63,953 bases of DNA from a virus (Duplodnaviria > Caudoviricetes), in the IMG/VR virus record IMGVR_UViG_3300009081_000013, positions 1-63,953 of that record; one strand, given 5' to 3'. The notes beneath the pieces are model-generated. The model ran no database searches and had not been told where the DNA came from. It worked only from the letters and a program-made list of their open reading frames with translations. How positions within the stretch are numbered: position 1 is the first letter of the stretch; each line of letters starts with the position of its first letter. Shown here piece after piece: positions 1 to 63,953 of this stretch. The position numbers were made by a program, and so were the translations under genes.

Positions 1-233
1 ACGCCGCTGACGCTGCCGCTCGTTACGCCGCTGACGCTGCCGCTCGTTACGCCGCTGACGCTGCCGCTCGTTACGCCGCTGACGCTGCCGCTCGTTACGC
101 CGCTGACGCTGCCGCTCGTTACGCCGCCGCCGCTGCCGCTCGTTACGCCGCCGCCGCCGCCGCTCGCTACGCCGCCGCCGCCGCTCGCTACGCCGCCGCC
201 GCTCGCTCCGCCGCCGCCGCTGACGCCGCCGCT
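1..233. repeat. 24-bp tandem repeat (ACGCCGCTGACGCTGCCGCTCGTT x5, then degenerate GCC-rich copies)
   Basis: Five exact 24-mers at 1-120 encode AADAAARY; the same array is present at the window end. Confidence 0.95.
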
Positions 234-290
234 GGGATTGACTTTAAAGCCCTCGCCGCCCGCGCAGTGGAGGTGGTTTGTGAAGGGTAA
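3..290 (+). CDS. C-terminal part of Ala-rich repeat protein (continues from 63374 across the join)
   Basis: Frame reads (AADAAARY)n...AAGIDFKALAARAVEVVCEG*, stop TAA at 288-290, in frame with the ORF running off the window end. Confidence 0.8.
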   Translation, partial: AADAAARYAADAAARYAADAAARYAADAAARYAADAAARYAAAAAARYAAAAAARYAAAAARYAAAARSAAAADAAAGIDFKALAARAVEVVCEG

Positions 291-498
291 AATCACTCAA
301 GGCGGCTGTCTGGTGCTGTGGCGTGGCACCGCCTACGTTCCTCAAATCTGCCCGGAGGCACCAGATTTCTACCCATGCGGCCACTGGTGCCCCCGCTTTG
401 GCGAACCGGACAAAACCTTCGCCGGCGGTCATGTGCTGCGCATTTGTTCCGCCGAGCTTCGCTTTGACGACTTCACCGACGAAAGGGGGAAAGCATGA
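280..498 (+). CDS. hypothetical protein (Cys-rich)
   Basis: GTG preceded by GGAGG, overlaps upstream stop; CP..CGHWCP motif. Confidence 0.6.
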   Translation: MKGKITQGGCLVLWRGTAYVPQICPEAPDFYPCGHWCPRFGEPDKTFAGGHVLRICSAELRFDDFTDERGKA

Positions 499-663
499 GT
501 CCTGCGGGCAAAGCAACGGTCGCGCTTCTCTGTCTTAGCGGTCTACTTTTTATGGCGGCGCTGTTCCCTTCGAAGGCCGCCGTTGTCATGCTGGCTTTCC
601 TGGGTGCTGTTGCGGTGCTGGCGCTGTGGTGTGCTCTTTATATTCTTTGCGGGGGAGAATGAC

Positions 664-831
664 ATGCCCGACGTGCGCGTAGAGATCGAGGTCTGGTGTT
701 CCTGCGGTGAAGGACTTTGCGGCCAATCCCGCGGCCGCGCCGGCGGCATCGTCGTCGAGCCGTGCAAGCGGTGCCAACAAGAGGCACACGACGAAGGCTA
801 TGAAGAGGCGATGCGAGCTCAGGAGGTGTAG
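664..831 (+). CDS. small Zn-ribbon-like protein
   Basis: GGAG RBS; CxC and CxxC motifs. Confidence 0.6.
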   Translation: MPDVRVEIEVWCSCGEGLCGQSRGRAGGIVVEPCKRCQQEAHDEGYEEAMRAQEV

Positions 832-832
832 A

Positions 833-1222
833 GTGAAACAGATCGATGAAGCAACCAAGATCCTCGCCTTGACCGAGTGCCTGCTGATCTGGGATTATAT
901 TGCAAAGCATGGATGCACTAAGACAGAAGCGGTCAAGCGTTTGTACGAGCGGGGTGCGCTTGAAAAGCGACGGTACAACTTTTTGTGCCCCTTTTGTGAT
1001 CGGCTGCGGGAAGGTGACGATTGCAGTCAATGTTTGTGGCCGGGCGCCGGGTACCTGCGTTGCTGTGACGACAGGTCTCCGTTTCTACGCTTCTGTTATT
1101 TTCCTGACGAGCGTAAGAAAGCCGGCCGCGCCATGCTAAAATTCTTGGAGGAAATCGATGTGCGAGCGATGCAAAAAAGTGCCCTACAATTCCCGCCGCC
1201 ACGCGCTCACCGATGCCCCTGA
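833..1222 (+). CDS. Cys-rich hypothetical protein, paralogous to the N-terminus of 10646..11704
   Basis: AGGAGG RBS; CPFC...CSQCLWPG motif. Confidence 0.65.
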   Translation: MKQIDEATKILALTECLLIWDYIAKHGCTKTEAVKRLYERGALEKRRYNFLCPFCDRLREGDDCSQCLWPGAGYLRCCDDRSPFLRFCYFPDERKKAGRAMLKFLEEIDVRAMQKSALQFPPPRAHRCP

Positions 1223-1396
1223 GCGACACGGTACACCCTATCGCTGCAAAGAATGTGGTTATTGGCACGTCGGCCATGCCTGGGCGAAGAAAAGCGCGTT
1301 GGCGGTGAAGGTGAAAAACAGGCGCCGCGGCACACGGGCGTTGTTCCGGCTGATTGATCAGTTGTGTGGGAGTGAGTGCGCTTGAAGGAGAAAAAG

Positions 1397-1690
1397 ATGA
1401 GTAAAAAGCAAATTGTTTTTCTGGCGGTGGCCTGTTGGCTGTGGTGTGGGCTCTATGGCCACGCGCTTACGCAAGGGTTTTTCTTCGGTAGGTTTAAATC
1501 CCAAGAATGTAGAGCCGACCAGCATGCAGCGATCCCCAAGTGGATTTCGTACACCGGGGTAGAGGTTGCTTCCGCGGTGGCTGGGCCAATCAATCTGGCC
1601 GCCACCGCGCTGTTCCTTGGAAACGACAAGCGCAGATGGGCGTACGGGACGCGCTGGTGTTATTGGGACCGTCTGGACGAATGTGAATAG
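1397..1690 (+). CDS. hypothetical membrane protein
   Basis: AAGGAG RBS; hydrophobic N-terminal segment. Confidence 0.6.
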   Translation: MSKKQIVFLAVACWLWCGLYGHALTQGFFFGRFKSQECRADQHAAIPKWISYTGVEVASAVAGPINLAATALFLGNDKRRWAYGTRWCYWDRLDECE

Positions 1691-1975
1691 GGGGGCGCAT
1701 GACAATCTACATCCTGGGTTTGCTGTTCACCCTCGGCCTCGTCATCGGTGAAGATGCTGAGTACGACTGGATAGGAAAATGCATCTTGGTTGGCCTGCTG
1801 CTCTGCTGGCCGGTGTTGTTGGGGTTTATGGCGTACGGGTTGTTTGTGAAGGCGGGGCGATGATTACTCTTTTGGCTCTTTGGATCTGTGCGGCGTATAA
1901 GACGGACCCGAGCGACGCTTTTCTGGTTACGATGCTGCTCGACATGCTCCTGTTCGCGTTTTTAGCAGCGGTGTT

Positions 1976-3517
1976 ATGCTAACCTTCGACAGACGCTACA
2001 AGCTGTTCATCTGGAAAGGTGGCCCGCCGCCCATCGAGCTGGACTTCTCCCCGTCGTCCGGCCACTGGTACACCGCCTCACCCTACATTGCGTATCTGCT
2101 GCGCGACCACGCCGACAGCGAAGCCGCCGGCGCGCTGGCGCCTGTGATACGGCGTGTCGAGCGCAGCTCCGCGGCCGAGCCGGTCCTGCCCCCGACCAAT
2201 GGATTGTATGACTACCAGGCCGCCGGGGTGGAGCATTTGGTCGATCAGTTCCGCACCGGCCGCCGGCACCTGCTGCTGGCCGACGACCCGGGCGTGGGCA
2301 AAAGCGCGCAATCGCTCGTCACGGCCAAAGAGCTGGGAGCCGCAAGGCTCCTCATCGTCTGCCCGGCGGGCCTGCGGTTAAACTGGCTGCGCGAGGTGAA
2401 CACCTGGCACGGCGGGCCGGCGATGCCCCTGCTCGAAGGCAAGACAACGGTGTCGCCTAAAGGCTCCATAATCACCTCTTACAACCTGGTGGAAAAAGCC
2501 ATCGGCCGGGCGTATGATTTTCTCATTGTTGATGAGTGCCACGCTCTGAGGGAAGACTCCACCGCCCGCACCAAGGCTATACTTGGTGACGCCACGCGCG
2601 GCTGGCGCGGCCTGGTGGACACGTTGCCCACGCTGTTTCTCTCCGGCACGCCCATACCCAACGGCCGGCCGTCGGAGTTGTGGCCCATCCTCTACCGCTG
2701 CGCCACCGACGCCATCGGCTACCTCAAGTACTCGGCGTTCTGTGCTCGGTATTGCCTCATGGCGCCGGACGGCCGGGGCGGGTTCATGGTTCGGGGCGCC
2801 AAACGCCAGGACGAGCTGTACGCCCGGCTGCGCGGCTCTGGTTTCATGACGCGCCGCCTCAAGGCCGACGTGCTCCACGAGCTGCCGCCCAAGCGCTACA
2901 AAATGGTCGTCTTCCCCGCCGACGGCACCATGAGGAAAATCCTGAACAAAGAGAGCGCGTTTTCGGCAGCGGAGATTTTGACCCACGGCGTTCCGGTGGG
3001 CTCGCCGCTGCCGGAGATTTGGCGTGAGATGGGCTTGGCCAAAGTCTCGGCTGCGGTGGAGTATATAAAGGATCTGCTCGCCGCCGAAGACAAAGCGGTC
3101 GTGTTTGCTCATCACGTCGAAGTGGTGGCGCTGCTGGTGGATGCTTTGAAAGAATACGGTGCGCGATCGATCACAGGATCTACGTTGCCGGCGACGCGCC
3201 AGGCGGCTGTCGATGCGTTCCAGGGTGATGCTTCATGTCGCGTCCTGGTGTGCAACATCGTAGCCGGTGGAACAGGGACGACGCTCACAGCAGGACACGA
3301 TGTGGTGTTCGTTGAGTCCTCCTGGGTGCCGGGAGAAAACGAACAAGCAGAAGATCGGGAGCACAGGATTGGGCAAAAGTTCGCGGTGATCGTTCACCAA
3401 TTGGTGGTGGAAGGATCGCTGGATGCAAAAATCTTGGGGTCCGCAGCACACAAACGACGGGATGTCGGTGGTGTGCTGGATGGCTCAGCACGGGTGCCAG
3501 ACGGGCCAAGGGGGTGA
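1976..3517 (+). CDS. SNF2-family helicase/ATPase
   Basis: LLADDPGVGKS (motif I), IVDECH (II), LSGTPIPN (III), QAEDREHRIGQ (VI). Confidence 0.93.
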   Translation: MLTFDRRYKLFIWKGGPPPIELDFSPSSGHWYTASPYIAYLLRDHADSEAAGALAPVIRRVERSSAAEPVLPPTNGLYDYQAAGVEHLVDQFRTGRRHLLLADDPGVGKSAQSLVTAKELGAARLLIVCPAGLRLNWLREVNTWHGGPAMPLLEGKTTVSPKGSIITSYNLVEKAIGRAYDFLIVDECHALREDSTARTKAILGDATRGWRGLVDTLPTLFLSGTPIPNGRPSELWPILYRCATDAIGYLKYSAFCARYCLMAPDGRGGFMVRGAKRQDELYARLRGSGFMTRRLKADVLHELPPKRYKMVVFPADGTMRKILNKESAFSAAEILTHGVPVGSPLPEIWREMGLAKVSAAVEYIKDLLAAEDKAVVFAHHVEVVALLVDALKEYGARSITGSTLPATRQAAVDAFQGDASCRVLVCNIVAGGTGTTLTAGHDVVFVESSWVPGENEQAEDREHRIGQKFAVIVHQLVVEGSLDAKILGSAAHKRRDVGGVLDGSARVPDGPRG

Positions 3518-3702
3518 ACGTGGGCAAGCTATCTGATGTAGAATTGGCGCGACTGCTTTCTAACTCACTCAGTGGACAGTGTTCCGAATGGCCTCAACTC
3601 AAGCCTCTTTTATGTCGATTGGCGGACAAGGTTGAAGACTTGGAGCGTCGTATGGAACGCGCCCGTATCGAGCTCACTATTTGGTAACGACCAGGAGAAC
3701 AC

Positions 3703-3954
3703 ATGCTCGAAATCCGCATAGATATAGTGCCCTTCGGCCAGGAAAGCATGCGCCGTCCGCTGGAGCAGCTTTACATCATCAACACAGCCGATCACCCGCG
3801 CCGGCCGGAATATGGGAATTACGACGTAAAGGCGGTGAAACATAGCGCGGACGGTATTGAGGTACGGTTTGTCGGGAAGATCAAAGGCCATCCCCGCGAC
3901 AGAGGCTATTGGCCGCTTATCAGAAAAGCAATAAAAGCACTTGACAGCGAGTAA
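3703..3954 (+). CDS. hypothetical protein
   Basis: AGGAG RBS, 83-aa ORF in operon. Confidence 0.65.
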   Translation: MLEIRIDIVPFGQESMRRPLEQLYIINTADHPRRPEYGNYDVKAVKHSADGIEVRFVGKIKGHPRDRGYWPLIRKAIKALDSE

Positions 3955-3969
3955 ACGGGAACTCATAAG
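3941..3969 (+). promoter_or_regulatory. conserved phage promoter, copy 1 (TTGACA-N17-CATAAG with CGGGAAC in the spacer)
   Basis: Same motif at 9675 and 62675; each copy precedes an RBS. Confidence 0.75.
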
Positions 3970-3991
3970 AGGAGAAAAAGGAGGTGCTGCG

Positions 3992-4183
3992 GTGAAGGTA
4001 ATCGGTAAAAGCAATTTTGATCTTGAAACAGTGAGTGACTTTCTCGTGTGTGATAGCGCGACCAAATATTATGCGAAGCGCATCGCAGCGTTTCTTAACG
4101 CACAAGAAGCCGGCGGTGATTACAGCCAGACCTATTATGTCGCTGTGGAAGACGGCTATGAGTTATACCGATGGGAACCGTAA
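3992..4183 (+). CDS. hypothetical protein
   Basis: GTG after AAGGAGG; the TTG start at 3941 in the ORF track is the -35 box. Confidence 0.65.
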   Translation: MKVIGKSNFDLETVSDFLVCDSATKYYAKRIAAFLNAQEAGGDYSQTYYVAVEDGYELYRWEP

Positions 4184-4201
4184 ATAGAAAAGGAGAAAAA
4201 G

Positions 4202-4849
4202 TTGAACAACCTGATTGAAAGATTTATTGCGGCAATGGAGAAAATTGCGGACGCCCTGTCCACCCCGGCGTTTCCGACCAAGCCCTGTGCGTGTGAGCAG
4301 GCCGCGCCCACAAAGGTCGCTGCGCCAGCGGTTGCCCCGGCAGCGCTCGTCCACGTCGGCCCCGAGCACATCGATGTCGGCTACAAAGGCATCACCGACT
4401 ACGAGGCGCTCAAGAAACTCTGCGCCGAGCGGGGGATCGCCGTGCCTCCTCGTACCAAAGGCCCGACTTTGGTGAAGAACCTGAAGACCTGGGATGCTGT
4501 GCAGATTGTGAACAAGCCCGCGGCGGCGCCCGGCGAAGTCTCTTCTTTTGGTGCCAATCCTCCGGTGGTTCAAGCGCCCGCGCCCGTCTCAGCGCCAGAA
4601 CCTGTGCCGGCGCCAGAAGCTGACCCCTTCGTCGAAAACACCCCCGAGCCGCCGGCCGCCCGCACGTTCGAAGAAACCCTCGTCGTGCTCCAAGCGCTGA
4701 TGAAGGTGAGGGGCAACGCCTACGTGTCGGCCATGATCAAAAAGCACACAGGCTTTGGTGCGTACAAGGACGTAAAGAAGCTGGAAAAGCCAGCGCAAGA
4801 CACGGCCCTCACCGCGCTCTACAACGAAGCTATCCAGGAGCAGAACTGA
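4202..4849 (+). CDS. Pro/Ala-rich hypothetical protein of the replication module
   Basis: AAGGAG RBS; lies directly before the DUF2800-like exonuclease, as is common in this module. Confidence 0.75.
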   Translation: MNNLIERFIAAMEKIADALSTPAFPTKPCACEQAAPTKVAAPAVAPAALVHVGPEHIDVGYKGITDYEALKKLCAERGIAVPPRTKGPTLVKNLKTWDAVQIVNKPAAAPGEVSSFGANPPVVQAPAPVSAPEPVPAPEADPFVENTPEPPAARTFEETLVVLQALMKVRGNAYVSAMIKKHTGFGAYKDVKKLEKPAQDTALTALYNEAIQEQN

Positions 4850-6135
4850 TGGGTCAACATGCAGAGCGCGGTCTTCAGCCAAGTTCGTTCAAACGGACGT
4901 TGCATTGCCCAGGCTGGGCGAACTTGGTGGAAGACGTTCCTCGCAAAGAGCCGTCAAAGTGGGCGGCCGAAGGCTCCGTGGCGCATGAACTTAACGACCT
5001 GTGCCTCAAGCAAAACAAGTCCGCTTTCGACTTCATCGGCAAAGTAGGCTGGCATGTGGGCGGCAAAACCGGGATCGACACTTCCTCTGGTAAAACTGGC
5101 AAGCATCTCCTCTTCACCATCGATGAGGCCATGGCCGAAGCGTGTCAAATCTACATTGACTTCGTCCGTGGCCTGCGCGATCGCCTGGTCGGCTGCATCT
5201 TTGAAACGGAAAAGAAGCTGGATCTGTCCTGGATCGTGCCCGGTATGTTTGGCACCGGCGACTTTACAGCTATTGAGCCCCTCACCACCATCTACGTCGT
5301 TGACTACAAGCACGGCGCCGGCGTCCCGGTGGACATAGGCGCCACCGTTGGCGACAATGAGCAGACCACTATTTATGCGCTCGGCACCCTCGGCAAAGAC
5401 AATCCCCACGGCGTCTCGCATGTTGAGGCGACGATTGTGCAGCCGCGTGCGTCTTACGCCGGCGGAGTGATTCGTTCGGTGTCTTATCGGGTCAAGGATC
5501 TCTACGCCTGGGCGTTTGACGTGATGAAACCTGCCGCCGAAGCGTCCAAGCGACCCGACGCACCGCTCGCCTCCGGCCCATGGTGTCACTGGTGTCCCGG
5601 GGCTGAGACAATCATGGCCGACGGGCGCGTGCTGTGCCCCGAGATCAGGAAACAAGCGCTGGAGAAAGTTGAGATCATGTTCCCCGAGGTGGTCACAGTT
5701 GATGAGATAAAAGCCAGAGCCGCGCAGCTACCTGGGGAGAGCTTGGACTACATCCTCGAGCGCATGGATATTCTCAAACTCATGTACGAAGCGGCACAAG
5801 CTGAAGCATTCTCCCGGCTGCGCAGCGGAGCGGCCAACGCGCCAACGAAGTTTAAATTGGTCCAGGGGCGGCAGGGCAACCGCGCCTGGGCAGACGATGG
5901 TGCGGCAACAAACGCCCTTTGCATAGTGATAGACGACAACGATTTGTTCGAACGCAAACTGCGCAGTCCCACCAGAATCGAAGCTGCGCTAAAGAAAGGA
6001 GGGCTCAAACCCGCAGAGGTGTCGGCAGTGATCGCACCTTTGCTCGCCGAACGCAGAGCAGGCGCTCCCACCTTGGCCAAGATCGATGACCCCCGGCCAG
6101 CCCTGCCGCCTTCGGCGGAACAAATGTTCGACTGA
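4849..6135 (+). CDS. DUF2800-like PD-(D/E)XK exonuclease
   Basis: PSSFKRTLHCPG, AAEGSVAHE, FGTGD, VVDYKHGAG, GPWCHWC motifs; synteny with SSB and PolA. Confidence 0.88.
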   Translation: MGQHAERGLQPSSFKRTLHCPGWANLVEDVPRKEPSKWAAEGSVAHELNDLCLKQNKSAFDFIGKVGWHVGGKTGIDTSSGKTGKHLLFTIDEAMAEACQIYIDFVRGLRDRLVGCIFETEKKLDLSWIVPGMFGTGDFTAIEPLTTIYVVDYKHGAGVPVDIGATVGDNEQTTIYALGTLGKDNPHGVSHVEATIVQPRASYAGGVIRSVSYRVKDLYAWAFDVMKPAAEASKRPDAPLASGPWCHWCPGAETIMADGRVLCPEIRKQALEKVEIMFPEVVTVDEIKARAAQLPGESLDYILERMDILKLMYEAAQAEAFSRLRSGAANAPTKFKLVQGRQGNRAWADDGAATNALCIVIDDNDLFERKLRSPTRIEAALKKGGLKPAEVSAVIAPLLAERRAGAPTLAKIDDPRPALPPSAEQMFD

Positions 6136-6152
6136 CGAAGAACGAGATTACG

Positions 6153-6265
6153 CTCTGGCGCTATGCCGAATCTGTAACAACCCGAAAAAGGACCGGCAGT
6201 GGGTCGCATGATGGGCGCGAAGTTAAACTTAATGTCGCAGTTGCAGATTCCGCATAGCGCCAGAG
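6153..6265 (+). ncRNA. putative structured leader RNA (26-bp inverted repeat enclosing 61 nt)
   Basis: 6153-6178 pairs with 6240-6265 with one mismatch and one G-U. Confidence 0.5.
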
Positions 6266-6305
6266 ACGCACATGCACACATCAGAAACGGAGAAAAAGCA
6301 GAAAC

Positions 6306-6938
6306 ATGGCAAACAACGTATCTAAACCGGCCAGAACCAGCCCGCCCGTGCGGGTGTCCTACACTCAATCCCTTTTCACCCCCAAGGCGTTCCAGGCGGG
6401 CCAAGACCCCAAGTACTCGGTGACGATCATGATCGATAAAACCAATGCCGAGCAAATGGCCTTTATGAAAGCGATCCACGCAGATGCGCAGGCGGCCCTG
6501 GCCGAAGCCTGGCCGGATCAGGCCAAGCGCCCGCGTATTGCGCTGGTGGGTGAAACAAAATCCCTCATCAAAGATGGTGACAAAACGATGGGCAACGACG
6601 GCGTGCCGCTGGTTGAGAAGAACCCCGAGTATGCGGGGCACTACCTCATCCGCGTCTCGGCCAAGCAAAAGCCCGTCGTCGTCGATCGCAATCGCCAGGA
6701 GATCATCGACCCCGCCGTGGTGTACGGCGGCTGTGTCTGCAAGGTGAACATCAACGTCTACAGCTTTGACACCCCGGCCAACAAAGGCGTCACCGCGGGC
6801 ATCAATGGTGTCCAATTCTGGGCGGACGGAGAACGGCTCGGCGGCGGGCGCCCGGCGCTCGAATCTATGTTCGACGCAGCCGGCCCCGCGCCGGTGGATG
6901 ACCCCTTCGTTGGCGTCACCAAAGATATCCCCTTCTAA
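6306..6938 (+). CDS. single-stranded DNA-binding protein (DUF2815/Enc34-like)
   Basis: PVRVSY, KYSVTIMI, IKDGD, VYGGC, NKGVTAGINGVQF..DGERLGG, acidic tail ending DIPF. Confidence 0.9.
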   Translation: MANNVSKPARTSPPVRVSYTQSLFTPKAFQAGQDPKYSVTIMIDKTNAEQMAFMKAIHADAQAALAEAWPDQAKRPRIALVGETKSLIKDGDKTMGNDGVPLVEKNPEYAGHYLIRVSAKQKPVVVDRNRQEIIDPAVVYGGCVCKVNINVYSFDTPANKGVTAGINGVQFWADGERLGGGRPALESMFDAAGPAPVDDPFVGVTKDIPF

Positions 6939-6945
6939 CTCACAG

Positions 6946-6978
6946 GCGACGCGGTGTAAAAGCCGCGTCGCTTTTTTC
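6946..6978 (+). terminator. rho-independent terminator
   Basis: GCGACGCGG-loop-CCGCGTCGC followed by T6. Confidence 0.85.
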
Positions 6979-6988
6979 TGGAGGCCCC

Positions 6989-7147
6989 GTGGATAAAACC
7001 CAAACACCGATCACAATATCCCTCGCCGAATACGAAGAACTTCTCGCCGCGCAAGAAAAGCTGAACACGCTCGAAGCCTTTGGCGTGGATAGCTGGGACG
7101 GCTACGCTGCGGCTATGGAAGCGATGGAGGAAGAAGACGGTTCTTAA
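6989..7147 (+). CDS. small acidic protein with GVDSWDGY motif (not in ORF track)
   Basis: GGAGG RBS; MDKTQTPITISLAEYEELLAAQEKLNTLEAFGVDSWDGYAAAMEAMEEEDGS (52 aa). Confidence 0.75.
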   Translation: MDKTQTPITISLAEYEELLAAQEKLNTLEAFGVDSWDGYAAAMEAMEEEDGS

Positions 7148-7166
7148 CGATAGGGAGAACGTGGCT

Positions 7167-7451
7167 ATGTTGAAATCACCTGATAGTGGATGTCCTAAAG
7201 AGTGCCCTTGGTTTGTTGGAACTCACAACTGCCGAGAATGCGATGGTACTGAACGATTCGTGCGGTGGTTCATGTATGGGGCGCCGAGCAGGGCAATGTC
7301 CCAAGAAGAAAGAGCGTTTTTGGTCGAAGACGCCGATCATTGCGGAGAAGGGTTTTACCAGAGTGCCGAACTCGAAATGATGAGCGATAAAGATCTGGCG
7401 TCGGCAGCGTTGAACGCTTGGGGCATGTACGTCAAATCGAATTGTATTTAG
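7167..7451 (+). CDS. hypothetical protein
   Basis: GGAG RBS; Cys-rich N-terminus. Confidence 0.6.
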   Translation: MLKSPDSGCPKECPWFVGTHNCRECDGTERFVRWFMYGAPSRAMSQEERAFLVEDADHCGEGFYQSAELEMMSDKDLASAALNAWGMYVKSNCI

Positions 7452-7494
7452 GCCCGCAACGACCCGCTTTACGATCCTCCAAGGAGAACGATGA

Positions 7495-9678
7495 TTGATC
7501 CTGACCATCGACTGGGAAACCAGAAGCGCAGCAGACCTTAAATCCTGTGGAGTGTTCCCCTACGCCGTCCACCCATCCACAGAGATGATGTGCCTCTCCG
7601 TCAAAATTGACGCCCGCCCCGTCATGCTCTGGATAAATCAAAAGTTTCAGAGCATGGTGGACATCTCTCAAATTCGCTACGAGATCATCGGCGCCCCGCG
7701 CGTCGCTCAGCTCGTTGCGCAAGCAGATGAGATCCACGCCTTTAATGCCCAATTCGAATACGTAAATTGGAATGACAACGCTGTGCCACGCCTCGGCTGG
7801 GCGCCGCTGCCGCTGGAAAAGCTCCACGATGTCCAGGCACAATGCGCCTACGCAGCGCTGCCCATGCACCTGGGTGAAGCGGGGAAAGCGCTGGGGCTGA
7901 GCATCCAGAAGGACGCCGAGGGCCACAAGATCATGTTAAAACTTTGCCGCCCCCGCCGCCCGCGCAAAGCAGAAAAAGGAGCGTTCCCAAATTGGGCACA
8001 GATGTTGTTCTGGAACGAAGACCCCGCTGACCTGATCAAGCTGTTCAACTATTGTGGCCAGGATGCGGACGCCGAATACTATCTTGGCTCTGTGCTGCCC
8101 AAGCTGCCCGACAAAGAGCGGAAGATCTGGCTCATGGATTTTCGGATCAACAACCGTGGGGTTCCCGTCGATGTCGAAAGCGTCAAGGCTATCATCAAAG
8201 TCGTCGGTGAGCGCGAGGAAAAGCAGTTGGCCCGATTCGCCGAGTTGACCGGGGGCGCCGTGTCTGGTCCACGCAGTTACGTGGCCTTAAAGGCGTGGGT
8301 GCTACAACACATCCCCGGCCTGGACTTTCTTGAATCAGTGGATAAAAATTCTACCGCCGAATTGCTCAAACGTAATGATTTATCCCCCGTCGTAAGAGAA
8401 ATTCTCCAGATCAAGTCCGAATTAAGCAAATCCTCAGTGGCCAAGTTTCGATCCATGATGGATAAACTCTGCGCCGATGAGCGCATCCGAGGTATGTTCG
8501 CCTATCATGGTGCCGCCACGTCACGTTGGGCTGCCCGGGGAGTTCAGCTCCACAACCAGCCACGCGATTCTTACAAGCCAAAGATGTTCGAAGGTGCCGC
8601 CGAGTTGTTCAAAGCCGGGGATGCTGAAGGGCTCGCCCTGCTCTACGACGATCCTTTCTTTGCAGCGTCCCGCTGCATCCGCGGTGCGCTTTGCACGCGC
8701 CCCGGCCGTCGCTTCCTATGCGCTGATTTTTCATCTATCGAAGCAAGGGCTGTGGCACACATCGCCGGCGAGATAGAGGTAGTCGAAGCGTTTCGCTCCG
8801 GCAAAGATCTCTATAAGGTATCCGCCTCCAGCACTTTCAACATACCGTATGAAGAAGTGAACAGCGCCCAGCGCCAGGTGGGCAAGACCTCCATCCTCGC
8901 CCTTGGCTACGGCGGGGGCATCGGCGCATACGCCAAGATGGCCGCCGGTTACAACATCGATCTTGAAACTCTCCCTCCACTCATTCTCCCTACCGCAACG
9001 CCCGAAGAACTCGGCGGGCAGTGGGGGGCCAAAGCGCTCGCCAAAGCCTACCTTGCCCGCACGCCAGATGCTGAGATGAGCTTTGACGCCGCTGTTGCGT
9101 GCGATGTGATCAAGCGCCGCTGGCGAGCCGCCAACCCCAACACTGTGCGCCTGTGGAAAGGTCTGGGCGAAGCAGCCTATCAGGCGGTGGAGCGCCCCGG
9201 CCAGATCTTTGCTTATCGCGGCATCAAGTACGTGGTGCATGGTGGGTTCTTGAAATGTCTCATGCCGGCCGGCGGGGTCATGCATTATTTTGATCCGCAG
9301 ATCCGACCGGTGCGGCGTGTCTGGGAAGAAGATCCGGACTACGAAGGTGATCTGACCATCACTTACATGGGCATGAAGGTGGTCGAAGGTGGGGCGACGA
9401 CGCGCCAATGGACGCGCCTTGCCACCTACGGGGCAAAAATTTGCGAAAATATTACCCAGAAATACTGCCGTGATCTTTTGGCGGAGTCCATGCTACGTCT
9501 CGAAGCCGCTGGCTACCCCGTTGTACTTCATGTTCATGACGAAGCCGCGTCTGAACTCCCTATGGGCGTCGGGTCGCTCAAGGAGTTTGAGCGCCTGGTT
9601 GTTGAAGTCCCCACCTGGGCGGCGGGCATGCCTATCGCTTGTGAAGGTTGGGAGGGGCCGCGCTATTTTAAGGCTTGA
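7495..9678 (+). CDS. polA: family A DNA polymerase with 3'-5' exonuclease domain
   Basis: TIDWET (ExoI), ADFSSIEAR (motif A), RQVGKTSILALGYG (B), LHVHDE (C). Confidence 0.96.
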   Translation: MILTIDWETRSAADLKSCGVFPYAVHPSTEMMCLSVKIDARPVMLWINQKFQSMVDISQIRYEIIGAPRVAQLVAQADEIHAFNAQFEYVNWNDNAVPRLGWAPLPLEKLHDVQAQCAYAALPMHLGEAGKALGLSIQKDAEGHKIMLKLCRPRRPRKAEKGAFPNWAQMLFWNEDPADLIKLFNYCGQDADAEYYLGSVLPKLPDKERKIWLMDFRINNRGVPVDVESVKAIIKVVGEREEKQLARFAELTGGAVSGPRSYVALKAWVLQHIPGLDFLESVDKNSTAELLKRNDLSPVVREILQIKSELSKSSVAKFRSMMDKLCADERIRGMFAYHGAATSRWAARGVQLHNQPRDSYKPKMFEGAAELFKAGDAEGLALLYDDPFFAASRCIRGALCTRPGRRFLCADFSSIEARAVAHIAGEIEVVEAFRSGKDLYKVSASSTFNIPYEEVNSAQRQVGKTSILALGYGGGIGAYAKMAAGYNIDLETLPPLILPTATPEELGGQWGAKALAKAYLARTPDAEMSFDAAVACDVIKRRWRAANPNTVRLWKGLGEAAYQAVERPGQIFAYRGIKYVVHGGFLKCLMPAGGVMHYFDPQIRPVRRVWEEDPDYEGDLTITYMGMKVVEGGATTRQWTRLATYGAKICENITQKYCRDLLAESMLRLEAAGYPVVLHVHDEAASELPMGVGSLKEFERLVVEVPTWAAGMPIACEGWEGPRYFKA

Positions 9679-9703
9679 CACCACACAATCGGGAACACAT
9701 AAG
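9675..9703 (+). promoter_or_regulatory. conserved phage promoter, copy 2
   Basis: TTGACA-CCACACAATCGGGAACA-CATAAG; 27/29 identical to 62675-62703. Confidence 0.8.
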
Positions 9704-9724
9704 GGGAGAAAAGGAGGAAAGCAG

Positions 9725-10399
9725 ATGCGACTGAATCAATACGACTTGCAATGGTGTGTCCGGCTGCTCCCCAAGGCGCTGCGCGACATAATGAAAAAAG
9801 AAGAGATTGTTGTCGCCGGCGGGTATGTTCGGTCCTGTGTCACACGCGAGACGGTGAACGACATTGATCTTTTCATCCCCGAGCGTGACTACGCTTTACA
9901 TCTCGCGGCGGCGTTGTCGGTAGGGGCGAAGCCTCACCGAACGGTCAACGCCATCACTGTCCGTGGGTTAAAATACCCGGTGCAGTTTATCACCCGCTGG
10001 GTGTACGACGCCCCACAAGAAGTGCTCTCTTCGTTTGATTTCACCATTTGCCAGGCGGCCTTCTGGTGGGATCACTACTGCCAGCGGTGGGCCAGCGCGG
10101 TGTCGGATGATTTTTACGTGGACCTTGCGGCCAAGCGGCTGGTCTACACCAATCCGGTGCGCGAAGAAGCGCCTGGGGGCAGCATGTTGCGCGTGCTCAA
10201 GTATTACCAGCGCGGCTACCGCATCACAATCAAGTCGCTGTCGGATGTCATCGCCCGGCTGGCCCACGGCGTGCGGTTTGATTACCGCATGGTGTGCGTT
10301 GACGAGTTGGACACGCTGCTGTTCGCTCACGTTGTCAAAGGCTTGCTTCACGAAGTTGATCCGAGCATCGACCCCGATCACATTATTGAGGAGAACTGA
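9725..10399 (+). CDS. nucleotidyltransferase (CCA-adding/poly(A) polymerase head-domain-like)
   Basis: VVAGGYVRS...NDIDLF and FDFTICQ motifs; ATG after AAGGAGG. Confidence 0.82.
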   Translation: MRLNQYDLQWCVRLLPKALRDIMKKEEIVVAGGYVRSCVTRETVNDIDLFIPERDYALHLAAALSVGAKPHRTVNAITVRGLKYPVQFITRWVYDAPQEVLSSFDFTICQAAFWWDHYCQRWASAVSDDFYVDLAAKRLVYTNPVREEAPGGSMLRVLKYYQRGYRITIKSLSDVIARLAHGVRFDYRMVCVDELDTLLFAHVVKGLLHEVDPSIDPDHIIEEN

Positions 10400-10401
10400 C
10401 C

Positions 10402-10653
10402 ATGGCCCACAACCAAATTCACCGAATGGTGCCGGAAGACGAAATCGAGCTGCACGTCACCGTCCTCTCCGACATCATGCAAAACGGTGTGCGCATGATC
10501 CAGGCGCAAAGCGTTCAACCCGCCACCCCGTCGTTCTGGCTGGCTGAAGGTTTCATCGATTACATGTATGACATGGAAGTGAACAAACCGAACGTCCTTT
10601 ACGTTCCTATTACGATCGCCCGGGAAGCGGGTGTGGAGGTGAAACGTGGATAG
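10402..10653 (+). CDS. hypothetical protein
   Basis: GAGGAG RBS, operonic. Confidence 0.65.
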   Translation: MAHNQIHRMVPEDEIELHVTVLSDIMQNGVRMIQAQSVQPATPSFWLAEGFIDYMYDMEVNKPNVLYVPITIAREAGVEVKRG

Positions 10654-11704
10654 ACCAACGAAAGAAGAGGCAATTAAAGAGTCTTTGATCCTGTGGCGCG
10701 AGCTGGCGACGAATCCGAAGCACGATGGCTTTACCGTTAAAAGAGGCGTTGTGCGCAGTCTTGTTTCCGATGGCGTGCTGCCGCCACGTGCGTTGCAGTA
10801 TGAAAACTCTTGCCCGTTATGCGCCTACAGTATGGAAGGCGACCGCGAGTGCATCCGTTGCCCCTGGCCGGGCAGAGGGTGTATCCGGTGTAAGCGCGAA
10901 GGAGTTTATGGCTTGTGGGTGAAACGACCGAGCCACGGCACCGCCCGCCCCGTGTTCGAACTGATGAAGCAGCTTGCCAAAGTCGAAGCGCAGCCCACGT
11001 TCAAGGTCGGCGATCGGGTGAAGCTGGTGGACATGAAGGGCACCGAAGACCAAGTCTACGCCGATGACCCTGTCAACCCGCTCTGGGGCGGCAAAGAAGG
11101 AAAGGTCCGTGGCACAGTGACCGGGCCTCTTAATGACCCCTACTATACGCTGTGCGTGAAGTGGGACAACGGCCAGGATAATCATTACGCTCCGCGCAAC
11201 CTCGCCCTGCTCACCGCCGCTGACGAGCAGCCCACCTTCAAGGTCGGTGATCGGGTGAAGTTGGTGAACCTGCTGTACGAAAACGGTGACGAATGGTCTG
11301 ATGGTAGCCTCAACCCGCTCTGGGGCGGCAAAAGAGGTAAGGTCCGCGGCACGGTGAACCAAGTAGGCATGCTCGCCGCCAGCGACCACTACTTGGTTAT
11401 TGGCGTCGAATGGGACAACGGTTTCAAGAATCAATACAACCAGCGCAACCTCGCCCTGCTCACCGCCGAAGAAGACCGCATCGACATCGTCGCAGGCCAG
11501 CTTTACCACCACGAGGGCCAGGTAATCCTGGCCACATACGATGATGGTTTCATCGCCTTCTATGATCTGAAAGGACACTCCGTCGCCAGTGACGGCGATG
11601 AAGGAGATGTGTTCTCAGCAGATTATGAAGGTTATGACGTTCATCGCAACAAGCTGATCCCCACCGGCAAATCTCTCCAGGATTTATATGCCCGAGCTCA
11701 GTAG
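10646..11704 (+). CDS. multidomain protein: Cys-rich N-terminus plus two tandem SH3-like (Mib/HERC2-like) repeats
   Basis: FKVGDRVKLV...NPLWGGK.GKVRGTV...WDNG..N.Y..RNLALL occurs twice. Confidence 0.75.
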   Translation: MDRPTKEEAIKESLILWRELATNPKHDGFTVKRGVVRSLVSDGVLPPRALQYENSCPLCAYSMEGDRECIRCPWPGRGCIRCKREGVYGLWVKRPSHGTARPVFELMKQLAKVEAQPTFKVGDRVKLVDMKGTEDQVYADDPVNPLWGGKEGKVRGTVTGPLNDPYYTLCVKWDNGQDNHYAPRNLALLTAADEQPTFKVGDRVKLVNLLYENGDEWSDGSLNPLWGGKRGKVRGTVNQVGMLAASDHYLVIGVEWDNGFKNQYNQRNLALLTAEEDRIDIVAGQLYHHEGQVILATYDDGFIAFYDLKGHSVASDGDEGDVFSADYEGYDVHRNKLIPTGKSLQDLYARAQ

Positions 11705-12101
11705 CAGAAACGAGTACTCAGTTGATGTCAATTACCTCACACACGAATCACCAGATGACGCGCCTTGGGCAGAAGACGACCTGTATGCCACGCAGCCGTT
11801 TCGGTATTGCACGCTCTGCGGCCATCGCCTCGCCCGCTGCAACACTGGCGAGCAGTGCCTGCGCCATGGCAGCCTGCAAGCCCCGCAGCGTTTGCGCGGG
11901 CGCACGTATGAGGGCTCGCCTTGCAAAATATGCGGCGGCACTGAGCGTTATAATTCATCCGGATCGTGTGTGGCCTGCCAGCGGGGCCGGGTGCTCAAAA
12001 CCATCACTTTTGATGGTCGGCCGTGTGGGACGTGCGGGCGTACGTTGAGATACAAAACAAATCATAACTGCGTGCATTGCGCGCGAAGGAGGAAAAAGTG
12101 A
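11688..12101 (+). CDS. Zn-finger protein
   Basis: Multiple CxxC pairs; repeated G.PC..CG...RY.....CV.C unit. Confidence 0.65.
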   Translation: MPELSSRNEYSVDVNYLTHESPDDAPWAEDDLYATQPFRYCTLCGHRLARCNTGEQCLRHGSLQAPQRLRGRTYEGSPCKICGGTERYNSSGSCVACQRGRVLKTITFDGRPCGTCGRTLRYKTNHNCVHCARRRKK

Positions 12102-12403
12102 AAAGAATACTTGCTCTGATCATCTTGTTGGCGCTGTGTGTGCCCGCCTGCGCGGCGGACAAGGACTCGCAGCAATACCAAGTGGATGTCACCATCCGCT
12201 TCAACAGCCTGTCCATGGCTGAGTTTACGGAGATCCAGGCGGTGCTCGACAAGCTGGCCAAGCAGTCATGCAAGACGACGATCGAGCTGACGAAGCTGGA
12301 AGGGTTGGCTACAGTTGGGTGGACGCTCTCTACTGGTGGCAGCGTCACCCGTAGTGTTATTTACGACCTATCAGCGCAAGAAAACAAGGAGGTGAACGAG
12401 TGA
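12098..12403 (+). CDS. putative secreted protein
   Basis: MKRILALIILLALCVPACA signal peptide. Confidence 0.65.
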   Translation: MKRILALIILLALCVPACAADKDSQQYQVDVTIRFNSLSMAEFTEIQAVLDKLAKQSCKTTIELTKLEGLATVGWTLSTGGSVTRSVIYDLSAQENKEVNE

Positions 12404-12699
12404 AAAGCATTACCATCATCCTGCTTTTGGTGCTCATCATCGGCTGCGCCGCGCTGCCCAAAGCGCAAGCCCCCGCCCCGCCGGAAAACGTGAACGATCG
12501 CCTGGTCGCTATCGAAGCTTCTCTGCCTGACGCCACGAAAAAGGTAGAGGCCACCGCCGCCTGGGCAGAATATAAAGCAGCGGCGACCGTGACGGACGAA
12601 AAACTCAAGGCGGTGAAAGAGCTGCCGGAGTTCAAAGCCTATCAGCGCCTGATCACCGAGCGTGCCTACTTGCAGAAATTTGTGGAGCCGAAGCGATGA
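12400..12699 (+). CDS. putative lipoprotein
   Basis: MKSITIILLLVLIIG-C lipobox-like sequence. Confidence 0.65.
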   Translation: MKSITIILLLVLIIGCAALPKAQAPAPPENVNDRLVAIEASLPDATKKVEATAAWAEYKAAATVTDEKLKAVKELPEFKAYQRLITERAYLQKFVEPKR

Positions 12700-13196
12700 A
12701 GGGCAGGATAATCGCGTTCTCCGGCACGCACGGCACGGGTAAAACCACGGCGGTGTATGCTTTGGCCGCAGAGATGAAAAAGGCGGTGAGAGGGGAAGTT
12801 GGCATCATCCTCGAAACCGCCCGCCGCTGTCCCTTCCCCATCTGCAAAGTGGAGGAGGAGATGGTAGAAGATGCTCAGCTCTGGATCTTTGCCGAACAAA
12901 TTCGCTGCGAACTCGAAGCCGCGCAGAGATACGATCTGGTGATCTCCGACCGCACCGCCGTGGACTGCATCGCCTATTCGTCGGTGGGCGGGTTCCACGA
13001 GCTGGCCTATGGGCAAGTGGCCGTTGTCCGGCGCCACCTGCCTGTCTACAAAAAGATCATTTTCCTTGGATCGCAGGACAACCCGTACCACACAGATGAT
13101 TGCCTGCGGCATAAAGATCCCACGCTTCGCGCAGAGGTCGAGCTGCGGCTGCTCGACCTTTACCGCGAACTTGGGGTTAAACTGGAGAGAGGGTAA
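12696..13196 (+). CDS. P-loop nucleotide kinase-like protein (NadR/AAA_28-type)
   Basis: IAFSGTHGTGKTT, E.AR, ISDRTAVDCIAY, DDCLR. Confidence 0.8.
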   Translation: MKGRIIAFSGTHGTGKTTAVYALAAEMKKAVRGEVGIILETARRCPFPICKVEEEMVEDAQLWIFAEQIRCELEAAQRYDLVISDRTAVDCIAYSSVGGFHELAYGQVAVVRRHLPVYKKIIFLGSQDNPYHTDDCLRHKDPTLRAEVELRLLDLYRELGVKLERG

Positions 13197-13197
13197 T

Positions 13198-13587
13198 ATG
13201 AACGACCAACTGCAAACGGCTCTGGCCGAGATGATCAACAAGTCCACCACGGGCATTGAGAAAGCCAGCGGGTTTCTTCAAGCTGAGATCCCCGACGTGG
13301 TGCGCCAGCTTTTGCTCTGGCACGGTATCCAAGATTTTATCTGCTTTTGCACCGGGCTGGTGCTGTTGGCGGGGTGGGGTTACTGCCTGCGCCGCTTCGT
13401 GATAAAAAACTGGGCTGTGATCAAAGAAAAAGATGATAATGAAGGTTTCCTCATAACGATGTTGGCGCTTATATGTGGGGTGGTTTTGGTCATCCCATTT
13501 GCGTTCATCTTCCCCTTGACTTGGCTCAAGATCTGGATCGCCCCCAAAGTTTGGCTGCTCGACTACGCCGCGTCGCTGGTAAAATAA
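13198..13587 (+). CDS. membrane protein (2 TM)
   Basis: Two hydrophobic helices; C-terminal WLKIWIAPKVWLLDY. Confidence 0.75.
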   Translation: MNDQLQTALAEMINKSTTGIEKASGFLQAEIPDVVRQLLLWHGIQDFICFCTGLVLLAGWGYCLRRFVIKNWAVIKEKDDNEGFLITMLALICGVVLVIPFAFIFPLTWLKIWIAPKVWLLDYAASLVK

Positions 13588-13600
13588 AAGGAGAAAAGCC

Positions 13601-13813
13601 ATGCCCTACACCTACCCCGAAGAGGCCAAGATGGATGCGGCGAAAAGAACCGCCGCTCGAGCACAATGCTATCTTTGTCGGCATTTTCAAAAGGAGGTGT
13701 GGCTGGCCACAACGGTCGGTGTGATTGCTACTGCGCGGTGTCTGGAGAGCGGGAGCTGCTTTCCGGATGCCGCGCATTTGTGTGTGCGCTTTGAAGCAAA
13801 GGAGAAGAGATGA
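13601..13813 (+). CDS. hypothetical Cys-containing protein
   Basis: AAGGAG RBS; CYLCRHF. Confidence 0.6.
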   Translation: MPYTYPEEAKMDAAKRTAARAQCYLCRHFQKEVWLATTVGVIATARCLESGSCFPDAAHLCVRFEAKEKR

Positions 13814-14592
13814 CTTACGAAGCGTGGAACATAATTGAACCGATGCGCGAAGGCGAGTCCGGACCGGAGCGGTTTCAACGGTATCTTGATTACGAGCATG
13901 AAGCAAACAAAGCCTTCCAGCGCGGCGACCAGTGGAGCGCCTCGGAGATCAAAAAGGCTCTCGACCACTGGAGCGAGCACGTGGCGCTGACACCGAGGGA
14001 AATGTCCAAGAGCAAGGCCACCTGCACATGCGCCGACCCCGTTTACACCTGGAAGCGATACGATTCGCCGTCCGCAGAGAGTATCAAGCTGCGCGCCGAA
14101 GAGGCGAAGACAATTATGAGGGAGATGCTGGACCGCAGATTCTCCCACCTTGTAAAAGATGCATTCACTCCAAAGGAGAAGAAAATGGAAACCAAATACG
14201 AGTACAAAGTGGCAGATCACGCGAACTTGACCCCCGAAAACATCGCCAAGCATAGCCCAAGCGAAAAAGAGTTCGGGCGTTATTCGCTGTGGTATTTTGG
14301 CAGCAAGCGGGGCATGTTTAAAACTGAGCAAAACCTCGCCGCCATCGTCGAGAAAGGCGAAACAGTCTGGCTGGATTGGCTGGTGAGCAAGGGCTTGGTT
14401 GAGCGCACGGAGAAAAAGCGGAAGCTGACGATCGAAGACATGCAACTGTCAACGTGCCACGAAGGCGTGGCCCTGCGGGTGGGTTCTAAAACTGTGCTCA
14501 TTTTCGAGCCGGACGGGTGTGTCCAGCGTGTGCTCTCAGCCCAAACTCCTTTCATTCCTGTGGACAAAGACGGGAAGATCATCATCCGATAA
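13810..14592 (+). CDS. hypothetical protein
   Basis: AAGGAG RBS; last gene of the + arm; possible internal start at METKYEY. Confidence 0.7.
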   Translation: MTYEAWNIIEPMREGESGPERFQRYLDYEHEANKAFQRGDQWSASEIKKALDHWSEHVALTPREMSKSKATCTCADPVYTWKRYDSPSAESIKLRAEEAKTIMREMLDRRFSHLVKDAFTPKEKKMETKYEYKVADHANLTPENIAKHSPSEKEFGRYSLWYFGSKRGMFKTEQNLAAIVEKGETVWLDWLVSKGLVERTEKKRKLTIEDMQLSTCHEGVALRVGSKTVLIFEPDGCVQRVLSAQTPFIPVDKDGKIIIR

Positions 14593-14609
14593 AAACCCCG
14601 CCCCGACCA

Positions 14610-14639
14610 CCCACGATCAGGGGCGCCCCTGATCGTGGG
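14610..14639. repeat. perfect 30-bp palindrome at the convergence of the + and - arms
   Basis: CCCACGATCAGGGGC|GCCCCTGATCGTGGG. Confidence 0.9.
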
Positions 14640-15494
14640 CTAAACATACTCCTTCACCACATCCACGATTTTCCCCTCCCGCACCAGCAGCACCGGAAAC
14701 CCTAACACCACCGGATCATACATCGCCTTCTCGGCGTAATCCGACACCCCCCGCATCGATGTGCGCCGAAACGTCCCTGTATTCAAATAGTACCGATGGT
14801 CGGGATGGATGTAGCGCGCCGCCTGTTCGCCCTCCATGTAGTTCTGTTTGATTGCCCCATCTTCGGATGTCATGTAAAGCGTCTTCTTGGGCTTGGACAC
14901 CAGGAGAAGGTGTGAATGACCCATCGCCGCCACGGCGCAGTCGCCAGCCTTGTTCTTCAGTTTTCGCTTGAGCGACAGGTTCAGGTTTGCCTCAACCCGA
15001 ATCGGATCATCTGCTGCTGACTTGATTGACCCCCTCCCATGCGCGGCATAGACCTTAAACAGCAGCTCACCGCGCTTGTTGCGATAAGAAATGATGCTGG
15101 TGTACGTGCCATAGGCCACGGACAGGTCGCGGCAGATCCCGCCGACGTAATCGTAATAGCGCATGAGCGTGTCTTCGTGGTTGCCATAGAGCAGCACATC
15201 GATTTGCCGCCGGTGGGGCTTGATCAGGTCGCGGAAGTGCTCGGCCTGGAGTTCCGGCCGGATCTTTTTAAGGTCAATGGTGTGAGTGTCAAAGCGTTTG
15301 TCGGAGTGATCGATCGCTTCGATGTAATCGCCCATACCTATGATGCGGTTGGTTTTGACCCCGTGGTATTCACCGCCGGCGAGCGCCAGCGCAGCGTCAA
15401 AGCCGCTGTCATGAAACAGCAGCGAGCCGATGTGCAGATCACCGAAAAAGAACACGTTGAAATTCTGCGGCACTTCTATGTCTACGAACTCCAT
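14640..15494 (-). CDS. calcineurin-like metallophosphoesterase
   Basis: GDLH, GDYIE, GNHE, HG and GHSH motifs. Confidence 0.9.
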   Translation of the reverse strand: MEFVDIEVPQNFNVFFFGDLHIGSLLFHDSGFDAALALAGGEYHGVKTNRIIGMGDYIEAIDHSDKRFDTHTIDLKKIRPELQAEHFRDLIKPHRRQIDVLLYGNHEDTLMRYYDYVGGICRDLSVAYGTYTSIISYRNKRGELLFKVYAAHGRGSIKSAADDPIRVEANLNLSLKRKLKNKAGDCAVAAMGHSHLLLVSKPKKTLYMTSEDGAIKQNYMEGEQAARYIHPDHRYYLNTGTFRRTSMRGVSDYAEKAMYDPVVLGFPVLLVREGKIVDVVKEYV

Positions 15495-15784
15495 TAGGAT
15501 TCCCTTTGCTGTTTCAGATCATAGCAGTTGGTGCAACGATACTCGTCGCATGGCCGGCCGCAATCAGGGCAAAAACCGCCCGCCTTGCGTGCGGCCCTCT
15601 TACGAGCCTCATAGTCAGACACCTTTTCAATGTGGCGGCGGCGGAAGGCTCTGCTGTGTTTCGCCATCACGGACAGGTGGAACAGGCATTTGGTCCGACC
15701 AGGGTGCAGCGGCCGGTAGCACCGCGAGCATAGCCCGAGGGCTTTATGTTTTTTCGCGTTGCAGGGCATAAGAAAAGCGGCCAC
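15494..15784 (-). CDS. Zn-finger basic protein
   Basis: GLCSRC, GFCPDCG, CTNC. Confidence 0.6.
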   Translation of the reverse strand: MAAFLMPCNAKKHKALGLCSRCYRPLHPGRTKCLFHLSVMAKHSRAFRRRHIEKVSDYEARKRAARKAGGFCPDCGRPCDEYRCTNCYDLKQQRES

Positions 15785-15826
15785 ACCTTTCGATGCGCCG
15801 CTCCTTTCTCATCTGGTTTGAAGCTC

Positions 15827-16285
15827 TTATTGCTGGCTCTGTACGCCGGCGATGAACGCTTCCGCGGCGTGGTAGAGCAGGGCTTTATTCACTTTGCTGG
15901 TGTCCACCACGTCTCCATTCACAGTGACGCCAAGACGCCCGTAGAGCCTTTGAATAGCAAACAGCATAAGCGCGCTGTCGGTGTCACCTTTTTTCAAAGC
16001 ACGTACCCAAGCGTCGGTGAGCATGGCTGAAATATTCAGTTCATTATCCATCTGGTCTTTCATGTCCTGGGCTGCGGTCGTCAAGTCTTCAGCCGCATCC
16101 GGGTCTTTAGACGCCCAGATAGCCCCGATGGCAAAAGCGTCCTGGTACACCGCATCTTCCACTTGTGTGGGAGTCATCTCCGGGCCATAGAGTGCGTCCG
16201 TCACTCCGGCGCAGCCGATGACTCCTGCGCAGCCGATAAGCAGGGCCGCGGATAGGATCATTATCGCTTGTGTTTTTTTTCCCAT
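15827..16285 (-). CDS. putative lipoprotein (possible spanin component)
   Basis: AAGGAG RBS; LLIG-C lipobox with duplicated IGCAGV; downstream of lysis genes. Confidence 0.6.
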   Translation of the reverse strand: MGKKTQAIMILSAALLIGCAGVIGCAGVTDALYGPEMTPTQVEDAVYQDAFAIGAIWASKDPDAAEDLTTAAQDMKDQMDNELNISAMLTDAWVRALKKGDTDSALMLFAIQRLYGRLGVTVNGDVVDTSKVNKALLYHAAEAFIAGVQSQQ

Positions 16286-16360
16286 TTGGCTCTTTTCTCC
16301 TTTTGTAATTGGATGGTCCTGTGAACAGGGCACTTAGCGCAAAACACCGTCCCAATCTTT

Positions 16361-16561
16361 CTACAGTGTAAACACTTCTGGCTGATAATAGCCTGTGTCT
16401 CTCTCATCTTCATCCTCCGCGGGGCGCCTGAACGTGATCGGGCAGATGAATTGGTTGGTGTCCGAGTTGTAGGCGGGGTCGGTGTCCATACAATGGCCGC
16501 GATCATAGTAGGCGCAAATGCACCGGGTGTCTTTGATCATACTACGATCGCAGCCGTTCAT
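16361..16561 (-). CDS. small Cys-rich hypothetical protein
   Basis: ATGA overlap with upstream gene. Confidence 0.5.
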   Translation of the reverse strand: MNGCDRSMIKDTRCICAYYDRGHCMDTDPAYNSDTNQFICPITFRRPAEDEDERDTGYYQPEVFTL

Positions 16562-16785
16562 GTCAGATCATCGCCGCAATAGGGGCACATCTTAGCCCGC
16601 TCAAAATATGCTACATCGCAAAATAATGCATCGTATTCTTCGCGTGTTATAGTGGCACGTTCAACAGGAATTTCATTTCCACTCGTGAATTTCAGCTTTA
16701 AATTATCATACGCTTCTTTATATTCCACGGGGGCAGCCTTTCTTCTCCAACAGGTCCGACAGATCACGTTCTTCTGTACCTTCAT
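16558..16785 (-). CDS. small Zn-ribbon hypothetical protein
   Basis: CRTC...CPYC. Confidence 0.55.
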   Translation of the reverse strand: MKVQKNVICRTCWRRKAAPVEYKEAYDNLKLKFTSGNEIPVERATITREEYDALFCDVAYFERAKMCPYCGDDLT

Positions 16786-16872
16786 CGTTGATACCGGCGA
16801 GCACGTCCTCGTCCATCACCCAGCCCATGTCCAACTCTTCGAACCAGATGATGTGTTCCATGCTGACCCCGT

Positions 16873-17064
16873 TTAGAATTTCTTCGGATTGCCGACGAAG
16901 GGCACGATAGTTTTTAAATTCTCGAAGAACGCCGGCCAGCGGCCTTTGATGAAGGCGCCGCCGATACCACCGATAGCCAGCAACAAGAACTTGTTGTTGG
17001 CCCACACGCCTTCAAACCAGAAGTCGGTGCCAACAGACGACCACCAAAGCATGAAGTCTTTCAT
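16873..17064 (-). CDS. small membrane protein (holin-like candidate)
   Basis: GAGG RBS; single hydrophobic helix. Confidence 0.5.
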   Translation of the reverse strand: MKDFMLWWSSVGTDFWFEGVWANNKFLLLAIGGIGGAFIKGRWPAFFENLKTIVPFVGNPKKF

Positions 17065-17282
17065 TCAATCACCTCACCAGCGTTCGCTGAAGTCGTTGTC
17101 CATGTTGTTTGTGGATTCCACCAAGGGGTGTAGTCTGGGTAGGAAGGCGCAGGGTAGGTCGGCCACACGTAGACCGGCGCCTGTGGCGCGTTGAACATGC
17201 GCTTCAGCGCTTCGTATTGGTCTTTGGTGAGCACGATCTTTTTCTCACCGAGGGTTATGGTTACTTCGGTTATTTCAATCAT
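17061..17282 (-). CDS. hypothetical protein
   Basis: AGGAG RBS, 4-nt overlaps with neighbours. Confidence 0.6.
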   Translation of the reverse strand: MIEITEVTITLGEKKIVLTKDQYEALKRMFNAPQAPVYVWPTYPAPSYPDYTPWWNPQTTWTTTSANAGEVIE

Positions 17283-17536
17283 TTGGTTTCTCCTAATTCC
17301 CAGAAGTGTTTGTCAATCAGAGCACTGATACCCGGGGGTGAGTCTTGCTGCATAGATTCAAGATCGCGTCCGAACTTCTCCAGCATCGCCGCCAACTTTG
17401 GTGTCGGCACCGGGCCTGTCAGCACGCCGAAGCAACCGGTGTCGTCACCGCGTTTTTCGTGGGCGAGGCTGCTTGCTTTCATCCGTCGGGCGAAGCGCCT
17501 GTAATCGCGAGTGCCTTGTACCAACCAGCCGCTCAT
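17279..17536 (-). CDS. hypothetical protein
   Basis: ATGA overlaps on both sides. Confidence 0.55.
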   Translation of the reverse strand: MSGWLVQGTRDYRRFARRMKASSLAHEKRGDDTGCFGVLTGPVPTPKLAAMLEKFGRDLESMQQDSPPGISALIDKHFWELGETK

Positions 17537-18174
17537 CTCGTCACATTTCCTTCCACATCATAAATGGGCAGCCCACTGTCGCGCATAATCCCCGCCGTCA
17601 GCTCGCCTTCAAACGCCACATCAAACGAATCACCGCGTGTCACCAGCATCTCCAAGTCCGCCGGGGTCCAGCCGCGCCAGCCGGTCGAAAAATCCTCCAG
17701 CCCGTAGCCATGATAAAACGCTGAGACGATTTCAGAGCAGATGGCATTCGCCCCGGCGCCGATCGATGTAATCCAGCGGGGCAGGGCGACGGCCGCCAGC
17801 CCCTGGATGACCAGGCGGTGCAACGGATACACAGAGCCGTCGAAGCGGCCCATCGCCGCCTTATCCCAGGCCAGCCAAAACTTAGGGGAGGTCATGCCCA
17901 CGCTTTTCGCCGGGCGGCCGATAATGATGCGTGAGCCAAGATAGTCACAGAGTCCGTTTGCGCGTCTGCGTGTGCGCCAGCGAGCCGCAAAGGTTTCACC
18001 CAGATGGTTGGTGATCAGCTCAGCATGAGAGCAGGTGGGTTCGAAGTGCGGGGATTGTAGCGCTTGAGCACGGATGATGGTTTTGGACAGCAGCTTGTCG
18101 CGCCATTTGGCGTCTGGTCCACCGACACCGGAGGTGAGTAATATGTCGCCTGGCGAGAGATTCAGCGTGGGCAT
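17533..18174 (-). CDS. permuted papain-like (YiiX/NlpC-P60) amidase/peptidase
   Basis: PGDILL, SHAEL (His before Cys), ICSEIV, TPADL. Confidence 0.82.
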   Translation of the reverse strand: MPTLNLSPGDILLTSGVGGPDAKWRDKLLSKTIIRAQALQSPHFEPTCSHAELITNHLGETFAARWRTRRRANGLCDYLGSRIIIGRPAKSVGMTSPKFWLAWDKAAMGRFDGSVYPLHRLVIQGLAAVALPRWITSIGAGANAICSEIVSAFYHGYGLEDFSTGWRGWTPADLEMLVTRGDSFDVAFEGELTAGIMRDSGLPIYDVEGNVTR

Positions 18175-18217
18175 GACTACTCCTTGTAGGTAATATAGGT
18201 TCCTAAATGATTGTTCG

Positions 18218-18466
18218 TCAACAACTTTTTGCTTTCACCGCAGCACGCATGGCGCTCCACAAATGATAGAGCTGCTGGGCCTCGTAGGCGGCAGCGCTGT
18301 GCGTCTTGTTGGCTTTGCACAGATCAAAGTGTTTCTTGCTGTAAGCAGCGATATTTTTGTCGATGAGGACCAGATCGAGCTGAACTTTTTTGTCTTTGCC
18401 AAACCAGAGCACGGGGTTATTTCCTCCACCCTTAGCTATCCGTTTTTTATTGATCCTTGCCTTCAT
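18218..18466 (-). CDS. basic hypothetical protein
   Basis: 82-aa ORF in the late arm. Confidence 0.5.
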   Translation of the reverse strand: MKARINKKRIAKGGGNNPVLWFGKDKKVQLDLVLIDKNIAAYSKKHFDLCKANKTHSAAAYEAQQLYHLWSAMRAAVKAKSC

Positions 18467-18600
18467 TTTTCTTGAATATTGAGATGAAACTCAGCGCCGC
18501 TACCACGGCGTCAAGAAACAGTTCGAATTTAGACGGTTTGGATTCTTCGCTGTGGCGTTGTTTACGCCGTTCCTTTCTGTCCATGAGATCATCCTTTCAG

Positions 18601-18996
18601 TTATTTTCGCAGGTTGTAAAACCGCACACGGCCGATCTGCTTTACGAACTTTGTTTCATCCGCCCACTTGGGCGGCGGGATGGACACGTCGTAGTAGTGC
18701 GTCGCCGCCAAGCCGCCTGGCCGTCCGGCCACCGCGTCCTCTGCGATTTGCATACACTCGAGCCACTGCTTGTCATCTTCCTTGGGCCAGAAGGTAAGCT
18801 GCGCGTCCTTGGGGTCGGTGAGGCTGGAGAACTGCCACTTTTGAAACAGCACGCCCATCACCCCTCGCCCCCACCAGCCAGGCGCTGACGCCCGTGTCAT
18901 GACCACTGAAGCGATGGCGCGCCGGCATTCGATCGATTCACCCCGGGCTTCACGCCAAAGCGCCAAGGCCAAAAACACTACATCGTCTTTTTTCAT
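18601..18996 (-). CDS. endolysin, SleB/Hydrolase_2-type cell wall hydrolase
   Basis: LWREARGE, QFSS, ATHYY, PPKWA, QIG...FY motifs. Confidence 0.9.
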   Translation of the reverse strand: MKKDDVVFLALALWREARGESIECRRAIASVVMTRASAPGWWGRGVMGVLFQKWQFSSLTDPKDAQLTFWPKEDDKQWLECMQIAEDAVAGRPGGLAATHYYDVSIPPPKWADETKFVKQIGRVRFYNLRK

Positions 18997-19271
18997 CAGC
19001 TCCCCGCCTTTCGAAGATACTCCGCCACGGCGATCACAATGTAGTCCTTGGCAGCCAGCCAGAGGGCGTACACCGCCGCCGCTCCGCCGACCATACCCCC
19101 ACCTGTTTGCATGCATGTGTTGCGCAGCCAGCGGCGGCGAGAATCAGCTTCATACTTGGCCTTGAATTGGATGTGGTTCCATATCAGCCGGCCGAGCGCT
19201 TTGTCTGGGTTTTCCTGGACATACTTTACCGCGTCGTCTTCTGATCTGATTTCAACTTCAAGTCCGCTCAT
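18996..19271 (-). CDS. holin-like membrane protein
   Basis: One C-terminal TM; translationally coupled to the endolysin. Confidence 0.5.
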   Translation of the reverse strand: MSGLEVEIRSEDDAVKYVQENPDKALGRLIWNHIQFKAKYEADSRRRWLRNTCMQTGGGMVGGAAAVYALWLAAKDYIVIAVAEYLRKAGS

Positions 19272-19283
19272 GTTTGTGGCTCC

Positions 19284-20648
19284 CTATTGGTAGCTTCCAG
19301 TCCCATGAATTATAGTATTCACACCCATACGGCGCGCTGATTCTGTCTCATAAAAACTGTTCGCGTATTCTTCGATGTTCAGGTATCCATCGCTGTCTGT
19401 ATCGCTCAAGGCGTCGTTCGCGGACGGATTCATACCGTGAGCCGATTCCCATGCGTCTGGTATTCCGTCCGAGTCAGTGTCGGTTGGATAGGAGCCTGAA
19501 AGCGTGGGATACCCACCAGCTTCGGTCACGGTATCGTATAGCGTTCCCGTACCGTCCACAACCTGTTGAACAATGCGCGTATCAATCACATCTCTGTCCC
19601 ACGGACGCGCGCCGACAGAAGCAAGGACGCTTGAATAGATCGTTGAACCTTCCGCGAAACTCGTACCGGCCCCGGTAAATGCTGGTGTTCCGACCACGTT
19701 TTCTTCGTCAGTGTAAAAGTCTAAAGCTCCGTACCCGGAAGAGTAATTCAGCGTATCGTAAACAGCGGTTGTACCCGTATTTTCTGCTGGCAGGATCATG
19801 ACATGCGGCCAAACAGTATCCCAATTAAGGCCACGCTTTAGGTAGTTTCCTATGATATTCACGCGAAAGGTTTGCGTCGGATGGTCAGGATCGCCAATCC
19901 GTATTCCGTGCGTTTCGCGGTTGTAGAAGATGTTCGATATGATCTCTATCTCGTCTCCGCGAAGGAGAGGATTCCTGCTTTTAGTGTTGGCCAGAAGGTT
20001 TCGGTAGAATGAAATTTTAGACGACTGATAATGGAAATATACGCCCATCGCGTGGATGCCGTCAGGATGGATAGAATCCGCGAGCGCTTCTCCAATAAGG
20101 CAGCTTGAGATAGTGACGTTTGCAACATCTGGATGCCATGTTGAAATAGTTTCATCGCTGGCCCAAGTTAACGAGCAGTGGTCTATGATGTGGTTTGACG
20201 TGCCTGTTCCAGCGGATTCTTCTATTTGAACGCAATCTCTATTATCGACCGCCGATCCTGTGTCGGTGCGATCTCCTGGGCGGATAATAAGTCCTCTGGT
20301 AATCGTGTTTTTGCATTTGTACCGGATGCCTGCATTTGCAAGACATAGCCCGCCCGGTGAAGTCGATCCAAAAATGGTCATATTATCTTCATCGGCTATG
20401 ATATTATCGGTAAGCTGGATCGTGCCGGATGCTTTTACCACAATTATCTTAGGTCCTACCACAGCCGCCGCTGCACGAAGGCTACCTGTTCCGCTATCAT
20501 TGGTATTTGTGACGAAGACAAGTTGGGTCCCGTCAACTCTGCCTCCAGTAGCAGAAGCGCCGAAGCCTATCGCGCCCGGGAAAGCATTTAAGGCATACGC
20601 CTCAGATGATGAAAGAACAAATATCAATATGGCTAAAATAATCTTCAA
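19284..20648 (-). CDS. pectate lyase (PL1-like beta-helix) with signal peptide
   Basis: AFPGA.GFG..ATGGR, VTNTNDSGTGSLR, IIDHCSLTWASDE, RNP, C-terminal DTDSDGIPDAWE; N-terminal MKIILAILIFVLSSSEAYA. Confidence 0.9.
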   Translation of the reverse strand: MKIILAILIFVLSSSEAYALNAFPGAIGFGASATGGRVDGTQLVFVTNTNDSGTGSLRAAAAVVGPKIIVVKASGTIQLTDNIIADEDNMTIFGSTSPGGLCLANAGIRYKCKNTITRGLIIRPGDRTDTGSAVDNRDCVQIEESAGTGTSNHIIDHCSLTWASDETISTWHPDVANVTISSCLIGEALADSIHPDGIHAMGVYFHYQSSKISFYRNLLANTKSRNPLLRGDEIEIISNIFYNRETHGIRIGDPDHPTQTFRVNIIGNYLKRGLNWDTVWPHVMILPAENTGTTAVYDTLNYSSGYGALDFYTDEENVVGTPAFTGAGTSFAEGSTIYSSVLASVGARPWDRDVIDTRIVQQVVDGTGTLYDTVTEAGGYPTLSGSYPTDTDSDGIPDAWESAHGMNPSANDALSDTDSDGYLNIEEYANSFYETESARRMGVNTIIHGTGSYQ

Positions 20649-21832
20649 TGATAGCCGCCTGTGCCATAAATACGCGTACCGTTGCCGCCAAAAGAGCGTG
20701 CTGGAATTGGCGTCGGTGTAGGTGTTGGAGTCGGTGTAGGTGTTGGAGTCGGTGTTGCTTCCCCGCCGAATGTAATAGCCGCTGATGCCGGTGATATTCC
20801 ACCCGTTGAATCCACCACAAACAGGTATCCCGTATCGCCGGAGCTAAATAGCCCCTGATTTATCTGAGCCGTAATACTGTTAGCTCCCCACGACGTTGGC
20901 GTCAGCATAGTCAGTTTAGTGCAATTTGCGTATGTGGCGTTGTTTCCTATCTCCACATGGGCGCGAGCATTTGCTCCTGTGGCCACGTAGATGTCGTCCA
21001 TAATGGCTCCAGCACATGACGATGCGGTCAGCCATCCAGTAAACCTTATTTGCGTCCAATATGGCGAGTTAGCGTCAGAAAATATGCGCTGGTTTGTGAT
21101 AGTAGTAGTATTTATGCCGTCTGTCTGGTTTAAATCCTGCCATGTATAGATGCCATTCGCAGATGCCGGATTACTACTATCTGCCTTTAGGTAGACCGAA
21201 AACCGCATCCACTGGCCCCATCTCCAATTTAAATCTTGGTAGGTGTTGAACCCCCCACCGTTGCCGTCCACTTTCCAGCCGGGGGTATAAGTCGGAATAC
21301 ACAAATCATCATCGCCTACCGAACTATTGTTCGTCAACCACGTCATCTTCCAAGATGACGCCTCCGGGAAATTTCCTGGTGAAGATGTACCAGGAAAACA
21401 TTTTCCACCAGGTATTTGAACCCAATATGAGATATAAATCTCAGTCGCATTTGGAAATGTTACCGTATTGCCGAGGATGTATTGTGGGTATGACGTGGTG
21501 TCATCTCTTTCAACAAGGCCAGCGTAATTTCCTGTGACATGCCCTAAATTAGAATACCGGACATATCCTCCAACATCCACCACGCCGTACCATGAGCCGT
21601 AACGCGGGCCGGAGTTGGTTGAGTCCTGCCCATTGGTTTTGCCCGACTCGTCAAACGTCTCAAAGATTTGCACAGTCGGGCCATCGCCAAAAGCGCACGA
21701 TCCATCGGAGCAGCCTATAGTGACCGTACTTTCATCGGTGATCGTTCCGCTGACCACCGGCTGGTCAGGCGCGGCCCATAAAAATGACGGAAGCAAGAGT
21801 AACAGCAGCAGGGCATATTTTACTATTCGCAT
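20645..21832 (-). CDS. signal-peptide protein, probable jelly-roll/polysaccharide-lyase-like domain, PT linker
   Basis: MRIVKYALLLLLLLPSFLWA; Trp-rich beta pattern; (PT)n near the C-terminus. Confidence 0.7.
   Translation of the reverse strand: MRIVKYALLLLLLLPSFLWAAPDQPVVSGTITDESTVTIGCSDGSCAFGDGPTVQIFETFDESGKTNGQDSTNSGPRYGSWYGVVDVGGYVRYSNLGHVTGNYAGLVERDDTTSYPQYILGNTVTFPNATEIYISYWVQIPGGKCFPGTSSPGNFPEASSWKMTWLTNNSSVGDDDLCIPTYTPGWKVDGNGGGFNTYQDLNWRWGQWMRFSVYLKADSSNPASANGIYTWQDLNQTDGINTTTITNQRIFSDANSPYWTQIRFTGWLTASSCAGAIMDDIYVATGANARAHVEIGNNATYANCTKLTMLTPTSWGANSITAQINQGLFSSGDTGYLFVVDSTGGISPASAAITFGGEATPTPTPTPTPTPTPTPIPARSFGGNGTRIYGTGGYH
20710..20757. repeat. Pro-Thr linker repeat
   Basis: GTCGGTGTAGGTGTTGGA repeated; encodes TPTPTP on the - strand. 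Confidence 0.85.
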
Positions 21833-22599
21833 ACGTCACCTATAGCCGATGTCTTCACTAAAATTTGGTCATACCTGAAGTCGGAGCCACTGCCGTGCTC
21901 TGAACTCGGATAGGCTGCTACCCGGTCGGTTGTCCATGCGCCATTCGTCACCGTGATGGCATTACTTCCCGGCATCGTTACGGTTTCTGAAATCCGTAAC
22001 CATGCCTGCGCGTTGGCTCCGGTGCCTTTGGCCATGTAGTACCAGATGTGATACCATGTGTTCAGAGACAATGCTGACGTAGAACTGCTGCTCGTTCCCA
22101 TCCATGACAATTTCAGGGTCCGGTCGGTGTCCATCAATATGGCTACGAGCTGCGTAACGTCAGCGTCAGACGTTGATAACACGTCACTTCCATTGCTGCT
22201 TGGGCCAGTTGCTACATACATTATAAAATGGCCGTAGATGCTGCCCTGTGCAGAAAACGTCGTATAAGTATATGAAGGCGTATCCGACCCAGGTACGATC
22301 CTCAGAGACTGAGACCCCCTTCCCACGTTTGTGGTGTAGTTCTCATCCACTATGCCGCCAGTACTACCTACTGATTCTGTCCAGGATTCTGAGTTGTCAT
22401 AACCGGTGCCCTCGAAGTTCTGGCAGACAAGAAAGCCGGAACAGCTCGAATCGGCGCATGGCGTCGGAGTAGGTGTTGCGCCAGAAACGGCAATCACCAT
22501 TCCATCAGCTTCTACACCTTGTAAGCTGACAAAGGCGAGCCCCAACAATACTGCCGCTATGCAGATAGCGCATGCCGTATCTATTAGTTTTTTTAGCAT
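21823..22599 (-). CDS. signal-peptide protein, LamG/ConA-like domain
   Basis: Start overlaps upstream stop (TAATG); hydrophobic leader ending VEA; LNTWYHI motif. Confidence 0.7.
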   Translation of the reverse strand: MLKKLIDTACAICIAAVLLGLAFVSLQGVEADGMVIAVSGATPTPTPCADSSCSGFLVCQNFEGTGYDNSESWTESVGSTGGIVDENYTTNVGRGSQSLRIVPGSDTPSYTYTTFSAQGSIYGHFIMYVATGPSSNGSDVLSTSDADVTQLVAILMDTDRTLKLSWMGTSSSSTSALSLNTWYHIWYYMAKGTGANAQAWLRISETVTMPGSNAITVTNGAWTTDRVAAYPSSEHGSGSDFRYDQILVKTSAIGDVCE

Positions 22600-25500
22600 T
22601 AGTTCACCTGGTCCACGGTGTATTCGAAACACACCATCGCGTCAGTGTTTGTCCCACTGACAGATGTAGTATGCCACTGAATTACATCATTTGCGTCAAT
22701 GCTGGCATTGCTTAAGGTACCATCGTCCGTCGCTTGTGTTGAGGTTGCTGTGATGTCAGCAGTACTGTCAATGGTAGCACAGTTGGCACCGGCACTGTCG
22801 CATTCATCGAGATGACCAATGATGTTTGTCGCGCCTCGCTGGTTTACCCTCACGGCCCTGATTGTGATGGCATATGGCAGGCTTTCTACCATGTAATCAC
22901 TGGAAGAAGTGACAGCCGCCATGGTCGTGCATTTTGTCTGGTACGCTGGTAAGGTAAAGGCGGCTGCGCCGTAAGCGCGGATGCCCTGCCCTGCTCCAGC
23001 AGAGCTGTCAACTGCAATCTCTCCAGCGGCATCCGTGGTAGGATTCGCGCCGTTTGGCGCTTCAAAAGAAGTCGCGCCGCCAGCGTCAATTGCGCCAGCC
23101 AAAACTCCAATGGTTACAGTCCCGCCGCTAAGGTTGGAAGCCGCACCGATTGATCCTATCCCACCAGTAAATGCGACAGCGGGTGTAAAAGCAATCGTTG
23201 CGCTGGTGCCGCTGGCAAACGTCCAAAGGTTGGTCCCAGCAGTAGCCGTCAAGTCTTCGCTGTTTGCGAACCAGGAAAAAGCGTTGGAGATGTAACCTGC
23301 TTCGCCGTCAGCATTGGCAGCCGAGTTGCCCACGAAAGCCGGTGCCGTCTGGTTGCCGGTGTAGGTATTTGCCCCGAGTACCGCAAGGGTCCCGGTAGCA
23401 GCCGGAAGAGTTATTGTTGCTGCCCCAGCCTGCGAAGCGTTTGGAACGATGGTTGCCGAGTAGTCCGTTGCCCCAAGCTCATTGTAAAGGACCAGGGAAC
23501 CATCCTGACCGGCTTCGCCCAAGGTCAAAGCGTCGGTGGTTTTGTTGAACACAAACCCAGCGTCGGCTCCAATAGCGGAGCCGCCATCATTAAACTGTAC
23601 TTGGGTATCAGAGCCAGCAGCGGCAGCAGTAGGTGTAGCAAAAGAAAGAACGCCGTTTCCATCCGTCTGCACGAACTGGCCGGAATTACCATCTGTTGTG
23701 GGCATGGTGAGCGTGTAGCTCGCTGCCAGTGCTGGTACAGTAAAGGTCACTGTACTGGACCCGTCGTCGCTGTCTTCTGCGATAATAAGTTGACCAGCAC
23801 CTGTCGCCCCACGGTTGACCGTAAGGGCGGCAGAAAGGGTCTTGGCTCCGCTGATGGTCTGAGCATCCTGCACATTGACGACCGCTTTTTCTGAGCCATT
23901 GACAGAGTACTTCAGCTGGTCGGACGAGTCGGTTTCAAACCATAGGGCGTATTCTGAAGCGCCAGGAGATCGCCCGCCTGCGTTGTTGGCGAGGCTGATG
24001 TAAGACTCGCCGGCACCCACGACCTGAAAAGATGTGGCGTAGACAGTTCCAGACGATTCAATATCGCCCTCCACGAAGAGTTCGTTGGTTGCTGTGGCAT
24101 AGGTCGGCGCAACGGTCGTGTCGTCGTCAATCCATACTGCGTGAGAGTTTGCGCCACGAAGAACGGATTGGAGGGCGAGTGTGTCGGTGTCGGCGTTGCC
24201 AATGGTGAGCGAGCCGGTAAAAGTCTGGTCGCTTCCAAGGTTGGCCAGGGTTTGTGCGGCATCGACAAGCGTAATTGCCCGAGCTGTTGAAAGTCCGGTC
24301 ACTGTGATGTAACCGGTACCATCTGAATCGTAGAAGCGATCCACATGGCTGGAAGCATTAACATCATCAGCAGAAACGCGTTGATGCGTCGTGCCATCGG
24401 TGATGTTATCTATGCTGCGGTTTGTGACCTGCGTGATATTTGTCAGGGTGATGTTGTCGGCGACATAGGTGTCCGCGACGGCCGTTCCCTGCCAAGTGCC
24501 AGCCGAGATCGTTCCAGCGTTGGCAATACCACCTGAAAACGTGGTGGCCGGGGTGATCGTCACACCAGAAGCCCCGGAAGCTCCAATGGCTACGACTTCG
24601 GCAGAGGTGACACCAATAACCGAAATATCCGTGCCGGCAGCGTCCGCTTCTGAATAGATGTACCCTGCGTTGGGGAGGCGAATTGATCCTGCGTCAGCCG
24701 GGTCAGCACCGAGGGCTATGTGCGAACTTGCCGCAACCGAAGCTGCGCCGCTCACAGCATTGGAATCGTCAACACTTATGCCAGTTATCTCAGTAAGGTT
24801 GCCGGTTCCGCTGGTTTTGGTTAAGCGGTTGTCAGTGCCGTAACCAGCAGGGCCAAGAACGATTGTGCCGGTTTCGGCAGGAATGGTTACAGTTACATCA
24901 GCGCCGGGGTTCGCGCCGGACAGAGCAATTTCAAAGTCGTTTACCGTGGCACCTTCAAAGTAAAGCGTGTTGGCTGTATTACCATCCGATGCGCCATTGG
25001 TAAAAGCAGCGCCACTCGAAGCATCGCCTACGGCTGTGATGTCGCCAGAACCTGCGGGATCACCCCACTGAGGGTTGGCACCAGCGCCTTGGGTCTGGAG
25101 GAACTGACCGTTGACTCCAGGGCCAAGAGTCACCCATGCCGAGCCATTACCATAGAGGACGTTACCTTGGGTGGGAGTGGTAGCTGCGATGTCGCCAAGT
25201 TCATCGTCTGCGGCCTGGTAGGTCGTCGCGGGCAGGGTAGAAAGAACACCAGCGTCCGAAGATACCACCAGGGCATTCGCAGCGCCAGGGTAAGCTGTGG
25301 GGAGCGTCCATGTCAGGTTGGCCACCGAGTTGCCGGGGGAGAGTTGGGTGTAATTGCTGTTGCCGTCGTAGAGCCGAACATAGGTGCCGCCGTCGCTTGA
25401 TCCGTCCAGACAAGCGCCATCGGTGCAATCTCCTACGGAAAGAACGTCACCAGAAGACGAAGCAGCCAGAGCAGCGATAGCCTGGGCCACACGAAGAGGA

Positions 25501-26147
25501 GACATGGAGCGAAGACCAGCCTCTGTGCCAGCTTCCATCTCGTCTTGACTTGCAGCAGCCAGAGCGGGCTCGAAGGTGGCGGGATCGGTCCAGCCTGCCG
25601 TACCATTTGTATCCACGTTGAACAGGGCGTTGTTCACGGTAGGGTAGGCGGTCTGGAGTGCGATGCCCCAGTTCTCCGTAAAGTTTGAAGCGTAGAGGTC
25701 AAAATGGAACACGTTTTCTGCCGTGTTGTCGTACCAGCGGACAGTGCCTTTGGTCGTTCCGGCGACACCGACATGTAACCCGTCTGAGCCTGTGATGGTC
25801 AGACCGTAGAGCGACAGCGCAGAGTCCGCGATGCTCCCGTCTCCATCAGGATCAATGGTCGCCATCATGTAGTCAATGAAGGCGTCCTGTGAGACGGCGT
25901 GTGTTTTGTCGTCAACATAGTTCGCGGCGGTCGCGGCCTCGTCTTGGACCTCAACTGAGCCCGCGCCGGCCACCGCTACAGCGATGTCATACACCGCATC
26001 CGGGTACATAGAGACAAGCTTGGTGTCACCTGACGGTGAAGCAATCTGCGCCGCAGTGATCCTGGGCGGGGGCGGGGGATTTGCTGCTGACGCAGCCGTA
26101 GTCACCCCAAGAACAATCAACAACAGCAAGAGAAAAGTCCGTTTCAT
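22599..26147 (-). CDS. tail-fibre-like protein with N-terminal signal peptide
   Basis: Gly/Ala/Ser/Thr-rich; fibre-type motifs ASQDEMEAGTE...SPLRVAQAI, YTLTMPTTDGNSGQFVQTDGNG, GSDTQVQFND; leader MKRTFLLLLLIVLGVTTAASA. Confidence 0.75.
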   Translation of the reverse strand: MKRTFLLLLLIVLGVTTAASAANPPPPPRITAAQIASPSGDTKLVSMYPDAVYDIAVAVAGAGSVEVQDEAATAANYVDDKTHAVSQDAFIDYMMATIDPDGDGSIADSALSLYGLTITGSDGLHVGVAGTTKGTVRWYDNTAENVFHFDLYASNFTENWGIALQTAYPTVNNALFNVDTNGTAGWTDPATFEPALAAASQDEMEAGTEAGLRSMSPLRVAQAIAALAASSSGDVLSVGDCTDGACLDGSSDGGTYVRLYDGNSNYTQLSPGNSVANLTWTLPTAYPGAANALVVSSDAGVLSTLPATTYQAADDELGDIAATTPTQGNVLYGNGSAWVTLGPGVNGQFLQTQGAGANPQWGDPAGSGDITAVGDASSGAAFTNGASDGNTANTLYFEGATVNDFEIALSGANPGADVTVTIPAETGTIVLGPAGYGTDNRLTKTSGTGNLTEITGISVDDSNAVSGAASVAASSHIALGADPADAGSIRLPNAGYIYSEADAAGTDISVIGVTSAEVVAIGASGASGVTITPATTFSGGIANAGTISAGTWQGTAVADTYVADNITLTNITQVTNRSIDNITDGTTHQRVSADDVNASSHVDRFYDSDGTGYITVTGLSTARAITLVDAAQTLANLGSDQTFTGSLTIGNADTDTLALQSVLRGANSHAVWIDDDTTVAPTYATATNELFVEGDIESSGTVYATSFQVVGAGESYISLANNAGGRSPGASEYALWFETDSSDQLKYSVNGSEKAVVNVQDAQTISGAKTLSAALTVNRGATGAGQLIIAEDSDDGSSTVTFTVPALAASYTLTMPTTDGNSGQFVQTDGNGVLSFATPTAAAAGSDTQVQFNDGGSAIGADAGFVFNKTTDALTLGEAGQDGSLVLYNELGATDYSATIVPNASQAGAATITLPAATGTLAVLGANTYTGNQTAPAFVGNSAANADGEAGYISNAFSWFANSEDLTATAGTNLWTFASGTSATIAFTPAVAFTGGIGSIGAASNLSGGTVTIGVLAGAIDAGGATSFEAPNGANPTTDAAGEIAVDSSAGAGQGIRAYGAAAFTLPAYQTKCTTMAAVTSSSDYMVESLPYAITIRAVRVNQRGATNIIGHLDECDSAGANCATIDSTADITATSTQATDDGTLSNASIDANDVIQWHTTSVSGTNTDAMVCFEYTVDQVN

Positions 26148-26149
26148 TC

Positions 26150-26566
26150 TTAGCTCCTCTTGGCAAAGCGCAGTTTCACAACCAAGTTCTTCGAGTTGCC
26201 TACGTTGGCTGCATTGGTGTTCGCAGTGGCTGCTATCCTCACCGTCAGCGTGTTGTCCACAGCAGGATAGTATCCAAGGTCTTCATGGCCGCTTTGTCTT
26301 TCCTCTGCACCGGCCGCACTGCGGTCACTGCCCAAAAACATGCGCCCGGCATTGGCACTGGTGATGTAGATGCGATACGCTGTGGTCGGAGGAGCGGCTC
26401 CGGGGGTGGTGATGATTTCTCGCAGCTCAAGTCCGGAGAGTCCAGCCAGCGCGGTGTCGGGGATTGTGCCGTTGGCACTGTCCGACACGCAGGTCAGCGT
26501 CACAATCCGCTCGATCTTTACTTTGCCCGGGTTGGTGGTGCGGGTTTGAACAACTGTGCCTGCCAT
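26150..26566 (-). CDS. putative virion structural protein
   Basis: AAGGAG RBS; beta-rich; lies between the ejection and fibre genes. Confidence 0.6.
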   Translation of the reverse strand: MAGTVVQTRTTNPGKVKIERIVTLTCVSDSANGTIPDTALAGLSGLELREIITTPGAAPPTTAYRIYITSANAGRMFLGSDRSAAGAEERQSGHEDLGYYPAVDNTLTVRIAATANTNAANVGNSKNLVVKLRFAKRS

Positions 26567-26568
26567 GA

Positions 26569-29500
26569 TTATCTCTCCTTATCTTGTCGTTTGTGCATCT
26601 CGGCGAGCGCATCGCCTGAGACAAATCCTTCTTGCATCATTTGATCGAGAAAATCTTGGAACTCATCGGGCGGCATTTCCATTGAGAACATGTCGAGGTA
26701 CATGCCACGCTTTTTATTGCTGCTCGCGTAGGACAGGGCGCGGATGCGCTCATCTTCTCTGCCACCGGTTTGAATTGCCCTGAACCACGTTTCGAACTTC
26801 TTGAACGTGTAGTCCTCTGGAAGCAGTCCTTTTTGCCGGAGGTTATCATAGAGCGGAAAACGGTCTTCCGTCTTTGTAGCGTAGCCGTTCTTGTTGATGA
26901 AACTGGTGATCTCTTTTTTGGCTTTGAGCTTGAGCGCCTTGTCTTCTTTGTCCATCGCTTCGCCCGCTTCGCGGTATCGCTCGGCGTGGCCGGCATCGGT
27001 GAGGGTGAAGACGGCGGTGGTGAGGTTAGGGCCAAAGGTGCGCAGCTTATCTTTGATTGGGTCAGGCTCTTTGTCGAGGTCGCCGGTTTGAAAGCGGTGG
27101 ATGACTGACAGGCCAAGTTGGTTGGAGGTGTGCTTGATCATCTCCTTCGCCGCGTCCCAGCCGCCCACTTCATACACATCTTTGGGAAGGACGTTGCCCC
27201 CGGTATGATCATTGACTGGGTTGTTCCCCATCAGGTAGTACTGAATCAAATCCCACCCGGCGGCAAGATACGGGCCAGTGCTGTAGGGGATTTTACCCCA
27301 TACGTCTTTAGCCACGCCCGCGGCGCCGATGCCAGGGAGATCATCAGTGACGCCTTCGACCAGCTTATAAAACACCGAGCCCCAGAACTGTCCTTCGTAG
27401 TCTTCGGGGATCAGGAGCGCCATGGAGTTACCCAAAGAGGAACTTCCTTTATAAGTCCAGGGCAAGGGGATGACTGAGTAAGCTGTTTTCTGGTATCGAG
27501 TCAGGCCATCCATCGCTTTTTTTACGTAGGGCATGAGCTTTTGGCCATATTCATGCTCGGCCGCGGCGTAAAGCGCCAGCTTCGGAAGCACATTATACAT
27601 CACCGTCTTCCAAATGTATGCAGACTTGTCCTCCTGGAAGGACTCCCACGCGGAGCGCAGACCCTCTTTGTTCACGTTGGAAAAGAGGAAGATGTTGTTG
27701 GTCAGGGCATGGATGTTGCGGCTGCCCTGGCGCTTGAAATCGGGTGTGCCAACGCGCGTGCGAACAACATGCCCGATCTCGGAGTCGGCGCGTGTGCCCA
27801 TCTCTTTGAGGAACTTGTAACCAGCAATCTTACCGCCGATTTCAGAAACGCGGCCCCATTTATCCAAGTTGCCATATTTGATCTTGCGGATGACGCGGTT
27901 TTCCGACTGTTCCATTTTGTGGATGCCACGCTTCAGCTTCTGCCAGATCTTGGCCGGCCCCGTAGCCTGTTCGTTTACGCCAGGATCAAACACCACACCC
28001 CATTCTTCTTTAAGGCGCATGATCTCGTTGTCGCTGTTTTGCTCTTTGGTGCCAAAGACTCGCTCGGCGGTGAGCATTTTTCCCGCCATCATGTCTTTGA
28101 TGTCCTGGCTGCGGTCGCTGTGCCACACGTCGCGCCATGCTTCACCGTAGGCTTTCTTGTACGCCCGGGCCAGCTTGGGCAGGTTTTTGATGCGCGCTTC
28201 GGGCAAGTTTTTGATAGTGGCGCGCACGTCACGCATGACGTTTCGAATCATCCAGATCGGGTTTTTGCTGACAAGCAAATCGCGCAGCGGGCGATGAAGC
28301 AGGCCGATGACTTCGGCAGCTTTGGTTGCTTCGACCGGGTTCCATTTAAACGAATCAGATATTTCTTTGTTGACGATGTAGTCAAAAGGCTTGCCATCGC
28401 GCATCACCGTGAGCAGGCCCTTGGTTTCATCTTTAGGGTCCTTGGCTTCACGGCGCTTGGTGATTGGGTTGTAAGTGGTTTCTTTGGCCGGCTCAATCAC
28501 GCCCGCGTCCATCAGCGCATCCACCATGCTGGTCTTGGCTTTGTTGATGTGGGCGGCGCGCAGCAGGCTCATGTCCTGCATGATGGTGGCGGTGAGCGGA
28601 TTCATGGCTTCGTCCAGCCCGCCGATCTGGTGGAAAATTCTGCCGGCTACGCCGGCGCCATGCTCCACCGTGATGTGCTTGACATAACTTACTTTGGCAT
28701 ATTCGCCGCGGGAATTGAGGATGTCCATCACCGCAGGGGTTGTCATGCCAGATTTGGCGATGCGGGGGAGCACCAGTTCTTCCCTGATCTTACGGTAGGC
28801 TTTGGACAGATCCTCAAGCTTGTTGTACTTGGCGTCGCCGATCTGACGTTTGAGCGCGTCGAGCACCCCCTGCGCCGTTTTGGCGTCCAGGCCGCCCGGG
28901 CTGAAAATGTCTTTACGGTTTTCGATGATGTGGCGGTTGAGCAGATAAGAGCCAAACTGTTTCACGTCCACACCCAGCTTGAGCAGCGGCTCGACGACTT
29001 CTTTGAGCGAAGCGTTGATGTAGTTGCTCACTTCGGATGCGATGTACTGAACTTCCTCCAGATCCGTCCTGGCCTTGCGCGCACGTTTGACCACATCTGG
29101 ATCGCTGGACTTTTCCATCTTGGCGACGTGCTTTAACATCTGCCGATTTTTGTCGATCAGCGCCGTGAACAAGGTGTCAGCGATTTCTTTGGGCGGGCGG
29201 AGCCCGGCTTTCTGCGCTTCGCGCAAAGCGGTGTCACCGCGCTCGAAACCTTCAACCTGATTGGCCAGGCGCCGATCACCGACCGCATCTGGCCCGCCGG
29301 CGTAAAGGTTGAGCACATCGTTGATTGCTTCGGAAAACTCTGGCCGCTCGGTGGCGTAGTTGTCCATGGCCCGGGCAAACGTCGGGGCGGTTTGGCGGAG
29401 CAGCTCGGGATCGTTCATCATCACCGACACCGCATCGGCGTAGAGTTCTTTGTCGCCGTAGCGGTAGGCAGTGTAATCCTCGTTCTGCTTGTCGTCGAAA

Positions 29501-31467
29501 GGTTTCCACTCTTTGGTCAGCGCTTTGAGTTCTTCCTTGATCTTCACCCGCTCGGCCGCCGTACTGTTTGGCATGGCGTTTGCCACACCGCCGGTGATCT
29601 TGGAGATGAAGTTCGGCAGTTTGCCTTTGATCTTGGCCATGCCGGGAAACCATTGGTCCCAGTGGCCAAGTTCGTGCATCAGTGTTTTGGTAGCGACGGT
29701 TGGATCTTTGCGATAAGCAAAAAAATCCGTCTCGCCGGTTTTGCGATTGTATTCTTTTGTGAACACCAGGCTCGCCGGATCGATCTTTACACTTTGCTTT
29801 GTCCGGTCCTGAAAATCCACAAACTTCTGATCGATGTCTGCCGCTTCTTCGGCGCGGGCTGTGGCTTTGTCCTGCGCCTTTGATTTTTTGGGTCGCACCG
29901 CTGCTGAGTTGATGCGATCGCCGATGGCCAGATCGGGGCGCAACACGATGTCGGAGGACTCGGCGTCGTATTCAAAGCGGCCGCGAGCGCGTGCATCTTT
30001 TACCACCTTTGGTACTTTGCCCTCATTAAGCTGCTTTACCATCTCGACAGCTTCAGGAAGCTGAATGCCATAAGGTGATTGCGGCCGGGGGGCGTAGGTG
30101 GAGGTCGCAGTGCCTTTGATCTGCGCCTTTGCACCAGTACGTGACTCATCGGCCGCCGACTCCATGTCATTTTCTACGGAGCGCTCTGTTCGTTTTTCCT
30201 GAACGGGCGACGTTTCTTGAACAGGAACATCCCGCCCGCCAAGAAACTCCGGCGTGTCAGGGCCGGCCGGCGGGGTCTGCTCAGGCATTGCCGACTCTTC
30301 ACCACCGAGAAACTCCGGCTTGTCGCTGGGGATCTTCGCCTCTTCAGCGATTTTATCCATCATACTTTCAAGATCGCCAACAACGTCGGCGGTGGCGTCC
30401 ACCCGGGCGTCTTCCTTGGCGGCCAGTTTGTTGTAGCCGGTGACGGCGCCTTTAACGCCCGCCGCCGCGCCGCCGAGCATGAGCCCCGCTACGCCGGCGA
30501 CCTTCGCCGCTTCTTTGGCGCTGGCTTTTGTCTCAGGCAAGCGCTTCTTGTATTCAGCCGTCCAGTCCTCGACTGAGCCGCCGGGGTTGTCGGCGTAGAC
30601 ATCGGCGGCTGCTTCCCAATATGATTGCGACACCTCTTCGCCAACTTCTGGCAGCACCAACTGAGGCACAGCCATGGCCCACTTGAGCACCTTGCCGCTC
30701 ACGCTCTTGGCAAACGGGCCGACCAGATCTTTCATCGCCCCAACCTGGAGCATGTTGCTGCCCTGCTCGATGGCGGTGGCGGGCAGCGCATTAAGCAGCG
30801 CCGCGTCCCGGGCCACCTGCGGGTCTTTGCCCTGCTTTTCATACTTGTCATACGACTGGCCATACATCGTCTGAAAGATCGCACCTGTGGCGGCCGGCTG
30901 CATACCGGGGATAAAGTTCATGGCCATGGGGATGGCTGTTGGCCCCACCGCCTTTACTGCTTTTTCAACCAGGCCCCCGACGCCCTCTGGATCGCCCGGG
31001 AGAAACTCCGGCATGTCCTTGGCGAACGTGTCGGCAGCTTTCTGATCAGAGCGCAGCTTATCCTGGATGAATTTATACATCGCCGGCCGCTGCTGGTCTT
31101 CGGGCAGCTCGGCGGCGATCTCTCCCCATTCTGCTTTATCCGATTCGGACAGCCGGGCAAAATAGCGCGCCATGGTTTCCGGCTGGCCGGGGGCGCCTGT
31201 GGGTGCTGCGGCGTTGCGCTGAGCAGAATCAGCCATGCCGCCTATCTGGGCGCCAAAGGCTTGGGCAGCAGAGCCCGCACCCTGCGCCACGGAGCGGCCA
31301 GCCTGGGATGCCAAGCGGTCGAGGGAAAACTCAGGCGTGCCTTGACGGATCGAGAACATGTGCTCGTCCGCGATTTCATCCATCGTCGCATCGAACGCAT
31401 CCACGGGGGCTTTACGGCCAGAACTCTCCCGCTCTATTTCGTCAAACAAGTCGTCGAGCTGGGTCAT
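26569..31467 (-). CDS. large internal virion/ejection protein (polyvalent-like, zincin HExxH motif)
   Basis: 1632 aa; LMHELGH...ELYAD; C-terminal DFKRQG...LFSN region resembles LPD38-type domains; synteny. Confidence 0.75.
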   Translation of the reverse strand: MTQLDDLFDEIERESSGRKAPVDAFDATMDEIADEHMFSIRQGTPEFSLDRLASQAGRSVAQGAGSAAQAFGAQIGGMADSAQRNAAAPTGAPGQPETMARYFARLSESDKAEWGEIAAELPEDQQRPAMYKFIQDKLRSDQKAADTFAKDMPEFLPGDPEGVGGLVEKAVKAVGPTAIPMAMNFIPGMQPAATGAIFQTMYGQSYDKYEKQGKDPQVARDAALLNALPATAIEQGSNMLQVGAMKDLVGPFAKSVSGKVLKWAMAVPQLVLPEVGEEVSQSYWEAAADVYADNPGGSVEDWTAEYKKRLPETKASAKEAAKVAGVAGLMLGGAAAGVKGAVTGYNKLAAKEDARVDATADVVGDLESMMDKIAEEAKIPSDKPEFLGGEESAMPEQTPPAGPDTPEFLGGRDVPVQETSPVQEKRTERSVENDMESAADESRTGAKAQIKGTATSTYAPRPQSPYGIQLPEAVEMVKQLNEGKVPKVVKDARARGRFEYDAESSDIVLRPDLAIGDRINSAAVRPKKSKAQDKATARAEEAADIDQKFVDFQDRTKQSVKIDPASLVFTKEYNRKTGETDFFAYRKDPTVATKTLMHELGHWDQWFPGMAKIKGKLPNFISKITGGVANAMPNSTAAERVKIKEELKALTKEWKPFDDKQNEDYTAYRYGDKELYADAVSVMMNDPELLRQTAPTFARAMDNYATERPEFSEAINDVLNLYAGGPDAVGDRRLANQVEGFERGDTALREAQKAGLRPPKEIADTLFTALIDKNRQMLKHVAKMEKSSDPDVVKRARKARTDLEEVQYIASEVSNYINASLKEVVEPLLKLGVDVKQFGSYLLNRHIIENRKDIFSPGGLDAKTAQGVLDALKRQIGDAKYNKLEDLSKAYRKIREELVLPRIAKSGMTTPAVMDILNSRGEYAKVSYVKHITVEHGAGVAGRIFHQIGGLDEAMNPLTATIMQDMSLLRAAHINKAKTSMVDALMDAGVIEPAKETTYNPITKRREAKDPKDETKGLLTVMRDGKPFDYIVNKEISDSFKWNPVEATKAAEVIGLLHRPLRDLLVSKNPIWMIRNVMRDVRATIKNLPEARIKNLPKLARAYKKAYGEAWRDVWHSDRSQDIKDMMAGKMLTAERVFGTKEQNSDNEIMRLKEEWGVVFDPGVNEQATGPAKIWQKLKRGIHKMEQSENRVIRKIKYGNLDKWGRVSEIGGKIAGYKFLKEMGTRADSEIGHVVRTRVGTPDFKRQGSRNIHALTNNIFLFSNVNKEGLRSAWESFQEDKSAYIWKTVMYNVLPKLALYAAAEHEYGQKLMPYVKKAMDGLTRYQKTAYSVIPLPWTYKGSSSLGNSMALLIPEDYEGQFWGSVFYKLVEGVTDDLPGIGAAGVAKDVWGKIPYSTGPYLAAGWDLIQYYLMGNNPVNDHTGGNVLPKDVYEVGGWDAAKEMIKHTSNQLGLSVIHRFQTGDLDKEPDPIKDKLRTFGPNLTTAVFTLTDAGHAERYREAGEAMDKEDKALKLKAKKEITSFINKNGYATKTEDRFPLYDNLRQKGLLPEDYTFKKFETWFRAIQTGGREDERIRALSYASSNKKRGMYLDMFSMEMPPDEFQDFLDQMMQEGFVSGDALAEMHKRQDKER

Positions 31468-32564
31468 TTACCCTTCGCTTTCTTTTGCTCGTACAGCGCT
31501 CGGGCGCGGGCCTTCACCGCCGGCGTCACAGGCTCGCCTTCTTTCCAACCTGTCTCCATCATCAGCGCCTTGACCTCTTCTTTAGAGGGCAAGCCGTCCA
31601 TCTCTTTGGGAGCGTCTTTGGCGGTGCGCACCGATGGCGCCGGGCCTTTCTTTGCCGTCTCGTCAGGCATGGGCACAGTGGCGGCTTCACTCAGCGGCCC
31701 GCGGCCGGGGAGGTAGCCTTTACGCCGGGCGTCTTCAATGAACTGATCATAGGGCTTTTCCGCCAGGCGCTGCTCGTTGGCTTTCTTCTCCTCATCTGAC
31801 AGCCCCACCCACCGAGGTGAATAAGGCTCGATGTACCGAACACTGTTCTTCCACGCTTTATCCACCTGGGGCTCGGAGTACCAAGAGTCACCGATCTCAA
31901 TCTTGCCGGCGTCGAGCAGCTTCTGCCGACGGTCCTCGGGTGTGTCACCGCCCCCGCTGGAGCCCTCGGTGGACAACACACGAATGCGGTTAAGGATTTC
32001 CTGGTGGCGCGGCGATCCTTCGGGGTAGTCCTTGAGCTTGTCCTGTAACCGGATGATCTCAGGATCGGCTTGTTCTTTCCGACTGGTGAGCATCTCAATG
32101 CGTGCTTGCAGTTGCGCCCGCTGTGGAGAATCTTCCGGCAGCCGGTCCATGTAGCGCTGCAACCGCACGATCTCTGGCACATCCTTTTCCACCAACGGGT
32201 CAGGCGCCAAATCCTGCTGCATCTTGAGCATCTGGCCAGTGACGAGTTTTTGCTGAAGCGTCAAATTAGGATTGGACATCACCGACTGCATGCGCGCCTG
32301 CGCCGTAGCCGGATCAGACGCAACTGCCTGCGGATCTTGCGGCAGATTCATCGAAATGCCTTCGGCCCCAGGGATCTGGTTATCATTCGGGTTGGTGCCA
32401 AGCAGCTCTGCGAGCAACTGCTCCTGCTCGCGCTTCTTCTGTTCTTCTTGGGTTTTCATGTAAGAGCTGAGCAGCCCAGCCAATGCTTGCTGTGTGCTGC
32501 CCGCAGGCCCGCCGAAAGGATCTTTGGTCATTCCACCAAATTGAATTACTGGCATTAGAACCAA
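31464..32564 (-). CDS. putative ejection protein
   Basis: Gln/charged helical protein with an internal repeat (PEIVRLQ/PEIIRLQ); synteny. Confidence 0.6.
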   Translation of the reverse strand: MVLMPVIQFGGMTKDPFGGPAGSTQQALAGLLSSYMKTQEEQKKREQEQLLAELLGTNPNDNQIPGAEGISMNLPQDPQAVASDPATAQARMQSVMSNPNLTLQQKLVTGQMLKMQQDLAPDPLVEKDVPEIVRLQRYMDRLPEDSPQRAQLQARIEMLTSRKEQADPEIIRLQDKLKDYPEGSPRHQEILNRIRVLSTEGSSGGGDTPEDRRQKLLDAGKIEIGDSWYSEPQVDKAWKNSVRYIEPYSPRWVGLSDEEKKANEQRLAEKPYDQFIEDARRKGYLPGRGPLSEAATVPMPDETAKKGPAPSVRTAKDAPKEMDGLPSKEEVKALMMETGWKEGEPVTPAVKARARALYEQKKAKGK

Positions 32565-33367
32565 TCCTCTATTTTACTGAGTATTCCTTGAATGGGGTCC
32601 GAAATAAACCCGATCACATCTCCAACACCTTCATCGCCAAAGACTTTCTCCCCGATATTACTCCACGTGTCATTTCCGACCCACGAACGTATCGGATCGG
32701 CCCAGTAGTCGGCTGCGGCGGGCAGGCGCTTTAGCGCCGTGTCCCAGTCGGAGTTGTTCACAGCGGCGTCGAACTCTTCACCGACGGTAGGATCCCAACC
32801 AAGCTTATCATGGCCCCAAGCGAGCCAAGGCTCTGTGGCAAACGATGGGTTCCAGCCACCGTCGCCAATGCCGGTGAACACGTTGCCGGTCTTCTGGCCG
32901 TCCACGACGGTGTCCGTGTTGTTGGATGCGGCGAGCTGTGCGCCAATGGCTGCGGCGATGTAGGCAACCGGGGCTGCTGCGGCCATACCGCCGCCCGATC
33001 CCCCCGCGCCCCCGGCGCCTGCGCCGCCTCCTGCGCCTCCGCCGCTGAGCCCGCCAGAGAACTGCCCCCCACCCAAGCCGCCGCTAATGCCTGAAGTCTC
33101 CCCGCCCATCGCGCCCATGCCGCCGGAGAACTCTCCAGTGGCGCCGACACCCACTGCCGGCCCGCCACCGGATGACGTTGTGGTGCCAGACGGCTGCGCA
33201 CTCTGCCCCTGCATCTGGTCCATGATGTCCTGGACCTGATCGTAGCTGGGCTGGTTGTCCTTTTTCTCCCGCTGATCGTAAGTCGGTTGTTCCTGCTCAA
33301 AGGCGTAGGTGCCTTGGTCACCCCGGGTCAGTTCTTCGATCATTTGCTGGATTTCATAGTCAGTCAT
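32555..33367 (-). CDS. Gly-rich putative ejection protein
   Basis: Gly tract followed by a hydrophobic helix; synteny. Confidence 0.6.
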   Translation of the reverse strand: MTDYEIQQMIEELTRGDQGTYAFEQEQPTYDQREKKDNQPSYDQVQDIMDQMQGQSAQPSGTTTSSGGGPAVGVGATGEFSGGMGAMGGETSGISGGLGGGQFSGGLSGGGAGGGAGAGGAGGSGGGMAAAAPVAYIAAAIGAQLAASNNTDTVVDGQKTGNVFTGIGDGGWNPSFATEPWLAWGHDKLGWDPTVGEEFDAAVNNSDWDTALKRLPAAADYWADPIRSWVGNDTWSNIGEKVFGDEGVGDVIGFISDPIQGILSKIEDWF

Positions 33368-33376
33368 CGGTGCTCC

Positions 33377-34354
33377 CTACTTCTTCCACAAGCTGCTGAA
33401 ATCCGTTCCGCTGGCGGAGCCCATGATGGTCTGAAGCAAGCCACTCTGCTGCGTCGGGCCTTGGACAATGGGGCTGAAAGCAGAGGTGCCAAGCGTGCTC
33501 GGAAGCAAATTGAGCCAGGGGTTATTGTACGCCTGCTGAGACAACCACTGGTTGTAATCTCCTGTCGCCTGCGCCTGGTTGATCCCGTACTGCGTGCCGC
33601 CCACGTTCTGGCCCTGTGTGAGCATGGCCATGAGTTGATCGAAGGGCTGCTGCTGCGTGGAGTTGGCCAAGCCCGGCACCTGCGCTGTGCGACTCAAATC
33701 CGCCTGGCCGGCGTTGAACACATTGTTGGTGTAATTGGCATTGGCCGTGTTCTGCGCGCCGGTTTGTGCCATGCCAGCGGAGAACTTGTTGGCGTCAAAG
33801 CCCTGCTTTTCCCCGTAGAGCGCATTGGCGAGCTGGGAGTTGAGCCCTGTCATCATGTCTTCGGCGGAGCCAGCAATAGCACGATTGGCCGCGCCGGACG
33901 ACCCGGCGTTGTTGGCGATGAATTTTTCCTGCACCGCCGGGGCGACGTTTTTCTCCCAATTCTGCATGGCGGGATTGACCAGCGCGTTCTGATACCACTC
34001 CTGCACCGCGGCCGGATCAAACTCACCCACATCGTAGCCGGCCACCTCTTGTTGCTGGATGCTGTTGGGGTCCGTGCCGGCCATCAACTTTTGAATAGCC
34101 TTAAGTGATGTCTGGTTCTGCGTCGGGTTGTTGCCAAGCAGACTTTGCATCTTGGCAAAAACATCCTGCTGGATACCCGTCGGCCCGGTAGTGGTCGTCC
34201 CCTGGTAACCCTGCACCCCTTCGCCAAGCTGCTCACCGAGCATGCCGCTGAGCTGATCAAGCAGCTCTCGCTGGCCTTTGGTAAGGGTTTGAGCATTGCC
34301 GGTTTGCTTCGCGTCTTCGGAATCGCCCAACAAAAAATCGCCTACACCACCCAT
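33377..34354 (-). CDS. DNA pilot/ejection protein
   Basis: Q/N/G/A-rich; MGG start directly after the GNAT gene, as in podoviral modules. Confidence 0.65.
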   Translation of the reverse strand: MGGVGDFLLGDSEDAKQTGNAQTLTKGQRELLDQLSGMLGEQLGEGVQGYQGTTTTGPTGIQQDVFAKMQSLLGNNPTQNQTSLKAIQKLMAGTDPNSIQQQEVAGYDVGEFDPAAVQEWYQNALVNPAMQNWEKNVAPAVQEKFIANNAGSSGAANRAIAGSAEDMMTGLNSQLANALYGEKQGFDANKFSAGMAQTGAQNTANANYTNNVFNAGQADLSRTAQVPGLANSTQQQPFDQLMAMLTQGQNVGGTQYGINQAQATGDYNQWLSQQAYNNPWLNLLPSTLGTSAFSPIVQGPTQQSGLLQTIMGSASGTDFSSLWKK

Positions 34355-34356
34355 GT

Positions 34357-34797
34357 CTACTCCTCCAATTCCATAACGGTCATTTCAGAACGCTTCAGAC
34401 CGACTCGCTCAAAAGCTTTCGGGCTACGTGTTGCGAGCGTCAGCTTGGCCGCGCCAACTTCACGCATGAGTTTTTTCCCGATGTTTTTTGCTTCAGACAA
34501 AATACCCCTGTTCTGGTACTCTTTATCCACCGAGAGCATGTGGCAATGCAGCACCCGGGTGATCGGGTTGAGCGTAAACCACATAAACCCTTTGATGATA
34601 TGCTCATGGTCGGCGAACACCCCGATGAAGTTGATCGACCAAAAACTCTCGGAGCTGCTGGCTGCTTTGAGCACATTATACAGCCGATCAATGTCGGGCA
34701 CCGCGGGTTTTATCTGCTCTATCAGATACCTGGGAAGCAGGGCGGCGTCATTTACGGGAGTGTAGCGAAGTCCTGTACCTTTTTTCATATGCCTCAC
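34357..34797 (-). CDS. GNAT-fold protein of the virion module
   Basis: LSVDKEYQNRGI acetyl-CoA motif A; AFERVG. Confidence 0.75.
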   Translation of the reverse strand: MRHMKKGTGLRYTPVNDAALLPRYLIEQIKPAVPDIDRLYNVLKAASSSESFWSINFIGVFADHEHIIKGFMWFTLNPITRVLHCHMLSVDKEYQNRGILSEAKNIGKKLMREVGAAKLTLATRSPKAFERVGLKRSEMTVMELEE

Positions 34798-35030
34798 GCT
34801 GGGGGTGGGTGTGAGTTGTGAACGTCATAGCGCGTCTTGAGCGTTTGCACCTCGGCGTTGAGCCGATTGATGGTGTCCGCGATATCGGCGTAGGACCGAT
34901 CAAGATAAAGCACCAGGAGCCGGAAATACTCTTGTAGAACTTCGGGTCTGGCGTTGCGAACATCACGCAGCGCTTCGGCGACAGCTTCAGGTTTCCAAGG
35001 AACATTTGCAGAAGTAGGCAGTGTTGGCAT
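34794..35030 (-). CDS. small structural/hypothetical protein
   Basis: Coupled overlaps on both sides; short coiled coil. Confidence 0.55.
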   Translation of the reverse strand: MPTLPTSANVPWKPEAVAEALRDVRNARPEVLQEYFRLLVLYLDRSYADIADTINRLNAEVQTLKTRYDVHNSHPPPA

Positions 35031-36817
35031 TAAATAGCCCCTGTCGGCTTAAAGTACGGAACAACCGCGTGAATCTTTACCGGCTGATCCGCCTCGTTGT
35101 TATAAAAGCGCACCCGGTGAAACTCTCCCTCGGCGCCGGCATAAAACCGCAGCCACACTTTGCTGTCTGCAACCTCGGGGGCGTCATCCCCACAAGCTTC
35201 GGTTTGCGTGACATATGGCGCAGCTTCGTGATTGATGTAAAAAGCAAGTTGAAGATTTATGTCCGGATTGCGGTCCACCAAAAGATCCACCCAGCCGAGA
35301 CGTGCCAGCCGACCATTTTTGGCGTAAGGATTCCAGCGGCCGGTAAAAATGTCCATCTCAATCGGATCGCCGTCATCATCTTCGCCGGTGTTTACTGTCC
35401 ACACGTAGCCCGACGAATCGCCGCCGATCGTTGTCGGGTAGCTGGCCTGAATTGACACATCGTCAAAAGAGGTGGTGATGTCGTCCAGTACTTCGGTGAT
35501 GTCGTCCAGAATAAGTCCTGTTTGGCCCACCTTGTAGTACCCATACACGTTATAGCCAAAGCTGTACTCGCTCCACGCTTTATCATCATAGTTGTAAACC
35601 GCGGACCAATCATTTACAGTGGAGCCGATTTTTGGGTACGAGAGGAGCGCCTGACGCAACTCGGTGGACACGATAGCGTAGGTAAGCCCAAAGTTGGTGT
35701 GATCAATCGATGCTGCAAGATCCGGCACTTTTTCATCGATGGCATAGACCTGCAAACCATCTGTCTCGTTGATGCTGGTTTCTCCGACTGCGCCCATTTT
35801 GTCGCCATAATTAAAACCGGAGTAGGGGCTGTACGCTCCATCCACACCGCTGATTCGTTCCCAACGAAACGGAAGCTCCGAGTCGCCGGTATAACGCAGA
35901 CGCCAGGTGGATTGCTGGAAAAACACAACCAAATCGTCTTTGACAAAATCGGCTGCGATGATCCACTCGTTGGTGGGACAGTCCACGTACCCATCGTTGG
36001 TCCAATCATCCGGATCGCCGGCGACGCACCACCTCGCCCGCTGGGGAAAGAACGTGCCATCTTCAGTGGTTCGCAGCGCCACCAGACGCTCTTTGTATAG
36101 CAGGATCAGCAGACAGCTATCGATGTCCGTGCCGTCACCGAGATCCGTGGTGACAGCGGAAAACGCTGTGCCGTTGTAACTTTGGAGAGGATCATTGTTG
36201 TTGGTGACAAAGAGCCGACCTTGGTAATTGGCGCCCCAAAACAAATCTTCCGCTGCGCCAGTCCAAATGTTCGTGGTCCCGATCGCTTTTAGCTCACTGT
36301 CGGTTTCGTCATAATAAGCTGCGCGCTTAGTGTCGAACACAACCAAAGCCGACGTGCCAGCGGTGTTGTCTTGATGGCCCTCGATACCCACGATCGGATA
36401 GCCTGGGTAGTGGGAGTAGGCAACAGTGACCGCAGCTGTTGTGTTGCCTGAAAACGTGATGTCGAACACGCCAGTTGTGTAATTGATCGTGCCGGTGCCG
36501 TCGCCAGAGAGCGTGCCATCGCCATCATCGGTGATGACAAGCGTAGCGTCTGTGAACTCAACAGAGCCAATCTGCACAGGTAGATGCGCGAGCGTGCCTG
36601 TGTAGTTATCCGTGCCCAGCGCGCCCACCGCTTCAGCGGCAACGCCGTGTGGCATACGTGCAAATTCTGCACGACCTCGCCGCTTGGTGATCACCCCGCG
36701 CCGCAGGTAACAATTTTTCATCGTGGTGTAGGCTTCGCTCGGTGCAAGCCAAGGCTCTACGCCCAGCTCGACACCATAGCGGAAGTTTCCAACGAGAAAG
36801 GGGGTGTACCCGGCCAT
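35030..36817 (-). CDS. tail nozzle/DNA stabilization protein (P22 gp10/T7 gp12-like position)
   Basis: N.Y.RRGVITKRRG N-terminal motif; beta-propeller-like pattern (YKERLV, RARWC..GDP..W); synteny. Confidence 0.72.
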   Translation of the reverse strand: MAGYTPFLVGNFRYGVELGVEPWLAPSEAYTTMKNCYLRRGVITKRRGRAEFARMPHGVAAEAVGALGTDNYTGTLAHLPVQIGSVEFTDATLVITDDGDGTLSGDGTGTINYTTGVFDITFSGNTTAAVTVAYSHYPGYPIVGIEGHQDNTAGTSALVVFDTKRAAYYDETDSELKAIGTTNIWTGAAEDLFWGANYQGRLFVTNNNDPLQSYNGTAFSAVTTDLGDGTDIDSCLLILLYKERLVALRTTEDGTFFPQRARWCVAGDPDDWTNDGYVDCPTNEWIIAADFVKDDLVVFFQQSTWRLRYTGDSELPFRWERISGVDGAYSPYSGFNYGDKMGAVGETSINETDGLQVYAIDEKVPDLAASIDHTNFGLTYAIVSTELRQALLSYPKIGSTVNDWSAVYNYDDKAWSEYSFGYNVYGYYKVGQTGLILDDITEVLDDITTSFDDVSIQASYPTTIGGDSSGYVWTVNTGEDDDGDPIEMDIFTGRWNPYAKNGRLARLGWVDLLVDRNPDINLQLAFYINHEAAPYVTQTEACGDDAPEVADSKVWLRFYAGAEGEFHRVRFYNNEADQPVKIHAVVPYFKPTGAI

Positions 36818-36878
36818 AAAATTCCTATTGACAAATTGCCAAGTTTATGCACATTGTTGGCGAAAAAGGAGAACCGCC

Positions 36879-37253
36879 ATGAAAACTATCGTTGCTTTGT
36901 GTCTTTTGCTCTTGGTTGGCTGTGCGTCCGCCCCGTTTGAAGGCTGGACGAAAGCCGACACCACCCGCCAAGTTGCTTATTCGGCCCTGCACGTCGCAGA
37001 TTGGGCGCAGACCGTCGAAATAACCCACAGCAACGGCCGGTACTACGAGGCTGGCCTGGCGTCCTATGCCATGGGGCACCACCCTGATGAACCCGAGGTC
37101 CATCTTTATATGGGCTCTACTCTTCTGCTTCAAACCGCCATCAGCGCCATGCTCGAACCGAAATACAGAAGGGCTTGGCAATACGTTTGGATCGGGTCTG
37201 AAGGCGGAACGGTTTTGCACAATTACTCCATAGGGCTTAGGTTTGGTTTTTAA
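36879..37253 (+). CDS. lipoprotein moron on the opposite strand
   Basis: AAGGAG RBS; MKTIVALCLLLLVG-C lipobox; C-terminal GLRFGF; upstream TTGACA at 36828. Confidence 0.8.
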   Translation: MKTIVALCLLLLVGCASAPFEGWTKADTTRQVAYSALHVADWAQTVEITHSNGRYYEAGLASYAMGHHPDEPEVHLYMGSTLLLQTAISAMLEPKYRRAWQYVWIGSEGGTVLHNYSIGLRFGF

Positions 37254-37945
37254 TCTATATAAGTTACAAGAATATAGCCCCTATTCATCACCGCATCATT
37301 ATAATTCGTTGAATCAAAATCTCCGCCTGTTACCCTGTTTAAAATAACGTTGGTAGTAGTTACCGATGATATGTATAAATCGTGATCTCCAGCATCGGTA
37401 TCTCCTGTGTATGGTATAGGATCGCCGGTTGACAAAGCATCATTGAAAAGTATACCACTCACACTGACTATTTTCGTTAAAGTTACACCATGAGCGACTG
37501 AAACCGCTGAAGTGGAATCCATATTCCAAACGCCGATATTGATTACTTTTTGCCTTGGTTGCGCAATTCCACCGCGCTGCACTACCACAGATAATCCCAT
37601 ATCGACAAACCCATCTGCCACTGTAAAACCGGTCGTAAATGTCTTTGTGCCACCGATACTTTGATTATCGACAGTATTTACCAGCGTTTTACCATCACAC
37701 TGATTCAACTCAGCAGCGGAAGCAGTAACGTCTGAAGCACCTGTAGCCAAAGTATGCGTGTGGGAGTTTTTAGCGGTAGAACCATCGCACGTCGTATTGA
37801 TCTCGGCAGCGGTTGCAGTGATCGCCGCGCGCGCGGCCAAATGCGTTCCAATGACTGCATCGATCGCCGCATTGTTGGTCCGAACAGCGTCGTCCAAGTA
37901 GCGCGCCTGTATCCCGGGAGCAGGCACATCTTTATCCCAACTCAT
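37250..37945 (-). CDS. short fibre/needle-like virion protein
   Basis: Repeated TATAAEIN/TASAAELN.CDG, QSIGGTKTF fibre motifs. Confidence 0.65.
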   Translation of the reverse strand: MSWDKDVPAPGIQARYLDDAVRTNNAAIDAVIGTHLAARAAITATAAEINTTCDGSTAKNSHTHTLATGASDVTASAAELNQCDGKTLVNTVDNQSIGGTKTFTTGFTVADGFVDMGLSVVVQRGGIAQPRQKVINIGVWNMDSTSAVSVAHGVTLTKIVSVSGILFNDALSTGDPIPYTGDTDAGDHDLYISSVTTTNVILNRVTGGDFDSTNYNDAVMNRGYILVTYID

Positions 37946-37954
37946 CTTCTCTCC

Positions 37955-38581
37955 TTAAAACGACGGTTTGTTCCGTGTGCCGATAGGTATCTGCGCCACG
38001 GTGTTGTTGTGGATCAGCCCGACGTAGACTTTGTAGAGCGGCGCCAGCGACTGCATGCCATCTGTGTCGCCTTCATCACTTTTCAGCTCGATGGCGGCGC
38101 CATAGACAATAGCCCTGCCCCACAACTCGTTGTCGGGCAGATCGGCGTCATTCACCAATTCATCCGGCGTGCTCGACACCTTACGCATCTTGAGCGTGTA
38201 AACGCCATCGGGGATCTTGCGCACATAGAGCGTTCGATCAAAAAGAAGCACCCCCGTGGGCTGGCCCTCATCTGTGTCGTCCATGGGGTATTCGTCAAAG
38301 AACACTTCTTTGTCGGTGTAAAAATCGATCTGCTCATCGTCTAAATAGAGCGGACCCGACACGGCGATGATCGTCGCCGGCAACGCATAAGTTTCCGTGC
38401 TGTCCACCGTGTTGATGGAATACCAGCCTTTAAACTCAGGAGGGCTTATGATCTCCGGCAAGCGGACGCGATAAAAATCGTTCAACGCCGCTTTAACGTC
38501 CACTGCACTCATTTGAGCAATCGTCCGCTTGCCGGTGATCTTCCGGAAATCATTTTGCATACGAAGAAAAGTGTAAGCCAT
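37955..38581 (-). CDS. head-tail adaptor
   Basis: TETYALP, LYVRKIPDGVYTL, AIVYGA motifs; position. Confidence 0.7.
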   Translation of the reverse strand: MAYTFLRMQNDFRKITGKRTIAQMSAVDVKAALNDFYRVRLPEIISPPEFKGWYSINTVDSTETYALPATIIAVSGPLYLDDEQIDFYTDKEVFFDEYPMDDTDEGQPTGVLLFDRTLYVRKIPDGVYTLKMRKVSSTPDELVNDADLPDNELWGRAIVYGAAIELKSDEGDTDGMQSLAPLYKVYVGLIHNNTVAQIPIGTRNKPSF

Positions 38582-38590
38582 GGCTTCCTG

Positions 38591-39226
38591 CTACTTCGGG
38601 GATTCAATCTGCTCAGTTACAGCCGCAGCCGTCAGGGTAGACGGGAGTGACCCGCCCATTGTGTAGAACAGGCCGGCCATGTTGTTATAGACCACCGTGC
38701 TGTTGGCCGCGTTCAGAGCGGTTGCGCCGAAAGTGAAAGCTCCGTCTGATTTTGTGACCGTTACATACCCAATCCGCACATGATCCGTGCCGACAGCGGG
38801 AAGACCAGCGGCAGCCAAACCAGCAGAATCATACCCGGTGGCATTGTCGGCTGCTTCCACAGCGTCGATGGTCAGATTGATGCCAATGTCAAGGGCAACA
38901 GCGCCAAACTTGTTCTGCGGGATGATGTCGTTGCCCGGCGCTGTGCCGGCGGCAACGGCTGCCTTGGTGTAGAGCTTTCCGTTGGCAATGAACGAGAACT
39001 GCAAAGTGGCAATGTTCTGAGTCGTGCTGCCAAGGGCCAGCTCGGCGGATGTAACCAGATAATCTCCAGACATCAGCCCAAGAGCTGCGATCAGGGTAGC
39101 ATGGTCATCACGCAACTCGTTGACAGCGGCACGCAAAGCATCGACTTCAGCGTCTTCAGCTTTGTGCAGTAGGATATGCTCCTCGGCGCGGCTGACCGAT
39201 TCGAGGTTTATTTTTCTCTTAGCCAA
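38591..39226 (-). CDS. virion structural protein (decoration/fibre-like)
   Basis: Ala/Gly-rich; follows the capsid genes. Confidence 0.55.
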   Translation of the reverse strand: MAKRKINLESVSRAEEHILLHKAEDAEVDALRAAVNELRDDHATLIAALGLMSGDYLVTSAELALGSTTQNIATLQFSFIANGKLYTKAAVAAGTAPGNDIIPQNKFGAVALDIGINLTIDAVEAADNATGYDSAGLAAAGLPAVGTDHVRIGYVTVTKSDGAFTFGATALNAANSTVVYNNMAGLFYTMGGSLPSTLTAAAVTEQIESPK

Positions 39227-39647
39227 TTACTTTTTCCTTTTTCGGAGCGCTGCGGGTAATGCCGCCGCGCGATTCGATAACCGGCAGACACATGAACCGC
39301 CTCAACGTGCCCGAGCGCGAGCTGCGCAGGGCGCCTGTAATCGGGTCCGTCTCGTTCGAATACACCAGCATGGTCAGACTGTTCACATGATGCACGACCT
39401 CTTCAGGCCACTCCACCACATCGCCGTGTTTCACCGAGTACTTGATGCCATTGTAATCAAACTTCACCTCGGGCGAAGGCTGGCCGGTGCCAGGCGGGTC
39501 TTCGTTGTTCTGGAACTCCACCTTCATCTTCGGGCCTTCTTCGAGACGCTTTTTCACTTCAGCCTTGTGAGCCTTTACACGCCGAAGTTCCTCTTTGACT
39601 TGCGCGTTGATGGACGCGGTTTCTTTATCTGCCAGGGTCATGCCCAT
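39219..39647 (-). CDS. hypothetical protein of the head module
   Basis: AAGGAG RBS; synteny. Confidence 0.65.
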   Translation of the reverse strand: MGMTLADKETASINAQVKEELRRVKAHKAEVKKRLEEGPKMKVEFQNNEDPPGTGQPSPEVKFDYNGIKYSVKHGDVVEWPEEVVHHVNSLTMLVYSNETDPITGALRSSRSGTLRRFMCLPVIESRGGITRSAPKKEKVIG

Positions 39648-39674
39648 GGGTACTACTCCTTTTGTCTTGGTTAA

Positions 39675-39703
39675 CCCAGACGGAGGGTTCAGCTCCGTCT
39701 GGG
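39675..39703 (-). terminator. 11-bp stem hairpin after the capsid/decoration genes (partial terminator or mRNA stabiliser)
   Basis: CCCAGACGGAG-7nt-CTCCGTCTGGG; weak U-tract. Confidence 0.55.
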
Positions 39704-39718
39704 CCGTTGGTGTTTTGC

Positions 39719-40384
39719 TTAGGCTACGTCGCCCAGATCCATGTATTCATCGAAATACTCAGCTTCCCAATAGATGACATCGCCGTCATCCATGAAAGCC
39801 GTATCGATCGTGACACCGGAGCCGGAGCCTTTGCCGCCCAGCGTCATATCACTGATGCTGATGACGTAGTTGGGAGGCGTGCCATCGGAGCCAAAGCCGA
39901 AGGCGGTGCCGCCTTTGGTAGCGCTGATGCGGAAGGTCGTGGCCGTGGCGTCGATAACGTAGTACTGACTCAAGGCACTCACGTTGGTAGGCAGTCCGCC
40001 ACCAGCGACGAACATCACCTTGTCGTTGTTCTTCAGGCCATGGCCGGCCGCATCGACGCAGGTGATCAGATCTTCGGAGGCGCCACCGGTGTCGTCGAAA
40101 GTGACACTCTTGCGGTCACCAATGACCGTGCCGGGGGCAAAGGCGCTGATCAGACCGCCGGAGGTTTTCTTCAGAAAGAAGTCACCCGTGCTGGTGCCAG
40201 CCAAGAAGCGGTCGTACTGCACTTCCTGCGCATCGCCCATGCCATAAATCCACTCGAGGATAGCGATCTCTTGGACCGCTGCGGTCATGTTCTGGACCCG
40301 AAATTTATCGGGCACACCTCCGGGCAGCACCAGATTGTAACTGTTGCCGTCGGAGATGAATTTTCCACCGTATTTTCTGCTCAC
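39719..40384 (-). CDS. capsid decoration-like protein with inserted beta domain
   Basis: Directly after the MCP; HGL..NDKV.F...GGLP...YYVI...TTFRIS insertion. Confidence 0.6.
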   Translation of the reverse strand: MSRKYGGKFISDGNSYNLVLPGGVPDKFRVQNMTAAVQEIAILEWIYGMGDAQEVQYDRFLAGTSTGDFFLKKTSGGLISAFAPGTVIGDRKSVTFDDTGGASEDLITCVDAAGHGLKNNDKVMFVAGGGLPTNVSALSQYYVIDATATTFRISATKGGTAFGFGSDGTPPNYVISISDMTLGGKGSGSGVTIDTAFMDDGDVIYWEAEYFDEYMDLGDVA

Positions 40385-40438
40385 TTTACTTCTCCTTTTG
40401 AAATGTTCTACTCAACAAACTGTGCGGCCACCGATAGG

Positions 40439-41377
40439 TTAGGTATCTTTGGTCACGCGCAGGTTGTGGATGTACGCGTCATTGAGGATGCGGCCGGCCC
40501 AGATGGCCTTCCAGCCGGAGGTGGCGTACCGATCCAACTTGCTGCCCGCCTCGGAGAACCCTTTCACGACACTCTGAATGCCATCCAGGGACACGTCGCC
40601 AAAGGCGTCGGCGCCAAAGATCGGCAGGTAGTACACGGGGGTGGCATCGGTGGATTTGTGGGCATTGGTCGTCCACTCCCAGCGGGTGTTACCCAAAGAA
40701 CCCCACTCCCAGTTAGTAACGCCGGTCTGACTGGCGTAAGCGGCCATGGAGATAAAGCCTGTGCAGGCTTCGAGGTCCATGAGCAGCTCGTCGTGGATGA
40801 TACCGCGGAAGGCAGGGCGGAGAGGCGCACTTCCGACACCGGTGCCGGCTGACACCATCTTGGTGATGAATTTGGCGTTGCCGCCGAGCAAGGACAGCAC
40901 GATGTCATCCACGTCGCCGCGGGTGATCTCGGTGGGGGTGCCACCGTTGTTGCCACCGGAGGCGTTGGTCGCAGAAGCAGAAGCCGCCAGGATGTCACGC
41001 ATGAGCGTCTCGAAGGTGATGTCGGCCTGGTAGCCGTTGCGCTCGGCAGACATGCTGAGCACGGGGTCTTGGTTGGTGACATCGACTTCCTCGACAACGT
41101 GCTCAAAATCGCCAAACCACTGGACCTTTGCAGTCAATGCTTCTTGAGACACTTTGCGGCCAGCCGGGTCTTGACCGGGAGACAGCGGCGTGGTAGCCGC
41201 GGCAGGCATAGGATACCGATGCCATTTGTAAGTATCGCCGCTGTTACGCGGCATGGTGGCCTTCTGGGCGTGCTGCCGGTAGACCATGTTCTCTTTGGAC
41301 GCCTCGAGCAGTACTTTGTTGTAGAAAATTCCTACAGCAGGCACCACATCGGTTACTGAGGTAATGTTGTCGGGCAC
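40439..41377 (-). CDS. major capsid protein, N4-gp56 family
   Basis: MPRNSGDTYKWHRY, QWFGDF, EWGSLGNTRW, GADAFG, TSGWKA...ILND motifs; follows the scaffold. Confidence 0.9.
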   Translation of the reverse strand: MPDNITSVTDVVPAVGIFYNKVLLEASKENMVYRQHAQKATMPRNSGDTYKWHRYPMPAAATTPLSPGQDPAGRKVSQEALTAKVQWFGDFEHVVEEVDVTNQDPVLSMSAERNGYQADITFETLMRDILAASASATNASGGNNGGTPTEITRGDVDDIVLSLLGGNAKFITKMVSAGTGVGSAPLRPAFRGIIHDELLMDLEACTGFISMAAYASQTGVTNWEWGSLGNTRWEWTTNAHKSTDATPVYYLPIFGADAFGDVSLDGIQSVVKGFSEAGSKLDRYATSGWKAIWAGRILNDAYIHNLRVTKDT

Positions 41378-41389
41378 TGTCGTTCTCCT

Positions 41390-42256
41390 TTAGAGGGTCA
41401 CTTCGCCTCTATTCACCCGAGCTTTGAAGTCCGCGAACTCTGCTGAACTCATCTGTGGGATCTTGGCCGCCCACGAAAGCGCTGTAGCCGGCGTACCCCC
41501 AGCCGCCCCGGGGTTGCCCGGCTTGGCCTGATTTTCGATGATTCTGTTCAGCTCATCCATTAAGTTTGCCGGAGCGGCGGCCGGAACCTGCGGAGGCGCG
41601 GCGGGCAGAGCAGCAGCTTGCTGCCGAGCACGCAGCATTGCAAACTGCGCGGCCGTTGCGAGCTGTTTTTCGCGTGGCAAACTTTTGATGAGTTCCGCGA
41701 CCCACGGTTGCTCCTGGATCAAAGCGGGAAGTTGTTCCTTCATGATTTGTTTGAATTGGGGATTTTCCTGGGCCAACTCCAAGGCCATAAGTTTGGGCTG
41801 CAACTGACCCAGCGCCTGCTGGACCAGAGCCTGCACCTTTTGCTCCTGCTGCTGGGATAACGCCGACAAGGCTTTTCGAACCTCGCCAGCTTCAATCAGC
41901 CGATCATCCGGCGCCCCATTAAGCAGATCAGCTACGGCGGCTTGAACTTGAGGCGGGGCCAGAGTGGGTTGCTGCGGCGCAGGCATGTTCGCCCGATAAA
42001 GCGCGAGCCGTTCATTGGCCAACTGCATTTGCTGCTGGTACTCGGAGAGCTGGCTTTTGGATGCCTGCAACTCAGAGCGCAGCTTTTCCATCACCGGCAC
42101 CGGCACCATCCTGGTTTCGACAGGAGCGGGGGCTGGGGCTTCAGTGGTGGGGGCCACAGGGGCTGTGGAAGCCGCGGGGGCGGGCGCAGATGTAGCAGGC
42201 GCTGGAGCCGGGGCGGGGGTAACACTCGGAGTTGGGGTAACGATTGGGTCTGTCAT
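41390..42256 (-). CDS. capsid scaffolding protein
   Basis: Pro/Ala N-terminus, MVP.. plus coiled coil, C-terminal MSSAEF; directly upstream of the MCP. Confidence 0.8.
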   Translation of the reverse strand: MTDPIVTPTPSVTPAPAPAPATSAPAPAASTAPVAPTTEAPAPAPVETRMVPVPVMEKLRSELQASKSQLSEYQQQMQLANERLALYRANMPAPQQPTLAPPQVQAAVADLLNGAPDDRLIEAGEVRKALSALSQQQEQKVQALVQQALGQLQPKLMALELAQENPQFKQIMKEQLPALIQEQPWVAELIKSLPREKQLATAAQFAMLRARQQAAALPAAPPQVPAAAPANLMDELNRIIENQAKPGNPGAAGGTPATALSWAAKIPQMSSAEFADFKARVNRGEVTL

Positions 42257-42265
42257 GTGAACCTC

Positions 42266-42402
42266 TTACGCCCGTTCCATGCGGGTTTGGCCGTCCCGGC
42301 GGCGGACTGTCTCTCGCTTTCGGCGATGAGCTTTAACGCCCTGTGGCCTTGCCCGCCGGCGATTACACCCGGCGGCGGTGTGTTGGGGCCGCTTTCGGCG
42401 GC
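42266..42402 (-). ncRNA. tandem structured cis-regulatory RNA upstream of the scaffold gene
   Basis: Two copies of [CGAAA-loop hairpin][GCCGCCG-loop hairpin][GGGCGU]; stems differ but pairing is kept. Confidence 0.65.
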
Positions 42403-42406
42403 TGGG

Positions 42407-42835
42407 TTAAAAAACCAAACCTTTCACCGGCATGCCGACGGCATCTTTGCAGATGCTGGGCAGCGCGCCGGATGGATCCAAAACACCGGACAGAACGATG
42501 CGGTCGTAGGGCAGCACCCATTCTTTCCGGAAAAGTCCTTGCCGGTTGTTCACGTAAAAGCACATGGTGCCAAGAGTCCTGAAGTTTTCGATCTTGACCG
42601 TCGGGGGCAGCAGATAAATCACTGAGCGCACAGCGCGCTTGCCCACAGCGTCAAAACGCGCGTGGATGAACATGTAGTACGCTTCTTTGGCCGCGTGCTT
42701 GTCGAGCATCTTTTCCATGCTGCGCAGCAGGCCCATGGTAAAATCCTTGGTGATGTCGCCCAGATAAATCTGGTGTGTCTGCTTACGCATGCCAAAAACG
42801 TCGTACATCTGCTTGATCATGATGTTCGGGTTCAT
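42407..42835 (-). CDS. hypothetical protein
   Basis: Between the portal and scaffold genes. Confidence 0.7.
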   Translation of the reverse strand: MNPNIMIKQMYDVFGMRKQTHQIYLGDITKDFTMGLLRSMEKMLDKHAAKEAYYMFIHARFDAVGKRAVRSVIYLLPPTVKIENFRTLGTMCFYVNNRQGLFRKEWVLPYDRIVLSGVLDPSGALPSICKDAVGMPVKGLVF

Positions 42836-44800
42836 TTACATCCCCATCGGCGCCGGAGCGGCCGGGTTGCCGGGCGCCGGAGCGCCTGCTTCTGTTTGCT
42901 GTTTGATCATCGTCAGCACACGCACCAGAGTTTCCAGATTGGTAAGATCGATCGACTGGAGATCCTTAAGCGTTTTGACCCGATCGTAGGTGGCTGAGGT
43001 CCGATTCTCATGCGCTTGGGTCATGCGCTCGGCGGTCTTTGCGATATTGGCCTGCATCATCGCCTGGTTCATCTGCGTCTGCTGACGGTTCATTTCCTGA
43101 TTGGCCGCGTCTTGCTTGGCCGCCGCCTCTTCCCGGGCCTTGATTTGCCGGATCAAATCGCTTTTGCCCTCAAGCGGCCAGGCTTCGATGATCGCCGAAG
43201 TCGGGATTTCTTCCATGCCCATTTTGCGCATGGCCATGAGCTGTGCGTAATAGTGCTGTTTCTGCGTATCAGTGAGCAGACCCTCGACGCACACAACGTC
43301 GTATTTGCCAAAGTCCTTTTCAAGCAACTGTGGCGTGGGGGGTTTGTTGGTAATGCGCTGGAACTTCTGGGGCGTGTAGTTTTTCTGCATCGCCCGCAGT
43401 GTCTTTGACCCAAGGATCTTCTGAGACAGACTTAGGTTGTCGAACAAATCGTGGAGCACCGTGAGTCCTGCGTGCTGCCGAAGCTTGGCCAGGATCGCGC
43501 TCACTTCGACATCCTGCGTATCCGGCATGCCAAACATCTCTTTTGAAAAGCCGGGGATCTCCACCACATCCTGGTCCATGAGCGCAGTCAAGGTGAACAG
43601 CCCCTGCGGGATGTCTGACGCACGCAGTTCTTTGATGTCTTGCTCGATCGGACGATCACCGGGGTTGAGCCAAATGACCTTGCCCTGGCCGGTTTGATAA
43701 AGCTGCTCTTTGTTTTGCACCGAATCCGCGCGGGCGGCGTAGCCAGAACTGATTTGGCTATCAATGATGTCCAGCATTTTGCTCCGGCGCTTGTTGATTT
43801 CGTCTTGCGGATCGCGGTCACAACGGATCAGACCCTGAATGCGAAGCTCGGGCTTGGCTGCCTCGGGGCTCCAAAAGCCGATGAAAGGCACCCACGGGAA
43901 ATCATCTAAGCCCACGGGGTCAGGGCCAGTCCAGACGTGAATGCCATTGGCGAACACGCGCAGCTCAACAGTGGTTTTGGCTCGTTTCACCACCGCGATT
44001 TGGTCTTCGGTCACACCCATGACTTGAAAGTATTCGCGCAACCGCGCATCATCACCGTTCCACTTGGCCACCTGGCCATTGGACTTATCGATGAGCGCTG
44101 TGTGAGAAGCAGTGGTCCGCACCCACATACGATCGTAGGCATATGGCGACTGGTTGTTACGCATGCGATGCGTGCTGGTCATCTGCGGAAACTTCATGCC
44201 ACCGCTGGCCGGCGGGCCGAGGTCGTCCACTTTGATATTGGGCAAAAGCATTTGCAGCCGGTCGCGGCCAACGAGCGTGCGGTTGAGCACTGCTTCGCAG
44301 TCTTTCATGTCCCGCTGGCGACAGGTCATATCAAAAAGTACGCTGTTGTAGTCATGGCGGTACCAGGATATGTCACCGTTGACCAAATCATTGGTATAAT
44401 CCACCATCAACTCGACCATGTTCAAACCGGTGATCAGCGGACCGTGCTCAAAGGCGTCGGAAATCAGATTGTATCCATTGCAGTATTGGGTGTTCCACAG
44501 CAACGCCGCGGACAGGATCTCGCCGGTCATCTGGTCGGACCCTTCGACCGGATCGAGCCGCATGGACAGCCGATTTGCTCTTTGATAACCGCCGACGGCT
44601 TTGATGATGCGCCGGACTTTATTGAACACCAGCGCTTCGCGGCGCTGGCTTTTCAAATAGTTCTTCATGCGCGAGTCCCACTGGTCGCCCAGCATGACTT
44701 CCAGGTCGCGCTTCATCTCCATGTGGAGTTGGCTCCAATCCGCCGAATAGGCACCGTACGCCTCATCGAACTCTTGTGTCTTTTGCAGATCGGTCGCCAT
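42836..44800 (-). CDS. portal protein (P22-like)
   Basis: GDQW, LVFNKVR, FPWVPF, GLIR...DPQDEINKRRSK, GKYDVV motifs; follows the terminase. Confidence 0.9.
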   Translation of the reverse strand: MATDLQKTQEFDEAYGAYSADWSQLHMEMKRDLEVMLGDQWDSRMKNYLKSQRREALVFNKVRRIIKAVGGYQRANRLSMRLDPVEGSDQMTGEILSAALLWNTQYCNGYNLISDAFEHGPLITGLNMVELMVDYTNDLVNGDISWYRHDYNSVLFDMTCRQRDMKDCEAVLNRTLVGRDRLQMLLPNIKVDDLGPPASGGMKFPQMTSTHRMRNNQSPYAYDRMWVRTTASHTALIDKSNGQVAKWNGDDARLREYFQVMGVTEDQIAVVKRAKTTVELRVFANGIHVWTGPDPVGLDDFPWVPFIGFWSPEAAKPELRIQGLIRCDRDPQDEINKRRSKMLDIIDSQISSGYAARADSVQNKEQLYQTGQGKVIWLNPGDRPIEQDIKELRASDIPQGLFTLTALMDQDVVEIPGFSKEMFGMPDTQDVEVSAILAKLRQHAGLTVLHDLFDNLSLSQKILGSKTLRAMQKNYTPQKFQRITNKPPTPQLLEKDFGKYDVVCVEGLLTDTQKQHYYAQLMAMRKMGMEEIPTSAIIEAWPLEGKSDLIRQIKAREEAAAKQDAANQEMNRQQTQMNQAMMQANIAKTAERMTQAHENRTSATYDRVKTLKDLQSIDLTNLETLVRVLTMIKQQTEAGAPAPGNPAAPAPMGM

Positions 44801-44810
44801 GCTTTATCCT

Positions 44811-46496
44811 CTAATAAACAGGAGCGCAGTACTTAGCCTTCATCTCACGATGCGCCGCATCGCTCATCGCGTTGCCGGTGTAACCCTTGTGCGGCGAAAA
44901 CGTGAGCGCCAAAGAATCCAATTTGTTCGGCGAGCGCTTGAGCAAATCCCGAATGGTGTCTTTGTCCGTGATCTTGACCCGGCCGTTTTTATCCCAGAAG
45001 CGCAGCACCTGAAGTTCTTCCCGCAGCTCATCGTCGTCGGGCAGCATCGCCGCAGGATTGTCCTTTAAAAACAACCGCACCTGCCACAGCAACTGATCGC
45101 GCATGCGGTCAAATTCGCCTTCTTCGCACACTTCAGTTGCCCGAACCTGGGTTTTGACACCGACTGCGTTGATGCCGACGCGGCGCAGAGCGGGAGCTGT
45201 TCCCGCGCCAAAGCCGTTGGCGTCAACAAATGTCTTTTTGGTGCCGGCGCGCTTGATCTCTTCTTCAGATCGATCGTTGGTGACACCCATATCCACCCCG
45301 CCCCAGCCGGCGAACTCTTTTACGAACGCGCCAAAGCGGTGACACAGCGAGGTCTTGTCCACACCAAGTTCGCCCGGATCAATTCCGGTCGTTCCCTCGG
45401 CGCCTTCGGGCGGGTCTTCGCCATGCTGGTCCACGTAGGCTTCCCAGCGGGCCATGGCGTTATCGATCCAGCCTTCTTCGATGAGGACATTTTCTTCCTT
45501 GGATGGGTATTCGCCCAACACCATGTAGGAAAACTTGGGATTTTCAATACGATAGCGACCGGGACGAAGCGGAGGATACAGCGTGCCGTCTTTTTTGCGG
45601 GCGACATAGCCAACCATAAACTCAGGCAGCACAAACACGTCCGCGCCAGCGTAGTCGTCATCGTCGCGCAACCACCGGCACCAGTTGTTGATACGCCAAC
45701 CGGTTTTCTCCCGCGTTACCGCGCCAGGGTAGACGTCTTCGCCGGTGGTGACGTTGGGGTGCTCAAAGGCGGAGAGCTGGACCACAACTGCTTCGTGGTC
45801 CTTGATCATTTTATAAACGCGGCCGTGCTTGTGCCGGGGGTTAAACATCACCAGCAGGCGGGCCATACCGCCGGACATGCACGACTCGATGCCGGAGTAA
45901 ACAGGATCAGGCACAGCGTCGCCCTCGTCCACGATGAACACAATGACGGGGGCGTGGCGGCCAGAGAAGCGGGCCTCTCTTTCGTGCTCCATGCCCTGCC
46001 CGGGGATTGTCAGACCGTCGATCGTTGAGCTGCCCATACGAAGGGTCATGCCGGAAATCCGACACGGCCCAAAGACCGCTTCGGCGCTCTTGACGTTGCC
46101 GGTAACTTTGTCCCAGAGGATGCGCCGAAGGTTTTTCTCCGGCGGAGCGGCGGTCATGTAGACTTCGGCGTTTGGGAAGCACTTAGCGAAAAACACCGCT
46201 AAATCGGCTGCCGCGTAGGATTTACCGACAGCGTTCCCTGATTGGGCCACAACCACTTCGTTTTCAATCACCGCATTGAGCAACCGGGTGACGTTCTCCG
46301 GATAGGTATGGCCGAGAACCTCTTTGCTAAAAAGCGCGGGGTCTTTTTGATATTGAGTCATAACAGCGGTCTGGGTTTCCAACTCGGGGTTGCCGCCAAA
46401 GCCGGCGAGCAGCTCGGAGAACAGTTGATCCTTCACGGCGCGGGCGCCATTGGGAGCAACCAGATCAAATCCAAGTCGAGAAGCTGCGCTATTCAA
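44811..46496 (-). CDS. terL: terminase large subunit
   Basis: SGNAVGKS (Walker A), VFIVDEG (Walker B), FNP, GIDPG, RSPNKLDSLALTF; start uncertain. Confidence 0.92.
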   Translation of the reverse strand: MNSAASRLGFDLVAPNGARAVKDQLFSELLAGFGGNPELETQTAVMTQYQKDPALFSKEVLGHTYPENVTRLLNAVIENEVVVAQSGNAVGKSYAAADLAVFFAKCFPNAEVYMTAAPPEKNLRRILWDKVTGNVKSAEAVFGPCRISGMTLRMGSSTIDGLTIPGQGMEHEREARFSGRHAPVIVFIVDEGDAVPDPVYSGIESCMSGGMARLLVMFNPRHKHGRVYKMIKDHEAVVVQLSAFEHPNVTTGEDVYPGAVTREKTGWRINNWCRWLRDDDDYAGADVFVLPEFMVGYVARKKDGTLYPPLRPGRYRIENPKFSYMVLGEYPSKEENVLIEEGWIDNAMARWEAYVDQHGEDPPEGAEGTTGIDPGELGVDKTSLCHRFGAFVKEFAGWGGVDMGVTNDRSEEEIKRAGTKKTFVDANGFGAGTAPALRRVGINAVGVKTQVRATEVCEEGEFDRMRDQLLWQVRLFLKDNPAAMLPDDDELREELQVLRFWDKNGRVKITDKDTIRDLLKRSPNKLDSLALTFSPHKGYTGNAMSDAAHREMKAKYCAPVY

Positions 46497-46650
46497 TAAA
46501 GTCGGCTACTTTCGCGGGTAGTTCATCAAGGGAAGCCAAATAGGCCCGATACGTGTCATATGTCTCGTTGGTGGAGTCCGGATCATGCACTTGGGTCATC
46601 GCATCAATAAACTGCTTGGCGCACCGCAATGCTTCGAGGATCTCAGCCAT
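46489..46650 (-). CDS. small hypothetical protein (not in ORF track)
   Basis: MAEILEALRCAKQF...ADFIE, 53 aa, fills the gap between the terminase genes. Confidence 0.5.
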   Translation of the reverse strand: MAEILEALRCAKQFIDAMTQVHDPDSTNETYDTYRAYLASLDELPAKVADFIE

Positions 46651-46668
46651 TACCGAACTCTCCGTGCT

Positions 46669-47343
46669 TTATCGGAACTCCAATGCGCTGCGCAAAGCGT
46701 TCTTTTGCTGAAGCGCTTTAATCAGCGCCGCCTTGGTAGCCGGGTCCACAGAGTTGATCACCTCGATGACCGTCTCCTGAAACTCTTTGACCGCCTTGGC
46801 GTCTGTCAGGGTTTGAAAAATCTCGAGCTGGAACTTTAACTGGGCGCGGATCTCTGCCATGGTGCGAAGCGCCAGGTTGGGGTCGGTCAACGCCATTTGG
46901 CTCCGCTTTTCACCGGAGATCGGATCGGTTGCTTCCACCGTCGTGTAGAGCGTGTCAAGCAGATCATTGGCTGTTTTATTGATTTTGCAGAGCTGGTCGG
47001 CGGTGCGGATCTCACGGGCGATAATCTGCGGTGCTACGCCGGCTGCTTCCCTCACTATCGCGTGCTTTAGCCGGGAGATACGCTGGGACACAGCCGCTGA
47101 GGACACGCCAAAGTGCCGGGCGATCTGGGCGTTGGTACGCCCGGCGCGCACCATCTCATGGAGCTTTGTGTCGTCGATCGTCCCGTGGCCCCGGCCCTTG
47201 TGCGGTTCGGCCGGAACAATAACAAATTCACGGGTTTTCTCGTCGTAATACTCAGTAGTAGGATCGACGCCGACGGGCATTTGGCACTCCGAGGCATGCC
47301 GTTTTGGTATGCCATTTTGGGACATGTTACCAAAAATACACAC
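46669..47343 (-). CDS. terminase small subunit candidate (HTH)
   Basis: TNAQIARHFGVSSAAVSQRI helix-turn-helix; upstream of terL; start uncertain. Confidence 0.65.
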   Translation of the reverse strand: MCIFGNMSQNGIPKRHASECQMPVGVDPTTEYYDEKTREFVIVPAEPHKGRGHGTIDDTKLHEMVRAGRTNAQIARHFGVSSAAVSQRISRLKHAIVREAAGVAPQIIAREIRTADQLCKINKTANDLLDTLYTTVEATDPISGEKRSQMALTDPNLALRTMAEIRAQLKFQLEIFQTLTDAKAVKEFQETVIEVINSVDPATKAALIKALQQKNALRSALEFR

Positions 47344-47360
47344 AAATGTAAAGAACGGGC

Positions 47361-47390
47361 TTGACAGAGGGTGTTTTGGGGATGTAGAAA
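47361..47390 (+). promoter_or_regulatory. putative sigma70-type promoter for the + strand accessory block
   Basis: TTGACA-N18-TAGAAA in the divergent intergenic region. Confidence 0.45.
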
Positions 47391-47425
47391 GTGGCTAACA
47401 AACTGCTAAGACTTGGAGGTGGGAA

Positions 47426-47800
47426 ATGGAGTGCGCGTGTATTGATGCCAACGATGGTAACTACGCAATGATGTTGGGTGATCATAAGATCAAGGCGCGA
47501 ACCACACACATCTGCTGCGAGTGCAAAAGAAAGATACTACCCAGCGAGGTTTACAGAAAAGAAGTCGCTGTGTACGACGGGAAAGTGGCTACCTACAAAA
47601 CTTGCAGTGATTGCAACAGCATCCGTGATGAATTTGTTTGTAGCTGGTATTGGGGTGAGATTCACGAAGCTGTAAGAGAGTCGGTATTCAGCAACCTTTG
47701 CGACATCTCAGAAAGCGGAATCGCAAACCTGACCCCGCGGGCCAGGGGTCTTGTTTGTGAATGGATTGAAGAGTGCTGGGAATGGCACGACGAAGATTAA
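47426..47800 (+). CDS. Zn-binding hypothetical phage protein
   Basis: GGAGG RBS; KARTTHICCEC...KTCSDC. Confidence 0.75.
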   Translation: MECACIDANDGNYAMMLGDHKIKARTTHICCECKRKILPSEVYRKEVAVYDGKVATYKTCSDCNSIRDEFVCSWYWGEIHEAVRESVFSNLCDISESGIANLTPRARGLVCEWIEECWEWHDED

Positions 47801-47806
47801 AAGGAG

Positions 47807-48043
47807 GTGACTTTGAAAACCATAACCGCATACCAAACATCAGACGGCATGACATTCGCGCTCAAACAGGACGCCGCGTATCATGAACGCGGCATTATGC
47901 TCAGTAATTTTTTCAGAGATCATACAGATCCAGGAGACTGTTGGGCCGCCGCTTTCCAAGCGATCCTGGACAACCACAAAGAGTTCATGGAAATGATGCA
48001 CGCCGCGCCGGCGGACGACGTGGATGTGGAGATGCCACTGTGA
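47807..48043 (+). CDS. hypothetical protein
   Basis: AYQTSDGMTF motif, AGGAGG RBS. Confidence 0.65.
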   Translation: MTLKTITAYQTSDGMTFALKQDAAYHERGIMLSNFFRDHTDPGDCWAAAFQAILDNHKEFMEMMHAAPADDVDVEMPL

Positions 48044-48459
48044 GCAAACAGTCCGGCCAGGAACACCCTGAGATCCCCGCCGCGCCCAAAAAGACCAAGC
48101 GCAATCGCCGCCCCACTGCTTGTTCTGTGAAGCGCCGTTCGTACCGTGGCTGTGGCATCTGCGGATCTGAGAACACCGCGAGCCAGGGCGTGGAATACTG
48201 TACGGTATGCGGTGAAGAAACTGAGACCTTACGTCTCACCCACGAGCGCTGGTGGAGATCACCGCCAAAACTGCCGTGCTCATGCTCGAATTGGTCTGCC
48301 AAAATCGTCCACTACATCAGAAGCCGCTGGATCGGCGTAGAAAAATGCCTCGACTGCGGTGCGGTGAAATCGCGCTTTTGTCCCAACGGCCATGACGCTT
48401 GGAAGCATTGGCGCGGCGAGATCTACTGCGCCACGTGTGGATACCGGAGGAAATCATGA
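48040..48459 (+). CDS. multi-Zn-ribbon protein
   Basis: Several CxxCG motifs; GTGA overlap. Confidence 0.6.
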   Translation: MSKQSGQEHPEIPAAPKKTKRNRRPTACSVKRRSYRGCGICGSENTASQGVEYCTVCGEETETLRLTHERWWRSPPKLPCSCSNWSAKIVHYIRSRWIGVEKCLDCGAVKSRFCPNGHDAWKHWRGEIYCATCGYRRKS

Positions 48460-48671
48460 ATGGTGCGACAATCAGCAAAATGACCATACTGTTCACCCCT
48501 CAAGCAAAAATAACCATGAAAGACGCCGCGCAGATTCTGACCACCCGCCAACAGGAAAAAAAGACCTTTGCCTGGTGGATAGAAAATAATGACACCTTCG
48601 TTGTGTTGGGAGACACCGAAGACGTGGAGAGCGCGGTATATGACATCCTCAGGTTGGAGGAGTCCTTATGA
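48456..48671 (+). CDS. hypothetical protein
   Basis: GGAGG RBS, ATGA overlaps. Confidence 0.6.
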   Translation: MNGATISKMTILFTPQAKITMKDAAQILTTRQQEKKTFAWWIENNDTFVVLGDTEDVESAVYDILRLEESL

Positions 48672-49300
48672 CCGACACGAATCTGGTTCCGAATAGGAAC
48701 CACCCAGAAAAAGGCGCCAAGCTCTGGAAGTCGCCCATCAAAAACATCGATGATGTGGAGCGCATCGCCAACATCCTGCGCCCGTCGGCTCGCAACCATG
48801 CGATCTTCCTGGTGGGGGTAAACACCAACCTGCGGGCGTCAGACCTCTGTGCCCTGACGATAGGCGATGTGCGCGATCTCAAAGTGGGCGACCCGCTCAT
48901 GCTCAAAGACCAAAAGCCCAACCGCTACGTCATCCGCGCCGCCAACAAGACACTGGTGGGGGCGGTCAAGCGGCTGCTGGCGGAACACCCGCGATCAGGC
49001 GACGCCGGCGCGCCGCTGTTCCTGTCGCAGCGCGGGGGACCAATTGAAGTTTCGTCGCTGTCGCGTCTGGTGAAAAGCTGGTGCAAGCACGCAAAACTAC
49101 GCGGCCGTTACGGCAGCCACAGTCTGAGGAAAACCTGGGCGTACCATGCGCTGAACACGTTCAGTGTAGAGTTCCACATCGTCTCCGCCGCGCTCGGCCA
49201 TCGTGACCATGCCACAACGCTCACCTACCTTGGCATTCCGGTGAAGGCGATCAAGGCAGCTTTTATGAATGAACTGGGTGTGCCACAACCAAAGGAGTGA
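48668..49300 (+). CDS. tyrosine recombinase (catalytic domain only)
   Basis: NLRASDL (R), QK (K), SHSLRKT (HxxR), LGH, TLTYLG (Y). Confidence 0.92.
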   Translation: MTDTNLVPNRNHPEKGAKLWKSPIKNIDDVERIANILRPSARNHAIFLVGVNTNLRASDLCALTIGDVRDLKVGDPLMLKDQKPNRYVIRAANKTLVGAVKRLLAEHPRSGDAGAPLFLSQRGGPIEVSSLSRLVKSWCKHAKLRGRYGSHSLRKTWAYHALNTFSVEFHIVSAALGHRDHATTLTYLGIPVKAIKAAFMNELGVPQPKE

Positions 49301-49303
49301 TCC

Positions 49304-49675
49304 ATGACAAGACGCTATTTTCTCGCTGGAAAAGAGATTTCTCTGCCCGAATACCCCGCGGCAACCATGAGCGACCATCCGGCGGTGTTCAACGGTGCGC
49401 TCGACTCTAAAGACCCACTGCTCGCAGAAAGCCTCCGTGCTGCCAAGGTGCTGCTCAGAGAGTCCTTCATCGTGCTTTACGACGACGGCAGCGCGGCTGT
49501 TTACCGGATCAAAGGGAATCTGTCCGAACCGTGTTGTGAGAACTTTATCCACCAGTGGTTTGAGTCATTCGGCGGCGCCGGCCGTGAGCTACACCCTTAC
49601 CAATTCTGCCCGATGTGCGGGAAAAACCTGCTTCGATACGTTGAGGAGCGTTATGAAACCAACCAAAAAGCGTAA
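49304..49675 (+). CDS. hypothetical protein
   Basis: AAGGAG RBS; CC...FCPMCG. Confidence 0.6.
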   Translation: MTRRYFLAGKEISLPEYPAATMSDHPAVFNGALDSKDPLLAESLRAAKVLLRESFIVLYDDGSAAVYRIKGNLSEPCCENFIHQWFESFGGAGRELHPYQFCPMCGKNLLRYVEERYETNQKA

Positions 49676-49907
49676 CAGGCCAAAGCCACACGGTGTGCGC
49701 CGGCGGGCGTATGCGGCGAGCCAACAGCCCCCAAAAGCATGGACCGCGTACCAGCGACACCATGGCTCGCCGACCTACGAAGAGGTGCAGGCGGTGGCGC
49801 AGATGCTGTTTGATAAATGCCAAGACAATCTCTTTGGTTTGGCGCTTGGATACGGTGTCGCCTGCATGGATGCCCGACGCTGGTATGAGGAGGGTACTGA
49901 CTGGTGA
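49653..49907 (+). CDS. hypothetical protein
   Basis: GAGGAG RBS. Confidence 0.5.
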   Translation: MKPTKKRNRPKPHGVRRRAYAASQQPPKAWTAYQRHHGSPTYEEVQAVAQMLFDKCQDNLFGLALGYGVACMDARRWYEEGTDW

Positions 49908-50152
49908 AAAAGACCTTCTTTCCCCCACCCGCGTCAAAATGTCATACCGTGCAGGCGTCACGCAGCATCTTCCAACACGAACTCACCTACAGCCGCTTCA
50001 CCGAACTGCAACTCATCGGGGTCCACATCAAGCGCTTGGTTGAGATGCTACGCGCCCGGGGCGGTGTGTATGGTCAACGCTTTTACATCGATCGACCCGA
50101 CTTGCCGGGAATGCCGGCGGTGATCGTGGGCTGGATCGGATTTGAGGATTAA
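49904..50152 (+). CDS. hypothetical protein
   Basis: GTGA overlap. Confidence 0.5.
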   Translation: MKKTFFPPPASKCHTVQASRSIFQHELTYSRFTELQLIGVHIKRLVEMLRARGGVYGQRFYIDRPDLPGMPAVIVGWIGFED

Positions 50153-50564
50153 GGAGGAAAAATCAGTGTGCTACACCAACTTCCCATCAACTAAAGGAGA
50201 AAAACCGAGGGCTTACACAACAGCAGAAATAGCTCGTGAACCGTATGACCCTCGTGCCGTTTATGGCCCGTTCCCAGTGCCAACGGTGCAAGAGCCCCAA
50301 CCCTCATCGGTGTTCATGACCCCCTCCGAGGCGCTCATCTGCCGCTTCGATGCGGCGGTGAAAGACCTCTGCTGCACCGTCACCGACCTGGAACGGCGGC
50401 TCGAGTCCTCGATCGCTTACCAGGAGAGCGCCAAGGCAGCGACGCCAAACATGAAGGACGCACCGTATAGCTCCCCGCTCCTGCGCCGGCTGGACGAGCT
50501 GGTGGGCGCCGTGGAGGGGCAAATCGCCGTCATGCAGCGGCTGCTGGGACGACTGGAGGTGTAA
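50142..50564 (+). CDS. coiled-coil hypothetical protein
   Basis: Operonic; start uncertain. Confidence 0.55.
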   Translation: MRIKEEKSVCYTNFPSTKGEKPRAYTTAEIAREPYDPRAVYGPFPVPTVQEPQPSSVFMTPSEALICRFDAAVKDLCCTVTDLERRLESSIAYQESAKAATPNMKDAPYSSPLLRRLDELVGAVEGQIAVMQRLLGRLEV

Positions 50565-50566
50565 CC

Positions 50567-50932
50567 ATGAGCGAAACAATAAAAAAGCACGAAAGAGGAT
50601 CGATCGGCGAGTGGATCTCAAAGAGCGAAAAACCTTTTTTCATCCACTTGTACGTGGCCGGCAGCTACGAAACAGCAGAACGATGCTGCCGTGAAGCGTG
50701 TTTCCCTTCGGGGCTGTGTGTCACCATTGAGCCCGTACGCTACATCTTCGGTGGCGGCTCTGAAGACGGTGTTCGTGTTGGTTTTATCCAGTACCCACCT
50801 TTCCCCGAAAACGAGCAAGATATTTATGCAAAAGCCGAAAACTTAGGCAAACGAATCTGCGAAGAGGGTTTTCAGTTCTCATTTACGCTGGTAACTCCAA
50901 ACGAAAACACGTTTTTCTCACGCAGAAAGTAG
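50567..50932 (+). CDS. hypothetical protein
   Basis: GGAGG RBS; GLCVTIEP..YIFGGGSEDGVRVGFIQYP.FP. Confidence 0.7.
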   Translation: MSETIKKHERGSIGEWISKSEKPFFIHLYVAGSYETAERCCREACFPSGLCVTIEPVRYIFGGGSEDGVRVGFIQYPPFPENEQDIYAKAENLGKRICEEGFQFSFTLVTPNENTFFSRRK

Positions 50933-50938
50933 ACACCT

Positions 50939-51649
50939 ATGACCAGACACATCGTAGCACTTTCCGGCGGTAAAGATTCAACGGCGATGAGCTTGCGGCT
51001 CAAAGAGCTGCACCCCGACCGCCAATTTGAGTTCGTTGTAACCCCAACTGGCGATGAGCTGCCAGACATGGAGCGCCACTGGCGAATGCTGGAACGCCTG
51101 CTCGGCGGGCTCACCAGGCTGTCTGGCATGACCCTTTTTGAGTGCATCGAGCGCGAACAGATGATCCCCAACTCCCGCGCCCGCTTTTGTACCAGAATCC
51201 TTAAAATCGAACCGTTTATGGACTTTATGGACGCTTTGCCGCCAGGGTCGTCCATGTACGTTGGCCTTCGCCACGATGAACCAGACCGCCTTGGGATTGT
51301 GCGGCCGGAAAGCCAGTTCAACATCGTTTACCCCATGAGAGAATGGCAGTGGGGTCTGCCAGAGGTAAAGCGGTACTTGGCCGCCAAAGGTGTTGAAATC
51401 CCAAAACGCACCGACTGCGGCGCGTGTTTCTACCAGCGGCTGCCTGAGTGGCGAGAACTGCTGGAAACAGCCCCTGACCGATACGAAAAATACGTCCAAA
51501 TCGAGAAAAAGATCGGCCACACGTTCCGATCCCCAAGCCGTGACACTTGGCCCGCAGATCTTGACGGACTGCGGCGGGAAATCCTGAGCGGCCGAAAGAT
51601 GCGCAACACCACCGGGCGCAACCAGCGGTGCCGGTTCTGCTCCATGTAG
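50939..51649 (+). CDS. PAPS-reductase-like (PP-loop) protein
   Basis: HIVALSGGKDSTAM, RFCTRILKIEP, VGLR.DE..R, RTDCGACF. Confidence 0.88.
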   Translation: MTRHIVALSGGKDSTAMSLRLKELHPDRQFEFVVTPTGDELPDMERHWRMLERLLGGLTRLSGMTLFECIEREQMIPNSRARFCTRILKIEPFMDFMDALPPGSSMYVGLRHDEPDRLGIVRPESQFNIVYPMREWQWGLPEVKRYLAAKGVEIPKRTDCGACFYQRLPEWRELLETAPDRYEKYVQIEKKIGHTFRSPSRDTWPADLDGLRREILSGRKMRNTTGRNQRCRFCSM

Positions 51650-51677
51650 GGCCGCGCCAACAAAAAATTTTACGCTT

Positions 51678-51704
51678 GGGCCTCTTTTGAGGCCCTTTTC
51701 TTTT
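51678..51704 (+). terminator. rho-independent terminator
   Basis: GGGCCTC-TTTT-GAGGCCC followed by TTTTCTTTT. Confidence 0.85.
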
Positions 51705-51767
51705 GGAAATCTGCTGGTTGTGGCCCCTACCCCCTGTTTTAACCATGCAATTGCGTGATTTTACCCC

Positions 51768-52250
51768 TCATCCCGGTACTACAACCTGCCCCAAGCCGCT
51801 CTGGCGCAGCATGTAAAGGTCTATCTCGCCATACGCCACCAGACAGATGGGCGCTCCACTGTTAAAATCCGCTCTGCGGCCGTCCACGTAGTGGAAATGC
51901 GGCCGGCTCTTGATGAAAAGCACGCCATTGGCCACAGGCCACACTGACTCATAGAACATCGCCGTCTCTGTGCGGGCGGGTATAAGCGCCGTTCCACAGC
52001 CATAAGACGCCATTTTACGCAACCACAGGGCGGCCGCCTTGCCAAACGGCGGGTTAAGCCACACTCGACCAAACCAGGGTTGTACGAGGCCATCGTCTTC
52101 GATCGTAAAAACGTGCCCTGCGGTCGGCCAAGGCTGAACGATGGGCGCGCACGGGTCGAGATCGAAATACCCAAGGCGGTCCAGGATGCTCGGCGGTGTC
52201 AGCCACTCATCGGTTCCCATGCTATGGCTCTGGTGCGACGAAAGACCCAT
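51768..52250 (-). CDS. phage N6-adenine DNA methyltransferase (Dam-type)
   Basis: DEWLTPP, FDLDPCA, VWLNPPF, LIPARTET. Confidence 0.9.
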   Translation of the reverse strand: MGLSSHQSHSMGTDEWLTPPSILDRLGYFDLDPCAPIVQPWPTAGHVFTIEDDGLVQPWFGRVWLNPPFGKAAALWLRKMASYGCGTALIPARTETAMFYESVWPVANGVLFIKSRPHFHYVDGRRADFNSGAPICLVAYGEIDLYMLRQSGLGQVVVPG

Positions 52251-52285
52251 AAAAACAGCCCCCTGTGTGTCATTTTTGATGCTTT

Positions 52286-52314
52286 ATTATACTGTCCAGA
52301 GCTGCGGTGAGCAA
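52286..52314 (-). promoter_or_regulatory. sigma70-type promoter of the methyltransferase
   Basis: TTGCTC-N17-TATAAT on the - strand. Confidence 0.65.
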
Positions 52315-52337
52315 GAAAAAAGCAGGCTGTGCCTCGA

Positions 52338-52480
52338 AAACAGCCCCTGATCGCCACAGAATCTGCGGTGAAACACGTTAAAAAGCCCCCTGAGCGCCCG
52401 TTAATCTGCGGTTTCACCTGCTGTTCTGCGCTAAAAGCCCCTGATCGCCTGTGAACAGGCCGGTTTCACCTGCTGTTCTG
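52338..52480. repeat. imperfect direct repeats
   Basis: AGCCCC(C)TGA(T/G)CGCC x3; CGGTTTCACCTGCTGTTCTG x2 (52409, 52461). Confidence 0.8.
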
Positions 52481-52493
52481 GGGCGAGGCGGGG

Positions 52494-53084
52494 CTAAAAA
52501 AGCCTTCTCCACCTAAAAATGCTCTGAACATACTGATATGCGGGGCTATTGCTGTCGCACCCCGCCCAATCGAGACACTGCTCCGCTGCCAGGCGGGCGC
52601 AAACCGCGTCATCGAAGTCCCTGTAGTGCCCCAAAGGCTTCTCTTCCCCCATAACTGTAACCGACGCAAACCATGCAAACATACTCCGGTCCCACATAAC
52701 CCCTTTAATCCCGCTGGAGTTGTGCTTGTGGTTGCCAGTATTCCGCTGGTTACACATGTTTGTAGCTTCCCTCAGGTTATCTAAACGGTTGTCCAGCGGG
52801 TTACGGTTGATGTGGTCAATGTAGTGTTCGGGAAAATAACCATGGACGTGCAGCCAGATGAGGCGGTGGAGCATGTATGCTTTTCGATTGATATGGACCA
52901 CTTTGTAGCTGCGGCCCCCCTTGCTGCTTTTCTTGGTCTTGCCAACCTCCCGCCCCACCGCCCCCCTTGGGCCTCTGCGAACGCGCCGGGTCATAACACC
53001 TTTGACTGGATCATAATCAAACAAGGATCGGACATACTCTTGTGTTAACAATGGTTTTTCTCCTCTCTGTAGGTAATTAAGCAC
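52494..53084 (-). CDS. HNH endonuclease with AP2-like domain
   Basis: LFDYDP, HRLIW, IDHINRNPLDNRLDNLREA, NSSGIKGV.W. Confidence 0.92.
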   Translation of the reverse strand: MLNYLQRGEKPLLTQEYVRSLFDYDPVKGVMTRRVRRGPRGAVGREVGKTKKSSKGGRSYKVVHINRKAYMLHRLIWLHVHGYFPEHYIDHINRNPLDNRLDNLREATNMCNQRNTGNHKHNSSGIKGVMWDRSMFAWFASVTVMGEEKPLGHYRDFDDAVCARLAAEQCLDWAGCDSNSPAYQYVQSIFRWRRLF

Positions 53085-53489
53085 ATTCTACCACATTGGG
53101 GGGTATAAAATAAAGTCCCCCATTAGAAGCTGTTTTATAAATAGCTTAAAAAATTATGTTTTTGATGGCATTGTATTGCGAGACCGACGCTATTAGGGGA
53201 TCGACTTTGGCAAGGGGTACCACCTTATCAGGAACTATTCCTATTAAAGCCCCTGTTTTCCCCTGATTCTGCCCCAACTTGCCAACTATTCCAATTAGTT
53301 GGCAAGCGTATGATGTAAGGTATGCTGCTGGAATTACAGGGAATAGTGCTTGTTTAGCTGGTTCGCTGTCCAGAATCAAATGACTTGGCCCGGGAAAATC
53401 AGAATCAGACGAGACACCTTATATAGTAGGCGCTGGGTATCCTGGCGCTGCTGGGCAATCGATCAGCAAGCGCCGGATAAAAGGCGACG

Positions 53490-53536
53490 AAGTGTCTCAC
53501 GTGATACACAAGTGTCTCATTTGCTCGTGAGACAGT
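53490..53536. promoter_or_regulatory. operator-like inverted repeats (TGTCTCA/TGAGACA)
   Basis: GTGTCTCAC-GTGATACAC and TGTCTCA-N8-TGAGACA in a ~600-bp non-coding region. Confidence 0.45.
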
Positions 53537-53674
53537 GCGTCATTTTGGCGCACCTTCGAAAGCTATCAGCTCTATCAATAGCACCTATTGAAAAAGACAA
53601 TCGTGCAATTTGCACGAATACAGTACGCCGCATCTGCTCTCTATGAATATTTATTCGAAATGTGAAAATATTTG

Positions 53675-53703
53675 TTGACAAGGATTATGATTATGATAAT
53701 AAT
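53675..53703 (+). promoter_or_regulatory. putative early promoter
   Basis: TTGACA-N17-AATAAT with AT-rich upstream sequence. Confidence 0.65.
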
Positions 53704-53734
53704 CGACCATACAACAACAGAAAGGATGGACCGA

Positions 53735-53863
53735 ATGAAATGCAAATGCCAACTGTGCGGTTATGAGTGGCAAGCCCGCACCGAAAACCCGAAGTCTTGC
53801 CCCAACTGCAAAAGCTATAAATGGAACAAAGAAGAAGAGAAAGGGGAGCAAGAAAAGAAATGA
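53735..53863 (+). CDS. small Zn-ribbon protein
   Basis: CQLCGYEW...PKSCPNCKSYKW. Confidence 0.75.
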   Translation: MKCKCQLCGYEWQARTENPKSCPNCKSYKWNKEEEKGEQEKK

Positions 53864-54150
53864 ACCGGGTATCAACTGAAACGAAAAGCCGCAGACTTGC
53901 CCGCGAAATGGCCAAAAAGATCCATCCTTTTATAAGGCCGGATCAGCACGTGCACCACATCGACGGAAACCCGATGAACAACTCTATTGAAAATCTTTGC
54001 ATACTACCCGCGAGTTTCCACGCGCATCTTCACCATTATGGTAAACCAAGCAAATTTAAAAACGTTAGACGGGTAGATTTAAAACGCGACTTAGCAACAC
54101 TCGAAAGATTATTAAAAATTTATAACGAAGGTTTTGTGGATCTTTATTGA
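53860..54150 (+). CDS. HNH endonuclease
   Basis: HVHHIDGNPMNNSIENL...H..LH. Confidence 0.8.
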   Translation: MNRVSTETKSRRLAREMAKKIHPFIRPDQHVHHIDGNPMNNSIENLCILPASFHAHLHHYGKPSKFKNVRRVDLKRDLATLERLLKIYNEGFVDLY

Positions 54151-54204
54151 AAGGGCTTGCGCGGAGGAGTTAAAACCAGAACCAACAGACAAGGAGAAAA
54201 GCAG

Positions 54205-54405
54205 ATGGATAAAATCTACATCATCCAACACCGAGGATATGGTATGAGCGCTTTCCAGAAAATAGAAACCGCTTTAACCAGGTTACACACTATCACTGGG
54301 GAAAAGTTCACAAAAAGGGACCGCGCGCACGTTGAATCCGGCGGAACAATTGATCTACTCGAAAAGCATGAAGTGCGCTTGATACCATTAGCCATAGAGG
54401 ACTAA
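54205..54405 (+). CDS. hypothetical protein
   Basis: AAGGAG RBS. Confidence 0.6.
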   Translation: MDKIYIIQHRGYGMSAFQKIETALTRLHTITGEKFTKRDRAHVESGGTIDLLEKHEVRLIPLAIED

Positions 54406-54648
54406 CCCAATGCTCCCAGAACTTCTTTCAATCATCGCCTCAATACCTTATTTAATGCTCGTACTCGTGGGCATTGGGTATCTGGTAACAAGGAGATAAG
54501 CAGATGAAGTTATCTCTCGAACTCCAAATTAAGACCATAACGCCGTGTAAGCGATGCCCACTATTCAAGCAATGCCCGTTTGCATCCAAGGGCAAGTGTG
54601 AACTCCAAAACGCATGGGATCAGACCATGCAGGAAAGGAAATAAGACC

Positions 54649-55251
54649 ATGACAACATATAAAGGTGTCGACTACGGCATGGGAAAAACCAATATCGGCG
54701 AAAAAGGCATACGTTTTGGTGTTATCAACCAGAATGAAGTCGGACAAGCTTGGTTTGAACAAGCCGAAGCCGACTATGGCCCGCCGACTTGTCCGAAATG
54801 CGGCAATGAAGCAATAATCCTTGAGACAATCTCAAGAGAAAGCGACCCACCGGGCTCCTGGGTATCCTTTGAAACTGTTATCCCTAAACACATGGAAAAC
54901 TGGAAAGAAGAAAACCGAGGGTGTATCGAATACGCTTGCGAACATTGCGAATACTTGTTCAGCTCTGACGATGCTTTCGGAGACGAACCACTTGCCTTTT
55001 CCTACACTGGGAGCATATACAAAATCCACCAAAGCGGAAACGACACCGACCTGTTTATCGAAAAATCACCCTTTTTCACCTACGCTCAATTTTGTTCACC
55101 TTGCGCGCCAGGCGCCGTATATCTCATGAACCCCTTGGACGAACCGGACCAGAACAATAAAGGCTATTGCCTTGGTCATGACTGGTTCGAAAGCGGAAAA
55201 GCGCCATACAAGGTTTTCAATGTAGAAACGGGCGAAGAAGTGTCTATTTGA
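54649..55251 (+). CDS. hypothetical early protein with Cys motifs
   Basis: CPKC, CEHC, FCSPCAPGA. Confidence 0.75.
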   Translation: MTTYKGVDYGMGKTNIGEKGIRFGVINQNEVGQAWFEQAEADYGPPTCPKCGNEAIILETISRESDPPGSWVSFETVIPKHMENWKEENRGCIEYACEHCEYLFSSDDAFGDEPLAFSYTGSIYKIHQSGNDTDLFIEKSPFFTYAQFCSPCAPGAVYLMNPLDEPDQNNKGYCLGHDWFESGKAPYKVFNVETGEEVSI

Positions 55252-55329
55252 CTCCTAATCACAGGGACAAGCCAAAGCGCTTGCCCTTGTCATGAGGTAG
55301 TCAAACAACTAAACCGAAAGGAAAAACCA

Positions 55330-55650
55330 ATGAAGAAAGCCACTTTTAGAATCACCCTTGTCAACCCCAAACGCGAACAATTTGTCACCGGATGGATAGG
55401 CCGACAATTTGGCGCGCATAAGAACAACTCCGGAAACTATGTTGTTACCCATTTGCGAACCGGCGTGCGCGTAAGCTGGTTCAACTACCTGAAAAACGCT
55501 AAAGACTTTATTGACCGTATGGAAAAAGCGGCGTGGAAGCAAACCTGGGATTCAAACGACGTTCAAGCAATCGCCAAAGTAAACGGACCTAAAACCAAAG
55601 CGCTCGAAGCAATTGCGCGTGGTATCCAAGGCGTTACTATACCTGAATAG
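55330..55650 (+). CDS. hypothetical early protein
   Basis: AAGGA RBS; YVVTHLRTG. Confidence 0.7.
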   Translation: MKKATFRITLVNPKREQFVTGWIGRQFGAHKNNSGNYVVTHLRTGVRVSWFNYLKNAKDFIDRMEKAAWKQTWDSNDVQAIAKVNGPKTKALEAIARGIQGVTIPE

Positions 55651-55774
55651 CCTTAAATGGGGGAATAATGAAAGAAGCACTCGCTTTGCTTATTTTCTTT
55701 TGTTGGATGTTTTTTATGCTTGCATTGGGAAACATTTTAGGCTTATAACGAGACCAAAACAAAGGAGAAAAAAC

Positions 55775-55951
55775 ATGTGGGTACTACAAAGGATAAGTCA
55801 AGGCGGCGGATACGTGGCCAAACCAGGACACACAAAATCTTACACTTCCCGAATTCAATACGCGCAAAAATACCTCACCGAAGAAGAGGCACGCGCGGAT
55901 AGCTGCATAGAAAACGAGCGCCCTGTAAGAATCGAATACGTTATAAACTGA
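55775..55951 (+). CDS. hypothetical early protein
   Basis: AAGGAG RBS. Confidence 0.65.
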   Translation: MWVLQRISQGGGYVAKPGHTKSYTSRIQYAQKYLTEEEARADSCIENERPVRIEYVIN

Positions 55952-55964
55952 CAAGGAGACTACC

Positions 55965-56126
55965 ATGACCATGAAAAAATTTATCAAGCAAAACAAGGAC
56001 GATCTTGACCGGGCGATCCGGCGCGCATGCTCTAATTGCCGACTAAACGACGCCGAGCGCCGCATGTGGATATTGAACGACGAAGGGCTTTATCGCTGGG
56101 CGCGCAGTGAAGGCGTGAAAATCTAA
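55965..56126 (+). CDS. small early protein (not in ORF track)
   Basis: AAGGAG RBS; WILNDEGLYRWA. Confidence 0.7.
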   Translation: MTMKKFIKQNKDDLDRAIRRACSNCRLNDAERRMWILNDEGLYRWARSEGVKI

Positions 56127-56148
56127 CCCAAGAAAGGAAACCAAAGCC

Positions 56149-56571
56149 ATGAAACAATCCGATTTTATCAAAAGCTCAAACATCCCAGCCGAACTTATCC
56201 GCGCTGTCGTTCGCCAGTCGCGCGGCTGGAAAGCGTTTCAGGAAATAGCCGCCGACGTTACCAACCACGGCGCGGATGCGGGATTCTCCCGATGGATATA
56301 CTACACCGAAACCAACGCCTTCACCAAGAGAAACAAAAAAGCAATCCTCGCCTATGCGGCCGAACAAGCCAAAGAGTTTGGCCAAGGCTTGCTTGAAATG
56401 ATCGCCGGGTTTAACGTGTTCAAGCGCGACCCCGTTTCGTTCGATGAAGTTGCGGCGGCCGTTTACCGGGGTAAGGGTTACACGTACATGGCCGAGCAAA
56501 TCCTAAACGTGCTCGCCTGGTATGCACTCGAAGAAGTAGCGCGCGCGTATTGTGACCTGCTGGACGCTTAG
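56149..56571 (+). CDS. hypothetical early protein
   Basis: DVTNHGADAGF..WIYYTET..F...LAWYALEEVA. Confidence 0.75.
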   Translation: MKQSDFIKSSNIPAELIRAVVRQSRGWKAFQEIAADVTNHGADAGFSRWIYYTETNAFTKRNKKAILAYAAEQAKEFGQGLLEMIAGFNVFKRDPVSFDEVAAAVYRGKGYTYMAEQILNVLAWYALEEVARAYCDLLDA

Positions 56572-56646
56572 CCGCATGACGAGCCGCCCATGAAAAGCAT
56601 TTCATGGGGGCGTGTGAGGCGACTAACAAACAAGGAGGAGAAGACT

Positions 56647-56925
56647 ATGAGCAAGCATACACCTGGACCATGGACAAACTCTGTGTTTCACCCAACAAGT
56701 AACACCGTCGAACAAGTGGTTATGCGTGGAACCGAAACCCTTGCATCTGTCTATGACTTGGGTCGCGGCCGCCGAAAAGAGTTTAACGCAAATGCCGTGT
56801 TGGTGGCCCATGCGCCGGATCTGCTCCAAGCATGTGAAACCGCCGTGGACCAGATCTACAACAACGACCTCACCGGCGCGATTGCGACACTGCAAGCCGC
56901 CGCCAAAAAAGCCAAAGGAGAATGA
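56647..56925 (+). CDS. HTPGPW-motif phage protein
   Basis: MSKHTPGPW...ANAVLVAHAPDLL; AAGGAGG RBS. Confidence 0.75.
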   Translation: MSKHTPGPWTNSVFHPTSNTVEQVVMRGTETLASVYDLGRGRRKEFNANAVLVAHAPDLLQACETAVDQIYNNDLTGAIATLQAAAKKAKGE

Positions 56926-56928
56926 CCC

Positions 56929-57135
56929 GTGAAATGCTGTTTTTGTGAAAAAACCCTAACCCGCATGAACTCATACGAGCGCGCCAACGGAAACCTCATG
57001 GGCATCTGCCGCCAGTGCTCCAAAGACCGCGTAACCATCAACAAGTGGAAAAAGCGAGGACCGGCCGCCATCGCCCGACGCTTGAGCCAACTTAACCGGG
57101 AAATAAACCTTATCAAACAAGCGATAGGAGAATAA
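56929..57135 (+). CDS. small Zn-finger protein
   Basis: CCFC...CRQC. Confidence 0.6.
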   Translation: MKCCFCEKTLTRMNSYERANGNLMGICRQCSKDRVTINKWKKRGPAAIARRLSQLNREINLIKQAIGE

Positions 57136-57137
57136 AA

Positions 57138-57536
57138 ATGGCCTGGACAAAGACCGAACAAGAAAAAGCGAAAAACACCCTCCGCGCCCTCCTGCCCCCC
57201 GGCGCCACAGTGTTCACCGACGTAACACACGTCAGCCGATCCAGCATGAGCCGCACGATCAAGGCATACATCCGCACGGCCGAGGACATCCAAGGCATTT
57301 CCCTGCTGGTGGCCAAAGCGACCGACACCGCGCTCGATCCGAAGCTCTATGGTGTGAAGATGGGGGGTTGTGGTATGGACATGGGGTTTGAGCTTGTGTA
57401 CCAGCTCGGCCGCTCACTCTATCCGAACGGGTTCCCTTGCATTGGCAAGGGTTGCCCGGCGAACGATCACGCCAACCGCGAAGACAACACCCAACACAGC
57501 GACGGCGGCTATGCGCTGCGCCAGCGCTGGTTATAG
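57138..57536 (+). CDS. conserved-looking phage early protein
   Basis: HVSRSSMSR, GGCGMDMGF, GGYALRQRWL. Confidence 0.8.
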   Translation: MAWTKTEQEKAKNTLRALLPPGATVFTDVTHVSRSSMSRTIKAYIRTAEDIQGISLLVAKATDTALDPKLYGVKMGGCGMDMGFELVYQLGRSLYPNGFPCIGKGCPANDHANREDNTQHSDGGYALRQRWL

Positions 57537-57600
57537 GGCACCGAATAAAAAAACAGAAATAACTATTGACACCACACCATTGGGACCTTAGGAGAACACC

Positions 57601-57861
57601 ATGCACCTTGAAAAATCAATCAATTTACCCACCCTGCTCTGTGTCGCCTGCCGCGCCTCCCCGGCCTCGGGCATCTACACAGATGGCTTGATCCACGCGC
57701 CGCTTTGTTCCGACTGTTCACCCAAACCAACGAGCGCAATTTACGCCGCGATTATGGAGACGACCAATGCTGTGCCCCCCCTTAAACTGCACAAACATGT
57801 CCGAAGCCGGTTGCCTCGCCAATCAATCCCTTGCCTCCCGAGCCGCAACCAAAGTGAGTAA
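57601..57861 (+). CDS. hypothetical protein
   Basis: AGGAG RBS; CxxC x2. Confidence 0.55.
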   Translation: MHLEKSINLPTLLCVACRASPASGIYTDGLIHAPLCSDCSPKPTSAIYAAIMETTNAVPPLKLHKHVRSRLPRQSIPCLPSRNQSE

Positions 57862-58098
57862 ATGCAACCCCCAATCAATCCGGGCGCGGTCGGCCATGGC
57901 CGCGCTCACAGACCAGGAACTTGACCGCCTGCGCGCCTGTTCGGGGTGCCCGTGCTGCGCGCCCGGCACGCGTAACACGCTCGCTGCCGCCAAGACCGCG
58001 CTCGCCGCGCAATGGAAACGCTCCTTCAGCCTTGCCGAAGCTGCGCTCGAAAAAGGTGGACATTCACGGCTGGGCTACGCCCCCAAACCAAGGAGAAT

Positions 58099-58650
58099 AT
58101 GACCATGACCAAAATCGAACAGCTGCGCGTCTATTGCCGCACGGTGGGCAAGCCTTTCACCTCCAAAGAAGCGCTCGCCGCCGTGCCCATGGGAAAGTCG
58201 TGCATGTCCGTCTATTTGCCCACGTTGGCCAAACAAGGCTTGATCCGCAACAGTGGTCACCGCGTTGACGGCTTGTACCTTTACGAACTGGTCCAGGACG
58301 CGCGGGCCGATGTGGATACCGTTGAACGTCCTGTGGACGAACCTAAGCCCTCGACAAAAGCCAAGGCAATGCCCTCCTCCCTTTCCCTGGATGACATTGG
58401 CGCCGCCGTCATGGGCCACGTCGAGCGCCTGGAGCGCCGCATAGCCACCTTGGAAGGCCAAGCCAAGGACACCGCCACACAGGCTCGCCTGCGCGCCGCT
58501 GAACACAAACGCGCGCTGGATGAGAAAGAACAAGAGAAGCGGCGGCTGGCCGACACCATTGTCGAGCTGAACGGGCGCATCGCTGCCCTCCAAGTCGTTC
58601 GCCGTCCGGCTGTCGCCGTGGGGCGGTTTTTTGAGGGGGTGGGGAAATGA
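58099..58650 (+). CDS. winged-helix plus coiled-coil protein
   Basis: N-terminal wHTH-like pattern (L..L.KQGLI), C-terminal coiled coil. Confidence 0.6.
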   Translation: MTMTKIEQLRVYCRTVGKPFTSKEALAAVPMGKSCMSVYLPTLAKQGLIRNSGHRVDGLYLYELVQDARADVDTVERPVDEPKPSTKAKAMPSSLSLDDIGAAVMGHVERLERRIATLEGQAKDTATQARLRAAEHKRALDEKEQEKRRLADTIVELNGRIAALQVVRRPAVAVGRFFEGVGK

Positions 58651-58898
58651 GCCGAAAATATTGGCGCGACTTAGAGTTGGAGAGCATGACCCCGCCTTTC
58701 GAGGACGACCCACCGGCGAACAAGCCAAGTCTTGAGTCCATTCAGAGATGGTTGGATGAGCGCATGGTGAGTTACACCGACTCGCGCCAGCCGACGGAGG
58801 AGGAAGTCACCATCGCTTGGCTGTTGTGCGAAGTTGAAAGACTGAAAAAGCTGTTGACAACACCGAACGCCGATCCTAAGATGGGTCCCGAAGCCTAA
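58647..58898 (+). CDS. hypothetical protein
   Basis: ATGA overlap; IAWLLCEVERL. Confidence 0.6.
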   Translation: MSRKYWRDLELESMTPPFEDDPPANKPSLESIQRWLDERMVSYTDSRQPTEEEVTIAWLLCEVERLKKLLTTPNADPKMGPEA

Positions 58899-59024
58899 TT
58901 CATCTTACCCCGATCCACCCCCTCCCCCCACGTTGAGGCTCGATGGCACCGCCGTCGAGCCTCTTTCTTTTTGTCCTCGGCTCGCTGATAGCCTCCAGGA
59001 GCCGACTTTATTCCATGGGGCGTG

Positions 59025-59372
59025 TCAGCAGCCGGCCAATGGGTCGAACTCATCCTGGCGCTCATCCAAGGTGTGGTACGTTTCATCCTTGTGACAGTCC
59101 ACGCACAGGGTTTCGAGCTGGGATGGATCGCAGAGCAGGTACTCCCTGACGGCGGCAATAAGCGCTGCCCAGTTTTGGATGCCGCCATTTTTGTGGTGAA
59201 CTTCCACTTTGACGATATGGTCTTTCCGCCGAGACTGTTTCACGCCGCAACGCTGACAAGTGTATTTGTCGGCTTTGATCCGCGACCCTCTCTCGCGGGA
59301 ACGGAGGAAGAGCTGGCGGAAGGTGGAGCGGATTTGCGAGTTCGTGGTGCGGGTGGGATCCTTTTTAGCCAA
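59025..59372 (-). CDS. HNH endonuclease (McrA-like)
   Basis: DKYTCQRCG, EVHH, LETLCVDCH. Confidence 0.85.
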   Translation of the reverse strand: MAKKDPTRTTNSQIRSTFRQLFLRSRERGSRIKADKYTCQRCGVKQSRRKDHIVKVEVHHKNGGIQNWAALIAAVREYLLCDPSQLETLCVDCHKDETYHTLDERQDEFDPLAGC

Positions 59373-59378
59373 TGTACT

Positions 59379-59868
59379 TTAAGCCTCCTTAACTTAAACT
59401 CAGTTAGCGCTCGCGTCAGTTGCTACAGGTTGGGGAGATAACCGTCGGACGGGATAACCGTCCAGACGTATCTCCCTAAGCAACTTGCATTTGGACTGTT
59501 TGACCACCCGACGGTTATTAAGTATTGGAATTTACAACAAAAAGATTTTTTGGGAAACCGTCCGGGAAACCGTCCGACGGTTAAACCCTCCGACGGTTTG
59601 CACAAAAGTGCACATTTTTCTTCTATGTCCTTGATTTTATTCATAGCGAGCAAACCGTCCGAACCTTAACTGTTTTAAACTGTTTAGCCGTTTTAAGCCT
59701 TAACTCGTCTAAACTCCAACCATTTTGTGCACAAAAGTAGACACTTTTTAAGCTTAACTCGTCTAAACCACCGGGAAACTGTGTCTAAAAAACAACACTT
59801 TAAGCTTAACTCACTTCTACTGCCGGGAACTTTAGCCGGCTTAACACGCGGGAACTGTTTAGCGCAGT
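59379..59868. repeat. iteron-rich non-coding region, candidate replication origin
   Basis: Multiple AACCGTCC(G)/CCGACGGTT, TTAAGC(C)TTAACTC x3, TGCACAAAAGT x2; AT-rich; adjacent to the primase-helicase. Confidence 0.65.
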
Positions 59869-61884
59869 TTAGCAGACCAAAACCCGCCCAATCCCCGCCG
59901 CAGATTTGCCTGTGCTGCCGGTTATCATCACCCGTTCGAACAATTCTTCGACCACCGTGACCGTTTCTTCCTCGGGAAAAGCATGCTTGATCCGATTCTC
60001 CAACCCTCTTTGGCCTGACTTTCCGACCATCGCGGACAGCTCGGCAGCCCGGGGACGCCTGTCGTCCTTCGCGTCAGAAAGGATGCCCGCGGCCAAAGAA
60101 TAGATGGTCTTTTCGCCTTCTCGCAGAATGCGACCGGCCACTTCTTCGCGCAGCAGGTCTTCTTCGTCGGCCGCGCTGACATATTCGAGCACAGCCATCT
60201 CCGGCACCGCGACCACATCCTCATCATCAAAGAACATTTTGCGGGTCTGCATCTTGAACCAGTGGGGGGATTTGGACTTGCGTGACATATTGGCTTTGGC
60301 CGAATCGAGCCGGCGGTAAAGATCACTGTCGGCGATGGGGACGTTGAACTGCGCGGCCTCTTTGTCGGTCATGGTGTAAAGAGTGTGGGCCACGCGCACA
60401 CTGGAGATAAAGGCCGTAGCACCGCGGGATTTATCCGCATTGCCGGGGTCGGCTTTTCCTTTGGACATGTGGTGCACGAGAGAAACTGCGCAGCCGGTTT
60501 CTTCGGTGATGTCTTGGAACTGCTGGAGCACAAGGTCAATGCCGTCGTTGTCATTTTCTTTCACCGAGTGGCAGCGCACAAACGGGTCAACGATGAGCAG
60601 TTTGATGTCTCTTTCGCGGACACCTTGGACGAGTTCGGCGACGGCGGCATGGTTGATCACCATTCCTTTTTTGGGGTCGTCGGTGACAAGCTTCATCCGT
60701 TTGGATGTGACGGTGAGTTTGCCTTCGAGGGCGTCCAAAGGGATCCTGTGGTGGTCAGCGGCGGCGATGATGCGGCGGCGCAGCTCGTCCATCGGATCTT
60801 CGGTGTTGATGTACCACACGTTGCCGGGCTCGGAGACTTCACTGAAGGTGAGGTTTTTTCCGGTCGCCATGGCCAGCGCCTCGACAATGACAAGCGAGGA
60901 TTTGCCGGTGCCGCCGGGGGCGACGGTTGCGGTTGTGAATCCTTTAATATAGCGGCCACGCATGAGCCACTGGCGCTTGGTCAATCGGGCGCGCTCAGCT
61001 TCGCAGATGCTGATCGTCTCTTCTTTGCCGGAGGCGAACATCACGTTGACCGATGCGCAGCCGAGGGGGCTTTCCCGGTTCTTGTACGCCTGGACGACGC
61101 ACTTTCTCACGTCCGCTTCGGTGAAGTCATGATCATATTCGATCTTCGGTGAGTACACCGACAGCATCAGCTTTATGGCTGTCGGGATGGTGATGTTCAG
61201 ATCGCCCAGCTTGCGGCCGACCCGCAGGCAGGTGTCGTCACGCACTCTTTTTTCTGCTGGCTTGGCTTCGGTAGCCAGATACTCCGCAGCGGCGATGATG
61301 TCGTCCACGGTGTCGGGTGCCCGGGTGAAAGTCGAGGTGTCCACCAACGGGTCTTTGGGCGCCGGCAGCGGGCCGAGCCGATCAGTCACCCACATAGGGA
61401 TAAACGGCAGTTTCGCAGCATCTGAGGTTATGGTGTAAACCCCGCCGTCTACCACCGAACCTGGGATGAGGACATATCCACCCTTGCTTTTGGAATCAAC
61501 GCTGGGGCCAATGACACTCGCTGTGGATTTGGTGCTCCCACGGAAGTACCGGTGCTGGCCACCCGAAGGTGTCAACACGGTGAAGGGCGACTCAACAGGG
61601 GGCAGTGCTTTGATTGTCTCATAGCCGTTCGGCCGCCCTGGTTTGCAGTCAATGTCAATGATGGAGAGCCCAGACTTGTCGCAGTCAAGACCCCAATTGC
61701 AGTCGGGGTGCCGTGCGGCCATCGTTCGTACTTCGGCCGGATCGACGGTCGATTTGTTCTGCCAGCCAACCTCGCATGGCTCTTTGGAGTTGCCTTTTTT
61801 TACCGGGAAAACATAGTAGCCGCGCTTGGCGAAATCCAGAGCGCAGTCCAGAGGTGTGTTATCGGACAACCGGCACCTCCCCAA
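59869..61884 (-). CDS. bifunctional primase-polymerase fused to RecA-like (AAA_25) helicase
   Basis: GYYVFPV, NWG, IIDID, TPSGGQHRYF, GGYVL; APGGTGKS, LIVDP, LVHH. Confidence 0.92.
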   Translation of the reverse strand: MGRCRLSDNTPLDCALDFAKRGYYVFPVKKGNSKEPCEVGWQNKSTVDPAEVRTMAARHPDCNWGLDCDKSGLSIIDIDCKPGRPNGYETIKALPPVESPFTVLTPSGGQHRYFRGSTKSTASVIGPSVDSKSKGGYVLIPGSVVDGGVYTITSDAAKLPFIPMWVTDRLGPLPAPKDPLVDTSTFTRAPDTVDDIIAAAEYLATEAKPAEKRVRDDTCLRVGRKLGDLNITIPTAIKLMLSVYSPKIEYDHDFTEADVRKCVVQAYKNRESPLGCASVNVMFASGKEETISICEAERARLTKRQWLMRGRYIKGFTTATVAPGGTGKSSLVIVEALAMATGKNLTFSEVSEPGNVWYINTEDPMDELRRRIIAAADHHRIPLDALEGKLTVTSKRMKLVTDDPKKGMVINHAAVAELVQGVRERDIKLLIVDPFVRCHSVKENDNDGIDLVLQQFQDITEETGCAVSLVHHMSKGKADPGNADKSRGATAFISSVRVAHTLYTMTDKEAAQFNVPIADSDLYRRLDSAKANMSRKSKSPHWFKMQTRKMFFDDEDVVAVPEMAVLEYVSAADEEDLLREEVAGRILREGEKTIYSLAAGILSDAKDDRRPRAAELSAMVGKSGQRGLENRIKHAFPEEETVTVVEELFERVMITGSTGKSAAGIGRVLVC

Positions 61885-62398
61885 ATTCGAAGCGCGCGCC
61901 CCTTACATTTTCTATGATCTTCATATAGTCTTTGTAGTAAGGGCCTTCGTTGTTCAACATGAATTGGGACAAGAAGTGCAAGAAATATCCCCTTTGGTGG
62001 GAGTAGCTGGATACTGTGCTTATCTGCCCAAATGGCCGGAGGATGTTGCTGGAGGGATAGATTTTTATCCAAATGTTGTCACAGTAAGAAGGAGCGCCGC
62101 AGAGTATGTTCACAAGAAAGTCACCCTCTGTGGCCAACTCCCAAGCGAGATCCAGTTCGTGCAAAGACGGGGCTTCGCCTTTGATTTCGATCCACTCACC
62201 AGTCGCGGGGAGCCGATGTGGCAGAACTGTCGGGTGGTACGGTAGCCAGAAGTCGGGCAGATACCGGCCGGACGGCAGCTCGTACCCCTCTTTTTCGTAC
62301 TCAAATTTGATGTTGAGCTGGTTAAATAGGACAGCCCACCTGGCTTCGGTGCGGCTGCGAAATCGCCATCCATTCCAACAAGTTTCAATCGCTTTCAT
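61859..62398 (-). CDS. PD-(D/E)XK endonuclease
   Basis: FRSRTEARWA, EYE, YLPDFWL, WIEIKG. Confidence 0.85.
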   Translation of the reverse strand: MKAIETCWNGWRFRSRTEARWAVLFNQLNIKFEYEKEGYELPSGRYLPDFWLPYHPTVLPHRLPATGEWIEIKGEAPSLHELDLAWELATEGDFLVNILCGAPSYCDNIWIKIYPSSNILRPFGQISTVSSYSHQRGYFLHFLSQFMLNNEGPYYKDYMKIIENVRGARFEFGEVPVVR

Positions 62399-62411
62399 CG
62401 TCGGGGCGCTC

Positions 62412-62564
62412 CTATCTGGTGGGCGGATTGAAGATCAGCATGCGGACGTAGGCGCTCACTGACATGGGGCGACCGTCGGGGCCGAGCTCAGCGTCGGCCT
62501 TTTCTTTAAGGATCTTTTTCTCGTCATCGGACAGCCAGATTACAAGTTGCCGTTTCGTTCTCAT
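62412..62564 (-). CDS. ribbon-helix-helix regulator (not in ORF track)
   Basis: MRTKRQLVIWLSDDEKKILKEKA...MSVSAYVRMLIF, 50 aa; GGAGG RBS. Confidence 0.75.
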   Translation of the reverse strand: MRTKRQLVIWLSDDEKKILKEKADAELGPDGRPMSVSAYVRMLIFNPPTR

Positions 62565-62611
62565 TGGGTAAGTCAGTCCTCCGTGGGGGTGTGATGGTAG
62601 AATTTATGCAC

Positions 62612-62640
62612 ATTATACATTCCCCCCACACAAACAGCAA
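62612..62640 (-). promoter_or_regulatory. sigma70-type promoter of the RHH/primase operon
   Basis: TTGCTG-N17-TATAAT on the - strand. Confidence 0.65.
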
Positions 62641-62674
62641 GCAGCCCAAACTTTCTTCCCCCAGCATTTTCCTC

Positions 62675-62703
62675 TTGACAGCACACAATCGGGAACTCAT
62701 AAG
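62675..62703 (+). promoter_or_regulatory. conserved phage promoter, copy 3
   Basis: TTGACA-GCACACAATCGGGAACT-CATAAG at the head of the + replication arm. Confidence 0.8.
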
Positions 62704-62733
62704 CGGAATACACCCCGAACAAAGGAGAAAACG

Positions 62734-63141
62734 ATGATTCAAGAATTTGTGGGCCGATTCATGGCGAACAAGGAAATCCTGGCGGCGCAGTTTCGCCTCA
62801 CCCCGCCGAGCGATTACGAAGATCTGGTGCGCAGTACTATCAAATTGATAGCGGGCGAGGAGGAGTATGACGACCCCGATCCGGAGCGCGTCCACAAGAT
62901 TGACGATGGTGATTACCAAGGCACGCTGGTCTTTGTCATCGGCGCGCAAGGCTACCAGCCTGATCGCTATTGGTACGTCAAGGTTGGCTACGGGTCTTGC
63001 TCTGGCTGTGACACCTTGCAGCGCATCGAGGCTGATGGTGAGTTCGACGAGTCACCGAACGAAGGACAGGTTGCTGATTACGTAACCTTGGCGCTGCACA
63101 TCGTTCAAGGATTAAAGGAGATGGGCGATGAAGTTGTTTAA
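62734..63141 (+). CDS. acidic hypothetical protein
   Basis: AAGGAG RBS; DDGDYQGT...YGSCSGCD. Confidence 0.8.
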   Translation: MIQEFVGRFMANKEILAAQFRLTPPSDYEDLVRSTIKLIAGEEEYDDPDPERVHKIDDGDYQGTLVFVIGAQGYQPDRYWYVKVGYGSCSGCDTLQRIEADGEFDESPNEGQVADYVTLALHIVQGLKEMGDEVV

Positions 63142-63409
63142 ACTGACGACCAAAGAGAACACCGCCACTCAAGCCAGTAGGAGAAAACGATGAAACGAAA
63201 ACATGCCGAAGATTTCCACGACGTATATGCTTACTATGCGTACATCGATCGAGTGTTTGAGCTGCTGGCCGAAGCCCTTGACCATTTGGATTATTGTGGC
63301 TGGGGGGATGGCTGGGAGCGGGAGGTTTCGCAGAACATACGAAAACGAGCGGATGATTTTAAAGGAGAACACGATGAAGCTGTTTAAACTGACGACCAAA
63401 GAGAACACC
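63126..63409. repeat. 38-bp direct repeat pair (63126-63163, 63372-63409)
   Basis: CGATGAAG(T/C)TGTTTAAACTGACGACCAAAGAGAACACC, 37/38 identical. Confidence 0.92.
63190..63387 (+). CDS. small acidic hypothetical protein
   Basis: AGGAG RBS; LDYCGWGDGWERE. Confidence 0.7.
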   Translation: MKRKHAEDFHDVYAYYAYIDRVFELLAEALDHLDYCGWGDGWEREVSQNIRKRADDFKGEHDEAV

Positions 63410-63953
63410 ACCAAAGGAGACACGCTGTGGGGAACAAACGTGACTCACCGCCTTCCCGCCAGGGAAGACCCTCGCCTCTGCACCTCAACAGTGATTCACG
63501 CCTATGACGATTTGAATCTGGCCCTGCTGCTTAACCCTATTCACGGTGGTTTCGAGCCCTTTAACATTTGGGAAGCAGAAGGCGAGGTTGTGGTGCGTGA
63601 TTGGGGAAAAGTCGGCTGCTTTGAGCTGACGACGGTGCGCCAAATCGGGCTGCCACAGTGGTATGTCGAACGACGAATAGCGGTGTGTGTTGAGTTTGCT
63701 AAGCTATGTGCCGCCGCCGCCGCTCGCTCCGCCACTCGCTACGCCGTCGACGCCGCTTGCTACGCCGACGCCACTCGCTACGCCGCCGCTCGCTCCGCCG
63801 CTCGCTCCGCCGCTCGCTCCGCCGCTGACGCCGCCGCTGACGCTGCCGCTCGTTGCGCCGCCGATGCCGCTCGTTACGCCGCTGACGCTGCCGCTCGTTA
63901 CGCCGCTGACGCTGCCGCTCGTTACGCCGCTGACGCTGCCGCTCGTTACGCCG
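63374..63953 (+). CDS. N-terminal part of Ala-rich repeat protein (continues at position 3)
   Basis: AAGGAG RBS; MKLFKLTTKENTTKGDTLWG...LCTSTVIHAYDD...WEAEGE...KVGC, then Ala/Arg/Tyr repeats with no stop before the window end. Confidence 0.8.
   Translation, partial: MKLFKLTTKENTTKGDTLWGTNVTHRLPAREDPRLCTSTVIHAYDDLNLALLLNPIHGGFEPFNIWEAEGEVVVRDWGKVGCFELTTVRQIGLPQWYVERRIAVCVEFAKLCAAAAARSATRYAVDAACYADATRYAAARSAARSAARSAADAAADAAARCAADAARYAADAAARYAADAAARYAADAAARYA

What the first reader, a model, noticed from the sequence alone, without database searches (positions are those of the whole stretch)
19284..26147. Tail-fibre-position module in which all four proteins carry Sec-type signal peptides
Seen: four translationally coupled late genes (1182-aa fibre-like, LamG-like, jelly-roll/PT-linker, PL1 pectate lyase) each begin with a basic-hydrophobic-AxA-like leader (MKRTFLLLLLIVLGVTTAASA; MLKKLIDTACAICIAAVLLGLAFVSLQGVEA; MRIVKYALLLLLLLPSFLWA; MKIILAILIFVLSSSEAYA). 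Three contain closely spaced Cys pairs (CTDGAC, CDSAGANC, CADSSC, CSDGSC). Known: tailed-phage fibres and depolymerases normally fold in the cytoplasm and use their N-terminus to dock on the virion. Inference: this phage exports its receptor-binding and glycan-degrading parts to the periplasm for oxidative folding and assembles them on virions at lysis, or releases or displays them as an extracellular adhesin/depolymerase complex.
Basis: partly seen in the sequence, partly recalled or inferred. Interest (0 to 1): 0.88.

Follow-up and report, generated by a model that had tools for sequence, protein, structure and literature searches.

The report
Phage fibre-lyase cassette with export signals
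In a complete uncultured short-tailed phage, the four genes that sit where tail-fibre genes normally lie all start with bacterial secretion signals, so this host-recognition and sugar-cutting gear probably leaves the cytoplasm, where the rest of the virus particle is built.

Summary
Four tightly overlapping late genes (19284-26147, minus strand) each start with a Sec-type leader. Only 1 of 60 other ORFs of at least 100 aa in the window does.

The leaders are kept in relatives:
- 59 of 73 fibre homologues by my own rule.
- 27 of 30 cassette genes in five related phages, against 0 of 23 upstream genes.

Orthologues of the 1182-aa fibre swap a signal-peptidase-I leader for a lipobox. That argues for real export.

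The four proteins are a fibre-like protein, two ConA/LamG-type jelly rolls and a PL1 pectate lyase built like secreted bacterial PL1 enzymes.

Whether they join the virion is open. A short fibre-like protein without a leader (37250-37945) sits beside the tail adaptor gene. Its orthologue in one relative carries a lipoprotein leader. Omnitrophota genomes encode secreted homologues of the fibre.

My odds: exported about 0.8; joined to particles at lysis about 0.4; acting off the virion about 0.35.

The scan has reported the same theme on at least eight other genomes. Five literature searches found no description of it for tailed phages.

The parts
22599..26147 (-). 1182-aa fibre-like protein. 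Leader is residues 1-21 (26085-26147), followed by a proline run. Conserved core at about residues 640-920. The C-terminal domain 1006-1179 is found on a separate lipoprotein in a relative.
   Evidence: No Pfam or PHROG family.
21823..22599 (-). 258-aa LamG/ConA-like jelly-roll protein. Leader is residues 1-31 (22507-22599), followed by a Pro-Thr linker and a C-x4-C loop.
   Evidence: Atlas structural neighbours are LamG-like and PL14-like. An in-frame ATG at codon 34 with an AAGGTG nine bases upstream is a possible second start.
20645..21832 (-). 395-aa protein. Leader is residues 1-20 (21773-21832). It has an Ig-like N-terminal strand region, a ConA-like jelly roll, a C-terminal Ig-like domain, a Pro-Thr linker and a 19-residue C-terminal tag (20648-20704).
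   Evidence: (best fold matches are PL14 and PL36 alginate lyases and lectins, TM about 0.5 by target).
19284..20648 (-). 454-aa PL1 pectate-lyase-like enzyme. Leader is residues 1-19 (20592-20648). It has TSP3-type calcium repeats and the same kind of C-terminal tag (about 19287-19343).
26150..26566 (-). 138-aa leaderless jelly-roll protein. It is the last gene conserved between relatives before the variable cassette.
   Evidence: (pLDDT 91.7).
37250..37945 (-). 231-aa leaderless fibre-like protein between the adaptor gene and the 595-aa structural protein gene. Its N-terminus is conserved and its C-terminus is variable. The orthologue in one relative carries a lipoprotein leader.
37955..38581 (-). 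208-aa head-to-tail adaptor (SU10 adaptor family). It marks the phage as short-tailed.
   Evidence: PF24175, E 6.8e-7, 30.4 bits against a cut-off of 27.
18601..19271 (-). Lysis genes directly downstream of the cassette: a 91-aa protein with one hydrophobic stretch (holin-like, inferred) and a SleB-type cell-wall hydrolase.
   Evidence: (PF07486, E 8e-15).

Best explanation
The four genes form a late-expressed cassette, co-translated with the structural operon. Its products are taken out of the cytoplasm by the host Sec pathway. In relatives, some products go by the lipoprotein branch instead.

In the oxidising periplasm they fold with short disulfide-stapled loops and calcium-binding repeats. 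They make up the phage's glycan-targeting gear: one long fibre, two lectin- or lyase-like jelly rolls and one PL1 lyase.

Because the cassette sits in the receptor-binding slot of a T7-like gene order, and varies between relatives the way receptor-binding modules do, I think it most likely ends up on the particle. The particle is built in the cytoplasm and would meet these proteins only when the holin opens the inner membrane.

Shown: the leaders, their conservation, the swap between leader types, and the gene position. Inferred: export, disulfides, and above all attachment to virions.
For: Leaders at well-supported starts:
- All four genes have leaders at well-supported starts.
- Background is 1 of 60 other ORFs of at least 100 aa.

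Conservation in homologues:
- 59 of 73 fibre homologues pass my rule. Three more look like leaders by eye (P0038, P0040, P0049).
- 9 of 14 homologues of the 395-aa protein pass the rule, about 12 of 14 by eye.

Related phages found through the 138-aa protein:
- Cassette genes with a leader: window 4 of 4, L043 6 of 7, L044 5 of 6, L045 plus L002 6 of 7, L046 6 of 6.
- 0 of 23 upstream genes have one.

Leader type swaps between orthologues at 72-79% identity:
- SPase-I type in the window, P0003 and P0004.
- Lipobox in L002/P0002, P0021, L043 and L044.

A proline at alignment position 25, just after the leader, is present in at least 90% of 29 aligned homologues.

The PL1 leader ends exactly where secreted bacterial PL1 enzymes start their mature domain.

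Extracellular-type parts are present: Pro-Thr linkers and TSP3 repeats here; Calx-beta, CBM5/12 and Big_5 in a relative's cassette.

Cysteines:
- The count after residue 30 is even in 43 of 60 leader-bearing fibre homologues.
- C-x4-C loops of small residues occur in cassette proteins of all five phages.

For a virion role:
- The cassette lies between the internal proteins and the lysis genes.
- There is no promoter or terminator excess inside it.
- The fibre has a conserved N-terminus and shaft with a swapped C-terminus.
- The fibre core is shared with leaderless proteins that carry the Peptidase_S74 or Gly_rich_2 domains.
- The same fibre (78% identity) sits in a phage where the adaptor was not found with this query, as expected of an exchanged host-range gene.
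- A gene inside the core tail cluster gains a lipoprotein leader in one close relative.
Against: No trained signal-peptide predictor was run and there is no experiment. My rule is uncalibrated.

The topology is awkward. Heads and tails are cytoplasmic, and the lipobox versions would be held in a membrane by their N-terminus.

No virion-docking domain was found in any of the four proteins.

The phage has a leaderless fibre-like protein beside the adaptor. That protein could be the real adsorption organ.

Homologues of the fibre core are ordinary chromosomal secreted proteins in two Omnitrophota genomes. So the family also works as a cell-surface fibre.

The PL1 protein looks like a captured bacterial secreted enzyme that could act free.

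The PL1 protein has five cysteines. The leaderless 231-aa protein has cysteines where its lipoprotein orthologue has none.

No cultured relative exists: only 58-67-residue (5-6% of the query) matches in 5 of 50,697 phage records.
Confidence: 0.4

Rival explanations
1. The proteins are exported but never join the particle. They work in the periplasm or on or around the dying cell as a free or envelope-bound adhesin-plus-lyase set. They would strip or mask the host's surface polysaccharide so that progeny are not trapped or wasted on debris. The virion would adsorb with the leaderless 231-aa fibre and its nozzle.
For: All the evidence for export listed under the best explanation applies here too.
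- A leaderless fibre-like protein with a conserved N-terminus and variable C-terminus lies next to the adaptor.
- PL1 homologues are mostly chromosomal secreted bacterial enzymes.
- Secreted fibre homologues occur in Omnitrophota chromosomes.
- Lipobox versions would be membrane-tethered.
- No docking domain was found.
- Free depolymerase is known to accompany phage plaques (passages read in PMC6116005).
Against: A 1182-aa fibre with no enzyme domain is an expensive non-structural late product.

The cassette sits in the fibre slot and evolves like a host-range module.

In the close relative G404 the only fibre-like gene of the core tail cluster that I found also has a leader. On this reading that phage would have no leaderless fibre.

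Sec takes proteins only as far as the periplasm, and no outer-membrane secretion route is encoded in the window that I could see.
Confidence: 0.35
2. The hydrophobic N-termini are not cleaved export signals in the natural host. They could be uncleaved membrane anchors or assembly helices. Alternatively, leaderless isoforms from internal starts could be the functional forms.
For: - The 258-aa gene has an in-frame ATG at codon 34 with an AAGGTG nine bases upstream. A methionine sits at the matching place in the L002 counterpart.
- The L043 and L044 fibres carry an extra hydrophobic segment ahead of the lipobox.
- The host is unknown.
Against: Three of the four genes have no in-frame start codon before conserved mature sequence would be lost.

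Lipoboxes and A-x-A sites are specific processing motifs, and they replace one another in orthologues.

Leaders vary in sequence but keep their n-h-c layout, as real signal peptides do.
Confidence: 0.12
3. The cassette is cargo taken from the host for the host's benefit. It would be a lysogenic-conversion or auxiliary module supplying surface adhesins and lyases to the lysogen.
For: - A 210-aa integrase-family gene is present (phrog_216, E 2.7e-33).
- Bacterial homologues exist for the fibre core and the PL1 enzyme.
Against: The genes overlap each other. They follow the structural genes with 2-base gaps and precede the lysis genes with a 12-base gap.

Promoter- and terminator-like sites are no more frequent than in shuffles: 12 against 9.2 +/- 3.1, and 24 against 18.4 +/- 4.9.

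Equivalent cassettes occupy the same slot in all four relatives examined.
Confidence: 0.05

Closest known systems
T7 gp17-type tail fibres and SP6/K1-5-type adaptor-plus-tailspike sets of short-tailed phages
   Same: Position after the large internal protein and before the lysis genes. Long fibre-like protein with a conserved proximal part and an exchanged distal part. Glycan-cleaving partners encoded beside it. The comparison with T7, SP6 and K1-5 is from my own knowledge, not from a call.
   Different: Those fibres are leaderless and dock by an N-terminal domain. Here the N-terminus is an export signal, and no such domain was detected.
Exported phage lysis and exclusion proteins: the Sec-exported endolysin Lys44 of phage fOg44, SAR endolysins, outer-membrane spanins, and the Llp and Cor lipoproteins
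   Same: These are phage late or accessory proteins that use the host Sec or lipoprotein pathway (passages read in PMC6116005, and PMC3556154). Llp and Cor are recalled, not from a call.
   Different: Those are small lysis or exclusion factors. Here a 1182-aa fibre and three carbohydrate-active proteins fill the fibre slot.
Secreted bacterial PL1 pectate lyases
   Same: A leader directly before the conserved start of the mature domain. C-terminal TSP3-type repeats. 30-49% identity over at least 80% of the query for most of the listed homologues.
   Different: This one is phage-encoded, coupled to a fibre gene, and carries a short C-terminal tag. The tag is shared with the unrelated 395-aa protein and with one protein of a related phage.
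Pantoea stewartii WceF, a bacterial exported enzyme with a tailspike fold
   Same: It shows that a tailspike-type protein can be exported and work in the cell envelope (passages read in PMC7949094).
   Different: WceF is chromosomal, uses the Tat pathway, and keeps a P22-like head-binding domain. There is no sequence relation to the proteins here.
Signal-peptide-bearing genes of Porphyromonas gingivalis phages (Matrishin et al. 2023)
   Same: Phage genes with Sec signal peptides adapted to the host (passages read in PMC10367356).
   Different: That paper names capsid proteins, spanins and unknowns read as envelope modifiers. The text holds no occurrence of 'tail fiber'. Its supplementary gene list could not be seen.

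Membership tests
Sec (signal peptidase I) signal peptide | Positively charged n-region, uncharged hydrophobic h-region of about 7-15 residues, small residues at -3 and -1, no proline at +1 | tested here: met
   All four proteins pass my rule-based check, against 1 of 60 other ORFs. The rule is my own and uncalibrated.
Sec (signal peptidase I) signal peptide | Called by a trained predictor (SignalP, DeepTMHMM) | not testable with these tools
Sec (signal peptidase I) signal peptide | Leader kept in homologues as a layout rather than as sequence | tested here: met
   59 of 73, 9 of 14 and 69 of 119 homologues pass the rule. 27 of 30 cassette genes against 0 of 23 upstream genes.
Sec (signal peptidase I) signal peptide | Cleavage and export observed | not testable with these tools
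   Needs N-terminal mass spectrometry or reporter fusions.
Bacterial lipoprotein (signal peptidase II) signal, in orthologues | Lipobox ending in Cys after a hydrophobic run | tested here: met
   Found in the L002 fibre and its 433-aa neighbour, the L043 and L044 fibres, the L044 546-aa protein, and the L053 orthologue of the 231-aa protein. None of the four window proteins has one.
Polysaccharide lyase family 1 (pectate lyase) | Match to the family profile | tested here: inconclusive
   PF00544 scores 22.1 bits, below its cut-off of 24. But phrog_27797 'pectate lyase' gives E 1.5e-50, and there are 539 homologues, many named pectate lyase or PL1.
Polysaccharide lyase family 1 (pectate lyase) | Catalytic base and calcium-binding acidic residues in place | not tested
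   I did not map the active site.
T7 gp17-type tail fibre | N-terminal tail-docking domain | tested here: not met
   No Pfam or PHROG match on the 1182-aa protein. The N-terminus is a leader followed by a proline run.
T7 gp17-type tail fibre | Gene position after the internal core proteins | tested here: met
Phage moron (independent cargo gene) | Own promoter and terminator, separable from the late operon | tested here: not met
   The genes overlap. There is no excess of promoter- or terminator-like sites.
ConA/LamG-like lectin or PL14/PL36-like lyase fold (258-aa and 395-aa proteins) | Jelly-roll sandwich fold | tested here: met
   The 395-aa model (pLDDT 75.1) matches PL14 and PL36 alginate lyases, lectins and calreticulin at E 1e-6 to 1e-5, TM by target about 0.5. 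The Atlas gives leads for both proteins. Lyase activity is not shown.

The most novel reading that the evidence does not exclude
Two-compartment virion assembly. This phage lineage builds head and tail in the cytoplasm. It sends its long fibre and lyases through Sec or Lol to be disulfide-stapled in the periplasm. The parts meet only when the holin opens the membrane. The infectious particle is therefore finished in the lysing cell, and export signals are a normal part of receptor-binding genes in many uncultured phages.
Probability: 0.3. Interest if true: 0.9.

Novelty: new variant of a known kind. Interest (0 to 1): 0.64.

Why it matters
Tailed-phage assembly is taught as a purely cytoplasmic process. 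Fibre and depolymerase genes are annotated, cloned and engineered on that assumption.

If receptor-binding gear is routinely exported in uncultured phages, three things follow:
- Host-range prediction, recombinant production of depolymerases (which would need disulfides, calcium and removal of the leader) and synthetic phage rebooting would all need revising.
- Lysis timing would acquire a second role, as the step that brings the two sets of parts together.
- If instead the cassette works off the virion, it is a large, previously undescribed class of phage-secreted adhesin and lyase complexes.

This window offers clean material for either test: four leaders, an orthologue series that swaps leader type, and a core tail-cluster gene that exists with and without a lipoprotein leader.

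Tried and rejected
Tried without result:
- Single-protein scans of viral contigs with the 395-aa and 454-aa proteins found no relatives.
- The 40439-46496 structural block matched cultured phages only over 125 bases, in 9 Salinibacter phage records.
- tblastn of the fibre against 50,697 phage records gave only 58-67-residue matches (5-6% of the query) in 5 records. The 231-aa protein gave none, and no PDB sequence match. The 595-aa protein gave no PDB sequence match.
- The major head protein was not found in the 401 genomes searched of the phylum of G002, which holds the Omnitrophota locus L008. The host stays unknown, and this does not exclude that phylum.
- The 138-aa protein as a fibre adaptor: its model is a generic jelly roll. 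It is nearest to small uncharacterised phage proteins, capsid cement proteins and knob domains of collagen-like fibres. In distant relatives (L047-L052) it lies in the head module. I therefore dropped the adaptor idea as unsupported.
- Complex prediction: I tested the C-terminal tag region of the 395-aa protein against the fibre's C-terminal domain and the mature 258-aa protein. The verdict was 'no answer' (score 0.02, mark 0.34). This is no evidence either way.
- Pfam on seven leaderless fibre homologues gave only Gly_rich_2 (P0051) and Peptidase_S74 (P0064), and no docking domain.
- Literature: searches found no paper describing Sec- or lipoprotein-type leaders on tail fibres or tailspikes of tailed phages. 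In PMC10367356, PMC3517404, PMC3765740, PMC7949094, PMC6116005 and PMC3556154 I read only the passages that 'find' returned.

Considered and rejected:
- A Tat signal: no twin-arginine in the four leaders.
- A membrane-containing virion: the head, portal and terminase are of the ordinary tailed-phage kind.

Full report
What the window is. The 63,953-base window is a whole viral record with direct terminal repeats. The repeat lies inside a 24-base tandem array. It holds no tRNA gene.

On the minus strand it carries a late operon in this order:
- large terminase (44811-46496);
- portal (42836-44800);
- major head protein (40439-41377);
- a 208-aa SU10-type adaptor (37955-38581; PF24175, 30.4 bits against a cut-off of 27);
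- a 231-aa protein (37250-37945);
- a 595-aa virion structural protein (phrog_3287);
- several proteins without family, including one of 1632 aa that contains an HELGH motif;
- a 138-aa protein (26150-26566);
- the four genes of the finding;
- a 91-aa protein with one hydrophobic stretch, and a SleB-type cell-wall hydrolase (PF07486, E 8e-15).

This is the order of a T7-like short-tailed phage, so 'tail-fibre position' is a fair description. That comparison comes from my own knowledge of T7. The phage also has its own DNA polymerase, helicase, exonuclease and primase, and a 210-aa integrase-family gene. It has no close cultured relative.

The observation. The four ORFs and their leaders are as described.
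- The first gene starts at ATG 26147, with AGGAG six bases upstream.
- The second most likely starts at ATG 22599. This overlaps the fibre's stop by one base, and AGGTGA lies upstream. The protein is then 258 aa.
- The third starts at ATG 21832, ten bases before the second gene's stop.
- The fourth starts at TTG 20648, within TTGA.

The gaps to the genes on either side are 2 and 12 bases. Promoter- and terminator-like sites are no more frequent than in shuffled sequence.

A rule-based detector that I wrote passes all four proteins and 1 of 60 other ORFs of at least 100 aa. A few small proteins elsewhere in the window also have leaders or lipoboxes. This shows that the phage's host uses these pathways. 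The detector is uncalibrated and no trained predictor was at hand.

The four quoted cysteine pairs are present.

What the proteins are.
- The 454-aa protein is a PL1-type pectate lyase (phrog_27797, E 1.5e-50; Pfam below its cut-off). It has 539 homologues. The listed ones are mostly secreted bacterial enzymes on long chromosomal contigs. Their leaders end just before the same conserved start of the mature domain.
- The 395-aa protein has 14 homologues. Its model (pLDDT 75.1) shows a ConA-like jelly roll. The best solved matches are PL14 and PL36 alginate lyases, lectins and calreticulin.
- The 258-aa protein is a LamG-like jelly roll by the Atlas's own model.
- The 1182-aa protein has no family but 73 homologues. 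They share a conserved core at about residues 640-920. That core also occurs in leaderless proteins carrying Peptidase_S74 or Gly_rich_2 domains.

Are the leaders conserved? Yes.
- Of the 73 fibre homologues, 59 pass my rule and three more have obvious leaders by eye. Of the remaining 11, three start with a Val-coded first residue and may be truncated.
- Directly after the leader, a proline at alignment position 25 is present in at least 90% of 29 aligned sequences.
- Of the 14 homologues of the 395-aa protein, 9 pass the rule and about 12 have a leader by eye.

I then used the conserved 138-aa protein to fetch related phages. In the four close ones none of 23 upstream genes has a leader. Leaders in the genes between the 138-aa homologue and the lysis genes count as follows:
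- 6 of 7 in L043;
- 5 of 6 in L044;
- 6 of 7 in L045 plus L002;
- 6 of 6 in L046;
- 4 of 4 in the window.

The three exceptions are one leaderless 152-157-aa protein family. For L043 I had to re-read the frames by hand, because two genes had been merged or missed by my ORF picker.

The strongest single argument for real export is that orthologues of the same fibre, at 72-79% identity, carry different kinds of signal. The window, P0003 and P0004 have a signal-peptidase-I type. L002/P0002, P0021, L043 and L044 have a lipobox. Selection is keeping 'export', not a particular sequence.

Signs of an extracellular life.
- The cassettes carry Pro-Thr linkers and TSP3 calcium repeats. In a relative they carry Calx-beta, CBM5/12 and Big_5 domains.
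- The number of cysteines after residue 30 is even in 43 of 60 leader-bearing fibre homologues, and in 8 of 14 without a rule-passing leader.
- Short C-x4-C loops made of small residues occur in cassette proteins of all five phages: three in the window, two in L043, one or two in L044, two in L045/L002 and three in L046. Outside the cassettes the same pattern turned up only in short frames that I take to be non-coding, or in an upstream extension of the hydrolase ORF.
- In the 395-aa protein this loop is a four-residue insertion absent from all 14 homologues.
- Against the disulfide idea, the PL1 protein has five cysteines.

Is the cassette part of the virion? This is where the evidence stops.

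For a virion role:
- the gene position;
- the absence of separate transcription signals;
- a conserved proximal part with a swapped distal part. Window residues 1006-1179 are 56% identical to the end of a separate 433-aa lipoprotein in L002;
- hypervariability of the cassette behind a conserved 138-aa gene;
- presence of the same fibre in a phage (G403) where the window's adaptor was not found with this query.

Against a virion role:
- no docking domain;
- the membrane tether implied by the lipobox versions;
- chromosomal homologues in two Omnitrophota genomes. In one of these, three tandem 1520-1819-aa paralogues, two of them with leader-like N-termini, sit among ordinary bacterial genes.

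An unexpected piece of evidence cuts both ways. The 231-aa protein encoded between the adaptor and the 595-aa protein has no leader. It has fibre-like repeats, a conserved N-terminus (70% identity over residues 2-88 with G404) and a variable remainder. It could be the particle's own adsorption fibre, which would free the cassette for an off-virion role.

In the close relative G404 (adaptor 68% identical) its orthologue begins with a 17-residue lipoprotein leader and nine more residues. These are placed exactly in front of the conserved N-terminus and behind a GGAGG ribosome site. There is no in-frame start further down. In G405 the orthologue is leaderless.

So either a gene of the core tail cluster can be exported and still do its job, or this protein is not a virion part either.

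Verdict. I put real export at about 0.8. Within that, I slightly prefer attachment to particles at lysis (0.4 overall) to an off-virion adhesin and lyase set (0.35). Non-export readings get about 0.12 and host-benefit cargo about 0.05.

The same theme has been reported by this scan on at least eight other genomes, and the word search matched 275 notes. I treated those as leads only. From one of them I took the pointer to Matrishin et al. 2023 and checked it. The text mentions signal peptides on capsid, spanin and unknown genes of Porphyromonas phages and never tail fibres.

Five literature searches found no description of exported tail fibres in tailed phages. The nearest items in print that I found:
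- Sec-exported and SAR endolysins;
- spanins;
- the Tat-exported, tailspike-like bacterial enzyme WceF.

Noticed in passing
window 20648-20704 and 19287-19343; L002 about 15650-15710: The unrelated 395-aa and 454-aa proteins end in the same kind of roughly 19-residue tag (Ala-Arg, glycines, then a Gly-Thr-Gly and a terminal His or Gln). One cassette protein of L002 ends the same way. With my strict pattern it occurs nowhere else in the loci or protein sets searched. By co-occurrence its partner could be the fibre's C-terminal domain. The one complex job gave no verdict.
   Followed up: partly
L053:1423-2241 (G404), orthologue of window 37250-37945: A gene of the core tail cluster has a lipoprotein leader in one relative and none in the window or in G405. 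After the lipobox cysteine, a short Leu-Glu-(Gln/Arg)-(Thr/Ser)-Gly motif recurs in three different lipoproteins of two phages. This looks like a mobile leader cassette.
   Followed up: partly
window fibre residues 22-28 and most homologues: A run of prolines follows the predicted cleavage site in most fibre homologues. One position is at least 90% proline in 29 sequences. It could be a linker, a docking element or a sorting cue. This is unexplained.
   Followed up: no
window 22498-22500 (codon 34 of the 258-aa gene): An in-frame ATG just after the predicted cleavage site has AAGGTG nine bases upstream. A methionine sits at the matching place in the L002 counterpart. A leaderless second isoform is possible.
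   Followed up: no
L033 (Omnitrophota single-cell genome), 34-15382: Three tandem paralogous ORFs of 1520-1819 aa are related to the fibre core. Two have leader-like N-termini, and they share a C-terminal end. Two further leader-bearing proteins follow. This is a bacterial surface-fibre family related to phage fibres.
   Followed up: partly
window 1-200 and 63750-63953: Both ends of the record lie in a 24-base tandem repeat, so the 78-base terminal repeat is part of a repetitive coding region.
   Followed up: no
window 26569-31467: The 1632-aa internal-protein candidate contains an HELGH zinc-peptidase-like motif and no cysteine. It has no Pfam or PHROG family.
   Followed up: no
window 34357-34797: A 146-aa protein among the putative internal virion proteins matches GNAT acetyltransferases (PF00583, 22.8 bits against a cut-off of 20.7).
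   Followed up: no
window 12077-12699, 15827-16333 and 36804-37253 (+): Further small proteins have leaders or lipoboxes: a 108-aa protein, a 99-aa lipoprotein, a lipobox at an internal start of the 168-aa ORF near the lysis genes, and a plus-strand lipoprotein ORF inside the tail operon.
   Followed up: no
L043:16893-17351, L044:15537-15998, L045:10393-10866: A leaderless 152-157-aa protein family recurs inside the otherwise leader-bearing cassettes of three relatives. It has no Pfam family. A tblastn of the window's cassette proteins did not address whether the window has one.
   Followed up: no

What the first reader, a model, noticed from the sequence alone, without database searches (positions are those of the whole stretch)
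19284..20705. Shared C-terminal tag on two unrelated secreted proteins: a possible docking or sorting motif
Seen: the pectate lyase ends ARRMGVN-TIIHGTGSYQ* and the upstream protein ends ARSFGGNGTRIYGTGGYH* after a PT linker. The consensus is AR-x-phi-G-x-N-(G)-T-x-I-(H/Y)-GTG-x-Y-(Q/H)-stop, although the bodies show no visible similarity. Inference: a short plug-in peptide that attaches interchangeable enzymes or lectins to a common scaffold, such as the 1182-aa fibre or 26150..26566. This would be a modular, dockerin-like display system.
Basis: partly seen in the sequence, partly recalled or inferred. Interest (0 to 1): 0.82.

Follow-up and report, generated by a model that had tools for sequence, protein, structure and literature searches.

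The report
Portable C-terminal tag on phage enzymes
Two unrelated exported sugar-polymer-degrading proteins of an uncultivated phage end in the same 18-residue tethered peptide, which also sits on a third kind of enzyme in a sister phage with the same fibre shaft, so it is probably a plug that attaches interchangeable enzymes to a common partner that has not yet been shown.

Summary
The 454-aa PL1 pectate lyase and the 395-aa jelly-roll protein have unrelated bodies and both end in AR-x-x-G-x-N-(G)-T-x-I-[HY]-G-T-G-x-Y-[QH]-stop (10 of 18 identical).

Eight of the ten shared residues use different codons, so the peptide is conserved, not the DNA.

A related phage (L139) has a fibre shaft 81% identical to this one. 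It carries the same tag (14/20 identical, E 2e-5) on a third, unrelated body.

Phage proteins that share only the fibre tip carry other tails, so the tag type follows the fibre shaft.

The tag hangs on a (Thr-Pro)8 linker and is disordered in AlphaFold2.

All four neighbouring proteins, the fibre included, have export signals.

Similar Gly-rich strand tails end many phage-encoded secreted enzymes. They are enriched on the gene just downstream of a small jelly-roll protein family.

The best reading is a portable docking peptide that acts after export. The fibre shaft is the favoured partner, but this is unproven: the one complex prediction gave no answer.

It is not a dockerin and not a known sorting signal.

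Earlier agents of this scan noted analogous orphan C-terminal strand tails on other DNA.

The parts
19284..19337 (-). C-terminal tag of the pectate lyase (ARRMGVNTIIHGTGSYQ plus stop)
20645..20701 (-). C-terminal tag of the 395-aa protein (ARSFGGNGTRIYGTGGYH plus stop)
   Evidence: It is 14/20 identical to the tail of the L139 446-aa protein.
20702..20755 (-). (Thr-Pro)8-Ile-Pro flexible linker that tethers the tag to the 395-aa body
   Evidence: Translation. Tandem DNA repeat 20707-20757. pLDDT 40-63 for residues 361-395.
19284..20648 (-). 454-aa exported PL1-type pectate lyase: Sec signal peptide, beta-helix, two TSP3-like Ca-binding repeats, tag
   Evidence: PHROG 27797 pectate lyase, E 1.5e-50. 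NCBIfam PelZ E 1.2e-43, far under its curated cut-off. Pfam PF00544 at 22.1 bits against a cut-off of 24. PDB 9buj pectate lyase, E 9.5e-20. Its TTG start overlaps the stop of the upstream gene (coordinates).
20645..21832 (-). 395-aa exported protein: signal peptide, Ig-like strands, ConA-like jelly-roll (polysaccharide-lyase or lectin fold), Ig-like domain, linker, tag
   Evidence: AlphaFold2 pLDDT 86.3, pTM 0.84. Foldseek best matches are TtX122, alginate lyase Aly36B (PL36), PL14, glucuronan lyase PL20 and legume lectins, E 1e-7 to 1e-5. No Pfam, PHROG or NCBIfam family.
21823..22632 (-). 269-aa exported jelly-roll protein (probable start at Met12, 22599): signal or anchor helix, short N-terminal peptide DGMVIAVSGA, (Thr-Pro)3 linker, jelly-roll. 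Member of a large family genetically linked to Gly-rich tails.
   Evidence: 861 relatives at E<=1e-3. AlphaFold2 pLDDT 88 with the N-terminal 58 residues unpacked. Foldseek matches Cip1, PL20 and TtX122. Linkage counts.
22599..26147 (-). 1182-aa fibre-like protein with Sec signal peptide; favoured partner of the tag (inferred). Shaft residues 55-996, separate tip residues 978-1179.
   Evidence: 81% identical over residues 55-996 to the L139 1189-aa protein, which is followed by a protein with the same tag. The tip is 53% identical to another L139 protein whose module carries a different tail. No Pfam, PHROG or PDB relative.

Best explanation
The shared tail is a portable docking peptide of about 18 residues. 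It is one or two short beta-strands with Gly turns, held at the end of a flexible linker. It works after the enzymes have been exported by the Sec pathway. Most likely it adds its strands to a beta-sheet of a common phage-encoded exported partner. In this way different polysaccharide-degrading or polysaccharide-binding proteins are mounted on one structure. The shaft of the 1182-aa fibre-like protein is the favoured partner. Shown: the tag exists, it is modular, it is under selection at the peptide level, it is tethered and unfolded in the monomer, all components carry export signals, and the tag type co-occurs with the fibre shaft. Inferred: that it binds at all, that it binds by strand addition, and which protein is the partner.
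For: (1) The same tag sits on three unrelated bodies: the window lyase, the window jelly-roll protein and the L139 446-aa protein. L139 against the window 395-aa protein is 14/20 identical, E 2e-5, with no other similarity. (2) 8 of the 10 residues shared inside the window use different codons. The L139 copy also differs at many third positions. Selection therefore acts on the peptide, not on a DNA recombination site. (3) Among 31 Gly-rich tails collected from relatives, each window tag's best match is the other window tag: 38 against next-best 22 and 34. The pair ranks 8th of 465. (4) A natural swap experiment. The window and L139 fibre 2 share the shaft (81% over residues 55-996) and share the tag. 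The L139 433-aa protein shares only the window's tip (53%), and its module's enzyme ends in a different tail (..GAGSITGQ*). L140 and L141 share only the L139 tip and lack the tag. The small protein between fibre and enzyme belongs to different families in the two phages. (5) The tag is tethered by a (TP)8 linker and has pLDDT 40-63 in a model whose body has pLDDT 86. (6) Four consecutive genes have Sec-type N-termini, so the partners meet in one compartment. (7) Tails of the same style end secreted enzymes of several families in many viral contigs. By one uniform rule they occur on 10 of 19 genes immediately downstream of a 269-family gene. That is 4 of 11 unique loci found through the 269 family alone, against 69 of 1562 background ORFs. 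(8) There are precedents for short terminal peptides that dock adhesins or depolymerases. PilC/PilY tails dock by beta-strand augmentation (PMC13711793, abstract and section 5 read). N-terminal conserved peptides of Klebsiella and K1-5 phage depolymerases dock onto an anchor protein (PMC6872550, passages read).
Against: No binding has been shown or predicted. The shaft correlation rests on two phages with the tag and three proteins without it, all from one lineage, so shared descent could explain it. BLASTP of the two window proteins alone gives E 0.45 for the tail. The exact tag was found in only one other viral contig: searches gave 1 true and 1 chance match in IMG/VR. Tails of close homologues are often quite different: window lyase against P0016, tail identity 0.13 against body 0.51; L001 against L003, 0.20 against 0.59. 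Two proteins with identical bodies differ by one tail repeat (P0124 and L099), which fits a precise strand insertion poorly. The tags show no similarity to the fibre above shuffles. The AlphaFold2 bodies of the 395-aa and 269-aa proteins look complete, with no evident open groove. Rules for calling a 'tail' were written after seeing the data.
Confidence: 0.45

Rival explanations
1. The tail is an address read by the host envelope. It would be a short C-terminal signal for retention on, or passage across, the outer layers of the infected cell, and the phage copies it from host secreted proteins.
For: Every clearly tagged protein has an N-terminal signal peptide. In other lyase homologues the same C-terminal position holds known sorting modules such as T9SS domains (PF18962). 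Bacterial homologues of both families very often end in another short strand tail, P-x-A-P-x-G-L-x-V-x*. In one Moraniibacteriota contig 11 tandem genes share it, with tail identity 0.67 against body 0.31. Earlier scan notes describe similar orphan tails on many secreted proteins of single bacterial lineages.
Against: The tag type follows a phage protein, the fibre shaft, in the small sample available. Two different tail types occur in one phage, L139, hence with one host. None of the known signals fits (direct reading). The host is unknown, so host proteins could not be checked.
Confidence: 0.2
2. The tail makes the enzymes stick to themselves or to each other. It would be a small beta-hairpin or cross-beta zipper, like a foldon, that builds homo- or hetero-oligomers of the two enzymes without any scaffold.
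For: Tails are built from 1-3 tandem units of G-x-(G)-x-h-x-h, and the unit number varies between otherwise identical proteins (P0124 and L099; L084, L082, L119). Two enzymes with the same tag in one phage could pair through it. Phage lyase-fold tailspikes are usually trimers (established knowledge, not tested here).
Against: This does not explain why the tag type follows the fibre shaft. L139 has only one protein with this tag, so hetero-pairing cannot be its role there.
Confidence: 0.15
3. The tail has no function of its own. It is a fast-evolving low-complexity remnant of a cassette junction, or a propeptide removed after export.
For: BLASTP E 0.45 for the window pair. Tails of homologues are often replaced. 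Many homologues have no tail at all.
Against: The peptide is conserved while synonymous sites differ (8 of 10 codons). It is conserved across phages on a different body (E 2e-5). In some lineages tails are more conserved than bodies (0.94 against 0.54; 1.00 against 0.71). Tails are enriched next to the 269 family.
Confidence: 0.1

Closest known systems
Anchor-branch receptor-binding protein systems of Klebsiella, K1-5/K1E/SP6 and G7C phages: conserved docking peptide on the second depolymerase, T4gp10-like branching domain on the anchor
   Same: A short conserved terminal peptide (7-11 residues or longer) lets interchangeable depolymerases plug onto one anchor protein. The peptide type is specific to a phage group. 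The genes sit between the internal virion proteins and the lysis genes (PMC6872550, passages read; PMC13352976, listing and start of abstract only).
   Different: There the peptide is N-terminal, the proteins have no signal peptides and they assemble on the virion in the cytoplasm. Here the peptide is C-terminal, sits behind a flexible linker, and every component is exported. [quoted passage not shown]
C-terminal tails of PilC/PilY1 adhesins that dock onto the type IV pilus minor-pilin complex by beta-strand augmentation
   Same: The last ~10 residues of large, otherwise dissimilar exported proteins are conserved and act as an adapter to a fibre (PMC13711793, abstract and section 5 read).
   Different: That tail has a conserved Trp followed by Arg-Glu and a hydrophobic run. 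This one has none of that. No pilin genes were seen in the window, and this is a phage system.
Cohesin-dockerin system of cellulosomes
   Same: The logic is the same: unrelated glycan-active enzymes carry one C-terminal module behind a Pro/Thr linker and are mounted on a shared scaffold.
   Different: A dockerin is a folded ~60-70-residue duplicated Ca-binding module (recalled). This tag is 18 residues with no such repeats, and no dockerin or cohesin match was found.
Orphan FN3 A-strand tails (..A-P-x-A-P-x-G-L-x-V-x*) on secreted enzymes of Patescibacteria and other uncultured bacteria, noted earlier in this scan
   Same: Both occur in the same two protein families, in the same position, with the same tethered single-strand character, and are shared by many neighbouring secreted proteins. 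A possible acceptor was seen in L035: a membrane-anchored FN3 lacking the P-x-x-P-x-G-L-x-V start.
   Different: Those tails are Pro-rich and recognisable as the first FN3 strand. The window's tag is Gly-rich, possibly a hairpin, matches no known domain strand, and is phage-borne.

Membership tests
Dockerin (cohesin-dockerin) | Folded module of about 60-70 residues with two Ca-binding repeat segments (Pfam PF00404) | tested here: not met
   Pfam scan of both proteins at E<=0.01 gives no dockerin. The tag is 17-18 residues. The lyase's TSP3-like Ca repeats lie upstream of the tag and are shared by untagged homologues.
Dockerin (cohesin-dockerin) | Scaffold protein with cohesin modules encoded in the system | tested here: not met
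   No cohesin or other family was found in the 1182-aa, 269-aa or 138-aa proteins (Pfam, PHROGs). Other window ORFs were not all scanned with Pfam.
Phage anchor-branch RBP docking peptide (Klebsiella/K1-5 type) | Conserved peptide at the N-terminus of the secondary depolymerase | tested here: not met
   The shared peptide is at the extreme C-terminus, and the N-termini are Sec signal peptides.
Phage anchor-branch RBP docking peptide (Klebsiella/K1-5 type) | T4gp10-like branching domain in the anchor protein | tested here: inconclusive
   No Pfam, PHROG or PDB sequence match for the fibre. No profile-profile or fold search of the fibre was possible.
PilC/PilY1 C-terminal tail | Conserved Trp, often followed by Arg-Glu and a hydrophobic run, in the last ~10 residues (PMC13711793 section 5) | tested here: not met
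   Neither tag has a Trp or that pattern.
Tripartite C-terminal sorting signals (LPXTG, PEP-CTERM, GlyGly-CTERM and the like) | Signature motif followed by a hydrophobic transmembrane helix and a basic cluster (recalled definition) | tested here: not met
   The 18-residue tail has no hydrophobic helix or basic end. There is no NCBIfam match in the tail at E<=0.1.
T9SS C-terminal domain | Beta-sandwich domain of about 70-100 residues (PF18962) | tested here: not met
   No PF18962 in the window proteins. Several lyase homologues do carry it in the same position.
Outer-membrane-protein beta-signal | Aromatic last residue and alternating hydrophobic residues at the end of a beta-barrel protein (recalled definition) | tested here: not met
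   The last residues are Q and H. The pattern ..H-G-T-G-S-Y-Q / ..Y-G-T-G-G-Y-H does not alternate. The bodies are a beta-helix and a jelly-roll.
Donor-strand complementation (chaperone-usher, type V pili and the like) | Acceptor domain with an incomplete Ig-like fold that the donor strand completes | tested here: inconclusive
   The AlphaFold2 models of the 395-aa and 269-aa bodies are confident and look complete. The fibre could not be modelled. No chaperone or usher was seen among the proteins scanned.
Polysaccharide lyase family 1 (pectate lyase), for the 454-aa protein | Sequence match to PL1 models and to a solved pectate lyase over the beta-helix | tested here: met
   PHROG 27797 E 1.5e-50. 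PDB 9buj_A E 9.5e-20. NCBIfam PelZ E 1.2e-43 but below the equivalog cut-off. Pfam PF00544 at 22.1 bits, just under the cut-off of 24. Catalytic residues were not examined.

The most novel reading that the evidence does not exclude
Uncultivated phages encode an exported, cellulosome-like kit. It consists of a long fibre (lipid-anchored in some relatives), a small jelly-roll protein with an N-terminal tethered strand, and interchangeable glycan-degrading enzymes that plug in through an ~18-residue C-terminal strand tag. The tag type is matched to the fibre shaft. The kit would be assembled outside the cytoplasm, on the infected cell's envelope or after lysis. This would be a new docking code, parallel to the orphan FN3-strand tails of ultrasmall bacteria.
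Probability: 0.3. Interest if true: 0.8.

Novelty: new variant of a known kind. Interest (0 to 1): 0.62.

Why it matters
If the tag is a docking peptide, it gives a simple rule for how environmental phages swap polysaccharide-degrading enzymes on one scaffold. It also gives a sequence mark for finding such enzymes in metagenomes. It would be a very small natural plug (18 residues) for attaching proteins outside the cell. The export signals on the fibre and on all its neighbours raise a question about where and when these phage proteins assemble, because tail fibres are normally built in the cytoplasm. No description of such C-terminal tags on secreted phage enzymes came up in four full-text searches.

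Tried and rejected
(1) Complex prediction of the 395-aa protein (residues 21-395) with the 269-aa neighbour (residues 43-269), each with its alignment: no answer, score 0.00 in both runs, controls not run. This is neither for nor against binding. The fibre, the lyase tail and self-association could not be tried.

(2) Idea that the window tags are the same peptide as the N-terminal post-signal peptides of the 269 family (R-M-x-V-x-h-h-h-G-G-G). It is not above chance. Lyase tag: mean score 13.9 against 13.6 for shuffles, maximum 25 reached by 127 of 300 shuffles. The 395-aa tag is similar. Only 21 of 108 family members match my three motifs. I dropped the claim and keep only 'same style'.

(3) Similarity of the tags to the fibre sequence: none above shuffles.

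(4) Single-sequence searches for close relatives of the two tagged proteins in IMG/VR: none.

(5) A strict rule for 'G-type' tails proved too narrow and caught a T9SS-like false positive, L080. I replaced it with a looser uniform rule. Both rules were written after seeing the data.

(6) Degenerate DNA scans for the tag: only the L139 contig plus one chance match without an ORF, L144.

(7) Host inference: the portal is only 22-24% identical to portals of ~60-kb podophages of Proteobacteria. The host remains unknown.

A 16-sequence alignment worked.
Full report
**Context.** The window is a complete 63,953-bp contig and is the only contig of its assembly. It has 24-bp tandem repeats at both ends. 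It is a tailed phage. PHROG matches include portal (E 1.7e-70), large terminase, DNA polymerase, helicase, primase and exonuclease. The portal is only 22-24% identical to portals of ~60-kb podophages of Proteobacteria (76 records matched, none at 60% or more). The phage is therefore novel and its host is unknown.

On the minus strand the late genes run in this order:
- terminase and portal, then further structural genes;
- a 1632-aa protein;
- a 138-aa protein (26150..26566);
- a 1182-aa fibre-like protein (22599..26147);
- a 269-aa protein (21823..22632);
- the 395-aa protein (20645..21832);
- the 454-aa lyase (19284..20648);
- a small membrane protein and a cell-wall hydrolase (Hydrolase_2, E 8e-15).

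**The observation.** No other frame of the window ends in a similar way. The tails share 10 of 18 positions. Only 3 of 20000 shuffles of one tail reach the observed score of 38. BLASTP of the two whole proteins ranks the tail first, but at E 0.45, so that statistic alone does not carry it.

Two further facts do carry it. First, 8 of the 10 identical residues are written with different codons (DNA printed). This excludes a recent copy and points to selection on the peptide. Second, a related viral contig (L139, 61 kb) encodes a 446-aa signal-peptide protein whose only similarity to any window protein is its last 20 residues, VP-ARSFGGTGTIFYGTGNYR*. These are 14/20 identical to the 395-aa tail, E 2e-5, again with many synonymous differences.

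The three-member consensus is AR-[SR]-[FM]-G-[GV]-[NT]-(G)-T-[RI]-[IF]-[YH]-G-T-G-x-Y-[HQR]-stop.

**The carriers.** The 454-aa protein is a PL1-type pectate lyase. It has a textbook signal peptide and two TSP3-like repeats before the tag.

The 395-aa protein has no family in Pfam, PHROGs or NCBIfam. With a 45-sequence alignment AlphaFold2 gives a confident model (pLDDT 86.3). The model is a ConA-like jelly-roll framed by Ig-like strands. The linker and tag (residues 361-395) are left unfolded at pLDDT 40-63. Foldseek places the body next to jelly-roll polysaccharide lyases (PL36, PL14, PL20) and lectins.

The 269-aa neighbour is another jelly-roll (pLDDT 88; Cip1, PL20 and TtX122 matches). 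Its N-terminal 58 residues are unpacked. After the signal or anchor helix they read DGMVIAVSGA-TPTPTP.

The lyase, the 395-aa protein, the 269-aa protein and the fibre all begin with Sec-type signal sequences (read by eye, no predictor was available).

**Is the tag found elsewhere?** The exact type is rare. Degenerate DNA scans of IMG/VR found it only in the L139 contig, plus one chance match that lies in no ORF. Tails of the same style are common: a flexible Gly/Ser/Pro/Thr linker, then 1-3 units of Gly-x-(Gly)-x-hydrophobic-x-hydrophobic, usually ending in a polar residue.
- Among the 14 metagenomic homologues of the 395-aa protein, I read about half as such (for example ..SGTMSIH*..SGTVRVH*..GHGKLTNGNGRINK*).
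- Among 19 viral loci with homologues, L001, L002, L003, L005, L007, L014 and L018 have them.
- Lyase homologues have them in L082, L084, L095, L099, L114 and in P0016, P0052, P0080, P0124.
- Most homologues have no such tail.

In homologue pairs the tail is either nearly identical or wholly replaced. That looks like discrete tag types rather than drift. It is also what weak constraint could give.

Within-genome pairs of tails are somewhat more alike than between-genome pairs (mean 23.6 against 17.1; 485 of 20000 random sets reach this). The result is driven by the window pair.

**Genetic linkage.** An HMM of the 269-aa family found members in 5 independent loci of the first 114. Each time the member was the gene immediately upstream of a gene with a Gly-rich tail, whether that gene was of the 395-aa family or a lyase. 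Among viral loci, 5 of 12 with such a tail have the family against 0 of 43 without it. My own arithmetic on these counts gives about 2e-4. The rule was post hoc and includes a false positive.

As an independent test I fetched loci through the 269 family itself. By one uniform rule the downstream gene has a tail in 4 of 11 unique evaluable loci, against 69 of 1562 background ORFs. My arithmetic gives about 1e-3. By eye two more (L124/L128, L129) have single-strand tails, and L122 has a Pro-rich one. The bodies of these downstream proteins are again diverse.

**The partner.** The fibre has close relatives (74 proteins at E<=1e-3). The comparison across relatives runs as follows.
- L139 fibre 2 (1189 aa) is 81% identical to the window fibre over residues 55-996 but has another tip. 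It is followed by a 263-aa protein of a different family, which again starts with a signal peptide, then PAMLRVSGG, then a Thr-Pro linker. After that comes the 446-aa protein with the window's tag.
- The same contig has a second module upstream. It comprises a 433-aa lipoprotein-type protein whose last 200 residues are 53% identical to the window fibre's tip, a 375-aa protein starting ..ADGLVIAAAGG (like the window's ADGMVIAVSGA), and an 862-aa enzyme (Calx-beta, CBM5/12) ending in a different tail..GLGIISGGGSATINGDGAGSITGQ*.
- L140 and L141 share only the L139 tip and lack the tag.

In this small sample the tag therefore goes with the fibre shaft. It does not go with the tip or with the small protein's family. 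Both L139 fibres have lipoprotein boxes, which argues for an exported, membrane-tethered structure. The 138-aa protein also has a homologue in L139 (53%), so co-occurrence does not exclude it. However, it has no export signal.

**What failed or weighs against this reading.**
- The one complex job (395-aa with 269-aa) gave no answer.
- The apparent likeness between the tags and the N-terminal peptides of the 269 family is not above shuffles.
- The tags do not resemble any stretch of the fibre.
- None of the known C-terminal signals or docking modules fits (membership table).

**Comparison with the known.** In logic the system resembles three things: cohesin-dockerin, the docking peptides of branched depolymerase systems in Klebsiella and K1-5 phages (PMC6872550, passages read), and the PilC/PilY tails that dock by strand augmentation (PMC13711793, abstract and section 5 read). 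It is a member of none of these. It differs in being C-terminal, very short, Gly-rich, and carried by exported proteins of a phage.

Earlier agents of this scan recorded analogous orphan strand tails on other DNA. I saw the Pro-rich version independently in the bacterial homologues. I also saw a possible split FN3 acceptor in L035.

**Verdict.** The motif is real, modular and selected. A docking peptide is the best explanation (0.45), with the fibre shaft as the favoured but unproven partner. I rate it a new variant of a known kind, with moderate to high interest.

Noticed in passing
window 19284-26147 (minus strand); L139 5036-6337 and 10001-13570: Four consecutive late genes, including the 1182-aa fibre-like protein, start with Sec-type signal peptides. 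In the related phage both fibre-like proteins have lipoprotein boxes (..LSGC.., ..MFGC..). Exported or lipid-anchored 'tail fibres' are unusual for a tailed phage.
   Followed up: partly
L020 2945-19706; L032 7586-14640; many loci L025-L073: Bacterial homologues of both protein families very often end in D-T-T-[AP]-P-x-A-P-x-G-L-x-V-x*, which is the linker and first strand of an FN3 domain followed directly by a stop. Eleven tandem genes in one Moraniibacteriota contig share it (tail identity 0.67 against body 0.31).
   Followed up: partly
L035 10232-11074 and 11082-11465 (also 7619-9856 and 9867-10214): A secreted enzyme ending ..PPAAPTGLKVT* is followed 8 bases later by a 127-aa ORF. That ORF has an N-terminal membrane anchor and an FN3 domain matched from profile position 7 on (Pfam fn3, E 1e-7), without the usual P-x-x-P-x-G-L-x-V start. 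It looks like a split FN3 with donor and acceptor on two proteins.
   Followed up: partly
window 22440-22510 (269-aa protein, residues 43-58); L139 13570-14361 and 6268-7395: The small proteins encoded between fibre and enzyme carry, right after the signal peptide, a short hydrophobic strand plus Gly and a Thr-Pro linker (DGMVIAVSGA-TPTPTP; PAMLRVSGG-TPTPTPSPTP; ADGLVIAAAGG). Their bodies are unrelated. This may be a second, N-terminal tethered tag. The window's version resembles the one in the L139 module that shares the window's fibre tip.
   Followed up: partly
P0124 and L099 3254-4963: Two lyases with 100% identical bodies differ only in the number of tail units TGAGSVNY (two against three).
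   Followed up: no
L004 9207-10493 and 11087-13060: Two neighbouring proteins of another viral contig share a different, helix-like C-terminal tail (..TNFI..G..K...A.KIG.SL*). This suggests that matched C-terminal tails on neighbouring late proteins are a wider habit.
   Followed up: no
window 1-233 and 63770-63953: Arrays of the same 24-bp unit (ACGCCGCTGACGCTGCCGCTCGTT) lie at both ends of the contig. They may be terminal repeats or a circular junction inside a repeat.
   Followed up: no
window 26569-31467 (minus strand): The 1632-aa protein upstream of the fibre module contains an HELGH zinc-protease-type motif and has no PHROG match.
   Followed up: no
window 20645-20648 and 22597-22601: Gene junctions overlap. 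The lyase's TTG start overlaps the TGA stop of the 395-aa gene. Met12 of the 269-aa ORF overlaps the fibre's stop by one base. Both suggest translational coupling of the module.
   Followed up: no
window 52001-56000: G+C falls to 0.45-0.50 against about 0.55-0.60 elsewhere.
   Followed up: no

Follow-up and report, generated by a model that had tools for sequence, protein, structure and literature searches.

Small H-type pseudoknots around the start codon of a phage scaffold gene: a candidate translational operator

Why does the gap ahead of the scaffold gene of an uncultured tailed phage hold two copies of the same compact RNA motif, and what might these copies act on? Scaffold and capsid proteins, the most abundant proteins of the virion, are needed at a fixed ratio and in very large amounts, and their post-transcriptional control is poorly understood outside P22. 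An element backed by covariation at the scaffold start codon of a broad set of uncultured podovirus-like phages, as described here, offers a concrete, mutable handle on the control of scaffold synthesis.

Two RNA units ahead of the scaffold gene

The window (the whole stretch of DNA analyzed here) is a complete virus record of 63,953 bp with terminal repeats. On its minus strand, the head genes run in the order large terminase, portal, an ORF of 142 amino acids (aa), a 150-nt gap that holds both RNA units, an ORF of 288 aa, and the capsid gene (Table 1). The stop codon of the 142-aa ORF lies 4 nt before hairpin a1, and ORFs of 125–145 aa sit at the same place in relatives. The capsid gene starts 12 nt past the scaffold stop codon, and the named relatives of its product belong to the N4-gp56 family, with PF25209.

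The original prediction took the 288-aa ORF for the scaffold gene, and its position between a P22-like portal gene and an N4-gp56-type capsid gene agrees with that assignment. The nearest named ESM-Atlas clusters are called "scaffolding protein" (score 0.92), which is a lead rather than proof of identity. The ORF has no PHROG match and only a sub-threshold Pfam match, and BLASTP against the annotated scaffolding protein of Stenotrophomonas phage StenR_269 found no homology. A tblastn search with the portal against cultured phages gave no match at 1e-20, and the neighboring small ORFs, when compared with Pfam and PHROGs, returned nothing but one HNH endonuclease.

Table 1. Features of the head-gene region and of the two RNA units in the window
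Feature	Position	Strand	Details
Major capsid protein, N4-gp56 family	40439..41377	-	phrog_1357 at 4.7e-33
288-aa ORF, scaffold position	41390..42256	-	Pro/Ala-rich N-terminus, Gln/Leu/Ala/Glu-rich body
Shine–Dalgarno (SD) sequence and start codon of scaffold gene	42254..42265	-	GAGG 42265-42262; ATG 42256-42254
Stop codon of 142-aa ORF to ATG of 288-aa ORF	42409-42254	-
Gap between 142-aa ORF and scaffold-position gene	42257-42406	-	150 nt
Hairpin a1	42388..42402	-	GCCGC-CGAAA-GCGGC, 5-bp stem; clade-specific accessory
Hairpin b1 (S1 of unit 1)	42365..42381	-	ACACC-GCCGCCG-GGTGT; loop 42376-42370
Third element of unit 1	42341-42333	-	GGGCGTTAA
Box 1	42337..42341	-	GGGCG; one of the direct repeats
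Proposed b1 loop:box 1 pseudoknot pairs	42374:42337, 42373:42338, 42372:42339, 42371:42340
Unit 1, match to model R1	42333-42381		31.9 bits
Helix H (long-range)	42345..42348 with 42289..42292	-	5' strand GGCC, 3' strand GGCC; RNAalifold on A7
Hairpin a2	42311..42330	-	Core TCGC-CGAAA-GCGA (42326-42314); extends to CTC(A)TCGC / GCGAGAG, one bulged A
Hairpin b2 (S1 of unit 2)	42293..42307	-	GTCC-GCCGCCG-GGAC; loop 42303-42297
Third element of unit 2	42273-42266	-	GGGCGTAA
Box 2 with flanks	42266..42275	-	ACGGGCGTAA; GGGCG 42273-42269
Proposed b2 loop:box 2 pseudoknot pairs	42301:42269, 42300:42270, 42299:42271, 42298:42272
Unit 2, match to model R1	42265-42308		34.9 bits
142-aa ORF	42407..42835	-	No family in PHROGs or Pfam
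Portal protein, P22-like	42836..44800	-	phrog_156 at 1.7e-70; PF16510 at 2.9e-65
Large terminase	44811-46496		Gene order in text

The two tandem units reported on the minus strand were confirmed letter by letter. Each is composed of an accessory hairpin with a CGAAA loop, a hairpin with the 7-nt loop GCCGCCG, and a GGGCG box, and box 2 is separated from the SD by 3 nt. The joint pattern CGAAAGCG..CCGCCGCCGGG has just two occurrences in the 63,953-nt window, those of the leader, and is absent from all 100 dinucleotide shuffles; genome-wide, the two leader copies are the sole copies. A repeat search identifies three direct repeats at a spacing of 68–75 nt. For the 163-nt stretch, the minimum free energy of nested folding is not unusual when compared with shuffles (z = −0.11), and the case for a structured element therefore rests on conservation and covariation.

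The same two-unit leader is present in L004, L013, L260, L246, L249, and L196/L247 (capsid identity 73–93%), which were gathered by capsid-based searches and pattern scans. The four hairpins and both pseudoknot helices were scored in an alignment of seven whole leaders (A7): pairing is found in 93.8% of cells versus 86.9% in shuffles (none of 500 as high), and 10 pairs change on both sides. Hairpin a1 contributes two of its five pairs to these changes, with 100% of its cells paired, and is independently predicted by RNAalifold; hairpin a2 contributes six of eight pairs, including G-U pairs that are possible on this strand only. The observation that the stems differ and still pair thus extends beyond the window, since S1 and the accessory stems covary among relatives. 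The loop-box pairs are invariant in A7, and hence this alignment is uninformative on the pseudoknot in the window's clade.

RNAalifold, when applied to A7, prefers a cross-unit pairing plus the covarying helix H. The four pairs of this helix (GC:7; AU:4 and GC:3; CG:6 and GC:1; CG:7) give three compensating versions, namely GGCC/GGCC, GACC/GGUC, and GAGC/GCUC. The CGAAA loop is not universal, being replaced by CUGAUAA in unit 2 of L196, and outside the window's clade the apex GCCGAAAGC is found only in L200, L205, L257, and L210. Two points were overlooked in the original prediction: the CGAAA hairpin is a clade-specific accessory, and the conserved core is the second hairpin together with the box.

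A leader peptide was considered and rejected, given that the four-codon ORF AUG-GAA-CGG-GCG-UAA (42280-42266) is found only in the window, L004, and L013, and is absent from L260, L246, L249, and L196.

A widespread pseudoknot family

An alignment of 50 capsid homologs (A2) was used to fetch 53 viral, 79 metagenome, and 6 genome loci, and 133 loci yielded 74 complete, distinct scaffold leaders. In 51 of these 74, one or more hairpins combine a stem of at least 3 bp with the loop G-N-N-G-N-C-G/T, the commonest loops being GCCGCCG (34), GUCGCCG (8), GAAGCCG (7), and GCGGCCG (6), and a GGGC-N box was found near these hairpins. The core unit is a variable 3- to 8-bp stem (S1), the 7-nt loop G-N-N-G-C-C-G, and the GGGC-N box, with a hairpin-box connecting loop that ranges from about 3 to about 30 nt; the minimal unit is about 26 nt.

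Two covariance models were built, R1 (hairpin then box) from 29 units and R2 (box then hairpin) from 25 units. A search of both strands of 473 kb with R1 gave 64 matches with E no higher than 0.5; 63 of them lie on the sense strand, and 61 fall within −250 to +150 of a scaffold start, an interval that makes up 3.2% of the sequence searched. The seed units match by construction, and the non-seed matches include L196, L246, L249, L004, L213, L219, L271, L274, L300, and L321. In L321, one of the three outliers, the first residues of the ORF called scaffold resemble those of a LAGLIDADG homing endonuclease, and the unit may precede the real scaffold gene upstream. R2 gave 58 matches in 489 kb, all 58 on the sense strand, with 40 in coding sequences (CDSs), 16 in leaders, and 2 elsewhere. 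When R2 was run on a bacterial genome of 6.5 Mb (150 of 7,609 candidates scored), the one site returned was the scaffold start of a prophage.

Of 78 homologous regions around scaffold starts (capsid identity 29–93%), 61 contain a unit, which is detected by R1 in 41, by R2 in 48, and by both in 28; neither model finds a unit in the other 17. The phages that carry the motif range in G+C content from 0.37 to 0.61, and many relatives have an intrinsic terminator just upstream of the units. Four sequencing runs searched for transcripts yielded short contigs of relatives only, probably from DNA. The motif is widespread and often extends into the coding region, both of which had escaped the original prediction.

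Covariation was sought in two alignments, one of the R1 units (A5, 59 distinct rows) and one of the R2 units (A10). In A5, the S1 column pair 3-15 is paired in all 59 rows with six pair types, and a single row is unpaired at each of the column pairs 4-14 and 5-13 (58 of 59 paired); in A10, pairing reaches 90.6% across S1, where each position shows five or six pair types. In the pseudoknot, G-G-C-N of the box is the partner of loop positions 3-6, and the variable pseudoknot pair is the one between loop position 3 and box position 5. In A5, this pair is CG in 37 units, GU in 4, UG in 4, AU in 2, UA in 2, and unpaired in 10; among the 56 units of A10, it is GC in 51, AU in 5, and never unpaired. 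The whole A5 structure is 91.1% paired versus 68.2% in shuffles (none of 500 as high), and permutation of the variable pair gives a mean of 37.9 paired rows versus 49 of 59 observed, a count that none of 100,000 shuffles reaches; as the sequences are related, these permutation and shuffle figures are not true probabilities, and the changes arise in several separate lineages. The proposed pairing of the loop CGCC with the box GGCG is thus supported in distant relatives, where S1 and the pseudoknot pair both covary.

Additional evidence comes from phages in which the units of one mRNA differ at the variable pair. The leader and CDS units carry A:U and C:G, respectively, in L273, L274, and L300; the two units carry U:A and C:G in L218 and L271, and C:G and U:A in L298 and L333. 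In each instance, a loop is matched by its neighboring box and not by the farther one. While S1 varies freely, three of the four pseudoknot pairs, like the flanking G residues, are constant throughout A5 and A10. G-U pairs occur in the stems of A5, A7, and A10, and this, together with the strand bias of the R1 and R2 matches, identifies the motif as a sense-strand RNA element. The units are H-type pseudoknots with an almost invariant core. An H-type pseudoknot operator of the S15 and gene 32 type pairs a hairpin loop with a flanking single strand, backed by covariation, is positioned at the ribosome binding site, and is bound by the product of the regulated gene or by another protein, which represses translation; the first two of these features are found here.

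Placement around the ribosome binding site

The AUG follows 7–14 nt after the end of the proximal leader unit and 76–84 nt after that of a distal one, and in most relatives the last leader box ends 10–17 nt before the start codon. Many related phages carry a mirror copy, a box with a hairpin 5–11 nt later, within codons 5–15 of the scaffold gene, and this CDS box starts at +13 to +25, most often at +19. A CDS unit is also present in a prophage of an isolate, Desulfatibacillum alkenivorans DSM 16219 (L328). The common arrangement is hairpin, box, SD, AUG, four to seven codons, box, and hairpin, so that the boxes face the ribosome binding site from both sides and the pseudoknots frame the ~30–40 nt covered by the 30S subunit. 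The CDS unit is absent from the window's clade, which has two leader units, accessory hairpins, and helix H instead.

In the CDS copies, the codons ACG/UCG-GGC and GCC-GCC are kept even at 40–45% G+C, and changes in the stem alter the encoded residues (P-A-A-G-G, G-D-A-D-Q, S-A-A-D-L, and Q-A-A-A-D). It is therefore the RNA, and not the peptide, that is conserved. This adds an RNA family missing from Rfam and, if the element is regulatory, a regulatory structure that is kept inside a CDS at a cost in amino acids.

An exact-pattern scan of IMG/VR returned 82 stretches and 75 newly fetched loci, 39 of which have an S1 of at least 3 bp. ORFs were mapped in 14 such loci: a portal-size ORF (609–740 aa) lies upstream in five, of which the one tested (L361) belongs to phrog_156, and in most of the 14 an ORF of 230–280 aa comes next, followed by the capsid gene. 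Nine capsid-size ORFs from eight loci were assigned to phrog_334 (seven), phrog_212 (one), and no family (one, the 360-aa ORF of L384), and the motif thus also adjoins capsid genes of two other PHROG families. None of 10 motif-adjacent scaffold-position ORFs tested has a PHROG family. A subgroup that includes L337, L374, L361, and L382 has a covarying S1 of 7–8 bp. The unit stands directly before the capsid gene in L341 and L392 and before a 162-aa ORF in L384.

Loose pattern scans of IMG/VR returned mostly chance matches in G+C-rich coding DNA. A scripted check of 169 pattern matches from the fetched loci and the window left 14 that pass the stem filter, and 13 of these represent the window's own clade (overlapping loci, multiply counted); the other, L138, is likely a chance match.

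Eight cultured phages were examined, and no unit was found in Pseudoalteromonas phage vB_Pun_Y3, Stenotrophomonas phage StenR_269, Xanthomonas phage DES1, Paracoccus phage KLEP18-1, Burkholderia phage Bcep22, Ochrobactrum phage POI1126, Ralstonia phage GP4, or Salmonella phage P22. Three of them are relatives of the window's capsid family and four have a phrog_334-type capsid, P22 being the eighth. Because these phages and 17 of the 78 homologous loci do without it, the motif is dispensable.

Candidate mechanisms and known RNA classes

We infer that the pseudoknots form a conserved cis-acting element of the mRNA that acts on the initiation of scaffold translation, with the capsid gene downstream probably affected too. 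As an operator, they would be bound beside the SD by a phage protein whose free level reports on assembly, the leading candidate being unassembled scaffold protein and the next capsid protein, and binding would block or trap the 30S subunit. With two or three units, the protein could bind cooperatively or as a dimer; the window has both of its units upstream of the start codon, where they would be tied together by the long-range helix and the two accessory hairpins. A stem that varies freely next to G-C pairs and unpaired G residues that do not points to sequence-specific recognition by a partner rather than mere stability. Cooperative or dimeric binding would accord with the repeated, mirrored units and could occlude or trap the 30S subunit, in the manner of S15 and T4 gp32 on their own mRNAs.

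We give nearly an even chance to a translational operator whose ligand is a phage protein linked to assembly, free scaffold being the foremost candidate. That scaffold (or capsid) protein, when unassembled, uses the RNA as an operator to curb its own translation is a narrower proposal, which we hold as tentative and rather doubtful. Scaffold proteins are poorly conserved whereas the RNA core is nearly invariant, which fits capsid protein, portal, or the ribosome as partner better than scaffold. If the proposal is true, scaffold autoregulation would have a defined RNA target, and twin pseudoknots that frame the ribosome binding site from the leader and the first codons would constitute an ancient, widespread class. 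A 26-nt minimal pseudoknot with one free pair could also serve as a compact, portable part for translational control.

Some observations run the other way. The absence of the motif from P22 and the placement of a unit before the capsid gene in some phages count against scaffold as the ligand, and the dispensability of the motif, the 10 of 59 hairpin-then-box units of A5 that are unpaired at the variable position, and the unexceptional nested fold count against the operator model.

The layout and conservation could also be explained without any dedicated binding factor. Compact, G-C-rich pseudoknots might tune translation or mRNA stability by keeping the ribosome binding site single-stranded and correctly spaced, or they might dock on the platform or entry site of the 30S subunit or shield the 5' end of the most-used late mRNA from RNases. 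The units frame the stretch that the 30S subunit covers, the products are the most abundant of the virion, a terminator just upstream in many relatives would place the units near a new or processed 5' end, and conservation across so wide a range of G+C content fits a universal partner such as the ribosome. We nevertheless judge these factor-independent roles, taken jointly, to be unlikely, since drift like that of S1 would then be expected in the three invariant pseudoknot pairs and in the unpaired G residues, and is not seen; 17 of the 78 relatives also manage without the motif. A riboswitch, in which each pseudoknot is a small aptamer for some metabolite or ion, the tandem sharpens the response, and the ligand links capsid output to the state of the host, would account for the invariant unpaired nucleotides, the tandem copies, and the position next to the SD, and the size and fold class resemble those of the smallest known pseudoknot riboswitches. 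It is made improbable by the 40 of 58 box-then-hairpin units that lie inside the coding region, by the two permuted orders and a connecting loop of such variable length, and by an SD that is part of neither helix; furthermore, no Rfam family matches, and a ligand for a scaffold gene has no obvious logic.

Three further readings receive little credence. Cleavage by an RNase or by a new small ribozyme, parting the scaffold-capsid message from the portal message, would suit a small pseudoknotted fold with conserved purines at the border of two gene blocks, often right after a terminator, but cutting at units in the first 15 codons would destroy the message and the conserved core is very small, and we consider it highly improbable. 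The loops and boxes are interchangeable in the window's clade, where RNAalifold favors cross-unit pairing plus helix H, and any loop can pair with any box, such that the units could gather scaffold mRNAs or tether them to procapsids; loop-loop pairing occurs in the prohead RNA of phi29, which offers an analog. Such multimerization or localization is hardly to be expected, however, when in phages whose units differ the loop matches the adjacent box and not the distant one. The most poorly placed explanation is an element of the DNA (a repeat, a promoter, or an operator) or, alternatively, an N-terminal peptide that is conserved and whose upstream copies have decayed. Tandem direct repeats beside a gene start would fit the former, as would the upstream terminators of relatives, which imply a promoter somewhere near, and the T-G...P-A-A-G-G that recurs in the CDS copies would fit the latter. 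Against a DNA element stand the G-U pairs of the stems, which would be A-C on the other strand, the single site in the genome, and the lack of any promoter call in the leader or of a sigma-70-like promoter nearby; against a peptide stand leader copy spacings that are not multiples of three and CDS copies that fix third codon positions while their amino acids change with the stem.

Returning to the operator, the precedent invoked in the original prediction was P22, where Wyckoff and Casjens reportedly found in 1985 that free scaffold lowers its own synthesis after transcription. The analogy of function stands, and the head genes of P22 have a like order (terminase, P22-like portal, scaffold, and capsid), with the difference that the window phage has the extra 142-aa ORF between portal and scaffold; the motif itself, however, is missing from P22 gene 8, which has a 13-nt leader, no R1 match at its start, and a best match elsewhere at E = 0.65. 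The N-terminus of the P22 scaffolding protein is described as "implicated in translational autoregulation" (10.1101/2022.12.13.520362), and the accessible text of the literature searched describes no defined RNA target for that autoregulation. Our literature search likewise brought up no report of a scaffold leader with an RNA element.

Better-characterized leaders offer partial likenesses. In the Escherichia coli rpsO leader, an H-type pseudoknot forms near the SD, and the repressor S15 stabilizes it on the 30S platform and stalls initiation ("entrapment"). There, too, the partner of the hairpin loop is a stretch farther downstream beside the SD, but that pseudoknot is a single copy of unrelated sequence and is bound by a ribosomal protein, whereas the phage units are repeated, occur in two orders and on both sides of the start codon, belong to an assembly gene, and have only a putative binding partner. 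The alpha operon, regulated by S4, has a nested pseudoknot around the rpsM start that spans the ribosome binding site and resembles the phage element in drawing on nucleotides from ahead of the coding region as well as within it; it differs in being a single, large, nested double pseudoknot of unrelated sequence rather than a set of small separate units. Riboswitches of the preQ1-I type are small H-type pseudoknots in which the loop pairs with a 3' tail next to the SD, and they can occur in tandem. They are thus comparable in size, loop-tail pairing, and tandem occurrence, but the phage units have no Rfam match, leave the SD outside the helices, lie in many instances in coding sequence, and are permuted in order in some phages. 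T4 gp32 nucleates on one 5' pseudoknot and spreads along unstructured RNA over the ribosome binding site. Gene 32, too, encodes a structural or replicative phage protein and has an H-type pseudoknot ahead of it, and gp32 uses that pseudoknot to regulate the translation of its own mRNA; the phage units differ in being several, discrete, and possessed of an invariant core, and the sequences and genes are unrelated. As stated in PMC10690425, the gene 32 pseudoknot has no Rfam model.

The same study (PMC10690425) catalogs >10,000 candidate structured RNAs from IMG/VR, five of them upstream of one capsid family, and shares with our work the data source and the interest in cis-regulatory candidates upstream of phage structural genes. 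The word "scaffold" is absent from its main text, and its supplementary candidate list may include the motif. A pseudoknot operator at a ribosome binding site is a known kind of element; the novelty lies in the family itself, in its repeated units of two permuted orders, in their extension into the CDS, and in the tie to phage head assembly.

The Rfam comparison envisaged in the original prediction returned no Rfam 15 match at gathering score in the whole window. At E up to 10 on positions 42000-42700, one match alone touched the motif, a fragment of Glutamine-II (14 nt, 11 bits), and the loci of six relatives gave no match in the motif region at E up to 1. The Glutamine-II riboswitch (RF01704) is rejected, since only positions 41-54 of its 60 are matched, at 11.0 bits versus a gathering score of 33 (E = 6.2), and it is absent in the six relatives. 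An intrinsic terminator or attenuator is also rejected, because no terminator-like site is called in the gap and none of the four hairpins precedes a U run.

Lambdoid nut sites consist of an upstream boxA and a 5-bp stem with a GNRA-like pentaloop that starts with G, and they lie downstream of an early promoter. Hairpins a1 and a2 were dismissed as such sites, for their loop CGAAA starts with C, is CUGAUAA in L196, and lies in a late head operon. A CsrA-binding leader, with GGA in hairpin loops over the SD, is excluded by the conserved loops G-N-N-G-C-C-G, which contain no GGA. CsrA-like genes do occur in the head modules of two of the motif-less phages, Bcep22 and Ralstonia phage GP4.

Transcription into the leader and its internal pairing

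Many relatives of this phage carry an intrinsic terminator, that is, a G+C hairpin followed by a U run, 10–30 nt 5′ of the first pseudoknot unit (a hairpin whose loop is proposed to pair with a GGGC-N box); these are L250, L200, L205, L210, L257, L298, L332, L333, L213, L227, and L292. With the terminator directly ahead of that unit, the message for scaffold and capsid in these phages must arise from read-through, from antitermination, or from a promoter that overlaps the terminator. The window leader differs from many of its relatives here, as no intrinsic terminator was called in it.

Two further elements of the window leader, helix H and a mini-ORF that overlaps the box of the second unit, are listed in the table. 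Among the clade leaders compared, the mini-ORF is limited to the window, L004, and L013, and is absent from L260, L246, L249, and L196. By eye, an analogue of helix H can be seen in the equivalent topological position in L250 (UUUAUC/GAUAAA) and L252.

Features of the window leader and homing-endonuclease genes of relatives
Feature	Locus	Positions	Strand	Basis or remark
Helix H	Window	42348-42345 with 42292-42289	-	Connects the two units; three compensating variants across the clade
4-codon mini-ORF, AUG-GAA-CGG-GCG-UAA	Window	42280-42266	-	Overlaps box 2
HNH endonuclease	L406	2742-3236		Pfam
"Intron homing endonuclease"	L326	2520-2969		Existing annotation
"HNH endonuclease"	L411	1717-2295		Existing annotation
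LAGLIDADG-like homing endonuclease, putative	L321	2376-2897		By eye only

The box itself, ACGGGCG (42275-42269 in the window, and likewise in all boxes), may be complementary to a segment of 16S rRNA around positions 1400-1406 that is conserved universally and to which a common "universal" reverse primer is directed; this is to be treated as a lead only. In the unit alignments, the complementarity is limited to 6–7 nt.

Units in other settings and divergent forms

Units are also found ahead of genes other than a scaffold-size ORF, namely directly before the capsid gene itself in L341 (3403-3431) and L392, and before a 162-aa ORF in L384 (6203-6231). The leaders of L308, L309, and L317 possess a divergent variant in which GUCGACGG replaces the loop and GGGCAUAA stands as the box, all within a stem of greater length. 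This variant is unpaired in the usual pseudoknot register and is scored by neither covariance model, R1 (hairpin then box) nor R2 (box then hairpin). The sole further R1 match in the window, a weak one at 31697-31735 (+) with 16.2 bits and E = 0.77, probably arose by chance.

In P22 (L415), gene 8 starts 13 nt past the portal gene, and its first codons (3893-3975; ...L-S-G-D-H-A-A-A-S-A-D...) bear a loose likeness to the T/S-G...A-A-A pattern of units that lie within the first codons of scaffold genes. This region is unscored by R1 (E = 8.6). The RNA at the gene 8 start is able to form a hairpin, as judged by eye.

Neighbors of the head genes

Two cultured phages, Burkholderia phage Bcep22 (L412, gp54) and Ralstonia phage GP4 (L414), have a capsid of the phrog_334 type, and in both a gene for a CsrA-like RNA-binding regulator lies immediately 5′ of the capsid gene; the pseudoknot-unit motif is absent from these two phages. 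Head genes may repeatedly come under post-transcriptional control.

In several relatives, homing-endonuclease genes are inserted within or beside the portal-scaffold-capsid block (see the table).
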